Source of the DNA: a candidate division FCPU426 bacterium
GTDB lineage: Bacteria; Oederibacteriota; JAAXVQ01; JAUVAV01
Assembly (NCBI GenBank): GCA_040756875.1
Contig: JBFLYH010000002.1
Location: forward strand, 574,526 to 638,525
Direction: 5' to 3'
Length of the DNA stretch: 64,000 bases
This document shows positions 1-64,000 of this stretch, piece by piece. Position numbers and translations under genes: made by a program. Below the pieces are notes generated by a model, which had not been told where the DNA came from, searched no databases, and worked only from the letters and a program-made list of their open reading frames with translations. Positions within the stretch are counted from its first letter, which is position 1; every line of letters starts with the position of its first letter.

Positions 1-1650
1 CACTTGGCCGGAGTCAATGCGGGTCACAAAGGACCGCGTTTGCGCCGGAACCGAGGTGGTGGGCAGGGGTAAAAACAGCAGGGAATAATTCCCTTCCGGC
101 AACCCGATAAAATCGATGGCCCCGTTGATGCTTAAACGCCCGAAGGTTTTTTGGTCGTTGATAAAAAAGGCCAGCAAATATCCGCTGTACGGCTGACTGC
201 TCTCGTCCAGCACGGTCCCTTGCAAGCCTCCGCCGATGTCGAGATCGAAATCCAAGACCCGCGTCATTTGCTCTTCCACGGTCAAACCGCGTTCGGCCGC
301 CGAGGCGGTATAGGTGTTGACGTTCGTGGGTTCCACGGCCACCGTGTAATTTTGGTACGGCGTCAGGCCGTCAAACGTGTACCCGCCGCCGGCATCGGTA
401 TAGCCGTCGAATAAGGGGGTAAACGGATACATGGATTCAAGGAAGATCGCGATTTTTGAATTCGCAATGATGTTTCCATCCGGCCCGCGGACGATGCCGG
501 ATATTTTTCCGCCGGGCTGGAGGGTGAAATTCCGGCTGACAGGCACATTTTGCCGAATTTGTTCATTGCCCACGCGGAGGGATTGCAGGTTGGTGCCTTG
601 CGGCGGTTTGACGAAAATGTCATAGTTCCCTTCGGGCAAGTCGGGGATCGTATAAAAACCCTGGGCATCCGTGTTCATTGAACCGACTTCATCGCCGGTG
701 CTGTACATCATGGTCAGGGAAACCTTTACGCCGGACACCGGCGCTCCGGTGTAAGCGGTGATGGTGCCGCTGATGTCCCCGGCCGCCAGCAGGCGGAAAT
801 CAATGCCCGCGGTCGTGTTTTCGTCGACGACGGGGACGAAATCGCGGACCACGCCGCGCCACTGCGCCGGCGCGTCGGTGATAAGATAAGCAGGGGCCGG
901 ATAGACGTGTTGCAGGGTATAGGTCCCGTCGGATCCGGTTTGGGCAAAAAGATTCGGATCGGTCGAATCCGAGGGATGGCATTGGATCCAAATGCCGTCC
1001 GCAGTGGCCGTGGTGTCCCCGTAATAAACCGTGCCCGTGATGGTGCCGCCGATAAACAATTGGAAATTATAATTCGGCACATCCACGCCGTCCGTTAACG
1101 TCAACTGGGTCGTCAGGGAATCAGAATACCCGTTTTCTTCCGCGTAAAATCTCCAATTCCCCGGGGACAGGCGCACGGAGTAGCTGCCATCCGTCTGGGT
1201 AAGCAGCTTATAAATCACGGTGGTTTCGGCGGTGACGGTCGCGCCGGCCAGGGCCGGCGATCCCGTTTCATGGGAAGTGACCCGGCCGCTGACCAATGAA
1301 CCTATACGCATGAATGCATTGATGGTATTGACCAGCCCGGGTTGGATGGAAGTGGATTTATAGAGATCGGCAAAACCGGTACGCGTTGCCCCTTGGTTGG
1401 TATTTGAGAAACCCAGTGGCATATCGAAATTTTCTATTAAATATAAACCCTGGCTGTTGGCGTATACGCTATTGGATTGATCGCGGACCCATACCCAGGC
1501 TCCGGCGCAGGGCGTGTTGTGGCTGGCGTCCCAGATGATGCCCATGGCCGTGGTCGTGATCGCGCCTGCCGGGAGGCTTAGCCCTGCCAGGCAGCCCAGG
1601 GCAGCCAGCGCAATTGAGATGATTCGTCGACTGTGGATGCTTCGGCGCAT
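1..1650 (-). CDS. Secreted surface protein with tandem carboxypeptidase-regulatory-like (CnaB-type) beta-sandwich repeats; partial, runs off the left edge
   Basis: Manual translation from ATG 1650 (MRRSIHSRRIISIALAALGCLAGLSLPAGA, signal-like) appears open to base 1; repeated ISGTV...TDAQGFYTIPDLPEGNY-type motifs. Absent from the ORF track because there is no stop in the window. Confidence 0.75.
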   Translation of the reverse strand, partial: MRRSIHSRRIISIALAALGCLAGLSLPAGAITTTAMGIIWDASHNTPCAGAWVWVRDQSNSVYANSQGLYLIENFDMPLGFSNTNQGATRTGFADLYKSTSIQPGLVNTINAFMRIGSLVSGRVTSHETGSPALAGATVTAETTVIYKLLTQTDGSYSVRLSPGNWRFYAEENGYSDSLTTQLTLTDGVDVPNYNFQLFIGGTITGTVYYGDTTATADGIWIQCHPSDSTDPNLFAQTGSDGTYTLQHVYPAPAYLITDAPAQWRGVVRDFVPVVDENTTAGIDFRLLAAGDISGTITAYTGAPVSGVKVSLTMMYSTGDEVGSMNTDAQGFYTIPDLPEGNYDIFVKPPQGTNLQSLRVGNEQIRQNVPVSRNFTLQPGGKISGIVRGPDGNIIANSKIAIFLESMYPFTPLFDGYTDAGGGYTFDGLTPYQNYTVAVEPTNVNTYTASAAERGLTVEEQMTRVLDFDLDIGGGLQGTVLDESSQPYSGYLLAFFINDQKTFGRLSINGAIDFIGLPEGNYSLLFLPLPTTSVPAQTRSFVTRIDSGQV

Positions 1651-1741
1651 ATATTATCCCGGGAGGTGATGATCGTCGGTTGAGTATCGTTGTTTTTATT
1701 CCCGTTAAGTAGTTCTTGTTGCGGAAAGATCAATCTTGTAT

Positions 1742-1797
1742 TCCCCTCCCCAGGATTTGGTGGGAGGGGAAAATCCTCTCCCGCCAGGGGAGAGGAA
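1742..1797. repeat. REP-like palindromic pair (CCCCTCCC..GGGAGGGG / TCCTCTCCC..GGGAGAGGA)
   Basis: Two adjacent intergenic GC-rich hairpins; same style as 8916-9036. Confidence 0.5.
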
Positions 1798-1867
1798 TAC
1801 AACTGCAGAAAATCGGTTTTCCTCAACAGAAAATAATTATAACGCTATCCCCGCGCAAGGGAAAGGA

Positions 1868-3127
1868 TTAGTGCCTGGTTTTCATTACGACAGCCTTCTT
1901 CAAGGGCGTGGTTCGCTCGGCCAGGGCCGTGCGGAAGACCAGGCGGTAGAGGTAAACACCGGGTGCGACGTCCCGGCAATCCCAGGCGCTCCGGCTGTAC
2001 CCGACTTCCGGGTGGTCTTCGGTCCAGCGGCAAACGCATTCCCCCAGCATGTTGTAGATCTCGAACCTGACCTGGCTCGGCGCTTCCACGGCAAACCGGA
2101 AATAGACGCGGCCCTGGTTGGCCGGCTGGGGATAAGCCATGACATCAACGTCGAAGCGCACGGCGGTGGCAGCGGCAGAACAGGTTTGGGTCGAGGTAGG
2201 CGTGCCGGGTAAAGGAGTAGCCGGCGTAGCCGTCAGGCTGGGAGTCGCCGCAGGCGTGCCCGTGGAGGTCCCGGTCAAAGCGGGGCTGCTTTCCAATGTC
2301 GGTGAAGGCGTCACTGACGGGGACGACGTGGGCGAGTTCGTCGGCGTAGCGGTTATCGTAGATGTCATGGTTAGCGTAGGCGTCAGGGTCACGGTAGGTG
2401 TCATGGTCACAGAGGGCGTCGGAGTCGCCGTAGGCGTCACGGTAAGCGTAGGCGTGGTCGTCAGGGTCGGGGTAGGGGTGGAGGTCTGGGTGGGTGTAAA
2501 GGCAGGGCCTGAAATATAAATCGCCAGGGTGTTGTTCGGACCGAGGCCGTCCGGACTAAAGGGGTTGGGAAAGGGCGCATCGGCTTCTTTGTACCAACGC
2601 GTGCCTGGGATGGACGTGCTAGCCCGTATCTCGGTCATCTGGATCGGATCATGGATATCAACGCACAGAAAGTATTTTTGTCCGGGCAGGATGGGAACCG
2701 CGGGATTCAGGGTGTAGGTGTTCCAACCATCATGGGCGTTGGCATACCCGGTTGAAGACAGCAGGGTTTCCGGCCAGTTGGAAGCAGTGTAGGCCGTATA
2801 GACCGCCACGGCCACGTCCGGGTCAAGATACCATTCGCAATCCAGATCGACCGAAATACTGGTGGCGAGAAACCCTGTCGTGGCTTGAAAGACACTGCCC
2901 CTGATTGCGGAACTGAACGCTTCCGAATTATTGCTGCTGGTGTTTCCCAATTGCTCCGCCCGGGCGTTGGCCAGGCAACCCAAGGTCACAAGCAGGCAAA
3001 ATAACAGCACCCTGGTCCGCGCCTGGGTGCGCAGCCGCCGGCATTTTTGCGAACCCGGATTGGCAGGCGCAAGACCGCCTGGACGACGGCCGGACAAACG
3101 GGGTGGGTTTAAAACCTGCACAATCAC
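1868..3127 (-). CDS. Secreted protein: beta-rich N-domain, Thr/Pro linker, T9SS-type-A/FlgD-like C-terminal domain
   Basis: Signal-like VLLFCLLVTLGCLANARA, long TPT repeats, C-terminal AYPQP..IYNMLG..W..VAPGVYLY..KKAVVMK. Start uncertain (GTG 3127 overlapping the kdsB stop, or GTG 3010). Confidence 0.7.
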   Translation of the reverse strand: MIVQVLNPPRLSGRRPGGLAPANPGSQKCRRLRTQARTRVLLFCLLVTLGCLANARAEQLGNTSSNNSEAFSSAIRGSVFQATTGFLATSISVDLDCEWYLDPDVAVAVYTAYTASNWPETLLSSTGYANAHDGWNTYTLNPAVPILPGQKYFLCVDIHDPIQMTEIRASTSIPGTRWYKEADAPFPNPFSPDGLGPNNTLAIYISGPAFTPTQTSTPTPTLTTTPTLTVTPTATPTPSVTMTPTVTLTPTLTMTSTITATPTNSPTSSPSVTPSPTLESSPALTGTSTGTPAATPSLTATPATPLPGTPTSTQTCSAAATAVRFDVDVMAYPQPANQGRVYFRFAVEAPSQVRFEIYNMLGECVCRWTEDHPEVGYSRSAWDCRDVAPGVYLYRLVFRTALAERTTPLKKAVVMKTRH

Positions 3128-3930
3128 TTGTGGCCGGCCAGTCGGCGCCCCCGAGCCCGGGACGCCCCCAGTCGGCGCCCCCGAACCCGGGACGCCCCCA
3201 GTCGGCGCTCGGCGAGCTTGAGATCCGCCGGCGTGTCCACGGCCAGGGTGCCGCGGGCCACGGCTACCACGCGGATGGCTACGCCGTGTTCCAGCACCCG
3301 CAACTGCTCCAGTTGCTCCATTTTTTCCAGGGGCGTGGGCGACCAGCGGGCGATTTGCAGCAGGAGGTCGCGGCGATACGCGTAGAATCCGAGGTGCAGG
3401 CGATAGGGATCGCTCCGGCGGCCCGCAGGGCGCGGATCGCGGATAAAGGGAATGGCAGAGCGCGAGAAATACAGGGCATTGCCGGCCCGGTCGCACACTA
3501 CCTTGACCCGGGCCGGATTGTGCAATTCCTCCGGCGGAAACGGCGCGGACAAGGTGGTCATCCGCAACCCGCGCTCGGTCAGGAAAGGCTTCACCAAAGC
3601 GTCCAGATCGCGGGGATTCACGAAGGGTTCGTCGCCCTGGATGTTCACCACCACGTCGCAGCGCTCGCGGCGCGCCACCACGGCCAGGCGGTCCGTGCCC
3701 GAGGCGCACGTTGCGGGCGTCATGACCGCTTCCCCGCCGAACGCCCGCACGGCGCGGACAATGCGCTGGTCCTCGGTGGCCACCAGGAGACGCGTCAGGA
3801 TTTTGGACTGTTTGGCCCGGCGCCACACGTGCTCGACCATGGGGCGTCCGGCCAGCAGGGCCAGGGGCTTGCCCGGAAACCGGGTGGACCCCCAGCGGGC
3901 CGGGATGACGCCGAGCACGCGCAGGCTCAC
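3124..3930 (-). CDS. kdsB: 3-deoxy-manno-octulosonate cytidylyltransferase
   Basis: IPARWGSTRFPGKPL, VNIQGDEP, EQLEQLR, VDTPADL motifs; GTG start overlaps upstream stop. Confidence 0.95.
   Translation of the reverse strand: MSLRVLGVIPARWGSTRFPGKPLALLAGRPMVEHVWRRAKQSKILTRLLVATEDQRIVRAVRAFGGEAVMTPATCASGTDRLAVVARRERCDVVVNIQGDEPFVNPRDLDALVKPFLTERGLRMTTLSAPFPPEELHNPARVKVVCDRAGNALYFSRSAIPFIRDPRPAGRRSDPYRLHLGFYAYRRDLLLQIARWSPTPLEKMEQLEQLRVLEHGVAIRVVAVARGTLAVDTPADLKLAERRLGASRVRGRRLGASRARGRRLAGHK
3138..3208. repeat. 30-bp tandem repeat (~2.4 copies) in the kdsB 3' end
   Basis: ccagtcggcgcccccgaRcccgggacgccc at 3138 and 3168, partial third copy at 3198. Confidence 0.9.
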
Positions 3931-4463
3931 GCTTTTTTTTCCTTGCTCGGAGGCTGGTTCTGCCCGGAAAGGATGCGTTCGATGAGATGGGTGCTGCTCT
4001 CGCCCTCGACCAGCGGGATGGTCACCACCTGGCCGCCCGCGGCTTCCACGGTCTCGCGGCCGATGACTTTGTCTTTGGCCCAATCCGCGCCCTTGACCAG
4101 CACCTGGGGCTGCAGTTCCGCGATCAGGGCCGCAGGATCGTTCTCGTCGAAGAGCACGACCAGGTCCACGCACTCGAGGGATGCTAAAACCTCAGCCCGC
4201 GCCGCTTCGCTCTGAATGGGGCGCTGCGGCCCCTTGATGCGCCGGACCGAGGCGTCGGTGTTGAGGCCCACGACCAGCGCGTCGCCCAGGCGGCGGGCCG
4301 CGGCCAGATAGCGCACGTGCCCGGGATGCAGCAGGTCGAAGCAGCCGTTGGTGAACACCACCCGGCGCTGCTGGTTCCGCCATTCCTGCACCCGTTCGCG
4401 GGCGCCGGCCCGGCCGAGGATTTTGTCGGCGGCGTTCCGGGGGACGCTGAGGATTATTTCCAC
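3927..4463 (-). CDS. rfaE2: D-glycero-beta-D-manno-heptose 1-phosphate adenylyltransferase (HldE domain II)
   Basis: VFTNGCFDLLHPGH, VGLNTDASV..KG..RP, LVKGADW. Confidence 0.95.
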   Translation of the reverse strand: MEIILSVPRNAADKILGRAGARERVQEWRNQQRRVVFTNGCFDLLHPGHVRYLAAARRLGDALVVGLNTDASVRRIKGPQRPIQSEAARAEVLASLECVDLVVLFDENDPAALIAELQPQVLVKGADWAKDKVIGRETVEAAGGQVVTIPLVEGESSTHLIERILSGQNQPPSKEKKA

Positions 4464-5452
4464 GGCTCCTCCGCGATCAATCGTTTGAGTTCAGCCTGGT
4501 TGGTAGTGGCCACGCCCACCTCGGCGACCGTGATGCCGGCCGCGCAGTTGGCCGCCACCGCGGCCTCGCGGAAATTCCCGCCCGCGGCCAGCGCCAGGGT
4601 CAGGGTGGAGATCACGGTGTCGCCCGCGCCGGACACGTCGTAGACCTCGCGCGCGAGGGTGTGGATGTGCGAAACATGCCCGCCGCGTTCGAACAGGGAC
4701 ATGCCCTCTTCCCCGCGCGTAACCAGCACGGCCTGGCAATCCAGCGCGTGCAGGAGCTTCTTGCCCGCGGTCAGCAGGCTCGCGCGGTCGCGGATGGGCG
4801 TTTGGGAAGCCTGGCTGGCTTCGTTCTGGTTGGGCGACACCAGGGTGACGCCGCGGAATTTCCGGATGTTCTCAGGCTTGGGATCGCCGGTAATGATCCG
4901 CTGCTGGGCCTGAGCGAGGCCGATCACGCCCTGCGCAAACGCCTCGGTGAGCAGGCCTTTGTTGTAGTCCGAAACCACCACCGCATCCACGCGCTTCATG
5001 CCCGCGCTCAGGAGCTCTAAAAGTTCGTTTTCCAGCCGCCGGCCGAGGGGCAGGGGCTTTTCCCGGTCAATGCGCACCACCTGCTGCGAGTGGGCAATGA
5101 CGCGGGTCTTGGTGATGGTGGGGCGCGTCCGGTCGCGCAGCACCCAGTCCGTGCGCACGCCCTGGCGCTTGAGCATCGCCAGCAGGCGGTCGCCGGTTTC
5201 GTCCCGGCCCACCACGCCCGCCAGAAACGCCTGGCCGCCCAGGGCCCGGATGTTGTTGGCCACGTTGGCCGCGCCGCCGGGCAGGGCGTTCTCGCGCTGC
5301 ACGTGCACCACCGGAATGGGCGCCTCGGGCGAAATCCGGGACACTTTGCCCCAAATGTATTCGTCCAGCATCAGGTCGCCCACGACCAGGATTTTTTTGC
5401 CCGTGAACTTGTCCACCAGGCGCTTGAGCTTGGCGGCGGAAACGTTTTTCAT
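4454..5452 (-). CDS. rfaE1: D-glycero-beta-D-manno-heptose-7-phosphate kinase (HldE domain I)
   Basis: VVGDLMLDEY..RISPEAPIPV, GGAANVA, DVSGAGDTV. Confidence 0.95.
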   Translation of the reverse strand: MKNVSAAKLKRLVDKFTGKKILVVGDLMLDEYIWGKVSRISPEAPIPVVHVQRENALPGGAANVANNIRALGGQAFLAGVVGRDETGDRLLAMLKRQGVRTDWVLRDRTRPTITKTRVIAHSQQVVRIDREKPLPLGRRLENELLELLSAGMKRVDAVVVSDYNKGLLTEAFAQGVIGLAQAQQRIITGDPKPENIRKFRGVTLVSPNQNEASQASQTPIRDRASLLTAGKKLLHALDCQAVLVTRGEEGMSLFERGGHVSHIHTLAREVYDVSGAGDTVISTLTLALAAGGNFREAAVAANCAAGITVAEVGVATTNQAELKRLIAEEPWK

Positions 5453-6042
5453 GCTTGCGGTCCCTCCGGGGGGAACATCTGCTCCTCGATCAGGCGGCAG
5501 AGGATGTGGCCCAGGGCCAAATGGATCTCCTGGATGCGCATGGTGTTGGCCGAGGCCACGGACAACACTACGTCCGCCTGCTGGGCCATTTTCCCGCCCT
5601 GGCCCGTAAACACGACCACTTTCATTTTAAGGCGGCGCGCTTCGTCCATGGCCGCCAGCACGTTGGCGGAATTGCCTGAAGTGGAGAGGCCCAGGAGCAC
5701 GTCCCCGGGCTTGCCCAACGCCTCCACCTGGCGGGAAAAAACTTTTTCAAAACCGTAGTCGTTCGCCAGGGCGGTCAGGGCCGAGGTGTCGGTGGTGAGC
5801 GCAATCGCGGCCATGGCCGGCCGTTCGCGCTGGTACAGGCGCGCCACCAGCTCGGTGGCGTAATGTTGCGCGTCGGCCGCGGACCCGCCGTTGCCGCAGA
5901 TCAGCAATTTGCCGCCCTGCTTGAGCGAGGCGGAAATGAGCTCCGCGGCTTTGACCAGCGGCTCGGCCAGGTTCAGCGACTGCTGACGCAGGGCAATGCC
6001 AGCCTGCAGTTCCTCTTTGGCTAGTTCAACCCATTGGGACAT
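5449..6042 (-). CDS. gmhA: Phosphoheptose isomerase
   Basis: CGNGGSAADAQH, ANDYGF, STSGNS, RIQEIH. Confidence 0.95.
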   Translation of the reverse strand: MSQWVELAKEELQAGIALRQQSLNLAEPLVKAAELISASLKQGGKLLICGNGGSAADAQHYATELVARLYQRERPAMAAIALTTDTSALTALANDYGFEKVFSRQVEALGKPGDVLLGLSTSGNSANVLAAMDEARRLKMKVVVFTGQGGKMAQQADVVLSVASANTMRIQEIHLALGHILCRLIEEQMFPPEGPQA

Positions 6043-6214
6043 GCTTGCCTCCCGGGAGCCGTTGACAGCCCCCGCTCTTGGCCCCATATTTTACATACTT
6101 CGCCTGAAATCTCCAGAATTATCCTGTCATCCCCAACCACAGCGCCGTCGGACTAGCCGTCCTCGAGTGCAATCCGGTGCGTTATATCTCTAGAAGTGCT
6201 GCATTGACGCGGTT

Positions 6215-7351
6215 CTACTTCCCGACATCAACTACTACCGCATCCCTTAATACGACGTCTATCGTCCCGATGATGATGGCGCTTTTGACCAGCACGGGCA
6301 CGCGGCGGACGTCGTCGGTGAGCCAGATGTTGATCTCGCCCTTGCTCTGGAACACGCCCTCGAATTTCATCTGCGGCTGGACCACGATGCAGTTGAACTC
6401 CCCGGCCGGCACCCGGACTTTTTCCCGGCGCACGGATTTGACGATCACCTCGTAGGATTTGCCGTCGTCCGCGACCACGGGAATCGTCAGTTCCTGGCCG
6501 ACGGGAGGCGCCACGGCCCGGTAAAAATAAAACTCGGACAGCACGTCCTGGGTCAGGGGCGCGGCTGGCACACGGGTCCGTCCTTCGTCTTTGATGACCT
6601 GGTTTTGGACCTGGTCGTAGATCAGGACCGAATCGTTGCTGTAGCCGCCCTCGCGCAGGTGTTTTTCATAGCGCCAGGAAAACAACCCGGCCGCGTCGAA
6701 GAAGGATTCGATGCGGTCCCTGACCTTGAAGAACCACTCGAAAGCCGGGTGCGTGCGCGCCGTGGCGATCAGATGCAGGGTCTGCCGGCCGTTCATGATC
6801 GGCCCGGGTTCCACGGACAGCGTGGCGAACCCCGCGGCAATGCCCAGGTATTCGACCGAAAAAAGCAGCTTCTCGCCCGGCGCAAAGGCCTGGTTGGGAC
6901 GCTGCGGGAAAATTGCCTGGACCGCGGGCGTGGGTTGCGGCGTCAAGGGTTGCGACGCAGGATGGCCGCCGACCGTCGCCGTGGCCGCCGGCGTCGGCGC
7001 GGGCAGAACCCCTGGAACCACGGCTGCGATTCCGCCCAGTTCCAGCACCTGGCCCGGATGGATCAAATCCGGATTGGCGATGCGGTTGCGGGCCGCCAGT
7101 TCGGGGTAGCGCAGGGGATCGCCGAGCAGGCGGCCGGAGATGTGCCAGAGGGTGTCGCCGGCCACCACGCAGTAGGTCGTATTTTCCGACGGCACTGCGG
7201 GCGTAGGTTCAGGCAAAGGCTCGACGGCAACCGGAGTCGGCTCCAAAGTCGGCACGTCCGAGGCTTTAATGATCTTGAAATCCGTGCGGCCGGTGGCGCA
7301 TCCCGCGACGATCAGGCAGACGCCGATTAAAATCCACAGATTGGTTTTCAC
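6215..7351 (-). CDS. Lipoprotein with LysM and DUF3108-like domains
   Basis: Lipobox IVAGC; LysM YCVVAGDTLWHIS..NPDLIHPGQVL; GEKLLFSVEY..VPAGEFNC..IWLTDD..PV typical of DUF3108. Confidence 0.8.
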   Translation of the reverse strand: MKTNLWILIGVCLIVAGCATGRTDFKIIKASDVPTLEPTPVAVEPLPEPTPAVPSENTTYCVVAGDTLWHISGRLLGDPLRYPELAARNRIANPDLIHPGQVLELGGIAAVVPGVLPAPTPAATATVGGHPASQPLTPQPTPAVQAIFPQRPNQAFAPGEKLLFSVEYLGIAAGFATLSVEPGPIMNGRQTLHLIATARTHPAFEWFFKVRDRIESFFDAAGLFSWRYEKHLREGGYSNDSVLIYDQVQNQVIKDEGRTRVPAAPLTQDVLSEFYFYRAVAPPVGQELTIPVVADDGKSYEVIVKSVRREKVRVPAGEFNCIVVQPQMKFEGVFQSKGEINIWLTDDVRRVPVLVKSAIIIGTIDVVLRDAVVVDVGK

Positions 7352-8328
7352 TTCCCGCTCCTTATGGCCTTCCGCACGGCCTGGGCCGCGGTTTCCGGTT
7401 CCAGCCCGTCCAGGCCGAGCACTTCCACGCGCTCGCCCAGGGGGCGCCAGCGGACCTGACCGGTCACGCCCGCACTCGGGTACAGCGCCACCACAGGCCT
7501 GCCCAGGGCCGCGGCCAGGTGCGCGGGCCCGGTGTTGCCCGCCACTACGGCATCCGCCCGGGCGATGAGCGCAGCCAGCTGCGGCATACGGATCGTTTCC
7601 CGCAACACCCAGGCGGCGGCGAACACCGCGGCGTTCCGCTCCTGTTCAAGGCCAGCGCCCGTAACCAGCACGCGCGTGTCCGGATCAGCCAGCAACAGCC
7701 CGGCCAGCTGCCGGTAATTTTCCAGGGACCAGTTGGCCGAAGAGCCGCGCCCGCCCGGATGGATGACAACCAGGCGCTGGCCGCCCTCCAGCCCGCGCTG
7801 CCGCAAATCCGCCTGGGCCCACGCCAGGTCCTCGGGCCGCGCGCTCAAGCGCGGCGGCTCCAAGACCGGCGACAGCCCCAGCGCCCGCAGCAGGTCCAGG
7901 TTGTAATCCGCCTCGTGCCGCTCGGCTTTGGCCCGGCTGTGGGGCACGCGCGTGGTGTACAGCCAGGACCAGAGCCTGCGGCCGGTTCCCACCCGCTGCC
8001 GCACGCCGGCCCGCCACACGGCCCAGGAAACGCGGGCATCGGGAAAAACCAGCAGCCCCGCGTCGAATTTCCGGCTGGCGATCAGCTCGACCAGGCGGCG
8101 GAATCCGCGCCGGCCCGCGTGCGCGCCTTCTGCTTCGTACGCCAGCACTTCGTCCACATCCGGATGACCGGCGAAAATTTCCCGGGTGTAATCCGAAACC
8201 AGGCAGGCGACATGGCTCCCCGGAACCAGGCGCTTGATGGCCGCGGCCACGGGCAGGGCCAGCAGGCTGTCGCCCAGGGCGTCCGTGCGGCACACCAGCC
8301 AGCGCCGGGGCTGGTCATTCATGGCCAA
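7348..8328 (-). CDS. Glycosyltransferase family 9 (LPS heptosyltransferase-like)
   Basis: RTDALGDSLL, HPG..S..W, NTGPAHLAAA. Confidence 0.9.
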   Translation of the reverse strand: MAMNDQPRRWLVCRTDALGDSLLALPVAAAIKRLVPGSHVACLVSDYTREIFAGHPDVDEVLAYEAEGAHAGRRGFRRLVELIASRKFDAGLLVFPDARVSWAVWRAGVRQRVGTGRRLWSWLYTTRVPHSRAKAERHEADYNLDLLRALGLSPVLEPPRLSARPEDLAWAQADLRQRGLEGGQRLVVIHPGGRGSSANWSLENYRQLAGLLLADPDTRVLVTGAGLEQERNAAVFAAAWVLRETIRMPQLAALIARADAVVAGNTGPAHLAAALGRPVVALYPSAGVTGQVRWRPLGERVEVLGLDGLEPETAAQAVRKAIRSGK

Positions 8329-8893
8329 GCGCTCCGAGAATATGGCGCCCTGCTTCGGTCAGGTCTGCGGCAATAAAATCCGGCCGGGGCCCATTCCCGA
8401 ATCCCTGGTCTCGGGTGGCGGCGCCGTAGCCGGTCAGCACGAGAATGGTCTTTAATCCTTGTTTGGCGCCGAATTCAATGTCCGAGGCTTTGTCGCCCAC
8501 CACCCAGCTTTTCGCCAGGTCCAGGCCCAGGTCGCGGGCAGCGGCCAGCAGCATGCCGGGCGCAGGTTTTCGGCAGTCGCAGGCGCGCGCGTAGGCGGCC
8601 ACGCTGCCTTGGGGATAATGGGGGCAATAGTAGACGCCGTCGAGCCCGGCACCGGCCGCGGCCAGCAACTCCTCAAGCCGGGCGTTCACGCGCCTGACCG
8701 TGGCCTCGTCGAAATACCCGCGCGCCACGCCGGACTGGTTGCTGACGACCACGGCCGCGAATCCTTCCTGCCGCAGCAGACGGATGCCCTCGGCCGCGCC
8801 CGGCAGCAGCACCACGCCCGCGGGATCGGCCAGGTACTCGGCTTCCTGGATGATCGTGCCATCGCGGTCGAGAAAGACTGCGGGTTTGGACAT
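8315..8893 (-). CDS. gmhB: D-glycero-D-manno-heptose 1,7-bisphosphate phosphatase
   Basis: FLDRDGT, SNQSG, CPH..CDCRKP, VGDK..D. Confidence 0.95.
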   Translation of the reverse strand: MSKPAVFLDRDGTIIQEAEYLADPAGVVLLPGAAEGIRLLRQEGFAAVVVSNQSGVARGYFDEATVRRVNARLEELLAAAGAGLDGVYYCPHYPQGSVAAYARACDCRKPAPGMLLAAARDLGLDLAKSWVVGDKASDIEFGAKQGLKTILVLTGYGAATRDQGFGNGPRPDFIAADLTEAGRHILGALGHE

Positions 8894-8915
8894 TGTCGCC
8901 TCATAATAAAATTCT

Positions 8916-9036
8916 CCCCTCCCTTGAGGGGAGGGGATGAAGGGGCGGGTGTGCAGTAACTGAAAATTGTTCAATTGCTCTGCCCGCAAAGCGGGCTACA
9001 CCCACTCCCTCGCCCTCCCCCCTCAAGGGGGAGGGG
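8916..9036. repeat. REP-like inverted repeat element
   Basis: ccctcccttgaggggagggg...gggtgt paired with acaccc...ccctcccccctcaagggggagggg between msbA and gmhB. Confidence 0.7.
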
Positions 9037-9045
9037 TTAAACCGT

Positions 9046-10803
9046 TCATCCTTCCGCCTGGCGGCCCCTCGCCATGCCGAACTGGAGGCGCACCAGCTTC
9101 TTGTACAGCCCGTTGCGCCGCATCAATTCGGCGTGGCGGCCGCGCTCCACAATGCGCCCCTGGTCCAGCACCACGATCTGGTGGGCGTGCTGGACCGTGG
9201 ACAGGCGGTGCGCGATCACCAGGGTGGTGCGGTGACGCATCAAGCGGTCCAGGGCCGCCTGGATGAGCCGCTCGGACTCGGTGTCCAGGGCCGAGGTGGC
9301 CTCGTCCAAAATAAGGATCGGAGGGTTGCGGAGCACGGCCCGGGCAATGGCCAGGCGCTGGCGCTGGCCGCCGGATAGCCGCACGCCCCGTTCGCCGATC
9401 AGGGTCTCGTACCCCTGCCGGGTCTGGAGGATGAACTCGTGCGCGTTCGCGGCTTTGGCCGCCTCCTCAATCTCCCGCTGGCTGGCGTCCGGCTTGCTGT
9501 AGGCGATGTTGTTGCGGATGGTGTCGTTGAACAGGATGGTGTCCTGCGTGACCAGGCCGATGTTCCCCCTAAGCGACGCCAGGGTCAGGTCGCGCAGATC
9601 GTGGCCGTCGAGGGTGATGGCGCCTTCGGTCGGATCGGCGAAGCGCGGCAGCAGGTCCACCAGCGTGGTTTTACCCGCGCCCGAGCGCCCCACGATCGCC
9701 AGGATCTCGCCCGCGCGGGCGGTGAGCTGGATCTGCTGGAGGACCAGCCGGTCGGACTGGTAGCCGAAGCTCAGGTTGTGGAATTCGATCTTGTGCTTGA
9801 ACGCGCGCAGGGGCTTGGCGCCCGGCCGGTCCTGGATAAGCGGCGGCCGGTCCAGCAGCTCGAACACCCGCTGCGCCGCGGCCAGGGCCGACTGCACCGT
9901 GTTGTTGATGCCCGCCATGTTCTTGACCTGCGGATAGAGGGAGGCCAGGGCGCCGAGAAAGGCGAAAAACGTGCCGGTGGTGGATTCGCCCCGGATGACC
10001 TGGGTGCCGGACCACACGATCATGGCGCAGATGCCGAACGAGCCGATGAACTCCATCAGCGGGCTGGAAAGCGCGGTCCGCCTGAGCGCGCGCATGGTCA
10101 CGTCGAAGTACCGCTGCATCTCCTCGCGGAAGCGCTTGATCTCGAAGGCCTGCATGCCGAAGGCCTTCACCACCCGGATCCCGGTGATGCTCTCGTGCAG
10201 CACGGTGGTCACGTCGGCCATTTTGGCCTGGGCCTGGTGCGACAGCTTGCGCAAGGTCTTGCCGATGCTGATCACCGGATAGACCGCCACCGGAAACACC
10301 ACCAGGGACAGGAAGGCGAGCTGCCAGTTCAGGTAGAACAGGAGCGTGACCAGGGATACGATGGTCAGGATGGCGCCCAGCAGGCGCCCCAGCACGTTCG
10401 AAACCGCAGCCTGCATCAGCGTACTGTCGTGGGTCACGCGCGAGATCAGCATGCCGCTGCGCTGGCCGTGGAAGAAACTCAGCTCCTGCCGCATGAGGTG
10501 GCCGTAGAGCTGGTTGCGGACGTCCATGACGATGCGGTTGCCGATATGGTTGATCAGGTAGTCCTGGCCGTAGGTGCTAAAGCCTTTCAGCAGATAAGTG
10601 AGCACGATGGCCACGGGCACCAGGCGCAGATAGAACAAGGCCTGGACCTGGTCGGGATTGCCGAAAACCTTGTCCAGCACCGGCTTGATCAGGTACATGC
10701 CCATCGCGGTCAGGGCCGCGGTCAGGGCCAGGCACAGCAGGGCGGCGAACACGCGGCCCGCGTACGGCCGGGCGTACCGCAGCAATCTCAGATACAGTTG
10801 CAT
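9046..10803 (-). CDS. msbA: Lipid A export ABC transporter (MsbA-like)
   Basis: TM domain plus GRSGAGKT, LSGGQRQR, ILDEATS, IAHRLS; LPS gene context. Confidence 0.85.
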   Translation of the reverse strand: MQLYLRLLRYARPYAGRVFAALLCLALTAALTAMGMYLIKPVLDKVFGNPDQVQALFYLRLVPVAIVLTYLLKGFSTYGQDYLINHIGNRIVMDVRNQLYGHLMRQELSFFHGQRSGMLISRVTHDSTLMQAAVSNVLGRLLGAILTIVSLVTLLFYLNWQLAFLSLVVFPVAVYPVISIGKTLRKLSHQAQAKMADVTTVLHESITGIRVVKAFGMQAFEIKRFREEMQRYFDVTMRALRRTALSSPLMEFIGSFGICAMIVWSGTQVIRGESTTGTFFAFLGALASLYPQVKNMAGINNTVQSALAAAQRVFELLDRPPLIQDRPGAKPLRAFKHKIEFHNLSFGYQSDRLVLQQIQLTARAGEILAIVGRSGAGKTTLVDLLPRFADPTEGAITLDGHDLRDLTLASLRGNIGLVTQDTILFNDTIRNNIAYSKPDASQREIEEAAKAANAHEFILQTRQGYETLIGERGVRLSGGQRQRLAIARAVLRNPPILILDEATSALDTESERLIQAALDRLMRHRTTLVIAHRLSTVQHAHQIVVLDQGRIVERGRHAELMRRNGLYKKLVRLQFGMARGRQAEG

Positions 10804-10876
10804 GGTCGGGGGTCCTCGTTTAGCCGCTCCGGCCGGGCGTGGGGCCCGGCCGGAGGCTCTTGGCGTTGCGGGATAA

Positions 10877-13108
10877 TTACTCGGGAATCCGGATGATGAC
10901 TTCCACCCGCCGGTTTTTGGTGCGCCCGGCGGCCGTGCGGTTGGTGGCAATGGGCTTGGTCGGCCCCCAGCCGTTGATGGTCAGCTGGTAATCCGGCACG
11001 TTCTGCTCCTCCACCATGAACCGGCGCACAGATTCGGCCCGCACCAGGGACAGCTTCATGTTCAGGGCCTTGGGGCCGGTGGAATCCGTGTGACCTTCGA
11101 GCACCGCGTCGCAACTGGGCGAATCCAGGATCAGGTAGGCGCTCTTGATCACCTTGTCGAACATTTCGGCCGTGAGATAGGCCTTGCCCGTGTCGAAAAG
11201 AATGTCGCCGACCTTGATGGTCATGCGGTTCTCGTTGGGGTACACCTGCCCCAGCACGGGCCGCAGCTTGTCCGCGATCAGGACCTGCGAGCCGTCCGCT
11301 TCCAGATAGGACAGTTCGTAGCGGTAGCTGCCGTTGTTGGCCACCACGGTGCCGCTGTCGTCTTTGGAATCCCAGGCGAACGCCTTGAACAGCTCCTCCT
11401 GGGAGCGGTAGGTGCGGATCACCTGGTTGCTGGCGTCGAAGATGTCCAGCTTCCACTCTTTGGTGCCTTTGACCGGGTCCTTGATCGAGAAATAGACCTT
11501 GTCCGGATAAACTTCGTAATTCTTGCTGGTGTAGAGTTTGGGAATGGTGTCCACGATCACCAGCGTGCCGGAGACCGTGCGGGTCGTCCCGTCCATCAGT
11601 TTGAGGTCAAGGGCGTATGGGTACTGCTCCTTGGAGGACACCCGCTTGGTGCCGTCCTTGGCGTTCCAGCTATAGGACGGTTCCGGATTGCCCGGGCCTT
11701 GGTAGCGCTTCAGGACGCGGCCGCGGCGGTCGGTGATTTGCAGGTTCCAGGTGCTGATCGTGCCCGCGTCCTCGGGAATCTTGGGCACCAGGGTCAGGGT
11801 GCCGGTGAAGCCCACGAACGTGCCGTGCAGTTTGGGGATCTTTCCGGTCAGCGTAGGCTGGGCCGTGGGACGCTGGGTGGGCGAGGGCGTAACCGTCGGC
11901 GTCACGGTCATCGTGGGCGTGGCGGTCGGCGTGGGCGTGGCCGGCGGCGCCACCAGGGCGCCGGTGTGCCAGTCGACCGAAATCCGCTGGTTCCACTCGG
12001 GATTCTGGCCCGGATAGGTCCCCAATTCGCGGCCGTAATAGGCGTAATCGATGTTGATGAAGCTCGTGACCAGCGAAATGCCGGCCGTGGGATAGCCCTG
12101 GCTGAATCCGCCGCGCAGGGCGATGAGGCCGGAAAGCAGGAATTCCAGCCCCACGCGAAGCTTGGACATGTTGATGGCCGTGGCGTTGTTGGCGCTGTTG
12201 CGGAACTCATTGTCACCCTGCCAGTTCAGTTCCACCAGGTCCACGGCCAGCACCGTGTCCAGGTCCTGGAAATTCAGCCACCAGGGTTGGTAGGCGAACC
12301 CCAGCTTCAGGTTCGGGGTGATGACCTCGTCGAGCAGGCGGCTGTAAATGTCAGCCATCACAAGGGCCACGGTGATCTCCTCGGTCGGCTGGTACATGAA
12401 GCCCAGGTCCAGGCCGCCGCCCCACTCCATGGTCAGGTTCAAATCATCCAGGTCGAGCACGCTGCGGTTTTCTTCCTGCGATTTGGCCTGCTGGATGGCC
12501 TTGACCGTGAACCCCGCGGCCAGGTAGCCGAACTGGGGAATGTCCCAACCCCAGCCCCAGGACATGTTTTCGATCAGGCCGGCCCGGATGGTCCAGGAGG
12601 CTTCGGGCAGCAGGATGGCTCCGGTTTCCAGCAGCGCCTCGTCGAACAGCCACAAGCCCAGCCCGAAATTGGGCTGGATGTACGACAAACTGTTCTGGTT
12701 GAGCATGTGCATGCGCGTGTGGGAGAGCCGGTCCACGGCCTCCACGGTGTCCGGCGACAGGCTGCCGCCCATGAAATTGGTGAAGGCGTCGACATTGCCC
12801 AGCAGGAACATCAGGTTGTCGAAAGAACGGATGTCCGTGCCGAACAGGAGCTTGGGAAAGGTAAACCGCCAGTAATTCAGGCGCGCCAATCCGGCCGGGT
12901 TGTAGAACAACGCATTCTCGTCGTCCGCCACGGCCGTGAAGGCGCCGCCCATGCCCAACGGCCTGATGCCTTCAACGTAAATCCTTTCGGTGTTATCGCC
13001 CAGGATGAACTGCTGGCGCCGGGTTTCCCCGCCCCAGACGGTTGCCGCCCATCCTGCGGCCAAAACGGCCAGGCAGGCGATTGCGAACGCTCGGTAGCCA
13101 CGCGGCAT
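10877..13108 (-). CDS. Outer-membrane protein: PorV/TraF/FadL-like barrel + Thr/Pro linker + two FlgD-like Ig domains + OmpA_C
   Basis: GIRPLGMGGAFTAVADDENALFYNPAGLA; two W(N/D)xKD..G repeats; ILFDTGK..EGHTDS..NMKLSLVRAESV..NRRVEV. Confidence 0.75.
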   Translation of the reverse strand: MPRGYRAFAIACLAVLAAGWAATVWGGETRRQQFILGDNTERIYVEGIRPLGMGGAFTAVADDENALFYNPAGLARLNYWRFTFPKLLFGTDIRSFDNLMFLLGNVDAFTNFMGGSLSPDTVEAVDRLSHTRMHMLNQNSLSYIQPNFGLGLWLFDEALLETGAILLPEASWTIRAGLIENMSWGWGWDIPQFGYLAAGFTVKAIQQAKSQEENRSVLDLDDLNLTMEWGGGLDLGFMYQPTEEITVALVMADIYSRLLDEVITPNLKLGFAYQPWWLNFQDLDTVLAVDLVELNWQGDNEFRNSANNATAINMSKLRVGLEFLLSGLIALRGGFSQGYPTAGISLVTSFINIDYAYYGRELGTYPGQNPEWNQRISVDWHTGALVAPPATPTPTATPTMTVTPTVTPSPTQRPTAQPTLTGKIPKLHGTFVGFTGTLTLVPKIPEDAGTISTWNLQITDRRGRVLKRYQGPGNPEPSYSWNAKDGTKRVSSKEQYPYALDLKLMDGTTRTVSGTLVIVDTIPKLYTSKNYEVYPDKVYFSIKDPVKGTKEWKLDIFDASNQVIRTYRSQEELFKAFAWDSKDDSGTVVANNGSYRYELSYLEADGSQVLIADKLRPVLGQVYPNENRMTIKVGDILFDTGKAYLTAEMFDKVIKSAYLILDSPSCDAVLEGHTDSTGPKALNMKLSLVRAESVRRFMVEEQNVPDYQLTINGWGPTKPIATNRTAAGRTKNRRVEVIIRIPE

Positions 13109-13118
13109 AAAGGGCCTC

Positions 13119-13922
13119 CTACTGATTGGCAAGAATCTGCCAGGGGTCGAACTGGTTGATGACATCCTCGATCAGCGAACGGGCCATGCTGTTGACGGCC
13201 GCCACCTGCAGACGCTGCAGCGAGGCGGCGATGTCGCTTTGCATGGCCGTAAGGAAAAACGTCGGCGGCTGCTGGCCGCTGCTGTTGATCAGCCACAGGA
13301 ATTCGTTGGGCAGCTGCGCCAGCAGGGCCGGATCCAGGCCCAGGGCCGCGAGTTCCGGCGTGCCCTGCACCAGCGTTTGAATGGAGAAATCCGCGGAAAT
13401 CTGTTCCAGGCGCGCCACGATCCGCAGCAGGTACAGCACCCCTGTGGTCAGGTTAAGGTTGACGTCCTTGGAGCGGTAGGGGCCGTCAGTCTGGCCCAGC
13501 ACCACCGGATCCAGCACGGCGATCATTTCGGAAAGGATGTCTTCGACATCCGCATAGGTAGCCACGCCCCACTGGCTGGGAACCAGGAATTCGTAGTTCT
13601 GGTTGGATCCGGAATCGCTGTTAACAGCCTTGATGAACGTATTGGCGAACTCTCCCAGGCTGAAACCCTGCTGCCCCATCCGGGCCTGCGCGTAACCAAC
13701 GCGCGCTTCGGAGTCCCGCGGATTGTTCTCGCCCGCCTGCCGGAAATACTTGACCGCCAGCGCGTAATCCCCGCGTTCCAGCGCGGCCTTGCCGTCCGCG
13801 ACCAGAACGTGGGCATTGCTTTCGCGGCCGTCGCTGTGCAATCCGGCCAGAAAATTGCAACCAGCCGCAAGACCGGCCGTGGCCAGCAGCAGCCCCAATC
13901 CCAGAAAGCGTATGCGCGCCAT
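13119..13922 (-). CDS. Lipoprotein with TPR-like repeat
   Basis: Lipobox LAAGC; GKAALERGDYALAVKYF..NPRDSEARVG. Confidence 0.7.
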   Translation of the reverse strand: MARIRFLGLGLLLATAGLAAGCNFLAGLHSDGRESNAHVLVADGKAALERGDYALAVKYFRQAGENNPRDSEARVGYAQARMGQQGFSLGEFANTFIKAVNSDSGSNQNYEFLVPSQWGVATYADVEDILSEMIAVLDPVVLGQTDGPYRSKDVNLNLTTGVLYLLRIVARLEQISADFSIQTLVQGTPELAALGLDPALLAQLPNEFLWLINSSGQQPPTFFLTAMQSDIAASLQRLQVAAVNSMARSLIEDVINQFDPWQILANQ

Positions 13923-13961
13923 TTCCGCTCACCTCACCCCAAGTTAGGAACAGGTTTCGTC

Positions 13962-13991
13962 ATTATAGCGCATTGGCTTGCATAGCGTCAA
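13962..13991 (-). promoter_or_regulatory. sigma70-type promoter
   Basis: TTGACG-N18-TATAAT about 40 bp upstream of the lipoprotein gene. Confidence 0.55.
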
Positions 13992-14030
13992 ATTTTATGG
14001 AAGGTTATTAGAAAGACAGATACATATGAT

Positions 14031-14058
14031 GTAGGGACCGGTTTGTTCCGGCCCTATA
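14031..14058. repeat. GTAG-type REP-like hairpin
   Basis: gtagggaccggtttgttccggccctata imperfect palindrome. Confidence 0.4.
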
Positions 14059-14092
14059 TACAGGGGCGCTGCGAAAAAACGGTTGTGCATGT

Positions 14093-15079
14093 TTAAAACA
14101 GCCAGGCCAATCCTACGGTCAGGCCCAGTCCGCCGCCCATTTTTCCGGCTATGCCGTCCAGGGCGAAATCAGGACGCGTAAGGTAACGGACGCCGACGTA
14201 ATATTCGTCCGTGCCAATCCAATCCGGCAATGAATCATACGCCACGGTCAGCCACAGCCAGCGGGGATCAATGATCATCTCGCAGGCCAGGCGCGTGCCC
14301 ATTTCCAGGCGGGTGACACCCGTTTCCTCGGCCCGTTCCCTGCCGACCTGAAGTTCCAGCAGCAGCTCGGCGTGGAAGCGGAACCGTTCCAGAAAAGACT
14401 GCGTTTCCGGCTTGGTTTCCAGGGCCCGGGCCAGGGAACCCAGGTCCTTCGAAACCAGGGCGCCTAATTGGACCCGGTTGCCCCGGAACAGGGTGGAACG
14501 GATTTCGTCGTGCGTGCGGTGGTTGAGATACCGCCAGCCGAACTTCGCGGCCAAGGCCGGACGGGTGTCCGCCGGCTCTTCGGAACGCAGACCGTATTGC
14601 AGGCCCACGCCCGCGGTATGGCTCGATCCCTGCACCGCCAGTTCGGCCGAGGCCGACAGCTCGGACATCGCCCCCCAGCGCAGGTTCGCCGACAAACCGG
14701 GCGGCGAGAGCAAAATCAGGCCCAGATCCACCTCGGTCCAATCCAGCGGAGGAAGATAGGCGCTGGGCGCATAGGGATAAAATTGGTGGGACCAGGTTTC
14801 CGAAGCTGGCAGAGGCTCGGATTCAGGGGTCGGAGTCGGAGTGGGCGTGGAAGTGGCGATGGGATAGGGGGCTTCTTCGCCGGATGGAAAAACCAGGGGG
14901 CCAACTGGTTCAGCTTGGAGCGGTTCCTCGCTGGCCAGGTCGTCGCCGGGCAGCATTTCCGGAGCGGAGGACAGCTGGGAGTCCTCGGCCCGAACCGCGC
15001 CGGCCGCCAGCCAGATCAAGCCGCAAGCCGCCAAAAACAGGACGCTCAGGATTTTAAACCAGACGCGCATGCGGTCCAC
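14093..15079 (-). CDS. Hypothetical secreted protein, probable outer-membrane beta-barrel
   Basis: Signal peptide, acidic/Pro linker, alternating beta-strands, C-terminal VGLAWLF. Confidence 0.55.
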   Translation of the reverse strand: MDRMRVWFKILSVLFLAACGLIWLAAGAVRAEDSQLSSAPEMLPGDDLASEEPLQAEPVGPLVFPSGEEAPYPIATSTPTPTPTPESEPLPASETWSHQFYPYAPSAYLPPLDWTEVDLGLILLSPPGLSANLRWGAMSELSASAELAVQGSSHTAGVGLQYGLRSEEPADTRPALAAKFGWRYLNHRTHDEIRSTLFRGNRVQLGALVSKDLGSLARALETKPETQSFLERFRFHAELLLELQVGRERAEETGVTRLEMGTRLACEMIIDPRWLWLTVAYDSLPDWIGTDEYYVGVRYLTRPDFALDGIAGKMGGGLGLTVGLAWLF

Positions 15080-15123
15080 CTGCTTATTAACTGGTTGCCA
15101 AGCCGCCGAAAAAAATACTGGCC

Positions 15124-15230
15124 GTCATCGCGAGGTTCCCCGAGCTTGCCGAGGAGAACCGTGGCAATCTTCGTTTGTCAGGCCGGAGCCAGATTGCTTC
15201 GCTCCCCCGGGTGGGTTCGCTCGCAATGAC
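15124..15230. repeat. Palindromic repeat element (GTCATCGCGAG...CTCGCAATGAC)
   Basis: Terminal inverted repeats with inner GCAATCT/AGATTGC pair, intergenic after ahcY. Confidence 0.7.
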
Positions 15231-15248
15231 CGATCCCCTTGCGGCCAG

Positions 15249-17668
<2,420 letters not shown>

Positions 17669-17694
17669 GGTTGGATACCTCTTTCTATATATGT

Positions 17695-17732
17695 AAAAAA
17701 GAAAACAACGCCCGGGCCTCTTCGGCCCGGGC
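17695..17732 (-). terminator. Terminator-like hairpin with U-rich tail upstream of metK
   Basis: GCCCGGGCC-GAAGA-GGCCCGGGC followed by GTTGTTTTCTTTTTT on the minus strand. Confidence 0.55.
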
Positions 17733-17746
17733 ACAAATCGGTTTGA

Positions 17747-17775
17747 ATTATAGGAAGAGTCAGGCAGGCTGTCAA
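17747..17775 (-). promoter_or_regulatory. Consensus sigma70 promoter for metK-ahcY
   Basis: TTGACA-N17-TATAAT exact. Confidence 0.85.
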
Positions 17776-17810
17776 GCACTACCGCTTCGGCCCGCCTCCA
17801 AAATGGGGCT

Positions 17811-19247
17811 TTACTTCTCCGGCACTTTCATTACCATATAGATCGGATAGTCGTCCCGCTCGATCTTGAGCAGCAGCTCTTCGCCGGGTTTGAGGGCCTT
17901 GAGCGCTTTGTCCACCACCCCGCGATTCTTCACCTGCAGGCGGTTGATTTCGCGGATGATGTCGCCGGGCTGGATGCCCGCGCCCTCGGCCGGGCTGCCG
18001 GGCTGCACGGCCTTGACCACCACGCCCGCCAGGTCGTTGGTCCGCAGCTGCCTGGCCAGCTGGGGCGTAAGGTCCTCGAACATCAGGCCCAGCACATTGC
18101 CCGTCTGGGGCGCTTTGGCCGCGCTGCGCGGAGCAGGCAGCGCCGCCGCGCCTTCGGCCTCGGACTGGTCGCCCACCTGGACTTTCACTTGCACGGTCCG
18201 GCCGTTGCGCAGCACCTCGACGCTGGTCGTGTCCTTGCCGTGCGTGCCGCCGACCAGGCGCTGCAGCTCGTTCGGGTTCTTCACGGCCTGGCCGTTGAAC
18301 CCCACGATCACGTCGCCGGCCTTGAGGCCCCCACGTTCCGCGGGGCCGTTTTCGGTCACAGCCGTGATCAGCACGCCCTCGGCGTTGGGCACGCGGAAAT
18401 GCTCGGCCAGCTCGGGCGTCAGAGGCTGGATGTAGACCCCCAGCCATCCGCGCCGCACCTGTCCGGTTTTCAAAATGTCCTGGTACACCCGTTTGGCCAT
18501 GTTTACAGGGATGGCGAAGCCGATGCCCAGCGACCCGCCGGTCCGGCTCACGATCAGGGTGTTGATCCCGATGACCTTGCCTTCCAGGTCCACCAGCGGA
18601 CCGCCGGAATTGCCGGGGTTGATGGAGGCGTCGGTTTGGATGAAATCATCGTACGGCCCTTGGCCGATCACGCGCCCCTTGGCGCTGATGATGCCCGAAG
18701 TCACGGTTTGTTCCAGGCCGAACGGGCTGCCCAGGGCCACGACCCAGTCCCCCACCTTGGCCGCGTCCGAATCGCCCAGGCCTGCTGCCGGCCAGCTGCG
18801 GCGGCCTTCCAGCTTGAGCACCGCCACATCGGTTTTCGGGTCTGTGCCCACGATCTTGGCCTTGTATTCCTTGCCGTCGTTGGTCTTGACCAGGATCTCG
18901 GCGGATTTTTCCACCACGTGGTTGTTGGTGAGAATGTAGCCCTCGGGGTCCACGATCACGCCGGAGCCCAGGCTCGTGCTTTGCTGCGGCGGCATTTCGC
19001 GCTGGAACTGGGGGCCGAAGAAATATTCGAAAAATTCCTGCATCTGGGGGTCGGCGAACTGCTGGGGGTAGGCGAACGGGCTCTGCACGATCCGGACCGC
19101 GCTGATGTTCACGACCGCGGGCCCGACTTTCTCGGCCACGTCGGAAAACGTGGCCGGGATCATGGCCGCCGGCCAGGCGGGCGTGGCGAGCAAGGCCGCC
19201 GCCAGGGCCAGGCCCGGTTTAATCAACCCATGCAATTTGGTTTTCAT
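17811..19247 (-). CDS. degP: DegP/HtrA serine protease, two PDZ domains
   Basis: [27 protein letters not shown]; signal peptide. Confidence 0.92.
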
Positions 19248-19352
19248 GAGATTCCTCCTGGGATCAGGCTGCCGCGCAGAACACGGGGCAATTTTTACGG
19301 GACAGGGACCGACTCTGTGACCTCAGTGGCGTGCCCGAATATTACTACACTT

Positions 19353-19379
19353 TTGGACCCTGATCAGTCCGAAACGTTC
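19353..19379 (-). promoter_or_regulatory. ECF/sigmaE-like promoter upstream of degP
   Basis: GAACGT-N16-TCCAA, close to the sigmaE consensus GAACTT-N16-TCnAA. Confidence 0.55.
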
Positions 19380-19391
19380 ATATATAATATG

Positions 19392-19434
19392 AAAAACCCC
19401 AGCCCTGGGTTCCGAAAAACCCAGGGCTGGGGTT
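19392..19434 (-). terminator. Intrinsic terminator of dnaK
   Basis: 17-bp stem aaccccagccctgggtt/aacccagggctggggtt plus T run. Confidence 0.85.
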
Positions 19435-19439
19435 GGGAC

Positions 19440-21371
19440 TTATTTTTTCTTGTCATCCACGACTTTGTAGTCCGCCTCCACGGTCTGCCCGCCTTCCTCG
19501 GCCTCCCCGGTCGCCTGCCCGGCCTGGGCATGGCTGCCGTTGCCGCCGTTGCCGTTGGCGCGTCCGGCGCTGGCCTGCTGGTACAACTGGGCCGAGACCT
19601 TCTGGAAGACCTGGTTGAGATCGCCGGCCGCGGACTGGATGGCCTGCAGGTCCGTGCCCTTGGCCGCCTCGCGCAGCCGGTTCAGGGCCGACTCCACTTC
19701 GGACCGGTCCGAAGCCGGGACCTTGTCCCCGAGGTCTTTCAGGGTTTTTTCGGTCTGATACACCTGCTGGTCAGCCTGATTTTTGGCTTCGATCAGCTGC
19801 CGCTGTTCCTTGTCCTCTGCAGCGTGCGCTTCGGCTTCCTTGACCATGCGCTCGACTTCGTCCTTGTTCAGGCCGGAACTGGCGGTGATGGTGATCTTCT
19901 GTTCCTTGCCCGTGCCGAGGTCCTTGGCCGAAACGTGCAGGATGCCGTTGGCGTCGATGTCGAAGGCCACTTCGATCTGCGGCACGCCCCGGGGCGCAGG
20001 CGGAATGCCGTCGAGGTGGAACCGGCCGATGGTCTTGTTGTCCCGCGCCAGTTCCCGCTCGCCCTGCAGCACGTGGATCTCCACGGTGTTCTGGCTGTCC
20101 GCGGCCGTGGAGAAAATCTCGCTTTTGCGCGTGGGAATGGTGGTGTTGCGCTCGATGAGGTGCGTGGTCACTCCGCCCAGGGTTTCCACGCCCAGGGACA
20201 GGGGCGTGACGTCGAGCAGGAGCACGTCCTTTACCTCGCCGCGCAGCACGCCGGCCTGGATGGCCGCGCCCACGGCCACGACCTCGTCGGGATTGACGCT
20301 CTTGTTGGGTTCGCACCCGAAGAAGTCCTTGACGGTCTTTTGCACCAGCGGCATGCGCGTCTGGCCGCCCACCAGGATGACCTCCTGGATCTGCGCGGCT
20401 GAAAAACCGGCGTCGGCCAGGGCCTGCTTGACCGGGCCCAGCGTGCGCTCCACCAGCTGCCCGGTGAGCTGTTCCAGCTTGGCGCGGGTCAGGGTCATGG
20501 TCAGGTGCTTCGGCCCGTTCGTGTCCGCAGTGATGAAGGGCAGGTTGATCTCGCTCTGCAGGGTGGAGGAAAGCTCGATCTTGGCCTTTTCCGCCGCCTC
20601 CTTCAGGCGCTGCAGGGCCATTTTGTCCTTGCGCAGGTCCACGCCGTGGTCGCGCTTGAACTCGTCCGCCAGCCAGTGGATGATCACCTGGTCGAAATCG
20701 TCCCCGCCCAGGTGGGTGTCGCCGTTGGTGGACTTGACCTCGAACACGCCGTCGCCGATCTCCAGGATCGAAATGTCGAAGGTGCCGCCGCCCAGGTCAT
20801 AGACCGCGATTTTTTCGTTCTGCTTTTTCTTGTCCAGCCCATAGGCCAGGGCCGCGGCCGTGGGTTCGTTGATGATGCGCAGCACGTCCAGGCCCGCGAT
20901 CTTACCCGCGTCCTTGGTGGCCTGGCGCTGGCTGTCGTTGAAATACGCGGGCACGGTGATGACCGCTTCCGTGACCTTCTCGCCCAGGTAGGCCTCGGCG
21001 TCGGCCTTGAGCTTTTGCAGGATCATGGCCGAAATCTCGGGCGGCGCATAGGCCTCGCCGTGGGCCAGCACCCTCACATCGCCGTTGTTTGCGGCCTGGG
21101 TCTGGTACGGCACCAGTTTCTGCTCGGCCGAGGTCTCGCCGTACTTGCGCCCCATGAACCGTTTAATGGAGAACACGGTGTTCTCCGGGTTGGTCACGGC
21201 CTGGCGCTTGGCCGTCTGCCCGACCAGCCGCTCCCCGTTTTTCGTGAACGCCACAATGGAAGGCGTGGTGCGCCCTCCCTCGGCATTGGGAATGACCGCC
21301 GCCTCGCTAGCCTGCATGACTGCCACGCAGGAATTGGTGGTTCCCAAATCAATGCCTATCACTTTTGCCAT
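19440..21371 (-). CDS. dnaK: Chaperone DnaK
   Basis: [35 protein letters not shown] fits ATG 21371. Confidence 0.98.
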
Positions 21372-21423
21372 GGTACTCATCTCCTTTTTCCTTGCGGATC
21401 ATAGTGATTCGCTTCATTATTAA

Positions 21424-21440
21424 TGCAAGCCGCATGCCAA
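21424..21440 (-). promoter_or_regulatory. sigma54 (-24/-12) promoter of dnaK
   Basis: TTGGCATGCGGCTTGCA matches TGGCAC-N5-TTGC. Confidence 0.8.
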
Positions 21441-21530
21441 CTCCGGAAGATCCTCCACAAAATAAACCGTTTGTTTTTAAAGGGTTTATTTCAGGCCTGC
21501 CCGAATGACCTGTGCTGCGGTCCGGCCCGG

Positions 21531-21551
21531 GTGTTTCACAGTCTGAAACAC
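21531..21551. promoter_or_regulatory. Palindromic candidate enhancer (UAS)
   Basis: GTGTTTCA-N5-TGAAACAC about 100 bp upstream of the -24 box. Confidence 0.6.
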
Positions 21552-21578
21552 TATATTAATATGAAACGCCGCGGTTAC

Positions 21579-21615
21579 TTGAAATTCTCGAGCTGGTAGG
21601 CCTTGATCTTGCGCC
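21579..21615. repeat. 37-bp direct repeat, copy 1 (duplicate of activator gene 3' end)
   Basis: ttgaaattctcgagctggtaggccttgatcttgcgcc identical to 22226-22262. Confidence 0.95.
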
Positions 21616-21620
21616 GGTGG

Positions 21621-22067
21621 CTATTCCTCGCCCAGCGCTTCCAGGTCCGCCAGGTCACGCTTGCGGCCGACTGCCCGCTTATTGGCGATGAACTGCTTTC
21701 TGCCCAGGAAGCGGACAGACAATCGGCCGTAGGTACCGGACACACTGCCAGCTGCCGCTGCCTTCCAAGAAACGCCGGTTAAAGAGGTTAAAAGGTCCAC
21801 CCGCACCGGTGGAACGCCCAGTTGGATGACTTGCCCAGGGGCGGAGAAATCCCGAGGCTTGAAATTGAGGGATTTGAAGCCGAACGCAGTCAGCGCCTTC
21901 AGGATGCGGCCCGCATTCTTGACATCCGGCTTGATCAAAATATCCATGTCGCCGGTCATGCGGGGCGCGCCGTGATAGGCGAGCGCATAACCGCCCACGA
22001 TCAGGTATTCAACCTTGTGGACGTTGAATAACGCGAGCAGTTCTTTGAAGTCTGGTTGTAGGTCCAT
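21621..22067 (-). CDS. Small nucleotidyltransferase-fold protein (DUF6036-like)
   Basis: YLIVGGYALAYHG..RMTGDMDIL, NKRAVGRKRDLADL. Confidence 0.8.
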   Translation of the reverse strand: MDLQPDFKELLALFNVHKVEYLIVGGYALAYHGAPRMTGDMDILIKPDVKNAGRILKALTAFGFKSLNFKPRDFSAPGQVIQLGVPPVRVDLLTSLTGVSWKAAAAGSVSGTYGRLSVRFLGRKQFIANKRAVGRKRDLADLEALGEE

Positions 22068-22197
22068 AGAATTGTCGGCGCAAAAAATCCACCGCTCCTA
22101 CCCTCTCTCCGGAATCACGGCGCAACCAATAGCGCCGGTCCTCCCCCGCGGAGTCCGAATCCCGCAGTTTGCGCTTGGAAACCTTTTTCTTCAGCAT
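22009..22197 (-). CDS. Small basic protein, probable partner of the nucleotidyltransferase
   Basis: 62-aa ORF overlapping the NTase start; TGGTATAAT extended -10 ends 6 nt before its ATG. Confidence 0.6.
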   Translation of the reverse strand: MLKKKVSKRKLRDSDSAGEDRRYWLRRDSGERVGAVDFLRRQFYGPTTRLQRTARVIQRPQG

Positions 22198-22221
22198 GGG
22201 ATGATTATACCACCGTTTAAC

Positions 22222-23571
22222 CTATTTGAAATTCTCGAGCTGGTAGGCCTTGATCTTGCGCCACAGCGTGGAGCGGCTGATGCCCAGGCTCTTGGCGGTC
22301 TCGGTCTGGTTGCCGCCAAAGCGGGTCAGGGCCTGCTTGATCAGGTCCTCCTCGGCTTGGTTGAGGCTCACGGGCTGCTCCTTGCGCGAGCCTTCCAGGG
22401 CGAGCTGCCCCCGCTGGAAAACCTGGGGCGGCAGGGAGGTTTTTTCGATCACCGTGCCGTCGGAGAGGATCACGCCGTGCTGGATGATGTTCTCCAGTTC
22501 GCGCACATTGCCCGGATAATCGTAATGCAGCAGCGAAAAGAGCGCGTCGCGTGTGATGGAGATGACGTTTTTGCCGAAACGCTGATTGTACTTGTGCAGG
22601 AAAAACTTGATGAGCGCCGGGACGTCCTCGGGCCGCTCGCGCAGAGGCGGCACGTGGATGTTGATGACATTCAGGCGGTAAAAGAGGTCCGAGCGGAACT
22701 GCTTCTGTGCGAGCTCGCCGGCCAGGTCGCGGTTGGTGGCGGCCAGGATCCTGACGTTGACGCGGACTTCGTCGTTGCCGCCCAGGGGCCGGATCTTGTC
22801 GTCTTCCAGCACGCGCAACAGCTTGACCTGCATGGCCGGGGAGAGTTCGCCCACTTCGTCCAGGAAAAAAGTCCCGCCCGCCGCCTGCTCGAACAACCCG
22901 GCCCGGTCCACGGTGGCACCCGTGAAGGCGCCCTTGCGGTAGCCGAATAATTCGGACTCGAGCAGGGTTTCGGGAATCGCGCCGCAGTTCACGGCCACGA
23001 ACGGTTTATGGCTGCGGGAAGACAGCCGGTGCACCGCGCGCGCAACCAGTTCCTTGCCCACGCCGGTTTCGCCGGTGATGAGCACCGGCGAATCGGTCGG
23101 CGCCACGCGGGCCGCGAGCAGGAAGGCGCGCCGGATGGCTTCGCTGTGCCCCACCACTTCGGCCTCCTGGAATTCCTCCAGGCTGGCCGGCAGAAGGCGG
23201 TGTTCCGGCTTGCCCTCATCGCGGCGCTCCCATTCGCCCAACAGCTGCTGCCACTGCCCGCTGTCCAGGGGCAGGGGCAGGTAGAAATCCGCGCCGCGCT
23301 GGATGGCCTCGGCCGCGCTGGCCACGTGCCCGGCGCGCGCCAGCCACAGGATCTTGTGCGGCCGCTGCTCGCGCAGGAGGGAGACCAGGTCCAGGTCGCC
23401 GCCCACGCTGTTCTCGTCCAATACCACCACGTCGTAGGCCGCGGCGCCGGACTGGTCCAACAGGCGGTCCTTTTCCCTCAGCTCGTCCAGCTGATAACGC
23501 GACTGGGCCAGGCTCTTCTGGAATTCGTCCTTGAGCGCCCGGTCTTCAGAGAGAATGAGGATTTTACGCAT
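22222..23571 (-). CDS. sigma54-dependent enhancer-binding protein (NtrC family) with atypical receiver
   Basis: GETGVGKE, ESELFG..GAFTGA, FLDEVGE, PGNVREL, Fis-type HTH. Confidence 0.93.
   Translation of the reverse strand: MRKILILSEDRALKDEFQKSLAQSRYQLDELREKDRLLDQSGAAAYDVVVLDENSVGGDLDLVSLLREQRPHKILWLARAGHVASAAEAIQRGADFYLPLPLDSGQWQQLLGEWERRDEGKPEHRLLPASLEEFQEAEVVGHSEAIRRAFLLAARVAPTDSPVLITGETGVGKELVARAVHRLSSRSHKPFVAVNCGAIPETLLESELFGYRKGAFTGATVDRAGLFEQAAGGTFFLDEVGELSPAMQVKLLRVLEDDKIRPLGGNDEVRVNVRILAATNRDLAGELAQKQFRSDLFYRLNVINIHVPPLRERPEDVPALIKFFLHKYNQRFGKNVISITRDALFSLLHYDYPGNVRELENIIQHGVILSDGTVIEKTSLPPQVFQRGQLALEGSRKEQPVSLNQAEEDLIKQALTRFGGNQTETAKSLGISRSTLWRKIKAYQLENFK
22226..22262. repeat. 37-bp direct repeat, copy 2
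   Basis: Identical to 21579-21615. Confidence 0.95.
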
Positions 23572-24256
23572 GCCGCGTGTCCTTTGCGTCCGGCCGCACG
23601 CGCGGCGTGCGCCAGACCTTCCAGATGAATTTAGGCAACCGTCCCAGGCGCCGCAGCCGCCAGGGTTCCTGCCAGGTTCGATACAGCCATTCCAGCCCCG
23701 CGCGCCGCATCCAGAGGGGCGCGCGCTTCAGGTCGCCGGCCGCGACGTCGAGGCCGCCGCCCACGCCCAGGGCGACGCGGACCGCGAGCTCGCGGTGATG
23801 GCGGTCGATGAAACGTTCCTGGGCCGGCTGGCCCAGGCCCACCACCAGCAGGCCCGGCTGCGCCTGGTTGATGCGCGCGATCAGGGCCGCTTCGTCCTCG
23901 GCCTGCCAGAATCCGTCCGCGCAGCCGCATATCTTCAGGCCGGGAAAGCGCTCCTGCAGTTTTTTCCCCGCCCGTTCGGCCACGCCCGGTTTCCCGCCGA
24001 GCAGGAACACGCCCTGGCCTTCGGCCGCGCACACGCCCGCCAGGTCGAACAGGAGGTCCACCCCGGGCAAGCGCGCGGCTTTGACGCCGGTCAGCCGCCG
24101 GATGGCCCAGACCGCGCCCGCGCCGTCCGCGGTCAGCAGGTCGGCGCGGTTCAGCACCTCTGCGTAGTCCGGGTCCTCGTAGGCTTCCAGCAGGGTCAGG
24201 GCGCTGACCGTGTAAATGGACTGGCACCCAGCCCCGCTTGCGCCGGTCAGCGGCAA
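23564..24256 (-). CDS. WecB/TagA/CpsF family glycosyltransferase
   Basis: ADGAG..W, RLPGVDL, VGLGQPAQE, GVGGGLD..RAP.W....GLEWLYR. Confidence 0.9.
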   Translation of the reverse strand: MPLTGASGAGCQSIYTVSALTLLEAYEDPDYAEVLNRADLLTADGAGAVWAIRRLTGVKAARLPGVDLLFDLAGVCAAEGQGVFLLGGKPGVAERAGKKLQERFPGLKICGCADGFWQAEDEAALIARINQAQPGLLVVGLGQPAQERFIDRHHRELAVRVALGVGGGLDVAAGDLKRAPLWMRRAGLEWLYRTWQEPWRLRRLGRLPKFIWKVWRTPRVRPDAKDTRHA

Positions 24257-25152
24257 AGCTGATCCACCTGCCCGCGCAGGAATTCCACCAACGCCGGCCT
24301 CGCCTCGCGGTCCTTGAGCGCGAACGCCAGGGTGGCCTTGACGAATTCGAGCTTGTTGCCGATGTCATGCCGGATGCCGTGGAACTGCCAGGCATGGATC
24401 GGCCGGCGCCGGTTGAGGCGCCGCAGGGCGTCGGTCAGCTGGATTTCATGCCCGGCGCCCGGCCGGGTCTCGGCCAGCAGATCGAATATGTCCGGCGTCA
24501 GGATGTAGCGGCCGACGATGCCCAGGCAGGAAGGCGCTTTTTCCGGCTGGGGTTTCTCGACCAGATCCAGCACGCGATACAGGCGCGCCGACAGGGCCTT
24601 GGGCCGGATGATGCCGTAGGCCCGCGTGCGCTCCCTCGGCACTTCCTCCACGGCCAGCACGGGTGCGAGGGTGCGGCGCCACACGGCCAGGAGCTGGCTC
24701 ATGACCGGCTGCGGATGGTCGATGATGTCGTCCCCCAGAAACACGGCAAACGGCTCGTTGCCCACGAAACTGCGGGCGCACAGCACGGCGTGCCCCAGCC
24801 CGCGCGGCTCCTTTTGGCGCACATAGTGCAGGTTGACCATGTTCGAAATCCGCTGGACCAGGTGCAGGTCCGCCAGCTTGCCCGTGCGCTGCAGGGTTTC
24901 CTCCAGCTCGATGGACCGGTCGAAGTGGTTCTCGATGGACTGCTTGTTGCGGCCCGTGACCACCAGGATGTCGCGGATGCCCGCGGCCACGGCTTCCTCG
25001 ATCACATACTGGATGGCCGGTTTGTCGTAGATGGGCAGCATTTCCTTGGGCTGCGCCTTGCTGGCAGGCAGAAAGCGGGTGCCCAGCCCGGCGGCCGGAA
25101 TCACGGCTTTGGTGATCCGCTTGGGAAATTCGTTCCCTGCGCGTTTAGTCAT
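24247..25152 (-). CDS. galU: UTP--glucose-1-phosphate uridylyltransferase
   Basis: KAVIPAAGLGTRFLPASK..PKEMLP, VEKP, EIQLTDA. Confidence 0.95.
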   Translation of the reverse strand: MTKRAGNEFPKRITKAVIPAAGLGTRFLPASKAQPKEMLPIYDKPAIQYVIEEAVAAGIRDILVVTGRNKQSIENHFDRSIELEETLQRTGKLADLHLVQRISNMVNLHYVRQKEPRGLGHAVLCARSFVGNEPFAVFLGDDIIDHPQPVMSQLLAVWRRTLAPVLAVEEVPRERTRAYGIIRPKALSARLYRVLDLVEKPQPEKAPSCLGIVGRYILTPDIFDLLAETRPGAGHEIQLTDALRRLNRRRPIHAWQFHGIRHDIGNKLEFVKATLAFALKDREARPALVEFLRGQVDQLCR

Positions 25153-26914
25153 TGTTCACCTCGGGTTGTTGCCGGGATTTCAAAAATGCCTCCACCTCAT
25201 CGCTGGTGGTGTAGGTCAGCGCCTGTTCGGCCAGTTCCCGGCTCTGGGCGAAGTTGATTTCGCGGATGCACTTCTTCACCTGCGGTACGAAGGCCGGCCC
25301 GGTCGAGAACTCGTCCAGGCCGAGGCCGACCAAAAGGGGAGTGAACAGCGGGTCCGCAGCCATCTCGCCGCACATGCCGGCCCAGATCTGCGCGGCGTGG
25401 GCGGCTTGGATCACCTGTTTCAGCAGGCGCAGGATGGCCGGGTGCAGCGGCTTGTACAAGTAGGCGACTTTCTCGTTGATGCGGTCCGCGGCCACGGTGT
25501 ATTGGATAAGGTCGTTCGTGCCCACGGAGAAAAAGTCCGCCTCCTTGGCCAGGATATCGGCGGTGAGGGCCGCAGACGGCAGTTCGATCATGATGCCGAC
25601 TTCCATGTTCTTGTCGAAGGGCAGCCGGCGCCGGCCGAGGTCGCGCTGGGCCTCCTTGAGCAGGGCCTTGGCCTGCAGCAGCTCGGAGATGTCCGAAATC
25701 ATGGGGAACATGATTTTCAACTTGCCGAAGTGCGACGCCCGTAAAATCGCGCGCAGCTGGGTCTTGAACAGTTCCTGGTGCTCCAAGCACAGCCGGATGC
25801 CCCGGAGGCCGAGAAACGGGTTCATTTCCGTGGTGGTGCCCAGGCGGGAGAGGAACTTGTCCCCGCCCAGATCCAGGGTGCGCACCACGGTGGGGTACGG
25901 CAGGCAGTGGCGGGCCACTGCCTGGTAGGCTTCGAACTGTTCGTCCTCGCTGGGCAGGTCCCTCCGGTTCAAATACAGGAACTCGGTGCGGAACAAGCCC
26001 ACGCCTTCGGCGCCGTACTTGCGCGCCTGTTGGACATCCTCGGGCTGCTCGATGTTCGCGGCCACGGTCAGGCGGTAGCCGTCCTGGGTGACGGCGGTGA
26101 GCCCCTTGAGCTTTTTCAGCTTGCGGGCCCACTGCTGCATTTTTTCCTGGGACTGGCGGTATTTGGCCAGGGTGGCGGCGTCCGGATTGACGATGACCAC
26201 GCCCATGCTGCCGTCCACCACCACCAGGTCGCCGTTGGCGACGTTGTCGGTGATGTTCTTCAACCCGACCACGGCCGGCAGCTCCAGTGAACGGGCCAGA
26301 ATCGCCGCGTGGGACGTCCGGCCGCCGATGTCCGTGGCAAAACCGATGACCCGCTCCCGCCGCATGGTCGCGGTCTGGGACGGCGTGAGGTCCCGGGCCA
26401 CCACCACCACGTCCTCCTCGACGTCGGAGAGGAGATCCATGGGCTGGCCCGTGAGGTTCCGCAGCAGGCGCTCTACCACGTCTTCCACGTCCGCGGCCCG
26501 TTCCTGCAGGTATTCGTCGCTGGATTCGCGGAATTGTTTGACCAGCGCCTCCTTGATATCCTGCAGCACGAATTCGGCGTTGAGACGGTTGAGCTTGATC
26601 TGGTCGCGGGAAGCCTGGATCAGCATCGGATCCTGCAGGATGTGAAGGTAGGCGTTGAAAATCTCAGCCTCCTTGAACCCCACGTCCAGGGCGACTTTCT
26701 GCTTGATGGTCTCGATCTCCTTGCGGGTCGCGTCGATCGCGGCCTGCAGGCGGGTCAATTCCTTCTCCACCAGGGGTTCGGCCAGGCGGTTTTTCTTGAT
26801 TTGGACGTCGCGGGTTCCGACCAGATACGCCTTGCCGATGGTTATTCCCGGCGAAGCCGGGACTCCCTGGCAGGTCTGGTGGGTCTGATTCGTCCGGGGA
26901 CGCTCGGGCACCAT
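25145..26914 (-). CDS. ptsI: PTS enzyme I
   Basis: GGRTSHAAI, GLFRTEF, RTLDLGGDK, GTNDLIQY, CGEMA. Confidence 0.96.
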   Translation of the reverse strand: MVPERPRTNQTHQTCQGVPASPGITIGKAYLVGTRDVQIKKNRLAEPLVEKELTRLQAAIDATRKEIETIKQKVALDVGFKEAEIFNAYLHILQDPMLIQASRDQIKLNRLNAEFVLQDIKEALVKQFRESSDEYLQERAADVEDVVERLLRNLTGQPMDLLSDVEEDVVVVARDLTPSQTATMRRERVIGFATDIGGRTSHAAILARSLELPAVVGLKNITDNVANGDLVVVDGSMGVVIVNPDAATLAKYRQSQEKMQQWARKLKKLKGLTAVTQDGYRLTVAANIEQPEDVQQARKYGAEGVGLFRTEFLYLNRRDLPSEDEQFEAYQAVARHCLPYPTVVRTLDLGGDKFLSRLGTTTEMNPFLGLRGIRLCLEHQELFKTQLRAILRASHFGKLKIMFPMISDISELLQAKALLKEAQRDLGRRRLPFDKNMEVGIMIELPSAALTADILAKEADFFSVGTNDLIQYTVAADRINEKVAYLYKPLHPAILRLLKQVIQAAHAAQIWAGMCGEMAADPLFTPLLVGLGLDEFSTGPAFVPQVKKCIREINFAQSRELAEQALTYTTSDEVEAFLKSRQQPEVNND

Positions 26915-26919
26915 GCGTT

Positions 26920-27189
26920 CTATTCCTTTTCTCCGAATTTGTTGTTCACCAGCGCGACCAGGGCTTCCATGGCCTCGTGCTCGTCCTCGCCGTCCGTGGT
27001 GATGGTTACGACCGCTCCGCAGGCCGCGCCCAGGGTCATGAGGCCCATGATGCTTTTGGCGTTTACCTGGCGCGATCCCTTGCGCAGATAGATCTGGCAT
27101 TGGAATTTGTTGCCGGTCTCGATGAAGACCGCGGCCGCGCGCAGATGCATGCCGAGCTTGTTGGAGATGGTGACTTCGCGTTCGAGCAT
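26920..27189 (-). CDS. ptsH: Phosphocarrier HPr
   Basis: GMHLRAA (His15), AKSIMG (Ser46). Confidence 0.93.
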   Translation of the reverse strand: MLEREVTISNKLGMHLRAAAVFIETGNKFQCQIYLRKGSRQVNAKSIMGLMTLGAACGAVVTITTDGEDEHEAMEALVALVNNKFGEKE

Positions 27190-27380
27190 GGAGCCCCCGG
27201 CATTCTAGGCCGGGATTCCTCCCTTCGACTTGCGGGTCTCTGTTTCTTCGGGGCGACCACCGGAAGCACCTTGGCGCCTCGGCGCCAAAATATCTAGCCG
27301 GTCGGTGCGACATCCCCGGAGCAGAGCGTTCCGTTTAGAGCCTGGCAAGTATGCTGTCCCCTGCGAAGGGGATAAAAACC

Positions 27381-28154
27381 CTAAATCCACCCGAGAACGG
27401 CCAATAACACGGCCGAACCCGTCAGCAGATAGAATAGCTGCGTGGCCGATAACCCGATTGCCAACAGCATGTAAGCCAGGGCGGTCGCGCCCAACCCCAG
27501 ACCTGCCATGGCCGGGTAGGACAATTCCCAGGCCGGCGCGCCCTGGCTCCACGCCAGGAGGGCGGTCGCGCCCAGCAGTACGGAAGCCATCCAGCCCAGA
27601 CGCCGGGCAATCAGCTGAGGGTTGAACCGGCGGAGATCCTTGACGATCTCCAGGCCGCGGGCGTATCCCACGAGCACGCCTCCTGCCCGCAGGCTGAGAT
27701 GCGCCAGGTTGAACAACAGCAGGTACAGCACCGGGCCGAGCAACGCCAGGCCCGGATGGCCGCTGCCCGCAGCCCAGATCCAGCACACGGCCAGCAACGC
27801 CAGGGAGGGCTTGAGCATGGCCCAAAACACGGTGTCGCCGAGCGCGGCCAACGGACCCATCATGCTGCCCTTGATGCGCCGGGCGGCTTCGGGGTCGTTT
27901 TCCTCTTCCAGCCGGCACACCACCCCCAGAATGATCGAAGCGCAATAGGGATGGGTGTTGAAAAATTCCAAATGCCGCGCGAGCAGTGCCTGCCGCCGTT
28001 CGGGTTCCGGATACAATGCCCGGGCCAGGGGAACCAGCGCAAAACTGAACCCCACGTTCTGCATGCCCTGGAAGTTCCAGCAGGTTTGCAGGAACAAGGA
28101 GCGCCAGATCACCGCCCACAACGTTCTCCAGGTTACGCGGCGTGGGGCGCTCAT
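27381..28154 (-). CDS. Mannose-class PTS EIID
   Basis: WNFQGMQNVGF, RHLEFFNTHP, MGPLAALGDTVFW. Confidence 0.92.
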   Translation of the reverse strand: MSAPRRVTWRTLWAVIWRSLFLQTCWNFQGMQNVGFSFALVPLARALYPEPERRQALLARHLEFFNTHPYCASIILGVVCRLEEENDPEAARRIKGSMMGPLAALGDTVFWAMLKPSLALLAVCWIWAAGSGHPGLALLGPVLYLLLFNLAHLSLRAGGVLVGYARGLEIVKDLRRFNPQLIARRLGWMASVLLGATALLAWSQGAPAWELSYPAMAGLGLGATALAYMLLAIGLSATQLFYLLTGSAVLLAVLGWI

Positions 28155-28903
28155 GCGTACCCCTTCCGCGACGCCAGGAACAAGCTGACGGCCATGGCCA
28201 AAGCCGCCAGCAGCAGGCCGCCGTGGGGCCAGATCCACAAGCCCAAGCCGATAACCACGGCGGTCAGTCCCAGCATGGCCGGTTGGCCGTTCTTCCCCAC
28301 GGCATCCCAGGCTACGGCCAGCGGCAACGCCGGCAGAAACAGCGCGACCACGTCCAATCCCCGTAGCAGGGACGCGGGCGGCTGAAAACCGCCCAGCCAT
28401 CCGGTCAGGACGCCGAGCCACAGCCAGTACACTGCGAAATTGCGCGTGAACATGGTTGGCAGGCCGCTGAGATTCACGGCCGCCAGGCCCAGGCTGCCGT
28501 ATCGCTGCAGCCAGTCCTCCGCCTGCCTGGACAAACGGCTGTTGCCGTGCCGGACCAGGATGTCCAGCCGTCCGGACAGCCACCCGGCCGGAATCGAGAT
28601 GGCCAGCGCCCAGACCAGGGCCGTCGGCCCGGTCCAGCCGTAATGCGTCAGGCGGACAGCCAGAATCGTGGCGATTCCGGCGGAAACCGAATGGTCGGAA
28701 GGAATGTAAGCCCCCACGGGCAGCACATTGCTCCATAGCAACTGCAGCACCGCGCCCGCCGCCAAACCCATGGCCAAATCGCCAAGCAGCCAGCCGAACA
28801 AGCTGCTTACGATCAGGGGCTGCGAAAGCATGAATTGCCCGACCACGGCCTGATCCAAGGCCAGCAGGGCTCCTAGGATGGACAATCCCAGGGTTTGGTC
28901 CAA
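28151..28903 (-). CDS. Mannose-class PTS EIIC
   Basis: LDQ..GQFMLSQPL..G..LQLLW...PVG..IP; hydrophobic; operon position. Confidence 0.85.
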   Translation of the reverse strand: MDQTLGLSILGALLALDQAVVGQFMLSQPLIVSSLFGWLLGDLAMGLAAGAVLQLLWSNVLPVGAYIPSDHSVSAGIATILAVRLTHYGWTGPTALVWALAISIPAGWLSGRLDILVRHGNSRLSRQAEDWLQRYGSLGLAAVNLSGLPTMFTRNFAVYWLWLGVLTGWLGGFQPPASLLRGLDVVALFLPALPLAVAWDAVGKNGQPAMLGLTAVVIGLGLWIWPHGGLLLAALAMAVSLFLASRKGYA

Positions 28904-28927
28904 GCCTTCCTCCCGGCCCGCCCCGGC

Positions 28928-29419
28928 TCAACCTTTGGGCGGGAAATATTTACGAATGTCCACCGGCTCATCCGTGGGCACCATCTGCACGGTAACGCGA
29001 ACGCCCTCCTGGACGAGCTTTTGGAATGCCTTCATGTCCTCTTCGTCCACGGCGATCGCCTTGAGGATCTGGCGCTTGCCCGGGCTGTAACGCAGGCCGC
29101 CCACGTTCAATTCCTGCAGGCGCAATCCCCGGTCCACGGCCCGGCAAACGTCCCAGGGGGACGAAAAAAGCAGCAGCGTACGTTTGCCGTCGAGCTCCAG
29201 CCGGTTGCAGGCCGCGGCGGTTTCCTCCACGCGGCAGATCAGCACTTTCGTCCCCGGCGCGCCGGCCATTTCCATCAGCGTGCGGCGCAGGGAGTCCTGT
29301 TCCACCTGGTCGTCCGCGACCAGCAGGACTTCGGGTTTGGTGACTTTCGCCCAGCCCACGGCCACCTGGCCGTGGATCAAGCGGTCGTCGAGGCGGGTCA
29401 AAACCAGGTTCGCGGGCAT
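28928..29419 (-). CDS. Mannose-class PTS EIIB
   Basis: RLDDRLIHGQV..W, LNVGG, QMVP. Confidence 0.93.
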   Translation of the reverse strand: MPANLVLTRLDDRLIHGQVAVGWAKVTKPEVLLVADDQVEQDSLRRTLMEMAGAPGTKVLICRVEETAAACNRLELDGKRTLLLFSSPWDVCRAVDRGLRLQELNVGGLRYSPGKRQILKAIAVDEEDMKAFQKLVQEGVRVTVQMVPTDEPVDIRKYFPPKG

Positions 29420-29426
29420 CCGGGCC

Positions 29427-29852
29427 TCAGGTCTCCGACGACCAGTGCAGGAATTCGTTGGCGTGCAGCACGGCTTTCTTCCCCTTGTCTTTTACGAAAT
29501 CGGTGATTTGCGCCAGGTTCATGAGCGAGCGGTGCGTTACCGCCTCGATGAGCATGGGCAGACTGACGCCGGTCACCACCTGCAAATGGGGATAATCGCG
29601 GGTCAACGCCAAAGCCACGTTGCTGGGCGTGCCCCCGAACATGTCCACCAGCGCCAGGCAGCCTCCTCCGGGCTGTTCCGGCGGCTTGATGACGGAGGTC
29701 AGCTTGCGGGTGAGGTCCTCGATGCCCTCGTGCATTTCCAGGCATACGGGGCTCAAGTCGGCCTGGCGTCCCACGATCAGCTCCGTAGTGTTGATCAGTT
29801 CGATCGCCAACCGTCCGTGGGTGACCACGATTATCTGGATCATCGTTTCCAC
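29427..29852 (-). CDS. Mannose-class PTS EIIA
   Basis: VVTHG, DMFGGTPSN, GVSLPML. Confidence 0.93.
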   Translation of the reverse strand: METMIQIIVVTHGRLAIELINTTELIVGRQADLSPVCLEMHEGIEDLTRKLTSVIKPPEQPGGGCLALVDMFGGTPSNVALALTRDYPHLQVVTGVSLPMLIEAVTHRSLMNLAQITDFVKDKGKKAVLHANEFLHWSSET

Positions 29853-29876
29853 CGCCTTGGGATCAATCCCCTTGGT

Positions 29877-31226
29877 TCATATGACTATCAGTTTCATAAT
29901 CACCCGCGCCAGCTGCCCCGGACGATGGCGGAAGAAATCCTCGCCGCCGGCCATGCGGGCGCGAATCAAGGTCATGCCCCAGTTCTCCAACTGGGCCGCA
30001 TCCTCGGCCCGCGGCAGCACGGGCTCGGCTTTCATCTGCGCATACCGGGTCAGTACGTCCTGGCCGGGCATTTCAGTGTTGGCCAGGACGTACTGGATCA
30101 GATCCGGCCGCGTGTGTTCGCGCAGGATCCGCACGTGATCCAGCAGCGTCAGACGGTCGGTCTCGCCCGGCTGGGTCATGACATTGCAGACGTAAATCTT
30201 GACCGCGTTGGACGCCGCGATATCCTCGGCGATGCCCGGCACCAGCAGGTTGGGCAGGATGCTGGTGTAGAGGCTGCCCGGCCCGATGATGATGGCTTCG
30301 GCCTCGGCGATGGCCTGGCGGGTTTCCGGCGTGGGGCGCACGTCCGGAGGCACCAGTCGCAGCCGCTGGACCGGGCCGCCGCTGCGGCCGATCTGCGATT
30401 CGCCCTTGATCACGGTTCCATCCGCCAGTTCCGCTTCCAAAGAAACGGGGTCCACGGTCACGGGCAGCACCTGCCCGCTTACGGCCAGCACCTGGCTGGC
30501 CGCCTTGACGCCCGAAGCAAAGTCGCCCGTGATTTCCCCCAGGGCGGTGATGAAAAGGTTCCCGAAGGAGTGCCCTTCAATGCCCCCGCCCTCCCCCCGG
30601 AACCGGTGCTGGAAGAGCTGGCTGAGCAGGGGGCTGGTTTCCGCCAGGGCGACGAGGCAGTTGCGCAAATCGCCCGGCGGCAGGGTCCGGTATTCGCGGC
30701 GCAGGCGCCCCGAGCTGCCGCCGTCGTCCGACATGGCCACAATGGCGGAAATGTTCGCCGTGTACTCCTTGAGGCCCGAGAGCAGAGCCGGCAGTCCGGT
30801 TCCGCCGCCGATCGCCACCAGGCGCGGCCCGCGCTTGAGGCGCAGCCGCTTCAGCGCCACCGTGACATATTCGCTTTCCCGCGCCGGCATCAGCACGGTC
30901 AACACCGAGTACAGCCCGCGCCGGAAGGCCAGCACCGCGCCGGCCAATCCCAGGGCGAGCAGCATGAAATCCACGAACCGCAGGCTCTGGATCTGTTTGG
31001 CCAGGGGCCGCACGTCGATGACCTTGACTTCGAAATTACGGAACACGTCCCCCATCATGCCGGAAATCCCCACGCCGATGACTACGGCGGAGAGCAGCAG
31101 CAAAAACAGCCAGCGTTTGAGGCGCACGCCGGGATAGAGCCAGCGCCAGCCAAAACGCTGTTCCCAGCGGGCGCGACTCCGGCGTTGGACGGGTGCTGCA
31201 TTCTGTGGCACAGTGGCCTCTTTCAC
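29877..31226 (-). CDS. yvcK: YvcK/GlmR (UPF0052) protein with N-terminal TM segments
   Basis: GGGTGL, DDGGSSGRLR, PPGDLRNCL, GHSFGNL, GPGSLYTS. Confidence 0.9.
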   Translation of the reverse strand: MKEATVPQNAAPVQRRSRARWEQRFGWRWLYPGVRLKRWLFLLLLSAVVIGVGISGMMGDVFRNFEVKVIDVRPLAKQIQSLRFVDFMLLALGLAGAVLAFRRGLYSVLTVLMPARESEYVTVALKRLRLKRGPRLVAIGGGTGLPALLSGLKEYTANISAIVAMSDDGGSSGRLRREYRTLPPGDLRNCLVALAETSPLLSQLFQHRFRGEGGGIEGHSFGNLFITALGEITGDFASGVKAASQVLAVSGQVLPVTVDPVSLEAELADGTVIKGESQIGRSGGPVQRLRLVPPDVRPTPETRQAIAEAEAIIIGPGSLYTSILPNLLVPGIAEDIAASNAVKIYVCNVMTQPGETDRLTLLDHVRILREHTRPDLIQYVLANTEMPGQDVLTRYAQMKAEPVLPRAEDAAQLENWGMTLIRARMAGGEDFFRHRPGQLARVIMKLIVI

Positions 31227-31349
31227 GGCATTGAGGAGCGCCCAGGGCCAACGTTCCTCTGCGGGACCGATGGCCCGGCCTTTCCCCGTCGCTAAAGGTA
31301 TTCCGCACTTCCATCCCCCGGCTGAAATCCGGAGAAAGGCGCGGAGGGA

Positions 31350-32288
31350 TTAGCGTTCGTCCGACTGCATCCAGGAAATCAGGGTTTTATTGAATTCCCG
31401 CGCGGTATGGTGTCCGCTCTTCTTCAGGCGCTGGTTCATGGCGGCAACTTCAATGATGATGGAAAGGTTGCGCCCCGGACGCACGGGAATGATGATGCGA
31501 GGCAACTCCACCTCCAGGATCGAATACGTCAATTCGTCCAATCCCAGGCGGTCGTATTCCTTTTTATCGTCCCATTCCTCGATCGTAGCCACCAGTTCGA
31601 TGCGCTTGCGGTCCCGGATGGCGCCGATGCCGAAAAGATTCTTGATATTGATGATGCCCAGCCCGCGGATTTCCATGTGGTGGCGGATCAACTCCGGCCC
31701 CGAGCCCATGAGAATGCGCTCCGCGGTCCGCTTGATGTCGACCAAATCGTCCGCCACCAGCCGATGCCCGCGCTCTACCAAATCCAGGGCGCATTCACTC
31801 TTGCCGATGCCGCTCTTGCCCAGGATCAGGACCCCGACTCCGTACACATCCACCAGCGTCCCGTGCATGGACGTTTCGGGGGCAAGCTTGTCCTCGAGGT
31901 AAATGGTGAGCTCGGCGATGAGCTTGGTCGTGGGCAGGGTGGATTTGAAGATCGAAACCGGCCGGCCCTGGGCGGCGAGCAGCAGCTCCTCCGGGGGTTC
32001 CAGCCCCTGGGTGATGATGAAACAGCACACGTCCCATTCCAGCAGTTTCCGGAAAATGGCGCGGACATGGTCGCGTTCCATGCCCTGCAGGAAGGAAAGT
32101 TCGGTGCGGCCGAGCACCTGGATGCGTTCGTAGGCGAAATAGTCGAAATATCCGGCCAGAGCCAGCCCCGGGCGGTTGATGTCCGGGACTGTGATTTTGC
32201 TCCGCAGCCCTTCCTGGCCGGTGACCAGTTCCAGGGACATCTTCTCTTTCTGTTCTAGATAAAACTCCTCAACCAGCAGGTTGATCAT
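31350..32288 (-). CDS. hprK: HPr(Ser) kinase/phosphorylase
   Basis: RPGLALAG, GKSGIGKSE, LVADD, EIRGLGII, PGRN. Confidence 0.96.
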   Translation of the reverse strand: MINLLVEEFYLEQKEKMSLELVTGQEGLRSKITVPDINRPGLALAGYFDYFAYERIQVLGRTELSFLQGMERDHVRAIFRKLLEWDVCCFIITQGLEPPEELLLAAQGRPVSIFKSTLPTTKLIAELTIYLEDKLAPETSMHGTLVDVYGVGVLILGKSGIGKSECALDLVERGHRLVADDLVDIKRTAERILMGSGPELIRHHMEIRGLGIINIKNLFGIGAIRDRKRIELVATIEEWDDKKEYDRLGLDELTYSILEVELPRIIIPVRPGRNLSIIIEVAAMNQRLKKSGHHTAREFNKTLISWMQSDER

Positions 32289-32318
32289 CAGCGCTTCCCC
32301 CGGAGAGCCCGCCGCCCG

Positions 32319-32783
32319 TCAGTGCGCGGCTTTTTCTTCTTCCTGGATGATCTTCACGACTTCAGCGGTGTTTTGGGCGGAGAGCAGTTTGCGCCGGATG
32401 TATTTGTCCTTGAGCAGCTGGGAAATGCGCGCCAGGGCTTTGAGGTGGGCGCCGGCCGTGCCTTCGGGCGCGACCAGCAGCACGAAGATGTAGACCAGTT
32501 CGCCGTCCAGCGCGTCGAAAGGCACGCCGTTTTTCGAAAGGCCGAAAGCCGCGGTGAGCTCCTTGACCGTGTCCGACTTGCCGTGGGGAATGGCGATGCC
32601 CTGGCCGATGCCGGTGCTGCCCAGTTCCTCGCGTTCAAGCAGGATCTGGACCATCTTCTTCTTGTCCGAAACCCCGCTGCTGCCGACCAGCAAGTCCACC
32701 AATTCCTCGATGGCGTCCTTCTTATTCTTGGCCTTGAGGTCGACGGTGATATTTTTCTCCGAAAGAAAATCCATAATGCGCAT
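32319..32783 (-). CDS. ptsN: PTS EIIA (Ntr/fructose type)
   Basis: REELGSTGIG.GIAIPH, HLKALARIS; rpoN operon context. Confidence 0.85.
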   Translation of the reverse strand: MRIMDFLSEKNITVDLKAKNKKDAIEELVDLLVGSSGVSDKKKMVQILLEREELGSTGIGQGIAIPHGKSDTVKELTAAFGLSKNGVPFDALDGELVYIFVLLVAPEGTAGAHLKALARISQLLKDKYIRRKLLSAQNTAEVVKIIQEEEKAAH

Positions 32784-32815
32784 GGGTGGCGCCTCCTTGT
32801 CCCGCCGGGCCGGGA

Positions 32816-33352
32816 CTAATCCTTGGTGATCAGCTTGAAACTGCCGTCCGGATTCTTGGTCATGACGGCCAGTTGTCCGGTTTCCGCGTCCTCGAACACC
32901 AAAAAGGGATTCCGCAGGGTCGCGAGCTGCAGAGCCGCCTCTTCCTGGGTCATGGGTTTGCCCGCCACGGGCGCCACCACGATCCGGGGTTTCTTCGCGA
33001 CCGGCGCTTCAGGCGCCGGAGCCGCCATGAATTCCTCGGGCAGCACGCGCCGGCGCCGCAGGTTTTTTCCGCGCCGCAGCCGTTCATGCTTTCGTTTGAT
33101 CTGCCGTCCGACCTTTTCCGCCAAAAGATCCACGGATTGGTACAAATCCTTGGTGGTCTGCTTGGCGGTTATTTCGTAGGGGCCATCCTTGGCCGTGACC
33201 TCGACCTGCTGGCGGTAGCCTTCCACGCTGGCCACCACATGCACGACCGCGTCCGATCCCAAAAACGAAGACCATTTCTGCAGCCGCTTCTTCACGTACT
33301 GGTTGAACGGCTTGGTGATGTCCATGTGCCGTCCGGTGATGATGATCTTCAC
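32816..33352 (-). CDS. hpf: Ribosome hibernation promoting factor (long form)
   Basis: IIITGRHMDIT, DLYQSVD..K..RQ, KPMT.EEA.LQL. Confidence 0.85.
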   Translation of the reverse strand: MKIIITGRHMDITKPFNQYVKKRLQKWSSFLGSDAVVHVVASVEGYRQQVEVTAKDGPYEITAKQTTKDLYQSVDLLAEKVGRQIKRKHERLRRGKNLRRRRVLPEEFMAAPAPEAPVAKKPRIVVAPVAGKPMTQEEAALQLATLRNPFLVFEDAETGQLAVMTKNPDGSFKLITKD

Positions 33353-33385
33353 GCCAGCCTCCTTCTTCCCCTCGACTCCGTGTTT

Positions 33386-34837
33386 TTATTCCAGCTGCTT
33401 GCGCTGGCTCGCGGGCAGCACTTTCAGCTCCTCGCGGTATTTGGCCACAGTCCGGCGGGCGATGTGAAACCCCCGTCCGTTGAGCATTTCGGTCAGCCGC
33501 TGGTCCGACATCGGCCGCCGGGGATTCTCCTGGCCGATCAGCTCCTGCAGTGCAGCCTTCACGCTGGTGGAGGAGATGTCGCCACCGCCCTCGGTTTTGA
33601 TCTGGCTGCTGAAAAAATACTTCAGCCGGAACACACCCCGCGGGGTCTGGATGTATTTCTGGCTGGTCACCCGCGAGATCGTGGATTCATGCAGCCCCAC
33701 GCGTTCCGCGATCTGCCGCAGGTTCAGCGGCCGCAAGTGCTCCACGCCCTTCTCGAAAAAATCCTGTTGCCGCTCGACAATGGCCTCCACCACCCGGTAG
33801 AGGGTTTTGCGGCGCTCCTCGATGCTGCGGATCAGCCACTGGGCCCGGTCCAGCCGCTCGTGCAGGTATTGCCGGGTCTCAGGGCTGATGCCCGAACCGC
33901 GGCGCAGCAACTGCTTGTAGGCATTGCTGATCCGCAACTCCGGCACCTGGTCGTCATTGATGATGATCAGGTACTGGTCGTCGTGCCTTTCCAGGATCAC
34001 GTCCGGGACCACGTATTCCACGTTTCCCGAGGTGTAATGCCGTCCCGGGTAGGGATCCAGTCCCGCGATGATCTTGGCGGCCGCGACCACGTCTTCCCGG
34101 GAGGCTTTTTCCAGCCGCACGATAGCGTCCACTTGGTGGCGTTCCAGGGCCAGAAAATGCTTCGCGACGATGGTTTCGGCCAAAAAATGCCGTTCAGGCA
34201 GATGCCGGAGCTGGATCAGCAGGCTTTCCTTGACATCCCGCGCACCCACGCCCACGGGTTCGAGATTCTGGACCAATTCCAGCACATACGCCGCGGTTTC
34301 CGGATCCGCCTCGGCTTCGGCCGCGATCTCTTCCAGCGGCAGGGCCAGAAAACCGCGTTCGTCCAAATTTCCTATAATCAGTTCGCCCAGGCGGAATTCC
34401 TGTTCGCTGTTGCACACCAGGCGCAGCTGCCACAGCAAGTGTTCGGCCAGGGTCGGCTGCTTGGCGACCTGGGGTTCGCTGTAATCCGGATTGATTTCCC
34501 GGTCATACTTGGGGATTTCGTAATCGTTGTTCCAAAAATAATCGTCCCAGCGATCCTGCTGCAGGTCGCTTCCGGACTGCTGGTTCTCGGCCAGATCCAC
34601 TTCCTGGGTGCGCTCTCCGGCGGGTGCTTCCTCAATCGTTTTTTCAGTCGCCGGCTGCTCTGCATTCAGCCCGTCGCTGCCGTTGGCGCCCTCTTCCAGG
34701 AACGGATTTTCAGCCAGTTCCTGGTTGACCAGGCTGTTTAATTCCAGGGTCGGCAATTGCAATACTTTCAGGGCATGCTGCAGTCCCGGCGTCAGCATGA
34801 TCTTTTGCCCTACTTGCAATTCCAGCTTTGGCCCCAT
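33386..34837 (-). CDS. rpoN: RNA polymerase sigma-54 factor
   Basis: LHESTISRV, ARRTVAKYRE (RpoN box). Confidence 0.97.
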   Translation of the reverse strand: MGPKLELQVGQKIMLTPGLQHALKVLQLPTLELNSLVNQELAENPFLEEGANGSDGLNAEQPATEKTIEEAPAGERTQEVDLAENQQSGSDLQQDRWDDYFWNNDYEIPKYDREINPDYSEPQVAKQPTLAEHLLWQLRLVCNSEQEFRLGELIIGNLDERGFLALPLEEIAAEAEADPETAAYVLELVQNLEPVGVGARDVKESLLIQLRHLPERHFLAETIVAKHFLALERHQVDAIVRLEKASREDVVAAAKIIAGLDPYPGRHYTSGNVEYVVPDVILERHDDQYLIIINDDQVPELRISNAYKQLLRRGSGISPETRQYLHERLDRAQWLIRSIEERRKTLYRVVEAIVERQQDFFEKGVEHLRPLNLRQIAERVGLHESTISRVTSQKYIQTPRGVFRLKYFFSSQIKTEGGGDISSTSVKAALQELIGQENPRRPMSDQRLTEMLNGRGFHIARRTVAKYREELKVLPASQRKQLE

Positions 34838-34899
34838 ACGCTTCCCTTTGACTACTCACTATACACGGATTCCTCCCTTAATGAGCAGGACAATCCGCG

Positions 34900-34928
34900 A
34901 TTATAAAGTCGAAAATAGCGTTTGTCAA
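34900..34928 (-). promoter_or_regulatory. Consensus sigma70 promoter for the rpoN-PTS operon
   Basis: TTGACA-N17-TATAAT exact. Confidence 0.85.
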
Positions 34929-34960
34929 GGATTCAGGACCGGCATTGCTTCATTTTGAGA

Positions 34961-35716
34961 CTATCGCCCGCAAGTCAACCGTTCAGCGAGAATTTTTGGC
35001 AACCCGGCATCCAGAATTTTCATTTGGGCCAAAGCTATATCGTAGGGAACTGCTCTAAATTCCAGTATCGGCGGTTTGTCCTGCACCAATAGCCATTTCG
35101 CGCGGGGATCCTGATCCCTGGGCTGTCCCACACTTCCGGGATTAACCAGATAACGCTTGTCCTTTTCCAGGGACAGGTGTAATTGCACCGTTGTTTCCTT
35201 TGCAGAAGGCACGGCCATGACTCTCAAGGCGCCGGAAACGATTTCCTCCACCACGCTGGCAGCATGGGTGTGGCCGAAAAAGCAGGCTTTTTCGTTAAAA
35301 TTCAGAAAGGCGTTTTCCGCCTCCCAGCGGCTGGAAATATAATGAAAAGCCAGGGGTTCAAATGGCGAGCTGTGCACCAGGCGAGCATCCGCCCCGGTCG
35401 CAACCAGGGGCCAGTCGCCCATTTCCTCAATGGCAGTGGGCGAAAGCTGATTCCGGGTCCAGCGGATGGCTGCGGCCGCAGCGGGGTTCATGCCTGCTTC
35501 CCGCTCCGGCCTGGCCACCCCTTCTTCGTGGTTTCCGCGCAACCGCAGCTGGCAGTGGGCATTCACCCATTCCCAGCACTTGTGGGGATCTGCGCCATAT
35601 CCCACCACATCGCCCAGGCAGTAGACCGTGTCCGCTTGCTGCCGGCAAATGTCGTCCCACACGGCGCAGAGCGCCTCCCAGTTGGCGTGGATGTCCGCCA
35701 CTACGGCCACGCGCAT
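34961..35716 (-). CDS. Metallophosphoesterase
   Basis: DIHAN, GDVVGYG, GNHE, FGHTH, NPGSVGQPRD. Confidence 0.92.
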   Translation of the reverse strand: MRVAVVADIHANWEALCAVWDDICRQQADTVYCLGDVVGYGADPHKCWEWVNAHCQLRLRGNHEEGVARPEREAGMNPAAAAAIRWTRNQLSPTAIEEMGDWPLVATGADARLVHSSPFEPLAFHYISSRWEAENAFLNFNEKACFFGHTHAASVVEEIVSGALRVMAVPSAKETTVQLHLSLEKDKRYLVNPGSVGQPRDQDPRAKWLLVQDKPPILEFRAVPYDIALAQMKILDAGLPKILAERLTCGR

Positions 35717-35729
35717 GGGCGCGGAAACG

Positions 35730-35921
35730 TTAGCCTTCGACGATGATGGCGTTGGCCGGGCAGGACGCCGCCGCATCCTTGGCGCGGCCGGCCAGGTCGC
35801 CCTGGGGTGACGCATTGGTCACTTTCGCCAATCCGTCGTCGCCCAATTCGAACACTTCCGGCAGGTCCGTGGTGCACAGGCTGCAGCCCGTGCAGAGCGT
35901 TTCGTCAATTTTTACCAACAT
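35730..35921 (-). CDS. Single-cluster ferredoxin
   Basis: CTGCSLC...CPANAI. Confidence 0.9.
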   Translation of the reverse strand: MLVKIDETLCTGCSLCTTDLPEVFELGDDGLAKVTNASPQGDLAGRAKDAAASCPANAIIVEG

Positions 35922-36738
35922 GATTGCTTCCTCCTTGGGAATTTTGCGGCTGCCCGGGGCCGAGGAACATGCGGATGCCTTCCTCCACTTGGCCCAGATC
36001 TACCGCCGTATTTTTGCAAGGGCCTTCGGGCCGGAGGTTGGCGTAACCCAACACCGGCACGCGGCCCCTTAAATCCTTGATGCCCACCAGCAGATCGCGC
36101 TCGCAGGCCACGGCAATGATGCCCTGCGGACGGTACTGGGCAATGCCCCGCCGGGCTTCGGTGCCGCCGAAGGCGATCACCTGCGAAAAGCCGTAGCGCT
36201 GTTTGAGCTGTTGCAGCCCCTGCATGGTTTCGCGACCCAGGCACCGCGGCGCCAACAGCAGCAGCTTGGCCGGGTCCGCAATCAGCGGCGGCAGCACTTC
36301 CAGGCGGTTGTAGGCCCGCACAAAAGCATGCCCGACCCGGTCCCGGGAAACGCCGAGCAGCCGGCCGAAGGCGACGCACAGCCCCACGACCCAGCGCGGG
36401 CCGCCCAGCCATTGGACGACATAACGCATGGGCCGCACGCCTGCCACAGCCAGGGCCATGGCCCCGAACCAGAGCAGCAGGTATCCGCCGCCGGCCGCGC
36501 CCGCCAAACCCGCCAGCCAGCCAAAACCGAACGTATGCAAACGCGGCAAGGCAAGCCATAGCAGGAGCCATAAAACCGCCCCCAAGAGCGCGACGGCCAG
36601 GCCGGCCAAGCCCATGAACACCCAGACCGAGGTCCGGGTATCCCCGTGGTCGCGGGAACCGTCCCAATCGCTCCATTCCTCGCCCAGTTTTCGGTCCTGC
36701 GTGCTGCGGGGTTCAGGCGCTGGGGTTTCAAACGGCAC
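35905..36738 (-). CDS. DUF116 family membrane protein
   Basis: LLLAPRCL, GGTEAR, IIAVACERDL, RPEGPCKNT. Confidence 0.8.
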   Translation of the reverse strand: MPFETPAPEPRSTQDRKLGEEWSDWDGSRDHGDTRTSVWVFMGLAGLAVALLGAVLWLLLWLALPRLHTFGFGWLAGLAGAAGGGYLLLWFGAMALAVAGVRPMRYVVQWLGGPRWVVGLCVAFGRLLGVSRDRVGHAFVRAYNRLEVLPPLIADPAKLLLLAPRCLGRETMQGLQQLKQRYGFSQVIAFGGTEARRGIAQYRPQGIIAVACERDLLVGIKDLRGRVPVLGYANLRPEGPCKNTAVDLGQVEEGIRMFLGPGQPQNSQGGSNHVGKN

Positions 36739-36771
36739 GAGCGGCTCCTTCGAGCGGGCAATCAGGCCAGC

Positions 36772-36800
36772 AGTATAAACAGCGGGTTGGGATCAGTCAA
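36772..36800 (-). promoter_or_regulatory. sigma70-type promoter
   Basis: TTGACT-N17-TATACT. Confidence 0.65.
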
Positions 36801-36817
36801 GGTGAAAGGGAGGAGGG

Positions 36818-36962
36818 AGCGAAGGGAGTCGCAGGTTTTTCATCCCGCGAGGCCTTTTCCGGCCTCGTGGGCGGCTTCATCCGCTGCGCGGAAAATCAGC
36901 CGCCCACTTTTTAATCCGAGGTAGGCTGTTCGCGGATTGAAAAACCTGCGACTCCCTTCGCT
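36818..36962. mobile_element. MITE-like element / long hairpin with 33-bp inverted repeats
   Basis: agcgaagggagtcgcaggtttttcatcccgcga vs reverse complement of 36930-36962, 31/33 identical. Confidence 0.55.
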
Positions 36963-37013
36963 ATCAAGAAGAAAGAATTGAAACAATAACAAAACGTCGA
37001 AATTCTTGGTTGT

Positions 37014-37778
37014 TTACCGCACGATCGCCACTTTTTTCCTCTGGTCCAGCAGGACCCGGCCATTGGCGTCTGTGATCTTGATCCGGCACAGGTAAATCCC
37101 CGGCGCCACGCCGGCTGCTTCCCACGCGGTGGTCAGGGTTTGGCCGCTGTTGTTCTTTCCTTCCTCAATCCGCGCCACCCGCTCGCCGGTCAGGTGATAG
37201 ATATCAATCTCGATCCTGCTCGCGCCCGGCACCGTGTATGCAAACACCACCCGGTCCCTCGCAGGGTTGGGATAGGCCAGGACCCTGCCTGCTGACACCC
37301 AGGGCGTGCCCGTGGGGGTCATGGTCAAGGTGGCGCTGTGGGTCGGCTGTAGGGTCGTCGTAATGCTGGGCGTGGGCGTGACGGTGGGTGAAGCGGTCCG
37401 GGTGTGGCTCGGCGTGGCTGTGGGCGTGGGCGAATCCGTCGGTGTATCGGTCGAAGTCTGCGTTTCCGTGGCAGTCAAGGTGATGGTGGACGTCATGGTT
37501 TCAGTCGGCGTCGGAGTCTCGGTCGGGCTGATGGTCACGGTCTCGGTAATCGTGGGCGTGGGGCTGATAGTCGCGGTTTCGGTGATTGTGGGCGAGAGGG
37601 TGGAGGTCGGGGAAATGGTGGATGTTGGCGTGATGCTGGGGGTGCAGGTAATGGTCGGCGAGGAAGCAATGCCAATGCCGATCTGCCAGACAGCCGAAAT
37701 CGTCGCGGCACTGGCAACACGAATGGCGGCGGTGCTCAGCGCCAAGCCGATCATACTCAACACCCATACCTTGCGCAT
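37014..37778 (-). CDS. Secreted Thr/Pro-stalk protein with T9SS-type-A-like C-terminal domain
   Basis: Signal peptide, short hydrophobic strand, ~120-aa T/P/S repeat, AYPNP..IYHLTG..W..VAPGIYL..KKVAIVR. Confidence 0.8.
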   Translation of the reverse strand: MRKVWVLSMIGLALSTAAIRVASAATISAVWQIGIGIASSPTITCTPSITPTSTISPTSTLSPTITETATISPTPTITETVTISPTETPTPTETMTSTITLTATETQTSTDTPTDSPTPTATPSHTRTASPTVTPTPSITTTLQPTHSATLTMTPTGTPWVSAGRVLAYPNPARDRVVFAYTVPGASRIEIDIYHLTGERVARIEEGKNNSGQTLTTAWEAAGVAPGIYLCRIKITDANGRVLLDQRKKVAIVR

Positions 37779-37804
37779 GCCTGTTGTACCTCGCGAACGC
37801 GTTA

Positions 37805-38461
37805 TCAGTGAACCTGGGCGCCAATGACGACATTAAAAAACTGTTCGTCGCTGCTGGAAACTATGGTCGGCGTCAACACCATGAAGCGCAGACTGCGTTC
37901 CGTCATCCCCGGAACCGGCTGCACATTGTAACCTTTAACGTTTTCAGGGTCGTCCGGATCAACATTGCTGTTGTCCCTGGCCAACACATCCGTGCCGGCC
38001 ACCAGGGGCATGCCGCTTAATACGTCATTGTCGCCGAAATCAGCTAGCACTAAATCCCTCGAATACCCGCCCGTAAAATCACTGGCCGTATCCAGTGGTT
38101 TGGTGAATATCGCCGCGATCACGCAGGTATCATAGCCCGCGGAACCCAGGGTCGGACCCAATATCCAGGCCGGCCCGCCTGCACTCGTAATCGTGGCCGA
38201 TACCGTGTAATCAACAACCGCATACCCATGGTTCGAAATCGTGCAGCGCGGCAATCCCTGCGGCTGATTTGAAAATACCGCACTACCCGGCGCCACCCAG
38301 CCAAAGTGCATGGAATTTGTTATCGCCACCAGATCAATCTCGCCATAGGCAACCGCAATTCCGATTGGCCAGGCAACCGATATTACGGGCGCGGCCGCCG
38401 CCATTGCGCCCATTCCCAGACTAGCCGCAAGAATCAACGAACACATTAAAGTTTTTTTCAT
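37805..38461 (-). CDS. Secreted beta-rich hypothetical protein (paralog A)
   Basis: Signal peptide; clear similarity to 38486-39133. Confidence 0.75.
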   Translation of the reverse strand: MKKTLMCSLILAASLGMGAMAAAAPVISVAWPIGIAVAYGEIDLVAITNSMHFGWVAPGSAVFSNQPQGLPRCTISNHGYAVVDYTVSATITSAGGPAWILGPTLGSAGYDTCVIAAIFTKPLDTASDFTGGYSRDLVLADFGDNDVLSGMPLVAGTDVLARDNSNVDPDDPENVKGYNVQPVPGMTERSLRFMVLTPTIVSSSDEQFFNVVIGAQVH

Positions 38462-38485
38462 CTCTGCACCCCCCCTTGAAGTCAG

Positions 38486-39133
38486 TTAACGCACCACCGC
38501 TCCGATGGTGACCGTGAATACTTGCTCTGGTTCAAACACCACCCCTGCCGGCGTCCGCACCAGAAACCTGAGGCTGCGCGTGCTGTCCAGCGGACTGACG
38601 GCAAAACCCTTGAGAATATCCGGGTCGTCCGGATCAGGCCGGGTGTTGTTCCGGGCCAGCACGGTATCCGTGGCCACTTTCGGCGCAGGGCCAACCACAT
38701 CCTCATTTCCAAAATCCGCCGTTTCCAGATCCCTGCCCCAGGGAAAGGGGATTTGCGATTCCAGGATCGGCGCAGTAAAAATGGCGGCAATCACGCATTG
38801 ATCCGGTCCGATATCCTCCAGGTGCGTGCCCAGGGTCCAGCCCGTGACCGCGGCGCTGACCGTGTAATCCACCGTGGCATAGCCGTTGTTTTGGATCGTG
38901 CAGCGGGGATTGCCTTCGATTTGGTTGGATAGGACCGCGCTTTCGGGCGCCACATAACCAAAATGCAGGTAATCCGGAACAATGGCCGAGAGATCAATGT
39001 CGCCGGCATCCAATGTGATCACGATGGGGTAATCCGGTTCGCCGCCCTCGGCAGCCCAACTCCAGGCGGCCAAGGCCAGACAGGCCAGACCGAGGCAGCA
39101 AAACCACGAGTTTCTTCTGCTTGAGTTTTTCAT
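38486..39133 (-). CDS. Secreted beta-rich hypothetical protein (paralog B)
   Basis: Shares HFG.VAP.SAV.SNQ..G.PRCTI.N.GYA.VDYTVSA, CVIAAIFT, DPDDP, RSLRF with paralog A. Confidence 0.75.
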   Translation of the reverse strand: MKNSSRRNSWFCCLGLACLALAAWSWAAEGGEPDYPIVITLDAGDIDLSAIVPDYLHFGYVAPESAVLSNQIEGNPRCTIQNNGYATVDYTVSAAVTGWTLGTHLEDIGPDQCVIAAIFTAPILESQIPFPWGRDLETADFGNEDVVGPAPKVATDTVLARNNTRPDPDDPDILKGFAVSPLDSTRSLRFLVRTPAGVVFEPEQVFTVTIGAVVR

Positions 39134-39250
39134 CCGTCTTGTCCGTTTGCTGGAGTCTGGCATCCTGAGGACTCTTGCTTTATAGATGATACGGAGGTGA
39201 GATTTATTTCGTTTTTTTAGCGGCAGGAGATTTTTTTAACAAACGGGGAT

Positions 39251-39892
39251 TTAACCGGTCAGCCCTCTGAATCCCTGGATAAAGAACCACGTTCCCGCCA
39301 ATCCTGCGGCCAGGCGGCCGATGACGCGGATGGCGGAAGAGCGGCTGAACCAGCCGATGAAAGGCAGCGGCAGGAGGATAAGGGAGGTGCCGACGAAAAA
39401 GGAGGTGAGGATCAGGAACCCGGCCCAGGGGCCGCCGCTGAGGCCGGCTTCGGCCAGGGCGGCCAGGAACGGCGGACAGATATTCAGGCCGGTCAGCAAG
39501 CCCAGCAGGAACGGGGTCTGCTTTTCCCAGTGCGCCGAATGAAGAACCCGGCACCAGGACCAGTGCGGAAAGCTGGCGAGCAGCGCATAGGCCAGCAACA
39601 ACAGGCCTGTGGCCAGGAACACTCCTCCTTGCAGCCAGCGGACCGAGGCCGCTGCCAGAAACACCTGCTGCCCCAGCCAGCCGGCGATCAGTCCCACGGC
39701 TGCGTAACCTAAAAAGCGGCCGGCGAGAAACCACAGGAAAGCGAGCAGGTTCTCCCTGCCTTCGCGCGCTTCGGCGCCGAAATACGGCGCGAGCAGGGGC
39801 AGGCACACGCCCAGGCAGGTGGGCGAAAGGGCCACGCCGAGCAGAAAGCCTTGAACCATCAAAACCGAGCCTGTCAATTCCATAAAACCCAC
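39251..39892 (-). CDS. DsbD_2/TauE-like membrane protein
   Basis: CLGVC, GR..GY, GLLTGLNICPP, FFVGTS; multi-TM. Confidence 0.7.
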   Translation of the reverse strand: MGFMELTGSVLMVQGFLLGVALSPTCLGVCLPLLAPYFGAEAREGRENLLAFLWFLAGRFLGYAAVGLIAGWLGQQVFLAAASVRWLQGGVFLATGLLLLAYALLASFPHWSWCRVLHSAHWEKQTPFLLGLLTGLNICPPFLAALAEAGLSGGPWAGFLILTSFFVGTSLILLPLPFIGWFSRSSAIRVIGRLAAGLAGTWFFIQGFRGLTG

Positions 39893-39970
39893 TTCCCCGC
39901 CATCCGGCTTGGTTTAGCCGCCGGGCATCCGAAGACCGTGCTCCCCTGGGCGGCGGGCTGTCTGGCGCAG

Positions 39971-40855
39971 TTATTTCTCTCTGGCGCTCATTTTTTCTTT
40001 TTTGGATTGGTACATTTTCCGGTCGGCTTCGCGCAAGGTTTCGGTGGCGTCGCCGCAAGGATTGCAGGTCGCGTGCCCGATGCTGAGCGACAAGGTGAAA
40101 TCCACGCCTTCAGGCGGGTGTTGATTCCATTCCTCGACGGCGCTTTTCAGGCGGTCGATTTGCTTGGTCACGCCGTCTTCATCTGATTTGATCATGACGA
40201 CCAGGAATTCGTCGCCGCCCATGCGGAAAACCCAGTCCGTTTTCCGGCAGGATTGCGTGATCAAGCGGGCGGCGGCGCTTATGATTTTGTCCCCGGTCAA
40301 ATGGCCCAGGCGGTCGTTGACGTCCTTGAGGTGGTCCAGATCGATCACCAGAAAAGCCAGGGACTCGTTGCGGCGCTCGGCGCGCGCGATCTCCTGCGGG
40401 ATGACCTCGTTGTAAAAATGCCGGTTGTACAGGCCGGTCAGCGGATCGCGGATGGCCATTTCGCGCAATTTCCTGGCCTTCTCGTTCAGGTGGAAAATGA
40501 CGGTGTTGATGTTTTCCCACAGTTCCCGCAGCGGGTCCCGGGTGGCCTGCTTGAACACCGGGCAGGAAAAGCAACTGCGGTACTTTTCGACAAAACTCCC
40601 GCTGGGTTTATCCTCGCACAGCGTGCCTGCGCTCAGCCAGCAGCGATGTCCCCGGTCGCCATGCATCGGGCAATCGGTCTTGGAGCAATCCATTATTTCC
40701 CAGCACGGCAGGGGCGTAAAAGCCTTTTCAACCTGGCTCCAGGCCTGTTCCTGGGACAGGGTTTCTATCGAATCCCGGAGGTATTTTTCCAGATCCCGGT
40801 TGATAAGTTCAATCGCCTTCAGGAGGTCCTGGTTTTGCGGCTGGTTTTCATCCAT
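39971..40855 (-). CDS. Diguanylate cyclase with Cys-rich (two-CW-like) sensor
   Basis: DPLTGLYNR, RKTD I-site, GGDEF; CWE..C...CP..CW...GT.C..C..C. Confidence 0.88.
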   Translation of the reverse strand: MDENQPQNQDLLKAIELINRDLEKYLRDSIETLSQEQAWSQVEKAFTPLPCWEIMDCSKTDCPMHGDRGHRCWLSAGTLCEDKPSGSFVEKYRSCFSCPVFKQATRDPLRELWENINTVIFHLNEKARKLREMAIRDPLTGLYNRHFYNEVIPQEIARAERRNESLAFLVIDLDHLKDVNDRLGHLTGDKIISAAARLITQSCRKTDWVFRMGGDEFLVVMIKSDEDGVTKQIDRLKSAVEEWNQHPPEGVDFTLSLSIGHATCNPCGDATETLREADRKMYQSKKEKMSAREK

Positions 40856-40978
40856 GTTCGTCCGACTCTTTCCGCCTGGCATGCACCGTGATGATCTTAT
40901 TAGCGACAGGGGCACGATGGCCCTGAGCCGGCGCAACAACCCCCCGCCGCCATGCTGTCGGGATACACTCCGGCCTGC

Positions 40979-41056
40979 TAGCAGGGTGCTGAAAACCCAC
41001 ATAGATTCCGCTAGCACCCTGCTACCCCATGAAAAATCTCTGATTTTTCATGGGGT
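40979..41056. repeat. Double hairpin (possible IS-end remnant or terminator)
   Basis: tagcagggtgct/agcaccctgcta and accccatgaaaaatc/gatttttcatggggt. Confidence 0.55.
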
Positions 41057-41110
41057 TTTCAATGCAACGCAATCGAAAAAGACCGCTCTGCGGGCTTATT
41101 CATCAGCCTG

Positions 41111-41452
41111 CTACCGCATTCCGTGTTTGAGGAGTTGGCTCCAGATGATAAGTTTTCCCTGCTTGCTATTGTTGAACTGCATGAATTTTTCAATGGCGCG
41201 GGCTTGTTTGGGGGAAGGTTGATAGGCGTACACCGGGTCCTTGGCATCGCCCCATTGTTTCAGGATTTGCTTGGCATGCAGGTGGGTGAGCGGGGGTCGC
41301 AGGTCCTCGGCCCGCCGGCCCAGACGGCTGGCAATGCCTTCGGCGTTGTCCGTGATGCCGGGATTGTTAGAAAGAAAAACCAGAAGCTCCCACAGCAGGA
41401 GCGACTTGACGTGCTGTGCGATGAAATCTTCCAGTTCTTTGTCGGCTTTCAC
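41111..41452 (-). CDS. Small hypothetical protein, possible winged helix
   Basis: GGAGG RBS, GTG start; AEGIASRLGR..EDL..L..L pattern. Confidence 0.55.
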   Translation of the reverse strand: MKADKELEDFIAQHVKSLLLWELLVFLSNNPGITDNAEGIASRLGRRAEDLRPPLTHLHAKQILKQWGDAKDPVYAYQPSPKQARAIEKFMQFNNSKQGKLIIWSQLLKHGMR

Positions 41453-41591
41453 CGCTTGCCTCCAACCGCCCGGGTGTGAATCGAAAGGCGAACACTGACT
41501 ACCGTCGGAGAATCCGAGATATCGCAGAGTATAGCACAGGCCGCAGGGCGAGCCAACCGAAAACCTGAAATCGCCGGGTTTTTTAAGCTCT

Positions 41592-44471
41592 TTATGGCTG
41601 TTTTCGGCCCAGAAGCTTCGCCAGGTAGCGGCCGGTGTGCGAACGCGGCTCGCGGATGATTTCCTCCGGACGGCCGAACGCCACCACGCGCCCACCGGCT
41701 TCCCCGCCCTCGGGGCCGAGGTCCAACACATAATCCGCGGACTTGACCACGTCCAGGTTGTGCTCCACCACTACCACGGTATTGCCGCTTTCCACCAGGC
41801 GGCCGAGCACGTCCAGCAGCTTGTGCACGTCCGCGAAATGCAGGCCCGTGGTCGGCTCGTCCAGGATGTAGAGCGTGCGCCCCGTGGCCCGCTTGCCGAG
41901 CTCGGCCGACAGCTTGAGACGCTGGGCCTCGCCGCCGGAAAGCGTGGTGGCGGACTGCCCCAGTTTGATGTACCCCAGCCCCACGTCCGACACGGTCTGC
42001 AAAATACGCTTCAGACGCGGCACGGGCGCGAAAAATTCCAGCGCCTCGTCCACGATCAGGTCCAGCACCTCGGCGATGGTTTTGCCTTTATAGCGCACTT
42101 CCAGGGTCTCGCGGTTGTAGCGTTGGCCCCGGCAGACCTCGCACGGCACGTACACGTCGGACAGGAAGTGCATTTCGATCTTGATGATGCCGTCCCCGCC
42201 GCAGGCTTCGCAGCGCCCGCCTTTGACGTTGAACGAGAACCGGCCGGGCTTATAGCCCCGCACCTTGGCTTCGGGCGTCAGGGCGAACAGGTCGCGGATC
42301 TCGTTGAAGGCGCCGGTGTACGTGGCGGGGTTGGACCGGGGGGTGCGGCCGATGGGCGACTGGTCGATGTTGATGATCTTGTCCAGGTGCTCGGCGCCCC
42401 GCAGGTCGTCGTACCCGGCGGGCTTGACCCGGCCGCGGTACACGGCATGCCGCATGGCCGGCTCCAGGGTCTCCTGCACCAGCGAGCTTTTGCCCGAACC
42501 GGACACGCCGGTGACGCAGATGAACGTGCCCAGGGGCAGGCGCACGTCCACGTGCTTCAGGTTGTTGGTGACCGCGCCGGTCAGGACGAGCTCGGTCCCC
42601 AGGCCGCTGCGGCGCTGCGCCGGCACGGGCACGGCCTGTTTGCCGGTGAGGTACTGCCCGGTCAGGGATTTGGGGTCCTGCATCACGTCCTGCGGCGTGC
42701 CCTGGGCCACGATCTCCCCGCCCCACACGCCCGCGCCCGGGCCCATGTCGATCAGATGGTCGGCCTGGCGCATGGTTTCCTCGTCGTGTTCGACCACCAG
42801 CACGGTGTTGCCCAGGTCGCGCAGCCGCTTGAGGGTGTCGAGCAGGCGCTGGTTGTCGCGCTGGTGCAGGCCGACGGAGGGTTCGTCCAGGATGTACAGC
42901 ACGCCGACCAGCGAAGAGCCGATCTGCGTGGCCAGGTGGATGCGCTGGGCTTCCCCGCCGGACAGCGTGCCCGTGGCGCGGTTCAGCGCGAGGTAGTCCA
43001 GTCCCACGTTGGACAGGAAGCCCAGGCGTTCCGAGACTTCCTTGACCACCTGGCGGGCGATGGCCGCTTCCCGCTCCGTAAGGCGGAGTCCGCGAAAGAA
43101 GGCGATGGCCGCGTCCACGGTCAGCTCGGTCACTTCGATGATGTTTTTGCCTTCGATCCTGACCGCGAGGCTCTCCGGCCGCAGCCGCCGGCCGCCGCAG
43201 GCTGTGCAGGTCTGCACGCGCATGAAGCGGCTGGAAATTTCCTCCCGGATGTACTCCGAATCCGTTTCCTGATAGATGCGCTGGGTGCGCGGCAGCACGC
43301 CTTCGAAAGTGCCCACGTAATTGTAAGAGGATTCGGACCCGCGGAAGCGGAACGGCATGCGCTCCTCGCCCGAGCCGTGAAGAATGATTTTCCGGTGCTC
43401 GGGCTTGAGGCGTTTCCAGGGCATATCCAGCGAGAACCCGTAGTGTTTGGCCACGGACTGCAGCATGGCCCGGTAGATGTAGGCCGTGGGCGAATTCCAG
43501 GGCAGGATCGCGCCCTCGTTGAGCGTTTGGTTGGGGTCCACCGCCAGGTCCGGGTCCACTTCCATCTTCACGCCCAGGCCCGTGCACTCCGGGCATGCGC
43601 CCTGGGGCGAGTTGAAGGAAAACATGCGGGGCGTGAGCTCCTCGAAGGACAGCCCGCAATGCGCGCAGGCGTACTTTTCGGAGAACACCAGGGTGGCCTG
43701 GTCGCGGGCCGCGCGGCTGTGGCTCTTTTTTCCGCCTCCCGGCGCGGCGGCGTCCAGGCGGTGGACCAGCACCGTGCCCTCGCCGCGCTTGAGCGCGGTT
43801 TCCAGCGAATCAGCCAGCCTTCGCGCGATATCCTTGCCGATCACCAGGCGGTCCACCACCACTTCAATGTCGTGCTTGCGCTGCTTGTCCAGTTTGAAGT
43901 CCTCGTCCAGGTCCCGCACCTCGCCGTCCACGCGTACGCGCACGAACCCTTCGCGCTTGAGCAGGTCGAACAGTTTGCGGTACTCGCCTTTGCGGCTCAT
44001 GACCACCGGAGCCAGGACGAGAATCCGCTCCTGGGCCGGGAGCGCCAGCACCTGGTCCACGATTTCCTGGACGGTCTGCCGCTGGATGGGCCGGCCGCAC
44101 TGGGGGCAGTGGGGGCGGCCGATACGTGCGAAGAGCAGGCGCAGGTGGTCGTAGATTTCGGTCACGGTCCCGACCGTGGAGCGGGGATTCTTGGACCCGC
44201 TCTTTTGCTGGATGGCGATGGCTGGCGACAGGCCTTCAATGGCGTCCACGTCGGGCTTTTCCATTTGCCCCAGGAACTGGCGGGCGTAGGCTGAAAGCGA
44301 CTCGACGTAGCGACGCTGCCCTTCGGCGTAGATGGTGTCGAAGGCAAGCGAGGATTTGCCCGACCCCGACAACCCGGTGATGACCACCAGCCGGTTGCGC
44401 GGAATGGACAGGCTCAGGTTCTTGAGATTGTGCTCGCGGGCGCCGGTAATGAGGATTTGGTCAAGGGCCAT
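41592..44471 (-). CDS. uvrA: Excinuclease ABC subunit A
   Basis: GAREHNLKN, two Walker A motifs, zinc fingers, two LSGGEAQR. Confidence 0.98.
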
Positions 44472-44573
44472 GGGAGTTCCTTTTTCAAATAATGAAGGAA
44501 AGGGGATAGCTTAGCACATCGCCAACTGGGCTTGTCAAGCGGACCCGGGCCAGACTATCAGGGATGCTGATTG

Positions 44574-44603
44574 TGTAGGGGCGTTCAATTGAACGCCCCT
44601 ACA
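44574..44603. repeat. GTAG-family REP, perfect 30-bp palindrome
   Basis: tgtaggggcgttcaattgaacgcccctaca. Confidence 0.85.
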
Positions 44604-44616
44604 GGCAGTCATCTTT

Positions 44617-45756
44617 TCAGGGGGCCACAGGCCAACGGGCCCGGTAGCGCCCGTCCAGCCAGCGTTTGAGCCTGGCCGCCCAGCGGCCGGCCAGGGCCGC
44701 GTGCGGCAGCGCGAGCAGGGCTTCGCTCTTTCCCAGTGAAACCAGTTGGCAGCCGCGATAAGGCCCTTGGAACCGCCGCTTCCCCTGGCGTCGCAGGCTG
44801 GCCAGGAGGTTCGCGGCCAGGACCGGGCCCTGGGCCCGGGCCAGGCTGCCGCTGCGCAGGGAGCGGGTTCCGGAAACCGTGGCGCAATCGCCGGTCGCGA
44901 ACACGCCTGGGTGCCGGTTGACCTCCAGGGTCCGGTCCACGGCCAGGGCGCCGTACTCGTCGGACGGCAGGCCGGATTTTCCCAGCCAGTCGTCGCAACG
45001 GCCTCCTGTGGCCACCACAGCCAGATCAAAAGGGACGGTCTCTCCGCGTTCCAGCACGAGCCGGTTCGACTGGATGTGCTGAACCGCGGCGCCTGTGCGC
45101 ACCACGACGTCGTGCGCGATCAGGGCGCGGAAGGCCAGCCGGCCGGCGGCCGGGGCCAGATTGGGCAGCACCCGATCGCGGCGCTCCACCAGCGTCAGCT
45201 TCCAGCCTTCGCTGGGCGCACGCTCGGCCATCAGCTGGGCGGCATTGACCGCGTATTCCACGCCCGACGGCCCGGCGCCCACGACCGCAAGCTCCAGCCG
45301 CCGCTGTGGGAACAGCTCCAGGAACGTCTCAATTTCATTGCGGATCTCGAGCACTTTGTACACGGGAAAGACCGGGAAACTGCCCTCGGCCGGAACATCG
45401 CGCTCCAGCTCCTGCGATATAGACCCCACGGCCAGGGCGATCAGATCAAAATCCAGCACCCGGCCGGACCGGGTCAGCAGTTTTTTCTGCTGCGGAAGCA
45501 GGGACACGGCCTCGTCCTGCACGAAATCCGCGCCCTGGCGGCGGCACAGTTCCTTCAAGTCGACCTGGAAATCCTTGAGCCCGTATTCGCCGCCCAGGAC
45601 GCCGGCCGCGAAGTTCGGGAAAAACCAATGCGGATTCCGGTCCAGCAGGATGATGCGGCCGCCGCAGGCCCGCAGGGAGCGGCTGCGGGCCAGCACTTCG
45701 AGGTGGGCATGACCGGCGCCCACCAGCAGAATTTTAGTTTCAGACATCTCAGCCAT
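44617..45756 (-). CDS. FAD-dependent pyridine nucleotide-disulfide oxidoreductase (NDH-2-like, resembles the domain fused to SelD)
   Basis: LVGAGHAH, VVGAGPSGVE, FATGDCA. Confidence 0.8.
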   Translation of the reverse strand: MAEMSETKILLVGAGHAHLEVLARSRSLRACGGRIILLDRNPHWFFPNFAAGVLGGEYGLKDFQVDLKELCRRQGADFVQDEAVSLLPQQKKLLTRSGRVLDFDLIALAVGSISQELERDVPAEGSFPVFPVYKVLEIRNEIETFLELFPQRRLELAVVGAGPSGVEYAVNAAQLMAERAPSEGWKLTLVERRDRVLPNLAPAAGRLAFRALIAHDVVVRTGAAVQHIQSNRLVLERGETVPFDLAVVATGGRCDDWLGKSGLPSDEYGALAVDRTLEVNRHPGVFATGDCATVSGTRSLRSGSLARAQGPVLAANLLASLRRQGKRRFQGPYRGCQLVSLGKSEALLALPHAALAGRWAARLKRWLDGRYRARWPVAP

Positions 45757-46924
45757 GAGTCTTGCCTGTCTCCTCCGCCACAATTTCGCCGCCGCCCAAC
45801 AGGCGGCCGCCGCGGTAGAAGGCCGCCACCTGCCCCGGGGTCACGGCCCTCACCGGCTGGCTGAAGCTGACCAGGCAGTCCGCGTCTCCCTGCCGGCGGA
45901 CGCGGGCAGGAACCGGGCGCTGCCGGTACCGGATCATGACGTCCATTTCCTCGTCCTCCCGCGCGGCCCTGTCCGGCTCGGCCAGCCAGTTGACGCGGCC
46001 CACCCGCAAGGTGCGCGTCCACAGGGCCTCGTCCGGCCCTACGATCACGCGGTTGCGGCCGGGGTCCAGGCTGACCACGTACAGAGGGTGCGGCGCGGCC
46101 ACGCCCAGCCCCCGGCGCTGCCCGATGGTGTAATGGGGCAAGCCCTGGTGCTCGCCCAGCACGCGGCCTTCGAGATCCACGATGTCACCGGGCACAAACG
46201 CCCCGGGGGCGCGCTGGTGAAGAAAATCGGCGTAGGCATGTTCGCGCAAGAAACATATTTCCGTGCTCGTGGCCTGCCCGGCGGACGCGGTCAGTTCCCG
46301 CTTGCGCTGCCGGCACAAGGGAAACCGCACCTGCTCAAACCGCGCATGTGGCACCAGCGACAGGAAGTAGGTCTGGTCCTTGGTCTCGTCGAGCGCCCGC
46401 AGGACGCGCGGCCTGTCGGGCCCGTTTTCCAGGCAGGCGTAGTGGCCGGTGGCCAGGCCGTCGGCGCCCAGGTCCCTGGCCCGGTCGAGAAGCAGGCCGA
46501 ATTTGATCTCCCGGTTGCAGAGGGCGCAGGGGTTGGGTGTAAGTCCCCGGCTGAACCCAGCCACAAACGGCCCGATCACCCGCGCCTCGAATTCAGGCCG
46601 CAGGTCGAGCAGATGGTGCTCCACGCCCAGGCGCTTCGCGGCCTCCACGCCGTCCACGCAGGCGCAGGGCGACGCGAAGCCGACCGTAGGAAGTCCCCTG
46701 GGGATAGTCCCATATCCATCCGGTCGGGGAGCAACGCACTGGCTGCAGCCGTGTTCTGGCAAACCGGCTTGGGCTCGGGCCTGAGTTCGGGAGGTTGGCG
46801 CCAACTCGGACAGGTCCGGGCACAATTGCATGGTGAGTCCGAATACTTCATGGCCTTCGGCCAAAAGCTGCCTGGCCGCGGCCGTGGAATCCACGCCGCC
46901 CGAGAGAGCCACTGCCATGCGCAT
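45749..46924 (-). CDS. mnmA: tRNA-specific 2-thiouridylase (divergent)
   Basis: SGGVDS, PNPCALCNREIKFG, ATGHY, KDQTYFL, YTIGQRRGLG, VTPGQ. Confidence 0.9.
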   Translation of the reverse strand: MRMAVALSGGVDSTAAARQLLAEGHEVFGLTMQLCPDLSELAPTSRTQARAQAGLPEHGCSQCVAPRPDGYGTIPRGLPTVGFASPCACVDGVEAAKRLGVEHHLLDLRPEFEARVIGPFVAGFSRGLTPNPCALCNREIKFGLLLDRARDLGADGLATGHYACLENGPDRPRVLRALDETKDQTYFLSLVPHARFEQVRFPLCRQRKRELTASAGQATSTEICFLREHAYADFLHQRAPGAFVPGDIVDLEGRVLGEHQGLPHYTIGQRRGLGVAAPHPLYVVSLDPGRNRVIVGPDEALWTRTLRVGRVNWLAEPDRAAREDEEMDVMIRYRQRPVPARVRRQGDADCLVSFSQPVRAVTPGQVAAFYRGGRLLGGGEIVAEETGKTHG

Positions 46925-46959
46925 ACAGCCAAAGCGTTCCTTTCTTAGGATCGGTTCCA

Positions 46960-47106
46960 GTAGGGGCGTTCAAGTGGAGTGACCCCCCGGACAAAAATCC
47001 GGGGCTCCCTCCCTCCGCAAAACAATCCCGCAATCCTCTCCCCGGCCAGCGGTCCCTTCGGGAGCTGAAGCCCGGGGATTCTTGCGGAGGGATTGAACGC
47101 CCCTAC
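46960..47106. repeat. Composite REP: GTAG-REP arms around a structured insert
   Basis: gtaggggcgttcaa ... ttgaacgcccctac, same arms as 44574-44603, with internal hairpins. Confidence 0.8.
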
Positions 47107-47196
47107 CAATTCGAAAGCAGGGTCGTGGCGGATTAAGGTCTGGGCGTGGGCATTATAGCGCAGGAAGGAAGGTGAGCAAGGTAAAAGATGGGCGGA

Positions 47197-48912
47197 TCAA
47201 GGCTGGGCTGGGGCGAGGTCCTTCAGCGCGGTTTCGATCTCCAGCGCTTCGAATCCGTAAGCCGGCTGCAGGCGTTTGGCCTGGGTATAATTATACCGAG
47301 CCTCGTCCATCCGCCCCATCCGCCGCAGCGCCCGGGCGGCCAGGAGATGGGCTTGGTAATCCAGGGGGTTCAGGGGCTGGATTTCCTGCAAATGCATCAG
47401 GGCGTCGCGCAGGCGGCCGCGACGGAGCATTTGTTCTGCCGCCTGTTTTCCCTGCAGATACGCCAGATATTTGGCATAGCCGCCGTTGGGCAACAGCCGG
47501 TCTTCCGGAACCGGCGGTTCAGCGGGCGCGGTTGCGAAGGAGTCCAAGTCAAAGGGCACGAAACTGCCCAGCTGATGCGGTGCCGCCGCCACCCAGAGCC
47601 GGCCGCGGCTCAGGTCCAGCATCACGGCCTGCACGGCGGTCAGGGAATTGACAGCCGACCGGTTGCCCAGTCCCAGGCGGCCGCCATAGACCGCCTGGCG
47701 GTCGCGTAGAATCCCCGCCAGGACCGGGGCGTCCACCGGCCGGTCAGTGGTTGCCAGGAGGTATTCCAGGCGTTTCAACCGGAGCCGCGCCGAGCGCGGC
47801 AAGGTTCCGCCGTTTCCCTGAGCGCGGAGCGCCTCGCGGACGAAAATCCGGGGCTCTTTCCCTCCGCCCGGCGCATTTTGCAAATCCTTTCCCGGGGTTT
47901 TCACCCGGGAGGTGCTGTCGAAGGATTGAAAGGCCTGCGTCGCCAGGATCATACGCTGGCTCAGGGGGCGGACCACGGTCTGCTCCGGCCCCTTTTCCAC
48001 GGCCACCGCGCGGTTTTCAGAGCCGCAGCCGACCAGAAAGGTTTGCGGAGCCAAGACCGGCGTGCGTTGGATGAGGTCCACGGCCTCGTCCAGCCGGCTG
48101 GTTTCGGCAAGTACACGCCGCGCCAGCATGCCGGCAGCCAGGCCGCCGTTGGCCCGGCCCGCCTTCAAGCCAGGCAGCACGCATACGCCCACTCCGGCTT
48201 CGTTGATGCCCGCCAGCGTGCCCCATTGTCCGGGCCGGAGCAAACATAAAAACCGCCGGCCAACCGCCGGGTTGAACAGGACCACGGCTTTGCGTTCGTC
48301 CCACTCCCGGCCTTCCGGCCATTCCCAGGCCATGGCCAGCCATAACGGTTGCTGGGTGTGCCCTGCCAAAACGCAGCCCACGGCGCTGGGGCTTGTCGCC
48401 ACGGCCCCCCGGGGGATCAAATCATAGTCGAACTGCGAAACCAGGGCGCGTGCGCGGCTCCGCGGGCCAAGCCCGGCCTGGATTTGCCCGGCGACCTCGC
48501 GTTGGACTTCCTCCGGAACGTTCAGCAGGCTGGACAGATGGCGCCAGGCCAGCCAGCGCCATTGCAGCCAGCCGGGCGCCAGCGGATGGGCCGGCAAAAG
48601 GTTGTCCTGGGTTTGGGGGAAAAACCGCGCCAGGGCCCAACCGCGCAATTCCGGTTCGCCCTCCAGATAACACGCGGTCAGAGGCCCGCGCCTGAAGGCA
48701 TAGCATGGGCCCAGGCTGATCCGCCCCGAAGGGTCCGAGGTCAGGGCAGGCGGAGCCAGCGCCCGGGCGGGCAGCGGCGGGAGCAACAGGCAATCGCTGA
48801 TCACCCACACGGCCGCCACCCAGCCGGGCAGCAGCCAGAGCAGGTGCCAAAACAACGGCCGCCTGGGCTGGCGGCCAATGGGAAGCGCGGGTTGGGTACG
48901 GACGGTCTTCAT
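47197..48912 (-). CDS. C45/AAT (Ntn-hydrolase)-like protein with C-terminal TPR, degenerate
   Basis: LAGINEAG, LARRVL, AVAVEKGP, ILRDR..LGLGN..AVN; N-terminal TM. Confidence 0.65.
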   Translation of the reverse strand: MKTVRTQPALPIGRQPRRPLFWHLLWLLPGWVAAVWVISDCLLLPPLPARALAPPALTSDPSGRISLGPCYAFRRGPLTACYLEGEPELRGWALARFFPQTQDNLLPAHPLAPGWLQWRWLAWRHLSSLLNVPEEVQREVAGQIQAGLGPRSRARALVSQFDYDLIPRGAVATSPSAVGCVLAGHTQQPLWLAMAWEWPEGREWDERKAVVLFNPAVGRRFLCLLRPGQWGTLAGINEAGVGVCVLPGLKAGRANGGLAAGMLARRVLAETSRLDEAVDLIQRTPVLAPQTFLVGCGSENRAVAVEKGPEQTVVRPLSQRMILATQAFQSFDSTSRVKTPGKDLQNAPGGGKEPRIFVREALRAQGNGGTLPRSARLRLKRLEYLLATTDRPVDAPVLAGILRDRQAVYGGRLGLGNRSAVNSLTAVQAVMLDLSRGRLWVAAAPHQLGSFVPFDLDSFATAPAEPPVPEDRLLPNGGYAKYLAYLQGKQAAEQMLRRGRLRDALMHLQEIQPLNPLDYQAHLLAARALRRMGRMDEARYNYTQAKRLQPAYGFEALEIETALKDLAPAQP

Positions 48913-50198
48913 GCGCGCCCAAGACGCCGGTCGACAATCACAGGTGAAGCCGCTTGGTTGCCTGCGCCCTGAAGCGCTTGGATTTCCTTCAACGACGAGC
49001 GCCGAACTTTGACGTTCAGCGACAGCTGCTGCAGGCGCGACGCCAGCCGGGCGCACACTTTGGGATGCGGCGCCTCCACCCACAAACTCATTTGTTCCTT
49101 GCCGCCCCGCCCTTCAGCCGCGAAGACGAAAGCGCCCGCTTCAGGCTCGCCCCAGAGCACGCCCCGCAGCGTTTCGGGATACCAGGTCTTTCCACCCAGT
49201 TGCAGGATTTCGGTTTTGGGGCCCAGCAGGGGGCCGATGCGCGGCGTCCAGCGCCCGCAGGCGCAGGCGCCCGTACGCAACGCGGCGAGTTCGCCCGTGC
49301 GGAAGCGCAGCACCGGCATACCCGCAACGCCGAACGGCGTGAGGCAAACCTCGCCCACTTCCCCGGCTGCAGCGGGCCTGCCTTGGGGATCAAGCACTTC
49401 GACATGAAGCACTTCCGGGTGCGCGTGCAGGCAGCCGGCCTCGCATTCCGCGAAGGAAGCCGAGGCTTCCAAGTGCAGGGACATCATCAGCGTCTTGGCG
49501 TTCCACAGCCGCGCCAGATAATTCCCCAGATCGTTCGGGCTGTCGTCCTGGTTGCGCAGCGAAGCGCCCAGCACCACCAGCCTCCGGACCGACCGGCGGC
49601 GCAGGTTGACGCCTTCGCGCTCCGCCGCCGTCGTAACGTTGCGCAGGTACTCCGCGTCCGCGTACAGGGTTCCGGGCTGATGCAAGCCGAGAACGGCGTC
49701 CAGGTCCCGCGCCGCGGGCTGCCCGCCCCGCAGCACCGTGGCCCCGATCCGCCGCAACCCCAGATACGTGGCAAGGCCGGAAAGGCCGCACCGGTCCCAG
49801 GGCAGCGCCGAAAAAACCGTTTCCCGCTCCCCCACTTCCAGAAGCTTGGCCGACAACTGCTGGTCATAAGCCAGCCGGGACAGGTCGCTCTCGGTCAGTT
49901 TCAACCAGCAATCGACGTTTTTTCCCGCCTGCCGGCTCGCGACCGCCGCGATGTCCGCGACTTCTTCGGGCCGGACGCAGAGAAACCGGTCGTGCTCGCG
50001 CTGCAGATCCTCGGCGCTGATGGCCGGCAGGTGCCGCAGGTCGTCCAGGCTTTTGAAATCGGTGGGCAGCAGGCGTTCACGGTCGAACAGGTCGCGGTAG
50101 AAAGGCGCGCGCTGGTAGACGTAATGGATCGTTTTGCGCAGTTGGCGGACCTGGATGATAGCGATTTCTTCAGGGGCAAACCATTCTGTTTTCGACAT
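48909..50198 (-). CDS. Phenylacetate-CoA ligase (PaaK)-family protein, degenerate
   Basis: PFYR, EC..G.H.HPE...VE, GEVGEV..T..G...P..RFRTG, CACGR. Confidence 0.7.
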   Translation of the reverse strand: MSKTEWFAPEEIAIIQVRQLRKTIHYVYQRAPFYRDLFDRERLLPTDFKSLDDLRHLPAISAEDLQREHDRFLCVRPEEVADIAAVASRQAGKNVDCWLKLTESDLSRLAYDQQLSAKLLEVGERETVFSALPWDRCGLSGLATYLGLRRIGATVLRGGQPAARDLDAVLGLHQPGTLYADAEYLRNVTTAAEREGVNLRRRSVRRLVVLGASLRNQDDSPNDLGNYLARLWNAKTLMMSLHLEASASFAECEAGCLHAHPEVLHVEVLDPQGRPAAAGEVGEVCLTPFGVAGMPVLRFRTGELAALRTGACACGRWTPRIGPLLGPKTEILQLGGKTWYPETLRGVLWGEPEAGAFVFAAEGRGGKEQMSLWVEAPHPKVCARLASRLQQLSLNVKVRRSSLKEIQALQGAGNQAASPVIVDRRLGRA

Positions 50199-50227
50199 GC
50201 CTTCCCCCGGGGATCAAGCGTCCATCC

Positions 50228-50257
50228 ATTGTAATGATACGGTGCAAACCCTGTCAA
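50228..50257 (-). promoter_or_regulatory. sigma70-type promoter
   Basis: TTGACA-N18-TACAAT. Confidence 0.5.
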
Positions 50258-52002
50258 TGGTCTTGGTTCTGCGGCGGAAGGTCGCACTCGACCTCCTGGG
50301 GTTTGGCGGCCGGGAATTCAAAAACACGGGGGCCGTGCCGCAACTGCGCCGTGGCTCCGGTTTTTCTCAGGCGCAGAGGCGCCTCCGGATCCTGGCCGCG
50401 GATGACATTGGCCAGGCACAAAGCCAGTTCCAGACCGTCGCCGCGCCGGTAATTGGCCGCTTCATCCGGCGTGGCCAGGCCCGCCTCGTCGTAAATGGAT
50501 TCCAGCGGCCACGTGCGCAGCTCCCGGTAGACGGACTCCGGATCCCGGCCGGCGAACAATAGCCGCGACACCGGATTCCGCTCCAGGCAGGCCTTGAGAA
50601 AAGCGGGCCAGCCGCGGCTGTCCACCTGTCGGCCGGCGTAGTACGCCAGGTCCACGACCGGGTCGGAGGGGCGGGCGGCTTCCAGCCGCTCCAGGATTTC
50701 GGACCGGGTCAACCCGGCCGGCAGGCGGAAATTGCTTCCGGGCCGGTAGCTTTTATCGGGCGAGGGCGCGCTGACCTTCAGGCAGGTGAAAGCGCGCAGG
50801 CGTTCGCACAGGCGGTCGACATCCGGCAGGTCCGCCAGCCAGTGCTTCAGGGTCCGGTAGGACTCCGCGGCGCTGCACAGCAGCGGTTCGCCGTTTAATT
50901 TTTCCGCCAGCACGTCCAGGCGGTAACGGCCGGGATACGGCTCGCGGGAATACTCCTCCAGGTCGATCTCGTCCAGGAGCTTCTTCCGGCTGGCGTCGCC
51001 GATCCGGTAGCGGCTGCCGTGTTCGTAATGGAACAGCCGTTCGGCCTCCAGGTAATACAGGTGCCCGGAAACCGCGTATTCGAACTGGAAATGGCGGCGG
51101 AACTCGTCGTGTACCCACAGAAAGTTGATGAAAATCTCGAACGTAATGGCGGTGGTGAGGAACTCGCCCAGGGCGCCGAGAAACCGGCGGTACTGCTGCG
51201 GGTCGATGGTGGCTTCCGCGTACTCCACGTGCGCGTAGCCGCTGGCATGAGCCACGATCGTGATGCGCTCCTTTTCCAGGGCGCGCCGGGCCTTGGTGGA
51301 AAGCTCGGTCCCGTTGAACCACATGGACTTGGTCACCAGGCGGCGGTTGTTGGTGATGACGCCGCCTTCGCGGAGCACGAAATTCTGGGAATGCAGGGGC
51401 GTGGCCAGCAGAAAAATGTCCTCCAGGGGCACCTGCAGGACGATGTACAGGGCCGCGGCGTACAGCGCGGACAGGGAAACGCATTCGCCTGCGCCCTGGC
51501 CGAAGTCGGGTTTGTGGCGGAAGGCGTCCATGGCCTCCACGGTTTCGGTTTTCCAGTAGGGGATGATGTCCTCGGTGTAGCGGTCCAGCCCGAAATGGCG
51601 GCGGATGTCGAGGTCGAAATAATGCCTGTCGCCCTCGTAGCCGAACAGGGCGTTGGACTGCGCCAGGAGCTGCGGATCGATGAAATCCCGAAAACGGGCG
51701 AGCTCGCGTTGCTTGGTGGTCAGGCCCCAGGTTTCCAGGTCCAGGTTGAAGCGGTAATGGTCCATGATGTACTGCTTGAGCCGCTGCAGCTGGCGGCTGA
51801 ACGGCAGGCGGTCCAGGGAGGCAAACCACGGGTCCTGCCGCCACGCCCAAATCCGCGGGGAGCGGATATTGGCCAGCACCAGGGCATAGAGCAGTTCGGG
51901 AAAAATGAACACTTCCATGTCCGACAGGGTGAAGGCCGAGGAATATTTTTCCAGCTCCCGCGCCGAGGCGACGGGCGCCACGCCGGATGTGCTTGGCGTC
52001 AT
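50254..52002 (-). CDS. Hypothetical protein, possible transglutaminase-like core
   Basis: 582-aa ORF with coding-like composition; GECVSLSALYAAAL..PLHSQNF. Confidence 0.65.
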   Translation of the reverse strand: MTPSTSGVAPVASARELEKYSSAFTLSDMEVFIFPELLYALVLANIRSPRIWAWRQDPWFASLDRLPFSRQLQRLKQYIMDHYRFNLDLETWGLTTKQRELARFRDFIDPQLLAQSNALFGYEGDRHYFDLDIRRHFGLDRYTEDIIPYWKTETVEAMDAFRHKPDFGQGAGECVSLSALYAAALYIVLQVPLEDIFLLATPLHSQNFVLREGGVITNNRRLVTKSMWFNGTELSTKARRALEKERITIVAHASGYAHVEYAEATIDPQQYRRFLGALGEFLTTAITFEIFINFLWVHDEFRRHFQFEYAVSGHLYYLEAERLFHYEHGSRYRIGDASRKKLLDEIDLEEYSREPYPGRYRLDVLAEKLNGEPLLCSAAESYRTLKHWLADLPDVDRLCERLRAFTCLKVSAPSPDKSYRPGSNFRLPAGLTRSEILERLEAARPSDPVVDLAYYAGRQVDSRGWPAFLKACLERNPVSRLLFAGRDPESVYRELRTWPLESIYDEAGLATPDEAANYRRGDGLELALCLANVIRGQDPEAPLRLRKTGATAQLRHGPRVFEFPAAKPQEVECDLPPQNQDH

Positions 52003-52003
52003 G

Positions 52004-52864
52004 TCATTGCTCCTGTCCGCGCATCCGCGCCCAGGCCCGCAGCCGCCGCAGGTTGCGGCGGTCCGGCCCCTGGCGGTCGAAACCCGGCGTCTCGAGAATG
52101 ACCGGCAGGCGACGGCACGCGGGCTCGTTCAAAAGGCGCTTCAGTCCGGCCGCGCCCAGGCGGCCTTCGCCGAGGTTCTCGTGCTGGTCGCGTCCGCTGC
52201 CGCAGGGAAACTTCGAATCGTTCAGGTGGATGCAACCCACCCGTCGCCAGCCCACGTGGCGTTGCAGGTCGGAAAGAAAGCGCCGGTAGCCCGGGGGCGA
52301 GGCCAAGTCATAACCCGCGGCGCACAAGTGCGCCGAATCCAGGCACACGCCCACGCGCGGGCCCAGGCGGCGGCACCAGCGGCCCAAAGTCGCAAAATCG
52401 CCGAGAGTGGGGCTTGGACCGGCCGCAGTTTCCAGCAGCAGCCGGCAGCCTTCGGGAACCAGGGGCAGAAGCGGCCGCAGGCGGGCCGCCAGGCGTTCAA
52501 AGCCCCGGCCTTGTCCCAGGTCCGATCCGGTGTGCACGACCACCGCCTGTGCGCCCAGGCGCCGGGCCGAGACCAGGTCGCGCCGCAACGCCTGCACGGA
52601 ATGCTTCCCCACCGCCGGTTTGGGCGACGCCAAATTGACCAGATAGATGGTATGAATGACCAGCTGCCGGATCCCGGCCCGGGGCGCGGCGTCGCGGAAA
52701 GCCCGGGCCTGGGCTGGACTCACCGGCTCGCCCTGCCAGCCGCGCGGATTGGCCGCGAAAATCTGCATGCACGTGCAACCCAGCCTCCTGGCTTTTTCCA
52801 CGGCGGCTTCCATGCCGCCGGCCGTGGAAACGTGCGCGCCCAACAGGCGGGGAGGCTGTTTCAC
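52004..52864 (-). CDS. nfo: Endonuclease IV
   Basis: GAHVS, H..YLVNLAS, LLETAAG, CLDSAH, HLNDSK, DQHENLG, ILETP. Confidence 0.92.
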   Translation of the reverse strand: MKQPPRLLGAHVSTAGGMEAAVEKARRLGCTCMQIFAANPRGWQGEPVSPAQARAFRDAAPRAGIRQLVIHTIYLVNLASPKPAVGKHSVQALRRDLVSARRLGAQAVVVHTGSDLGQGRGFERLAARLRPLLPLVPEGCRLLLETAAGPSPTLGDFATLGRWCRRLGPRVGVCLDSAHLCAAGYDLASPPGYRRFLSDLQRHVGWRRVGCIHLNDSKFPCGSGRDQHENLGEGRLGAAGLKRLLNEPACRRLPVILETPGFDRQGPDRRNLRRLRAWARMRGQEQ

Positions 52865-53634
52865 GACGGACTTTCTCCGATCCAGGACTCGAGTTTGCAC
52901 CATAGTAAAAATGCCGTTTCCAACCGTTCCTGCACGTTTTGGACCTTCGCCTCGCTGATCCGCCCCTCGGCGTCGAGCAGCAATCCGGGCGCCAGGCCCA
53001 GGGTCAGCCACGGCACGCCCGGACGGCCGTGACGCGTGCCGAGATACGCGCCGGTTTGCGGTTCATTGAGCCCGACCCGTCCGGCCACATCGGAAAAACG
53101 CGCGGCCAGCAAATCGCGCAGGTTCCGCGCCTGTTCGACCGGCCCGGTCAGGCGGCCGGCGCCTGGCCGCGCCTCGCCGGTGGGGCTGCCGTTGTTCCCC
53201 ACGCTGACCAGCACGGGCCTGCGCTCCAAACCCGCGGCCGGGTCCGGCAGTGCCCGCACTTCCAGCACGGCCCGCACTTTCCGCGACGCCGCGCTCCGGC
53301 CCACCTGGTCGTGAAACGACCGGTAGGCCTGCTGCAATTCCCGGCGGCACGCCTGGACGGCGCGGCGTTCGAAGGCAAAGAGCGGCAGCCGGTCCGGGCC
53401 CCGGCCGGGCAGCGATTGCCCCGGCGGCGCGTCCAGCTTCAGCAGCAGCGGAACCACCGCGCCGCGCACGATGAACGGCGTGCGGTGGTCCAACGCCGCG
53501 GCCCGGTCCAAGGCCGCGCCGGCCCGGGACAGGAAGGGTTGCAAAGCCGCTTGCCGCTCTTCGGGAAATGCTTCAGGCCAACGGGTCCCGCCGTCAGGCA
53601 GGACCAATAGCAGGGGCAGGGACTTCAATTCCAT
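52861..53634 (-). CDS. N-formylglutamate amidohydrolase-like protein, degenerate
   Basis: LPLLLVLPDGG, YRSFH, NEP..G.Y....G...PW; metal ligands appear replaced. Confidence 0.45.
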   Translation of the reverse strand: MELKSLPLLLVLPDGGTRWPEAFPEERQAALQPFLSRAGAALDRAAALDHRTPFIVRGAVVPLLLKLDAPPGQSLPGRGPDRLPLFAFERRAVQACRRELQQAYRSFHDQVGRSAASRKVRAVLEVRALPDPAAGLERRPVLVSVGNNGSPTGEARPGAGRLTGPVEQARNLRDLLAARFSDVAGRVGLNEPQTGAYLGTRHGRPGVPWLTLGLAPGLLLDAEGRISEAKVQNVQERLETAFLLWCKLESWIGESPS

Positions 53635-53643
53635 GCGGAAGCT

Positions 53644-54195
53644 TCAGGCCCAGCGCACATGCCATTTCCAGGCTTGGGGGTCGCTTTCGTCCCGCTGAAT
53701 GGAAATGTTCCTGGCCCGGGTCAGCTCCAGCACGCCGATGATGAACCCTTCGAGGTATTTGCGCTGCAGGGGGGGCATGTCCGGAAATTGGCGCACTACG
53801 ACCACGCCGCTCTTGCCGTCGGCGTTTTCGATCGTCGCCTCGCCGGTGTCATTGTAGGTGTGCCACAATTTCGCGGTGCGCTGCACCACAAATTCCACGG
53901 AAGGGATCATGAGGAAGACTTTATAAATGCCGTTCAGCCCGGCCTTGGCCAGCATGGCCGCCACCTTCTGCACGCCGTCCGGCTGGCCCGGAAAGAACAT
54001 CTCCGCGGCCACGGTGATCAAATCACCTTGATCCGGAATGTCTTTAAGGTCTATCCACGACACGGGCATGCTGGTGTCCAGGCGTTCCCGTTCCTTGGGA
54101 TGCAGCTTCTCTTTAAAACGGCGCACAAATTCGGGACCCTGATCCTGGATCAGCGTGCGCATAAGCATGTATCGGGTGGCTTTAATTCTGGGCAT
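53644..54195 (-). CDS. Hypothetical protein (DUF2378/V4R-like)
   Basis: LNGIYKVFL..S......A.LW..Y.DTG..G...G.LE..W pattern. Confidence 0.5.
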   Translation of the reverse strand: MPRIKATRYMLMRTLIQDQGPEFVRRFKEKLHPKERERLDTSMPVSWIDLKDIPDQGDLITVAAEMFFPGQPDGVQKVAAMLAKAGLNGIYKVFLMIPSVEFVVQRTAKLWHTYNDTGEATIENADGKSGVVVVRQFPDMPPLQRKYLEGFIIGVLELTRARNISIQRDESDPQAWKWHVRWA

Positions 54196-54225
54196 GGGCT
54201 CACCGGCTTTCCTGCGCCGCCCGGC

Positions 54226-55047
54226 TCAGGCCAGGTCGCGCAACCAGGCCAGCGCCGAAGCCGCAGCCAGGGCGCTGGTTTTGGGGTTCTCCCGTGAAGG
54301 CTCGTTCTCCGTGACGGTTTGCAGGCGTCCGAAATCGCCGCGCACTTCGAGCAGGTGGACGTTGCGGCGGCAGCCCGGGTCGGCGACGATCTCGACCCGG
54401 GTGCGGTCCGCCCCGATGCCTGTCAGGGCCACGGCCGCGGCCACGTTTACATTGGCCGGAAACGCCTTCACCGCCTCGCGGGCGCTGCCGCAAAATATCC
54501 GGCGGGCTTGCTTCAGCCGCTCCAGCCTCAGGGGATGGGTCTTGAAAAACGGCGCGCCAGCCAGCCCCCGCGGCGGCTTGCGCGTCACCAGGCGCACGCT
54601 TTGGATCCGCCCCAGGGCTTTGGCCGCCCGCAGGCCGTCCAATCCGCACAAAGCGCCCGCAGGAAACGCCAAGCGGCGTCCCGCGCGCCGGAACCGCTCC
54701 GCCAGTTCCGGGTGCTCGAGCAATCCGCCCACAGACATGACCAGCAGGTGCTTGCGCTCCCTCAGCGCGGCCGCGGCCACCGGTTTCACGGCCGCCATGC
54801 CGGCTGCCTCCACCAGGAGGTCGCTGGCCCGCGCCGCCTCGTCCAGGCTCAGCACGCGGGGCCGGGGCCGCAGGGTCTGCGCCAGGGATCGGGCCCGCGC
54901 CAGGTTGAGATCGGTCAGGGAAACCAGGCGCGCCCCCGGCACCGCGCCCCGGGCCAGGGCCCGGGCCAGCTGGGAGCCGATGGCGCCGCAACCGACGACG
55001 CCGATGGACACGGCTTGGGCAGCCGGCCGGCGCGGAAGTGTTTTCAT
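54226..55047 (-). CDS. nadX: L-aspartate dehydrogenase
   Basis: GCGAIG, MSVGGL, GALCGLD, TRKPP, FPANVNVA, NPKTS; next to nadA. Confidence 0.9.
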   Translation of the reverse strand: MKTLPRRPAAQAVSIGVVGCGAIGSQLARALARGAVPGARLVSLTDLNLARARSLAQTLRPRPRVLSLDEAARASDLLVEAAGMAAVKPVAAAALRERKHLLVMSVGGLLEHPELAERFRRAGRRLAFPAGALCGLDGLRAAKALGRIQSVRLVTRKPPRGLAGAPFFKTHPLRLERLKQARRIFCGSAREAVKAFPANVNVAAAVALTGIGADRTRVEIVADPGCRRNVHLLEVRGDFGRLQTVTENEPSRENPKTSALAAASALAWLRDLA

Positions 55048-55067
55048 CGGGAAAACCTCCCCGGGAC

Positions 55068-56009
55068 TTAACGCTGCGGAATGACTTCCACCATGCGTTC
55101 CACGGCCCGGCGCGCCTTCACCACGACCGCGGGGTCGAGCTCGACGGCATGGCGCATGTGCTCGAGGCCGGACACCAGCACGGCCAGGGTGGTCATCTTC
55201 ATGGTGCGGCAGAGCATGCGTTCGGACAACGGGTGGAAGCGCTTGGCCGGATGTTCCTGGCGCAAACGGTAGAGCAGGCCGATTTCGGTCCCGATCAGGA
55301 ACTCCGCGCGCGGGTCGTCGCGGACGAAACGCAGCATTTGGGAAGTGGAGAGCACGGCGTCAGCCAGCGCGCACACTTCGGGCCGGCACTCCGGGTGGGC
55401 GAGAAAAACCGCCCCGGGGTGGCTGGCCCGGCCGGCCGCGACGTCCTGCACGGTGATGCGGTGGTGGACGCAGCAGCTGCCGGCCCAGGGAAAGATGCGT
55501 TTATCCGTGTGCCGCGCCACCCAGTCCGCCAGGTTTTTATCCGGCACGAAAATCACTTCGTCCTGGGCAAGCCCGCGCACCACGTCCACGGCGTTGGCCG
55601 AGGTGCAGCAGACGTCCGAAACCGCCTTGACCGCGGCCGAGGAATTGACGTAGCTGACCACCGCGGCCCGCGGATGCCGGGCCCGCTCGGCCAGCACGTC
55701 CTCGGCCGTGACCGTGTCGGCCAGGGGGCATCCGGCCTCGGCCACGGGCAGGAGCACGGTCTTGTCCGGCGCGAGCAGCTTGGCGCTTTCGGCCATGAAG
55801 CGAACGCCGGCCAGCACGATGACCCGGGCGTCGGACCGGGCGGCCAGCCGCGCCAGTTCCAGCGAATCGCCGGTGTGGTCGGCCACGGCCTGCACTTCGT
55901 CCGGCTGGTAGTTATGGGCCAGAATGACGGCCCGGCGCTCGGTTTTCAGGATCTGCAGCCGCTCGGTCAGGCGTTGCGGATTTTGCATGGCAAGTAAAGT
56001 CTCACTCAT
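55068..56009 (-). CDS. nadA: Quinolinate synthase
   Basis: LAHNYQ, GDS, AGCPLA, YVNSSA, CCVH, HPEC, C..MK. Confidence 0.95.
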   Translation of the reverse strand: MSETLLAMQNPQRLTERLQILKTERRAVILAHNYQPDEVQAVADHTGDSLELARLAARSDARVIVLAGVRFMAESAKLLAPDKTVLLPVAEAGCPLADTVTAEDVLAERARHPRAAVVSYVNSSAAVKAVSDVCCTSANAVDVVRGLAQDEVIFVPDKNLADWVARHTDKRIFPWAGSCCVHHRITVQDVAAGRASHPGAVFLAHPECRPEVCALADAVLSTSQMLRFVRDDPRAEFLIGTEIGLLYRLRQEHPAKRFHPLSERMLCRTMKMTTLAVLVSGLEHMRHAVELDPAVVVKARRAVERMVEVIPQR

Positions 56010-56421
56010 AAACGCGTTTCCCCTTCCGCCCGGGCGGCAGGGAGGCGTAGGGTCTGAGGCTGTCCACTCGGATCTCGGTAATGCGATTCTGTTTGTTCAC
56101 GAAGGCCACCCGGGGGTGGAAGCGCTCCAATTCCTCGTCCGTCACCGCGGCGTAGGCCAGAATGATGACGCGGTCGTGCTTGGTAAAAAACCGGGCGGCT
56201 GCGCCGTTGACGCGCACCTCGCCGGACCCGCGTTTTCCCGGAATGACGTAGGTCTCCACCCGCGCGCCGTTGTCCAGGTTGAGCACGTGCACGTGCTCGT
56301 AGGGCAGCAGGTCCACGGCCTGGCACAGGTCGCGGTCGATGGTAATGCTGCCCATGTAGTGCAGCTTGGACCCGGTCACCGTGGCCCGGTGGATTTTAGA
56401 TTTCAACAGACTGCGCTGCAT
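56002..56421 (-). CDS. panD: Aspartate 1-decarboxylase
   Basis: KSKIHRATVT, YMGSITID, ETYVI, NGAAAR. Confidence 0.95.
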   Translation of the reverse strand: MQRSLLKSKIHRATVTGSKLHYMGSITIDRDLCQAVDLLPYEHVHVLNLDNGARVETYVIPGKRGSGEVRVNGAAARFFTKHDRVIILAYAAVTDEELERFHPRVAFVNKQNRITEIRVDSLRPYASLPPGRKGKRVYE

Positions 56422-56426
56422 GCGTT

Positions 56427-57353
56427 TCAGCTCCCGCTGGCGAGGTCCACCAGGATATTGTCGATCAAACGGGCCTTGCCCAGGCGCACAGCCACGGCCA
56501 CCAGCACCCGTCCGGTCAGGATGTTCAGGTCCTCGAGGGTGTCGGCGTTCCGGACGGAGACGTAGTCGATGGTGATCAGCGGTTCGCTGCGCAGGCGCTT
56601 GCGCACCGCTTCCAGGACTTCCTTGGGATTGCGTTCGCCCACCTGGAGCATGCCTTCGGCCAGCTTCAGGGCCTGGTACAGGGCCGGCGCGACCGCCCGC
56701 TCTTCCTTGTTCAGGTAAACGTTGCGCGAGCTCCGGGCCAGGCCGTCCGCCTCCCGCACCGTGGGCAGCAGGATCGGTTCGCAGCCCAGATTCAGATCCG
56801 CAAGCACGCGCTTGATCACCAGCCACTGCTGGTAGTCTTTCTGGCCGAAAAACGCCCGGTGCGGCCGGACCTGGCTGATCAGCTTGGCCACCACCGTGGC
56901 CACCCCGGTAAAATGTTCGGGCCTCGACTGTCCGCACAGCGGCTGGGTCAGGCGGTCCGAGGGCACCACGCGCGTGGAGAACCCTTCCGGATACATGTCC
57001 TCCTTGGCGGGCGCGAACAACACCTCCACTTTTTCGGCCGAGACCAGCCGCAGGTCCTTCTTCAGGTCGCGCGGATAGGTCTCCAGGTCTTCGGCCGGGC
57101 TGAACTGGAGCGGATTGACGAACAAGGTGACCACGACCCGGTCGCAGGCGCGGCGGGCTTCGCGGATCAGGGACTGGTGCCCCTCGTGCAGGGCGCCCAT
57201 GGTGGGCACCAGGCCGATGGACTTCCCGTTCCGGCGCCAGCGCTCGGTCAGCAGGCGGATGTCCTTGATGGCGGTGATCAGCTTGGTCTTGTTCCGGCCC
57301 CGGGTCTTTGCTGTTTCTGCCGCCGGAGGCGCGGCCACGGTTTCGGCGATCAT
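56427..57353 (-). CDS. panC: Pantoate--beta-alanine ligase
   Basis: VPTMGALHEGH, FVNPLQF, FGQKDYQQ, RLIDN. Confidence 0.95.
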   Translation of the reverse strand: MIAETVAAPPAAETAKTRGRNKTKLITAIKDIRLLTERWRRNGKSIGLVPTMGALHEGHQSLIREARRACDRVVVTLFVNPLQFSPAEDLETYPRDLKKDLRLVSAEKVEVLFAPAKEDMYPEGFSTRVVPSDRLTQPLCGQSRPEHFTGVATVVAKLISQVRPHRAFFGQKDYQQWLVIKRVLADLNLGCEPILLPTVREADGLARSSRNVYLNKEERAVAPALYQALKLAEGMLQVGERNPKEVLEAVRKRLRSEPLITIDYVSVRNADTLEDLNILTGRVLVAVAVRLGKARLIDNILVDLASGS

Positions 57354-58147
57354 GCTGGTTTCCTCCCCGCACCGGGAAACGTCCCGGCCTTGACATCCGC
57401 CGCATAGGCTGATATGGCCGCCACCGCGGCCTGTCCCAGCTCGGCGTAACGCTTGGCAAAGGGCGGCGTGAAATCCCCGAACAGCCCCAGGATGTCGTGC
57501 AGCACCAGCACCTGGCCGTCGCAGGCCGGACCGGCTCCGCAGCCGATGGTGGGAATGGAAAGCGCCTTCGTGACGCGGCCGGCCGCCTCGTCCGGAACTT
57601 TTTCCAGCACCACCGCGAAAGCGCCGGCCGCTTCCAGGGCCTGGGCGTCGCGCAGCAGGCGGGCCTGGCCGTCCGGGTCCGTGGCCTGGGTCCGGTAGCC
57701 GCCGTGCAGGTGCACGGACTGGGGCATGAGCCCCACGTGCCCCATGACCGGAATGCCGGCGGCCGTGAGCGCGGCCACGGTCGGCGCCCAGGCTTCCCCG
57801 CCTTCCAGCTTGACCGCGTGGGCGCCGGCTTCCTTGAGCAGCCGGCCCGCGTTGCGCACCGCTTCTTCGCGCGACACCTGATAGCTTAAAAACGGCAGGT
57901 CCGCCACCACCAGGCTGTCGCCCGCCCCGCGCGCCGCGGCGGCCGTATGCCGGAGCATGTCCTCCAGGGTGACGGGCAGCGTGCTGTCGAACCCGAGCAC
58001 GACCTGCCCCAGCGAGTCCCCTACCAGGATCACGGGCACGCCGGCTTGGGACACCAGTTTGGCCAGGGAGTAATCGTAGGCGGTCAGCACGGCGAAGCGT
58101 TCGCCGCGCGCCTTCCATTCGGACAGATGGCGGACGGTCACCCGCAT
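57350..58147 (-). CDS. panB: 3-methyl-2-oxobutanoate hydroxymethyltransferase
   Basis: LTAYD, LVGDSLG, VKLEGG, GHVGLMPQ, DGQVLV. Confidence 0.96.
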   Translation of the reverse strand: MRVTVRHLSEWKARGERFAVLTAYDYSLAKLVSQAGVPVILVGDSLGQVVLGFDSTLPVTLEDMLRHTAAAARGAGDSLVVADLPFLSYQVSREEAVRNAGRLLKEAGAHAVKLEGGEAWAPTVAALTAAGIPVMGHVGLMPQSVHLHGGYRTQATDPDGQARLLRDAQALEAAGAFAVVLEKVPDEAAGRVTKALSIPTIGCGAGPACDGQVLVLHDILGLFGDFTPPFAKRYAELGQAAVAAISAYAADVKAGTFPGAGRKPA

Positions 58148-58149
58148 GA

Positions 58150-58794
58150 TCAGCCCTTGAACCCGGCGGGATTGTAGTACTGCGTGCCCTTGCCCATGGC
58201 GCGCACCTGCTTGACCAGGTCGTTCAGGTCCTGCCGGTTTTGCACGAAGTCGATGTCATTGGTGTTGACCACCAGGAGGGGCGTTTCCTGGTAGTGGAAG
58301 AAATAATGGTTGTAGGCCTGGTTCAGTTTTTCGAGGTATTCGCGGTCGAGGTTCCGTTCGAAGGCCCGGCCGCGGAGGGCCAGGCGCTGCAGCAGCACCT
58401 CGGTGGAAGCCTGCAGGTAGATCACCAGGTCCGGGCGCAGAAACTGCCCGTGCAGCAGCTGGCACAGGCGCTCGTACAGGGTCAGTTCGTTTTCATCCAG
58501 GGTGAGGTAGGCGAAAATCCGGTCCTTGCTGAACAGGTAGTCGCAGATCACGTTGCGCTGGAACAGGTTGCCCTGGGCGAGCTCCTGCTGCTGCCGGTAG
58601 CGGTTGAGCAGGAAAAATATCTGGGTCTGGAAGGCGTAGCCGCGCATGTCCTGGTAGAACTTGGACAGGAACGGGTTTTCCTCCGCGGCCTCCAGCACCA
58701 GGCGTGCGTTCAGCTCCTTGCCCAGGTATTCGCACAGGCTGGTCTTGCCCACGCCCAGCACGCCTTCGATCACGATATATCGGTTCGCTTCCAC
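58150..58794 (-). CDS. Deoxynucleoside kinase
   Basis: EGVLGVGKT, NPFL..FY, FLLNR, PDLVIYL, RGR.FE. Confidence 0.92.
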   Translation of the reverse strand: MEANRYIVIEGVLGVGKTSLCEYLGKELNARLVLEAAEENPFLSKFYQDMRGYAFQTQIFFLLNRYRQQQELAQGNLFQRNVICDYLFSKDRIFAYLTLDENELTLYERLCQLLHGQFLRPDLVIYLQASTEVLLQRLALRGRAFERNLDREYLEKLNQAYNHYFFHYQETPLLVVNTNDIDFVQNRQDLNDLVKQVRAMGKGTQYYNPAGFKG

Positions 58795-58800
58795 CGGCGA

Positions 58801-59313
58801 TCACTCCTCGCTGCCCCAAGCCCAGTTGGGGCCCTGGATCCGCCGCAGCCGGGCCCGGTCGGCCAGGCGGCTGGCCAGCTGCCGCATGGTCAGTCCCAGT
58901 CGCGGATGAAGCAGGCCGGGTGCCAGTTCCGACAGCGGCTCAAGCACGAACGCCCGCCCGGACAGGCGGGGGTGCGGCAGTTCCAATCCGGGTTCCCGGA
59001 TAACCCGCCCATTATACAACAACCAGTCCACATCCAGCTCGCGCGGCGCGTTTTTTTCTCGCAGCACCCTGCCGGCCGCGGCCTCCAGGCCCTGGCCCAG
59101 GTCCAGCAGGGCCCTGGCCGCCCACTCGGTCCGCAGCCAGGCCACGGCGTTCAAATAATCAGGCTGAAAGCCCCCGCCCTGGGGGCGGCTCATATATAAG
59201 GAAGAAACTCCCAGCACCTGGATGCCGGGCTGCCGGCGCAGGCTGGCCACCGCCCGCCGCAGCTGTTGCCGCGGGTTCCCGAGGTTGGCGCCCAAGCCCG
59301 CGTAAACGTCCAT
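58801..59313 (-). CDS. folK: 2-amino-4-hydroxy-6-hydroxymethyldihydropteridine diphosphokinase
   Basis: GLGANLG, YLNAV, PRELDVD, LPHPR..RAFVL.PL. Confidence 0.93.
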   Translation of the reverse strand: MDVYAGLGANLGNPRQQLRRAVASLRRQPGIQVLGVSSLYMSRPQGGGFQPDYLNAVAWLRTEWAARALLDLGQGLEAAAGRVLREKNAPRELDVDWLLYNGRVIREPGLELPHPRLSGRAFVLEPLSELAPGLLHPRLGLTMRQLASRLADRARLRRIQGPNWAWGSEE

Positions 59314-59322
59314 GCGGCCCGC

Positions 59323-60486
59323 TTAAGCCACGGTTTGGATCCGCTTGACCGCTTCCTGCAGCCGGTCGTCCGGCGATGTAAGCGAAAAGCGGATGAAGCC
59401 TTCGCCCGCGGGGCCGAAGCCCACGCCGGGCGTGGCCACCACGGCCGCTTGTTCCAACAGGCGGGTCGCGTACTGCGTGGAGTCGAACCCGGCCGGCACC
59501 CGGCACCAGATATAGAAGGTCGCGGCTGGCGGCTGCACCTTGAACCCCGCGGTTTGCAGGCCGGCCACGAACAGGTCGCGGCGCCGGCGGTACACCCGCA
59601 CCAGCTCCGGAACAATCTCCTGGTCGTGCTCCAGCCCGGCCTTCCCCGCCATTTGGACCGCGGACACGGTCCCGGAATCCAGGTTGCCTTTGAGCTGGGC
59701 CAGGGCGTCGACCAGTTCCCGGCGGCCGCAGGCAAAACCGAGCCGCCAGCCGGTCATGGAAAAGGTCTTGGAAAAACTGTGGAACTCGATCGCCACTTCG
59801 GAAGCGCCGGGCAATTCCAGGATCGAAGACGGCGGATTGCCCTCGAAATAAATTTCCGAGTAGGCCATGTCGTAGGCCAGAATGACTTCGTGGCGGCGGC
59901 ACCAGGCCACCACCCGCTCCAGAAACTCCCGGTCCGCGGTCGCGGCCGTGGGATTGTTGGGATAATTCAGAAACATCAGCTTGGCCCGGCGCGCCACGTC
60001 TTCGGGGATGGCCTCAAGGTCCGGGAGAAAGCGGTTCTGCTCCAAGAGGGGCAGGCGGAAAGGCTCTGCGCCCGCGAACACCGTGCTCGCGTAATAGACC
60101 GGATAGCCGGGGTCCGGGATCAGCACCACGTCGCCCGGATTGACGAACGCCAGGGGCGCATGCCCGATTCCCTCTTTGCTGCCGATCAGGCACAGGACTT
60201 CCCGCTTCGGGTCCGCCTTGACGCCGAAGCGCCGGAACAGCCAGGCGCTGACCGCCTCCAGGAAATCGCTGCGGCCGCGGCCCAGGGGATACTGGTGGTT
60301 GCGGGGATCTTGGCTCGCGGCCTGGAGCGCGTCCAGGATCAGCTTCGGCGTGGGCAGGTCCGGATCGCCCACGCCCAGGTCGATCACGTCCACGCCGCGG
60401 GCCAGGGCGGCCCGCTTTTGGTTGTCGATTTCAACGAACAAATACGGCGGCAGGGCTTGCAGCCGCCGGGGCAGGACGACGTTCAT
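59323..60486 (-). CDS. dapL: LL-diaminopimelate aminotransferase (class I PLP)
   Basis: PPYLF, GSKEGI, NYPNNPT, SFSKTFSMTGWR; dap operon context. Confidence 0.8.
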   Translation of the reverse strand: MNVVLPRRLQALPPYLFVEIDNQKRAALARGVDVIDLGVGDPDLPTPKLILDALQAASQDPRNHQYPLGRGRSDFLEAVSAWLFRRFGVKADPKREVLCLIGSKEGIGHAPLAFVNPGDVVLIPDPGYPVYYASTVFAGAEPFRLPLLEQNRFLPDLEAIPEDVARRAKLMFLNYPNNPTAATADREFLERVVAWCRRHEVILAYDMAYSEIYFEGNPPSSILELPGASEVAIEFHSFSKTFSMTGWRLGFACGRRELVDALAQLKGNLDSGTVSAVQMAGKAGLEHDQEIVPELVRVYRRRRDLFVAGLQTAGFKVQPPAATFYIWCRVPAGFDSTQYATRLLEQAAVVATPGVGFGPAGEGFIRFSLTSPDDRLQEAVKRIQTVA

Positions 60487-60887
60487 GGTTCCTTTTCCTC
60501 CGTGCCCGGCGTTTCCCTTAAAATCGTTTCGTTGTGATCCGTGGCCTCCCACGAGGTGGGCCGGGCTTCCCTCCACGCGGGGTAATGCGCCTTCATCCAG
60601 TCATCGGCCGCCTCCTGCAGCGTCAGGGAGGACCCGAATTCCAGTTTGCCGGCTTTTACCAGGTTCTCGGTCTGCAGCCATTTGTGGTTGAGTATTTCCT
60701 GGTAGATCTCGCGGGCCTCGGGCTCGGGAATGACTTTGCCGGTCAGTTTGCTGAGTTTGAGGGTGTACTGCCCGTCCTTGATCGGCTCGATCACGGCCTG
60801 CCAGACGTTGTTGCGCGTGATCTCCACGTCCACGATTCCGTAGCCCAGCATGGTGATGCCCTTGCGGTCGAGTTTAATCGCGCTCAT
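60483..60887 (-). CDS. DUF4032-like small protein
   Basis: IYQEILNHKW..E......EAADDW. Confidence 0.55.
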   Translation of the reverse strand: MSAIKLDRKGITMLGYGIVDVEITRNNVWQAVIEPIKDGQYTLKLSKLTGKVIPEPEAREIYQEILNHKWLQTENLVKAGKLEFGSSLTLQEAADDWMKAHYPAWREARPTSWEATDHNETILRETPGTEEKEP

Positions 60888-60944
60888 GGTCGCAGCATCC
60901 TTTCTCCGTCGTGTGAACAGGATATCAGAAAACCCCGCCAGCCA

Positions 60945-61748
60945 CTACGCTTTTTCCAGGCCCAGCACTTCGGCCATGCCGTAAAAACCCGGCGGCTGGC
61001 CGTGAATCCAGGCCGCGGCCCGGACCGCGCCGCGCGCCAGGGTGTCCCGGGAATGGAGCTGGTGCCTTAATTCCAGACGTTCGCCCGGCCCGGCGAAGAG
61101 CGCGATATGGTCGCCGACGATGTCGCCGCCGCGCACGGCGTGCACGCCGACCTCGTCCTGCGGCCTGGGGCCGACCAGCCCTTCCCGGCCGTAAACCGCG
61201 TGGCGCTTGGGGTCCAGACCCCGGCCGTGGCAGATGGCTTCCAGCAGTGTGACGGCCGTGCCTGAAGGCGCGTCCTTTTTCTGGTTGTGGTGGGCTTCGA
61301 TGATCTCCGCGTTGAAGGCCGGTCCCAAAACCGCGGCCGCCTGCCGGGCCAGGGCCCACAGCAGGTTCACGCCCAGGGAATAATTGGTGGCGTAGACCAC
61401 GGGCCGGCTGCGGCCGGCTGCGCGCAACTGGTCCAGTTGTTCAGGCGTCAAGCCCGTGGTGCCGACCACCAGGGCGCATTCGCGGGACAGGCCCGCGTCC
61501 AGCAGGGCCAGCGTGGCTTCGGGCGCGGTGAAATCGATCACGACCTGGCAGGCGCCCGGTGCCGGCGCAGCGGCGATGGGCACCCCGAGGGAATTGATGC
61601 CCGCCACCAGACCCGCGTCCTGGCCCACATGGCTTTCGCCCGGGCGTTCCCAGGCCGAAGCGAGCTTGAACTGTCCCTGTTCGGCCACGGCCCGCACCAA
61701 GGCCCGGCCCATCTTTCCCGCAGCACCCGCAATGCCGACAGTGATCAT
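60945..61748 (-). CDS. dapB: 4-hydroxy-tetrahydrodipicolinate reductase
   Basis: GAAGKMG, IDFT, GTTG, EAHHNQKKDAPSGTA. Confidence 0.96.
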   Translation of the reverse strand: MITVGIAGAAGKMGRALVRAVAEQGQFKLASAWERPGESHVGQDAGLVAGINSLGVPIAAAPAPGACQVVIDFTAPEATLALLDAGLSRECALVVGTTGLTPEQLDQLRAAGRSRPVVYATNYSLGVNLLWALARQAAAVLGPAFNAEIIEAHHNQKKDAPSGTAVTLLEAICHGRGLDPKRHAVYGREGLVGPRPQDEVGVHAVRGGDIVGDHIALFAGPGERLELRHQLHSRDTLARGAVRAAAWIHGQPPGFYGMAEVLGLEKA

Positions 61749-61757
61749 GGCAGCCTC

Positions 61758-62636
61758 CTACTTCAACAGGCCGAAATCAGCCATGGCCTGGCGCAGCTTC
61801 TGCCGGGTATCTTCCGCCACCGGTACCAGGGGCAGACGCAGGTCTCCGGCGCAAAATCCCATTAAAGCCGCGGCGGCTTTCACCGGGCCGGGGCTGGTTT
61901 CCAGGAACAGCGCCTTCACCAGCGGCAGCAGGCGTTCGTGCTGGGCCAGGGCCTGGGCGGTCTTTCCGGCTTCCCAAAATTCCACCAGATTGGCGGTCTC
62001 CCGCGGGGCGATGTTCGCCACCACGGAAATGACGCCCGTGCCGCCCATGGCCAGGACCGGCAAGGTCAGGGCGTCGTCGCCGGACAGGATCGGCACGCGG
62101 TCCCCCAGCAGGGTGTGCAGGCGGCTGATCTGTTCCAGGCTGCCGGACGCTTCCTTGACGCCGACCAGCAGCGGGCAAGCCTGGCTGATCCGGGCGATGG
62201 TTTCGGGCAGAACGTTCACGCCCGTGCGGCCCTGGATGTTGTAGAGGATGAAGGGAAAATCCGTGGCTTCCGCGATTTTCATGTAATGCTGATAGAGGCC
62301 TTCCTGGGTCGGCCGGTTGTAGTAGGGCGCCACGGACAGCGCGGCGTCCGCGCCCGCGGCCTTGGCCGCGCGCGTCAGCTCGATTGCCTCCACCGTGTTG
62401 TTGGACCCGGTTCCCGCGACCACGGGGACGCGCTTGGCCGTGATCTCCACGGTCAGGGCGATGACGCGCTCGTGTTCCTCCACGCTGAGCGTGGAAGATT
62501 CGCCGGTGGTGCCGCACGGCACCAGGCCGTGCGTGCCCCCGCTGATCTGGAATTCGATCAGGCGCTTGAGGGCCTCCTCGTCCACCCGTCCCTGGCGAAA
62601 GGGCGTAATCAGTGCGACCAGCGAGCCTCGGTACAT
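61758..62636 (-). CDS. dapA: 4-hydroxy-tetrahydrodipicolinate synthase
   Basis: GTTGES, PYYN, LYNIQGRT, GVKEASG, SGDD. Confidence 0.96.
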   Translation of the reverse strand: MYRGSLVALITPFRQGRVDEEALKRLIEFQISGGTHGLVPCGTTGESSTLSVEEHERVIALTVEITAKRVPVVAGTGSNNTVEAIELTRAAKAAGADAALSVAPYYNRPTQEGLYQHYMKIAEATDFPFILYNIQGRTGVNVLPETIARISQACPLLVGVKEASGSLEQISRLHTLLGDRVPILSGDDALTLPVLAMGGTGVISVVANIAPRETANLVEFWEAGKTAQALAQHERLLPLVKALFLETSPGPVKAAAALMGFCAGDLRLPLVPVAEDTRQKLRQAMADFGLLK

Positions 62637-62647
62637 GGAATCCTCCT

Positions 62648-63523
62648 TCAGGCGCAAGCCGGGGCCGGCCGGTCCGGCGGCGTGAACGCCGTCGCCTCGT
62701 CGGCCGCTTCGGCCCAATAGACCAGGCGGGCTTCACCGCGCTGGGTGATCTCCGAAAAGCCGGCGGGGCCGGCCGTGAAATTCATCTCCAGTTCCAGGCC
62801 GCTGCGCGTGAGCACGGCCACCGGCGGCCGCACCAGGCCGCGGGCGGCGGCCAGGAGCGAGGCCGCAGCCACGCCCGTGCCGCAGGCCAGGGTTTCGTCC
62901 TCCACGCCGCGCTCGTACGTGCGCACGCTCAGGCGGTTCGGCCCGAGCACCTGGCAGAAATTGACGTTCGTGCCCTGGGGTGCAAACGCCGGGTGCAGGC
63001 GCACTTCGCGGCCCAGGCCCTTCACATCCTCGCGCTCCACCGCGTCGGTGAAAAAAACCGCGTGCGGAACCCCGGTATCGATGGAATCCGCCTCCCGCTC
63101 GCCGGTCGAGAGGACCAGGCGCAGGCCGGTTTGCTGCCGGGCGGGCGCAGGCAGGCTCAGGCGGACCCGGCTGCCTTCCACGCGCGCCGTGTACACGCCC
63201 GAAGCCGAGCTGAAGCGCAGGTCCCGGCCTTCTTCGCCCACGTTGACCAGCACCGCGAACCGGGCCAGGCAGCGCCCGCCGTTGCCGCACATGGCGGCCT
63301 CGGAGCCGTCGGCGTTGAAATAACGCATGGAAAAATCTAGGCCCGGGCCGGCGGCCGGCCCCAGCAGCATCAGGCCGTCCGCGCCCACGCTGAAGCGCCG
63401 GCTGCAGAGTTTGGCGATCCAGCGAGGGTCAGGCTCCGGCACCTGCCCCTGGCGGTTGTCGAAAACGATGAAATCATTGCCCGCACCGGTCATCTTGGCG
63501 AAACGCAGCGTCATGGCCGTCAT
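62648..63523 (-). CDS. dapF: Diaminopimelate epimerase
   Basis: [14 protein letters not shown]...[20 protein letters not shown]. Confidence 0.96.
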
Positions 63524-64000
63524 CTCCGTCCCGGCGCAGCCAGGGCCTCGTCCTGTTCCAGGGCCATCAAATCCGTGTAGGTTTCCCGGCGCCGAATCAA
63601 GCGCGCCCGGCTGCCGGAAACCAGCACCTCGGCCGGCCGCGGCCGCGAATTGTAATTCGACGCCATGGCCATGCCGTACGCGCCGGCGCTGCGGACCACG
63701 AGCAGGTCGCCGGATTCCAGCTTGGGCAGGCGCCGGTCCTTGCCCAAGAAATCGCCGGACTCGCAGATCGGGCCGACCACGTCCGTCAGCACCGGCCGGC
63801 TCGCGCGCCCCCGGCGGACGGGCAGAATCTGGTGAAACGCTCCGTACAAGCTGGGGCGGATCAAATCGTTCATGCCCGCGTCCACGATGGCGAAGGTCTT
63901 GACGTGCCCGCGCTTGACGTACTGCACGGCGGTCAGCAGCACGCCGGCATTGCCCACGATGAAGCGGCCGGGCTCCAGGATCAGGCGGCACTGCAGGGGC
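63520..64000 (-). CDS. lysA: Diaminopimelate decarboxylase, 3' part (starts beyond the window)
   Basis: [43 protein letters not shown]. Confidence 0.95.

Follow-up and report, generated by a model that had tools for sequence, protein, structure and literature searches.

Introduction

Fibres whose subunits are joined by donor strands are described from three settings: the chaperone-usher pili, the type V pili, and the TasA, cannula and thread filaments of Gram-positives and archaea, which are assembled without a chaperone. In the chaperone-usher pili the tip adhesin has no donor strand of its own, and PapH plays the role of terminator.

In the TasA system the N-terminus of TapA, as described in the accessible parts of two studies, resembles the TasA donor strand, and its complementation of TasA was modelled or demonstrated (PMC9674648; PMC10151520). 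According to the available text of another paper, the subunits of type V pili are lipoprotein precursors, which are matured by proteolysis and donate C-terminal strands, and Mfa5, a protein of these pili, depends on PorU and has a T9SS C-terminal domain (PMC8512630). For the cannula proteins CanA and CanX and for the bundling pilus protein AbpA, the sections at hand report chaperone-free, N-terminal donor-strand complementation (PMC12518558; PMC9245690).

Here we describe three adjacent genes (B, A and C) in a 64,000-nucleotide stretch of DNA from a candidate division FCPU426 bacterium, referred to below as the window. We consider it rather probable that they encode a surface appendage whose parts are joined by donor-strand complementation, with neither chaperone nor usher involved. 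Its closest known relatives are, in our judgement, the TasA/TapA fibres and the PapH-terminated pili. A search of the open-access literature returned papers on type V pili, reviews and unrelated topics only, and no description of such a system.

Results

Organization of the locus

The three genes are located on the minus strand in the order B (38486..39163), A (37805..38461) and C (37014..37778), with gaps of 24 nt between B and A and 26 nt between A and C. Gene B codes for a secreted paralog of the subunit A; the protein has 225 amino acids when counted from the first ATG, and translation starts at 39163 or at the second Met (39133) are equally possible. Gene A codes for a secreted subunit of 218 amino acids, consisting of a predicted TasA-like beta-sandwich and an N-terminal extension, and gene C for a 254-amino acid protein, a candidate 'strand-only' anchor. 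Each of the proteins begins with a signal peptide of the AXA type, as judged from the sequence by eye. By the same kind of reading the cleavage region of A contains no Cys, and the LGLAC sequence of B, with an AXA site after it, departs from the canonical lipobox.

The initial annotation had described three co-oriented secreted proteins with no usher or chaperone gene next to them, and was correct on both counts. All three ORFs were present, and genes for an usher, chaperone, sortase, signal peptidase or T9SS component were absent from the seven neighbouring genes and from the 48 further ORFs of the window. PorU, PorV, SprA and PorK-N genes were likewise not found within the 64 kb. No adjacent gene for a SipW-type signal peptidase I was detected among the window ORFs or in the flanks of the two related loci described below (L001 and L002), and no Pfam match to an usher or a PapD-like chaperone was obtained in the window, L001 or L002. 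Heptosyltransferase and OmpA-domain genes are encoded in the window, and on the strength of these genes the host appears to have two membranes. The region 36500-41300 gave no Rfam match at E<=0.1, and a scan for promoters and terminators yielded sites no more often than in shuffled sequences (1 versus 1.3 and 3 versus 3.0).

The module and its gene order B-A-C recurred in both related loci, which answers in the affirmative the question whether the three genes co-occur in relatives. A family HMM identified exactly two subunit copies each in the window, L001 and L002. The C genes of L001 (6626-7396) and L002 (6558-7433) have the same position and build as that of the window, and in all three loci C has nothing but a strand between the signal peptide and the stalk. 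The flanking genes are unrelated between the loci, with GH94, GH130 and a solute-binding protein next to the module in L001 and large proteins with sorting domains in L002, while the order of the module is kept.

The subunit family

A and B share 98 identical residues out of 189 (52%, E=5e-56). Both have the cysteines of PRCT and CVIAAIFT, the motifs DFGxxDV and DPDDP, and a terminal hydrophobic strand. They had been described initially as paralogs of about 190 amino acids sharing two Cys; the paralogy stands, whereas the Cys pair is confined to close relatives, occurring in 12 of the 43 family members, and is no hallmark of the family. A neighbouring DsbD_2 gene had been considered as part of the system. 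It does not adjoin the module in L001 or L002, and because of this and the rarity of the Cys pair both the gene and the idea of a disulfide were dropped.

Neither A nor B matched a Pfam or NCBIfam family at E<=1, and no sorting domain was found in them with these two collections. An outer-membrane export route for A and B is not evident from their sequences. Clustering at 90% identity gives 11 clusters for the family, and at 50% it has 36 representatives. At E<=1 none of the 43 members matched PF12389, PF13731 or a Pfam family of pilins or fimbriae, there was no match to a FimA or Mfa family for A, B or the 43 members, and a 43-member profile run against the PDB sequences gave a single, spurious match (E=0.14). 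A further homolog pair has consecutive locus tags (K8S19_12660 and 12665). The ESM Atlas hints at Elusimicrobiota, the phylum being known for 4-8 members per cluster. In a quick tree the A-type and B-type proteins formed separate clades (SH-aLRT 91 and 93), and B of the window grouped with the B gene of L001 in the B-type clade (SH-aLRT 93).

The putative donor strand of A is PVISVAWPIGIAVA (residues 25-38; 38348..38389, minus strand). The corresponding N-terminal strand of B, DYPIVITLDA (residues 44-53; 39005..39034, minus strand), displays the family motif aromatic-Pro-Ile-x-Val. Among the 36 members outside the window, L001 and L002, the motif columns contained Y/F/W in 32, Ile in 31 and Val in 27 members. 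As had been anticipated the N-terminal motif is conserved, and its place directly after the predicted signal peptide is a feature of the family. A W-x-L-G motif is also conserved in the family.

Fold of subunit A

The AF2 monomer model of mature A had a mean pLDDT of 93.3 and a pTM of 0.87. Residues 1-22 of the mature protein were outside any strand in this model: DSSP assigned no strand to PVISVAWPIGIAVA, the pLDDT of which was 75-89. The N-terminal extension is thus unpaired in the model of the monomer.

When the PDB was searched with Foldseek, the top match of A was the TasA fibre (8aur_A, E=1.3e-4, probability 1.00, TM 0.43/0.38, rmsd 12.9), which was also the sole match at E<=0.001. The next ranks were mostly donor-strand fibres (TLP-1b, CS20, cannulae, CfaB, PapA and PapD-PapK). 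Pilin structures (CfaB, PapA, FimA, Caf-like) were weak matches with E values of 0.003-0.15, cannula structures held ranks 4, 9 and 14, and N-acetylgalactosaminidases ranks 5, 6 and 27 with probabilities of 0.16-0.35. Clusters of camelysin (PF12389) and DUF1102 were among the structure matches listed from the ESM Atlas (TM 0.47-0.49). The Foldseek comparison that had been suggested at the outset placed the TasA fibre first and other donor-strand fibres next, at low TM-scores. A WxL fold, named in the same suggestion, was not borne out by PF13731 or by the first four Foldseek ranks. These in silico results support a resemblance of the predicted fold of A to donor-strand fibre subunits, with TasA nearest; the TM-scores are low and there is no sequence link.

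Protein C and its resemblance to the A strand

The 254 residues of C are fully accounted for by a signal peptide (residues 1-24), a strand (25-40), a stalk (41-160) and a C-terminal domain (161-254), in agreement with the earlier view that C lacks a globular N-domain. The mature N-terminal strand, ATISAVWQIGIGIASS (37659..37706, minus strand), is the predicted donor strand to A. The stalk (37299..37658, minus strand) contains 49 Thr, 20 Pro and 14 Ser, which together make up 83 of its 120 residues. The C-terminal domain (37017..37298, minus strand) was recognized as a T9SS type A sorting domain (Por_Secre_tail) by PF18962 (residues 169-237, E=3.9e-7, 30.7 bits, cut-off 27) and by TIGR04183 (30.0 bits, cut-off 23). 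The assignment to a T9SS-like sorting type, made at first by inspection, is thereby backed by two matches above the curated cut-offs. PF18962 scored 28.3 bits with C of L001, and 23.0 and 25.0 bits, both below the cut-off of 27, with C of L002 and with the fusion protein P0012 described below.

The mature N-terminus of C had been reported to match that of A, and the match proved to exceed chance. The ungapped BLOSUM62 score between the C strand and A residues 25-38 was 38, a value reached by none of 500 shuffles, and BLASTP aligned the two N-termini with 17 of 39 residues identical (E=0.002). In L001 the C strand scored 55 with its own A, again reached by 0 of 500 shuffles. In L002 the N-terminus of C was not significantly similar to its own A or B (485 and 365 of 500 shuffles, respectively, reached the score). 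C and A are alike in the mature strand only: no alignment was obtained for the DNA of their signal peptides, and their strand codons show synonymous differences, indicating that the likeness did not arise by recent gene conversion. By its sequence, C thus appears to have the accessory trait of TapA, an N-terminus that mimics the donor strand of the subunit, in the window and L001 and not in L002. Co-variation of the strands across genomes was seen in two closely related loci, those of the window and L001, but failed in L002, and is not claimed. A position-weight matrix of the N-strand, built from the 36 members, was unusable on the C proteins, as the Thr-rich stalk gave the top score in the window and L002.

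Predicted complex of A and C

Complex prediction was performed with full-length mature A and residues 25-60 of C, along with three controls. The median ipSAE was 0.85 (0.89, 0.83, 0.85) versus 0.00 for the best of the three controls. Of solved complexes, 116 of 157 reach this ipSAE mark, as do 2 of 215 mismatched pairs; these counts apply here only approximately, as our own alignments were used for the prediction. The A-C runs shared at least 91% of their contacts, and the pLDDT of the partner was at least 61. Since the family profile has no meaningful match to solved chains, the score does not come from a sequence-similar solved complex.

The whole C side of the predicted interface consisted of residues 26-40. 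In the model the C strand runs in antiparallel register along the last strand of A, EQFFNVVIGA (residues 206-215; 37817..37846, minus strand), which would form one wall of the acceptor groove. The closest contacts, in mature A numbering, were A191-C29/30, A190-C31, A188-C33, A187-C33/34/35 and A186-C34/35. The other wall of the predicted groove is provided by A residues 42-58, IDLVAITNSMHFGWVAP (38290..38338, minus strand): the interface on A comprised mature residues 21-25 and 27-37, corresponding to residues 42-46 and 48-58 of the full-length protein. Residues 26-40 of C also touched core residues of the facing sheet of A. The N-strand of A itself (mature residues 1-20) was absent from the interface although it was present in the modelled chain. 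Conservation of the interface on A was not above that of the rest (means 0.52 versus 0.48, one-sided Mann-Whitney p=0.12), and highly conserved positions of A were not enriched in it (5 of 22, Fisher p=0.45). The proposed modelling of A with the N-terminal peptide of C thus predicted strand insertion, and donor-strand anchoring of this kind, with the N-terminal segment of C entering A as a strand, is supported in silico.

A natural fusion protein

P0012 is a protein of 753 amino acids in which three family domains are followed by a stalk and sorting domain of the C type. A strand-like segment follows each of the domains, and the last one lies directly before the stalk, in the place that the strand occupies in C. 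The AF2 model of P0012 had a mean pLDDT of 69.3, with all homologs aligning to repeat 3 only. The first two inter-domain strands start six residues past the last strand of the preceding domain, as a hairpin requires, and DSSP cannot assign the domain with which they pair. The third strand, before the stalk, was unpaired and, like the stalk region, had pLDDT values below 50. The first 20 residues of P0012 may be a signal peptide or an N-strand. Searching with A as query revealed no longer or fused forms, which is weak evidence, and P0012 itself was the sole match when its residues 1-545 were used as query.

Discussion

The observations can be combined in the following scheme. A and B, members of a small unnamed family, would be exported by Sec and fold into TasA-like beta-sandwich subunits, having directly after the signal peptide an N-terminal strand that could not fold back into its own domain. 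After removal of the signal peptide, the first approximately 15 residues of C would be a copy of the A strand. This strand would enter A between its C-terminal strand, to which it would be antiparallel, and residues 48-58, and complete the sheet in trans. A would thereby be tied to the Thr/Pro/Ser stalk of about 120 residues, and the type A sorting domain would fix the assembly outside. The free strand of A would insert into the next more distal subunit, which may be A or B. As the A strand would stay free and enter the next subunit, the chain would grow outwards from C; and because C could donate but not accept a strand, it would be the cell-proximal end. C may be a PapH-like 'cap' or a TapA-like 'nucleator', and its sequence fits either. 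The A-to-A and A-to-B linkages and the length of the chain are conjectural. A or B may polymerize into an open-ended filament, as the initial annotation had it, and the three-domain P0012 would fit a fixed short array equally well. A route across the outer membrane and anchoring through a T9SS are presumed, and the function would be in adhesion or in a matrix.

The module shares several traits with the TasA/TapA system of Bacillus subtilis (tapA-sipW-tasA). In both, the N-terminal donor strand of a secreted beta-sandwich subunit completes the one that follows (a prediction in the present case), and both do without a chaperone or usher. As far as the accessible parts of the two studies describe it, TapA is a cell-associated accessory protein that supplies the first strand, its N-terminus being a mimic of the donor strand (PMC9674648; PMC10151520), the role suggested here for C. 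In contrast to TasA, however, the family has no relation in sequence (PF12389 matched by 0 of 43 members) and the TM-score to TasA is only 0.43. The present host apparently has two membranes and there is no SipW-type peptidase gene near the module. Furthermore, TapA has a folded Ig-like domain of its own, whereas C is limited to a strand, a stalk and a T9SS-type sorting domain, and TasA is a single subunit, whereas the present module has two paralogous ones.

With chaperone-usher pili of the PapH type the module would have in common that the N-terminal extension of the proximal protein runs antiparallel to the C-terminal strand of the distal one (predicted here), and that the proximal end is a strand donor unable to accept a strand. 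Unlike them it has no gene for a PapD-like chaperone or an usher, neither in the window nor in the two related loci; moreover, C has no pilin domain and would be anchored by a stalk and a sorting domain instead of the usher. The type V pili of Bacteroidia (FimA/Mfa1, with the anchors FimB/Mfa2) resemble the arrangement proposed here in being strand-exchange polymers of a two-membrane host with a dedicated anchor or terminator, and in Mfa5 they too have a component with a T9SS C-terminal domain. In A and B, however, the signal peptide is an ordinary one and the strand is N-terminal, and Mfa5, which has a vWF domain, is located at the tip and does not have the anchoring role proposed for C. The archaeal cannulae are among the structural matches of A, and the acidic loops DFGxxDV and DPDD are conserved in A and B; by analogy with the cannulae these loops could bind calcium. 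No sequence relation to CanA/CanX or AbpA was found, and a C-type anchor is absent from the descriptions of these proteins in the parts of the papers at hand.

The same genes could make a fixed short array and no fibre. There would be one B, one A and one C each, B accepting the strand of A and A that of C, and A and B, clipped to C in the periplasm, would be carried by it, as passengers, through the outer membrane. The exactly three domains that precede the stalk and sorting domain of P0012 would reflect such an array, the gene order B-A-C would mirror domain-domain-stalk, and each of the three loci has exactly two subunit genes. The absence of a sorting domain from A and B is in keeping with transport as passengers, and the separate A-type and B-type clades with non-interchangeable positions. 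B nevertheless keeps a well-conserved, typical N-terminal strand, which would be needless in a terminal distal subunit. The C strand copies the A strand, so that the A strand should fit the groove of A itself and A-A chains should be allowed. To our knowledge there is no precedent for passenger export through the T9SS; the open-access literature on this subject yielded type V pilus papers and reviews only. We regard a fixed array as rather unlikely, while taking it seriously.

It is less likely still that the N-terminal segment is a cis element, for example one recognized in processing or export, or simply the first strand of A. C would then be a stalked surface protein in its own right that had picked up the same leader, and the genes would be neighbours without a physical link between their products. 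The complex prediction is hard to reconcile with such an element: the ipSAE of 0.85 against 0.00 in three controls and the clean antiparallel register were obtained with the similar strand of A itself in the model. The likeness of C and A excludes the signal peptide, the strand-like segment after the last domain of P0012 has no domain to serve in cis, and C has no other N-terminal part before the stalk in any of the three loci. A cis element would, on the other hand, be in keeping with C of L002, which shows no significant similarity to the strand of its A or B, and with the absence of enrichment of conserved residues in the predicted interface. The N-terminal segment of A, given its fairly high pLDDT, may pack on the domain, and neighbouring genes often pass binding predictions (7 of 44 blind neighbours). 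We consider it very improbable that A and B, instead of being fibre subunits, act at the surface by binding carbohydrate or cell wall, as WxL or CBM proteins do. Among the named ESM Atlas clusters a WxL cluster was nearest in features (score 0.82, a lead only), a W-x-L-G motif is conserved in the family, one of the 43 members had a weak match to CBM_56 (E=0.0036), and the neighbours of the module in L001 are glycan-active enzymes. Yet no member of the 43 reached E<=1 with PF13731, structures of this kind are missing from Foldseek ranks 1 to 4, the N-acetylgalactosaminidases had low probability, and the flanks are not conserved between the loci. The mimicry of the strand by C and the complex prediction would also be left unexplained.

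Donor-strand complementation in a surface appendage thus remains our preferred reading. An extended version of it, which we put forward as a speculation of doubtful standing, would make the module a new class of pilus of two-membrane bacteria: the strand-only carrier C would clip tag-less subunits in the periplasm, and its sorting domain would take the folded chain through a T9SS-like translocon and fix it to the surface. If this were true, strand exchange would serve both as the assembly mechanism and as the export ticket, and P0012 would be the fused form.

The module would add a fourth arrangement to the three known settings of donor-strand fibres, namely chaperone-free, TasA-like strand exchange in what is apparently a two-membrane bacterium. 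Its anchor would be the bare minimum, a strand, a stalk and a sorting domain, linked to a T9SS sorting signal, and it raises the question how tag-less subunits cross the outer membrane. With two subunits of about 200 residues and a peptide of 15 residues the system would be small and testable, and P0012 would offer a natural 'self-complemented concatemer' for comparison. For the unnamed family of uncultured bacteria, with its 36 representatives at 50% identity, this would be the first functional lead.

Organization of the B-A-C module

Genes B (38486-39163, 225 aa), A (37805-38461, 218 aa) and C (37014-37778, 254 aa) are closely spaced on the minus strand, with intergenic gaps of 24 and 26 nt. 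The upper boundary of 39133 in the initial annotation corresponds to the second possible start of gene B. The paralogy proposed for the secreted subunits A and B was borne out by 98 identical residues out of 189 (E=5e-56). Neither protein gave a match at E<=1 in Pfam and NCBIfam, except for one meaningless 11.7-bit match to a model with a cut-off of 619 bits. As originally described, C has no N-terminal globular domain: it consists of a 24-residue signal peptide, a 16-residue segment (ATISAVWQIGIGIASS), a 120-residue stalk (49 Thr, 20 Pro and 14 Ser) and a C-terminal sorting domain, which scored above the curated cut-offs of PF18962 (30.7 bits, cut-off 27) and TIGR04183 (30.0 bits, cut-off 23). 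The Val/Gly-rich plus-strand ORF at 37306-37827 (173 aa) was rejected as a gene. It mirrors the Thr/Pro stalk of C and is an artefact of repetitive ACN/CCN codons on the opposite strand; comparable shadow ORFs were seen opposite the stalks in L001 and L002, two related loci carrying the module.

These two loci were found by a genome scan, and in both the B-type, A-type and C-type genes occur in the same order, as the predicted co-occurrence of the three genes requires. The third gene again encodes a signal peptide, a short segment, a Thr/Pro stalk and a sorting domain. With the family HMM, the window, L001 and L002 each proved to contain two subunit genes and no more. In a quick tree (window, L001 and a third contig) the A-type and B-type proteins formed separate clades (SH-aLRT 91 and 93). 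The flanks are wholly different: L001 has genes for glycan enzymes and a solute-binding protein around the module, L002 has those for large proteins with sorting domains and the window has housekeeping genes, so the module is just B, A and C.

Upstream of B on the minus strand are genes for a DsbD_2 thiol-disulfide membrane protein (39251-39892; PF13386, E=2.1e-23), directly adjacent, and a GGDEF diguanylate cyclase with a two-CW domain (39971-41017; NF045718). It is tempting to connect them with the handling of disulfides or with the control of a surface structure by c-di-GMP, but neither adjoins the module in L001 or L002. Downstream of the module lie genes for a DUF116 protein and a metallophosphoesterase, and the rpoN-hpf-PTS cluster. 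The latter (29427-34837, minus strand) is a classic rpoN neighbourhood (sigma-54, S30AE hibernation factor, PTS EIIA-2, HPr kinase and CofD-like protein), beyond which lie mannose-type PTS components. No RNA families were found in 36500-41300, and promoter or terminator motifs were no commoner than in shuffled sequences.

Elsewhere in the window, a 762-aa protein (10877-13165, minus strand) has a FlgD Ig-like domain (PF13860) and, at its C-terminus, an OmpA domain, and a heptosyltransferase is encoded at 7348-8328; these two genes suggest a cell envelope with two membranes. An ORF running off the end (1-1650, minus strand), with three CarboxypepD_reg repeats and an SdrD_B-like match, probably encodes another surface protein. 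In a rough selection of ORFs over 1-64000, 46 out of 56 were on the minus strand, an unusually long co-directional stretch, and several of the ORFs selected on the plus strand resemble shadows of genes on the minus strand. In L002 the module is surrounded by at least four large proteins (3-5062 and 7593-12547) that have Thr/Pro linkers and share its sorting domain. Several of these have a common repeated domain of unknown function, recognisable by 'GTPGAQPAGWYDE...AQIAYA', and one also contains FG-GAP repeats.

The family of A and B

A has few relatives: 5.8 billion proteins yielded 11 clusters at 90% identity, and 1.84 billion yielded 36 representatives at 50% identity. The 43 aligned members had no meaningful Pfam match, and the family profile found nothing among PDB sequences. 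The nearest ESM Atlas clusters carry no family name; their phylum records (4 to 8 members per cluster) are mostly Elusimicrobiota. The strand motif directly following the signal peptide, the putative donor strand, is kept across the family, as had been anticipated: among 36 members from outside the loci studied here, 32 have Y, F or W at one position, the residue two places later is Ile in 31, and Val stands another two places on in 27. The two cysteines shared by A and B proved not to be a family trait, both being present in only 12 of 43 members.

Predicted fold of A and its complex with C

The AF2 model of mature A, built on the 43-sequence alignment, had a mean pLDDT of 93.3 and a pTM of 0.87, and contained seven strands. 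Residues 1-22, which include the N-terminal strand segment, were in no strand (pLDDT 75-89). In a Foldseek search of the PDB the sole match at E<=0.001 was the TasA fibre 8aur_A (E=1.3e-4, prob 1.00, TM 0.43/0.38). Many of the weaker matches were donor-strand fibre subunits (TLP-1b, CS20, Pyrodictium cannulae, CfaB, PapA, PapK, SafA, CupE, type 1 pili and the Sulfolobus thread), interspersed with unrelated N-acetylgalactosaminidases and the staphylococcal surface proteins SdrD, ClfA and FnBPA. The pattern is suggestive, though its scores are weak. The modelled fold of A is likely TasA-like; membership in the TasA family has no sequence support, and the TM scores of the fold match are low.

When full mature A, retaining its own N-terminal strand, was modelled with residues 25-60 of C, the C peptide inserted into A as proposed (ipSAE 0.89, 0.83 and 0.85), whereas two unrelated 36-residue partners and one unrelated 194-residue protein all gave 0.00. 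The ipSAE mark is reached by 116 out of 157 solved complexes and by 2 out of 215 mismatched pairs, a calibration that is only rough here because the alignments were user-supplied. Contact agreement between the runs was at least 91% and partner pLDDT at least 61. On the C side the whole predicted interface is formed by residues 26-40, which run antiparallel to the C-terminal strand of A (mature A191 to C29/30, A190 to C31, A188 to C33 and A186 to C34/35). The other side of the C strand faces mature residues 21-25 and 27-37 of A (full-length 42-46 and 48-58), and there are also contacts with residues 50, 52 and 54 of the facing sheet; the strand is thus modelled within the sandwich and not on its edge. 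The N-terminal 20 residues of A take no part in the interface, and interface residues were no more conserved than the rest of A. Chaperone-usher pili are built by donor-strand complementation with the same geometry. This geometry is also described for TapA-TasA (PMC9674648; PMC10151520). The scores for the predicted insertion express the confidence of a model and are not a measurement.

Similarity between the strands of C and A

The first 14 mature residues of C aligned without gaps to residues 25-38 of A with a BLOSUM62 score of 38, reached by none of 500 shuffles (BLASTP over residues 1-38, E=0.002). No alignment was obtained between the signal-peptide DNA of the two genes, and their strand codons show synonymous differences, indicating that the likeness is maintained at the protein level and does not stem from fresh gene conversion. 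In L001 the C strand again copies the A strand (score 55; 0/500 shuffles). In L002 it shows no significant likeness to the strands of its own subunits, the scores being reached by 485 and 365 of 500 shuffles. The likeness noticed initially is therefore shown for two of the three genomes, which are related to each other.

The N-terminal strand of C also resembles an internal family strand (ATISGGWxLG...) located around residue 104 of the B homolog in L001, residue 94 of that in L002 and residues 88-105 of A in the window. The scores were 28 and 27, levels that 12 and 6 out of 500 shuffles also attained, and this strand is absent from the predicted A-C interface. In the TasA monomer an internal strand self-complements before exchange; the resemblance might be relevant in the same way, or might be a composition effect.

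Comparison with known systems

In its mode of action the module would resemble both TasA/TapA and those chaperone-usher pili that end in a PapH-type subunit, but neither sequence nor gene context placed it in either system. For a T9SS domain on a fimbrial component, the only precedent that emerged is Mfa5 of the type V pili. Mfa5 is a tip protein, whereas C is the proposed anchor, and the type V subunits are lipoproteins donating C-terminal strands (PMC8512630), whereas A, B and C would donate N-terminal ones. In archaeal cannulae, TasA-superfamily subunits polymerise without helpers, aided by calcium (PMC12518558); by analogy, the acidic motifs conserved in A and B might bind calcium. A search of the open-access literature for an equivalent of the B-A-C system returned only type V pilus papers, reviews and unrelated work.

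The best-known T9SS are those of Bacteroidota and related bacteria. No T9SS genes were found in the 64-kb window, and since the host possibly belongs to another phylum, the sorting-domain match of C may not mean T9SS.

Proposed assembly

A, B and C would be exported by Sec and their signal peptides removed. The strand of C would then fill the open slot of A, and the free strand of A would fill the A or B subunit that follows, the chain growing outwards in this manner. Because C donates a strand and has nothing to accept one, it would lie at the end nearest the cell, where its stalk and sorting domain would tether the chain to the outer surface. This is the most likely mechanism as a whole; the fold of A and the insertion of C into A come from the predictions described here, and from these we infer the linkage between subunits, chain length, export and function. 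All the support is in silico. Counting against the mechanism are the weak fold scores, the ordinary conservation of the interface residues, the missing strand likeness in L002, the disordered third strand of the fusion protein P0012 described below and the lack of T9SS genes in the window.

The same chemistry could yield an open-ended fibre, in which C acts like the nucleator TapA or the terminator PapH, or a fixed B-A-C array, in which A and B would cross the outer membrane on the sorting domain of C. The well-kept N-terminal strand of B favours further chaining and hence the fibre. The array is favoured by the lack of any export signal beyond the Sec signal peptide in A and B, and by a natural fusion that it mirrors, the 753-aa relative P0012. 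In this protein three tandem family domains precede a Thr/Pro stalk and a sorting domain like those of C (25.0 bits against PF18962), and a strand-like segment lies about six residues after the last strand of each domain. The third segment directly precedes the stalk, exactly at the position of the C strand, and has no following domain to belong to, which argues that these segments serve the preceding domain. In the AF2 model the first two form strands (E186-195 and E358-366, after E171-179 and E343-351) and the third is disordered (pLDDT <50); the model is mediocre (mean pLDDT 69.3), with homologs covering the third repeat only. The first 20 residues, modelled as a helix, may be a signal peptide, or may be the N-terminal strand of a truncated gene call. 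The relatives searched contained no further fused protein. P0012 looks like a natural 'self-complemented concatemer'.
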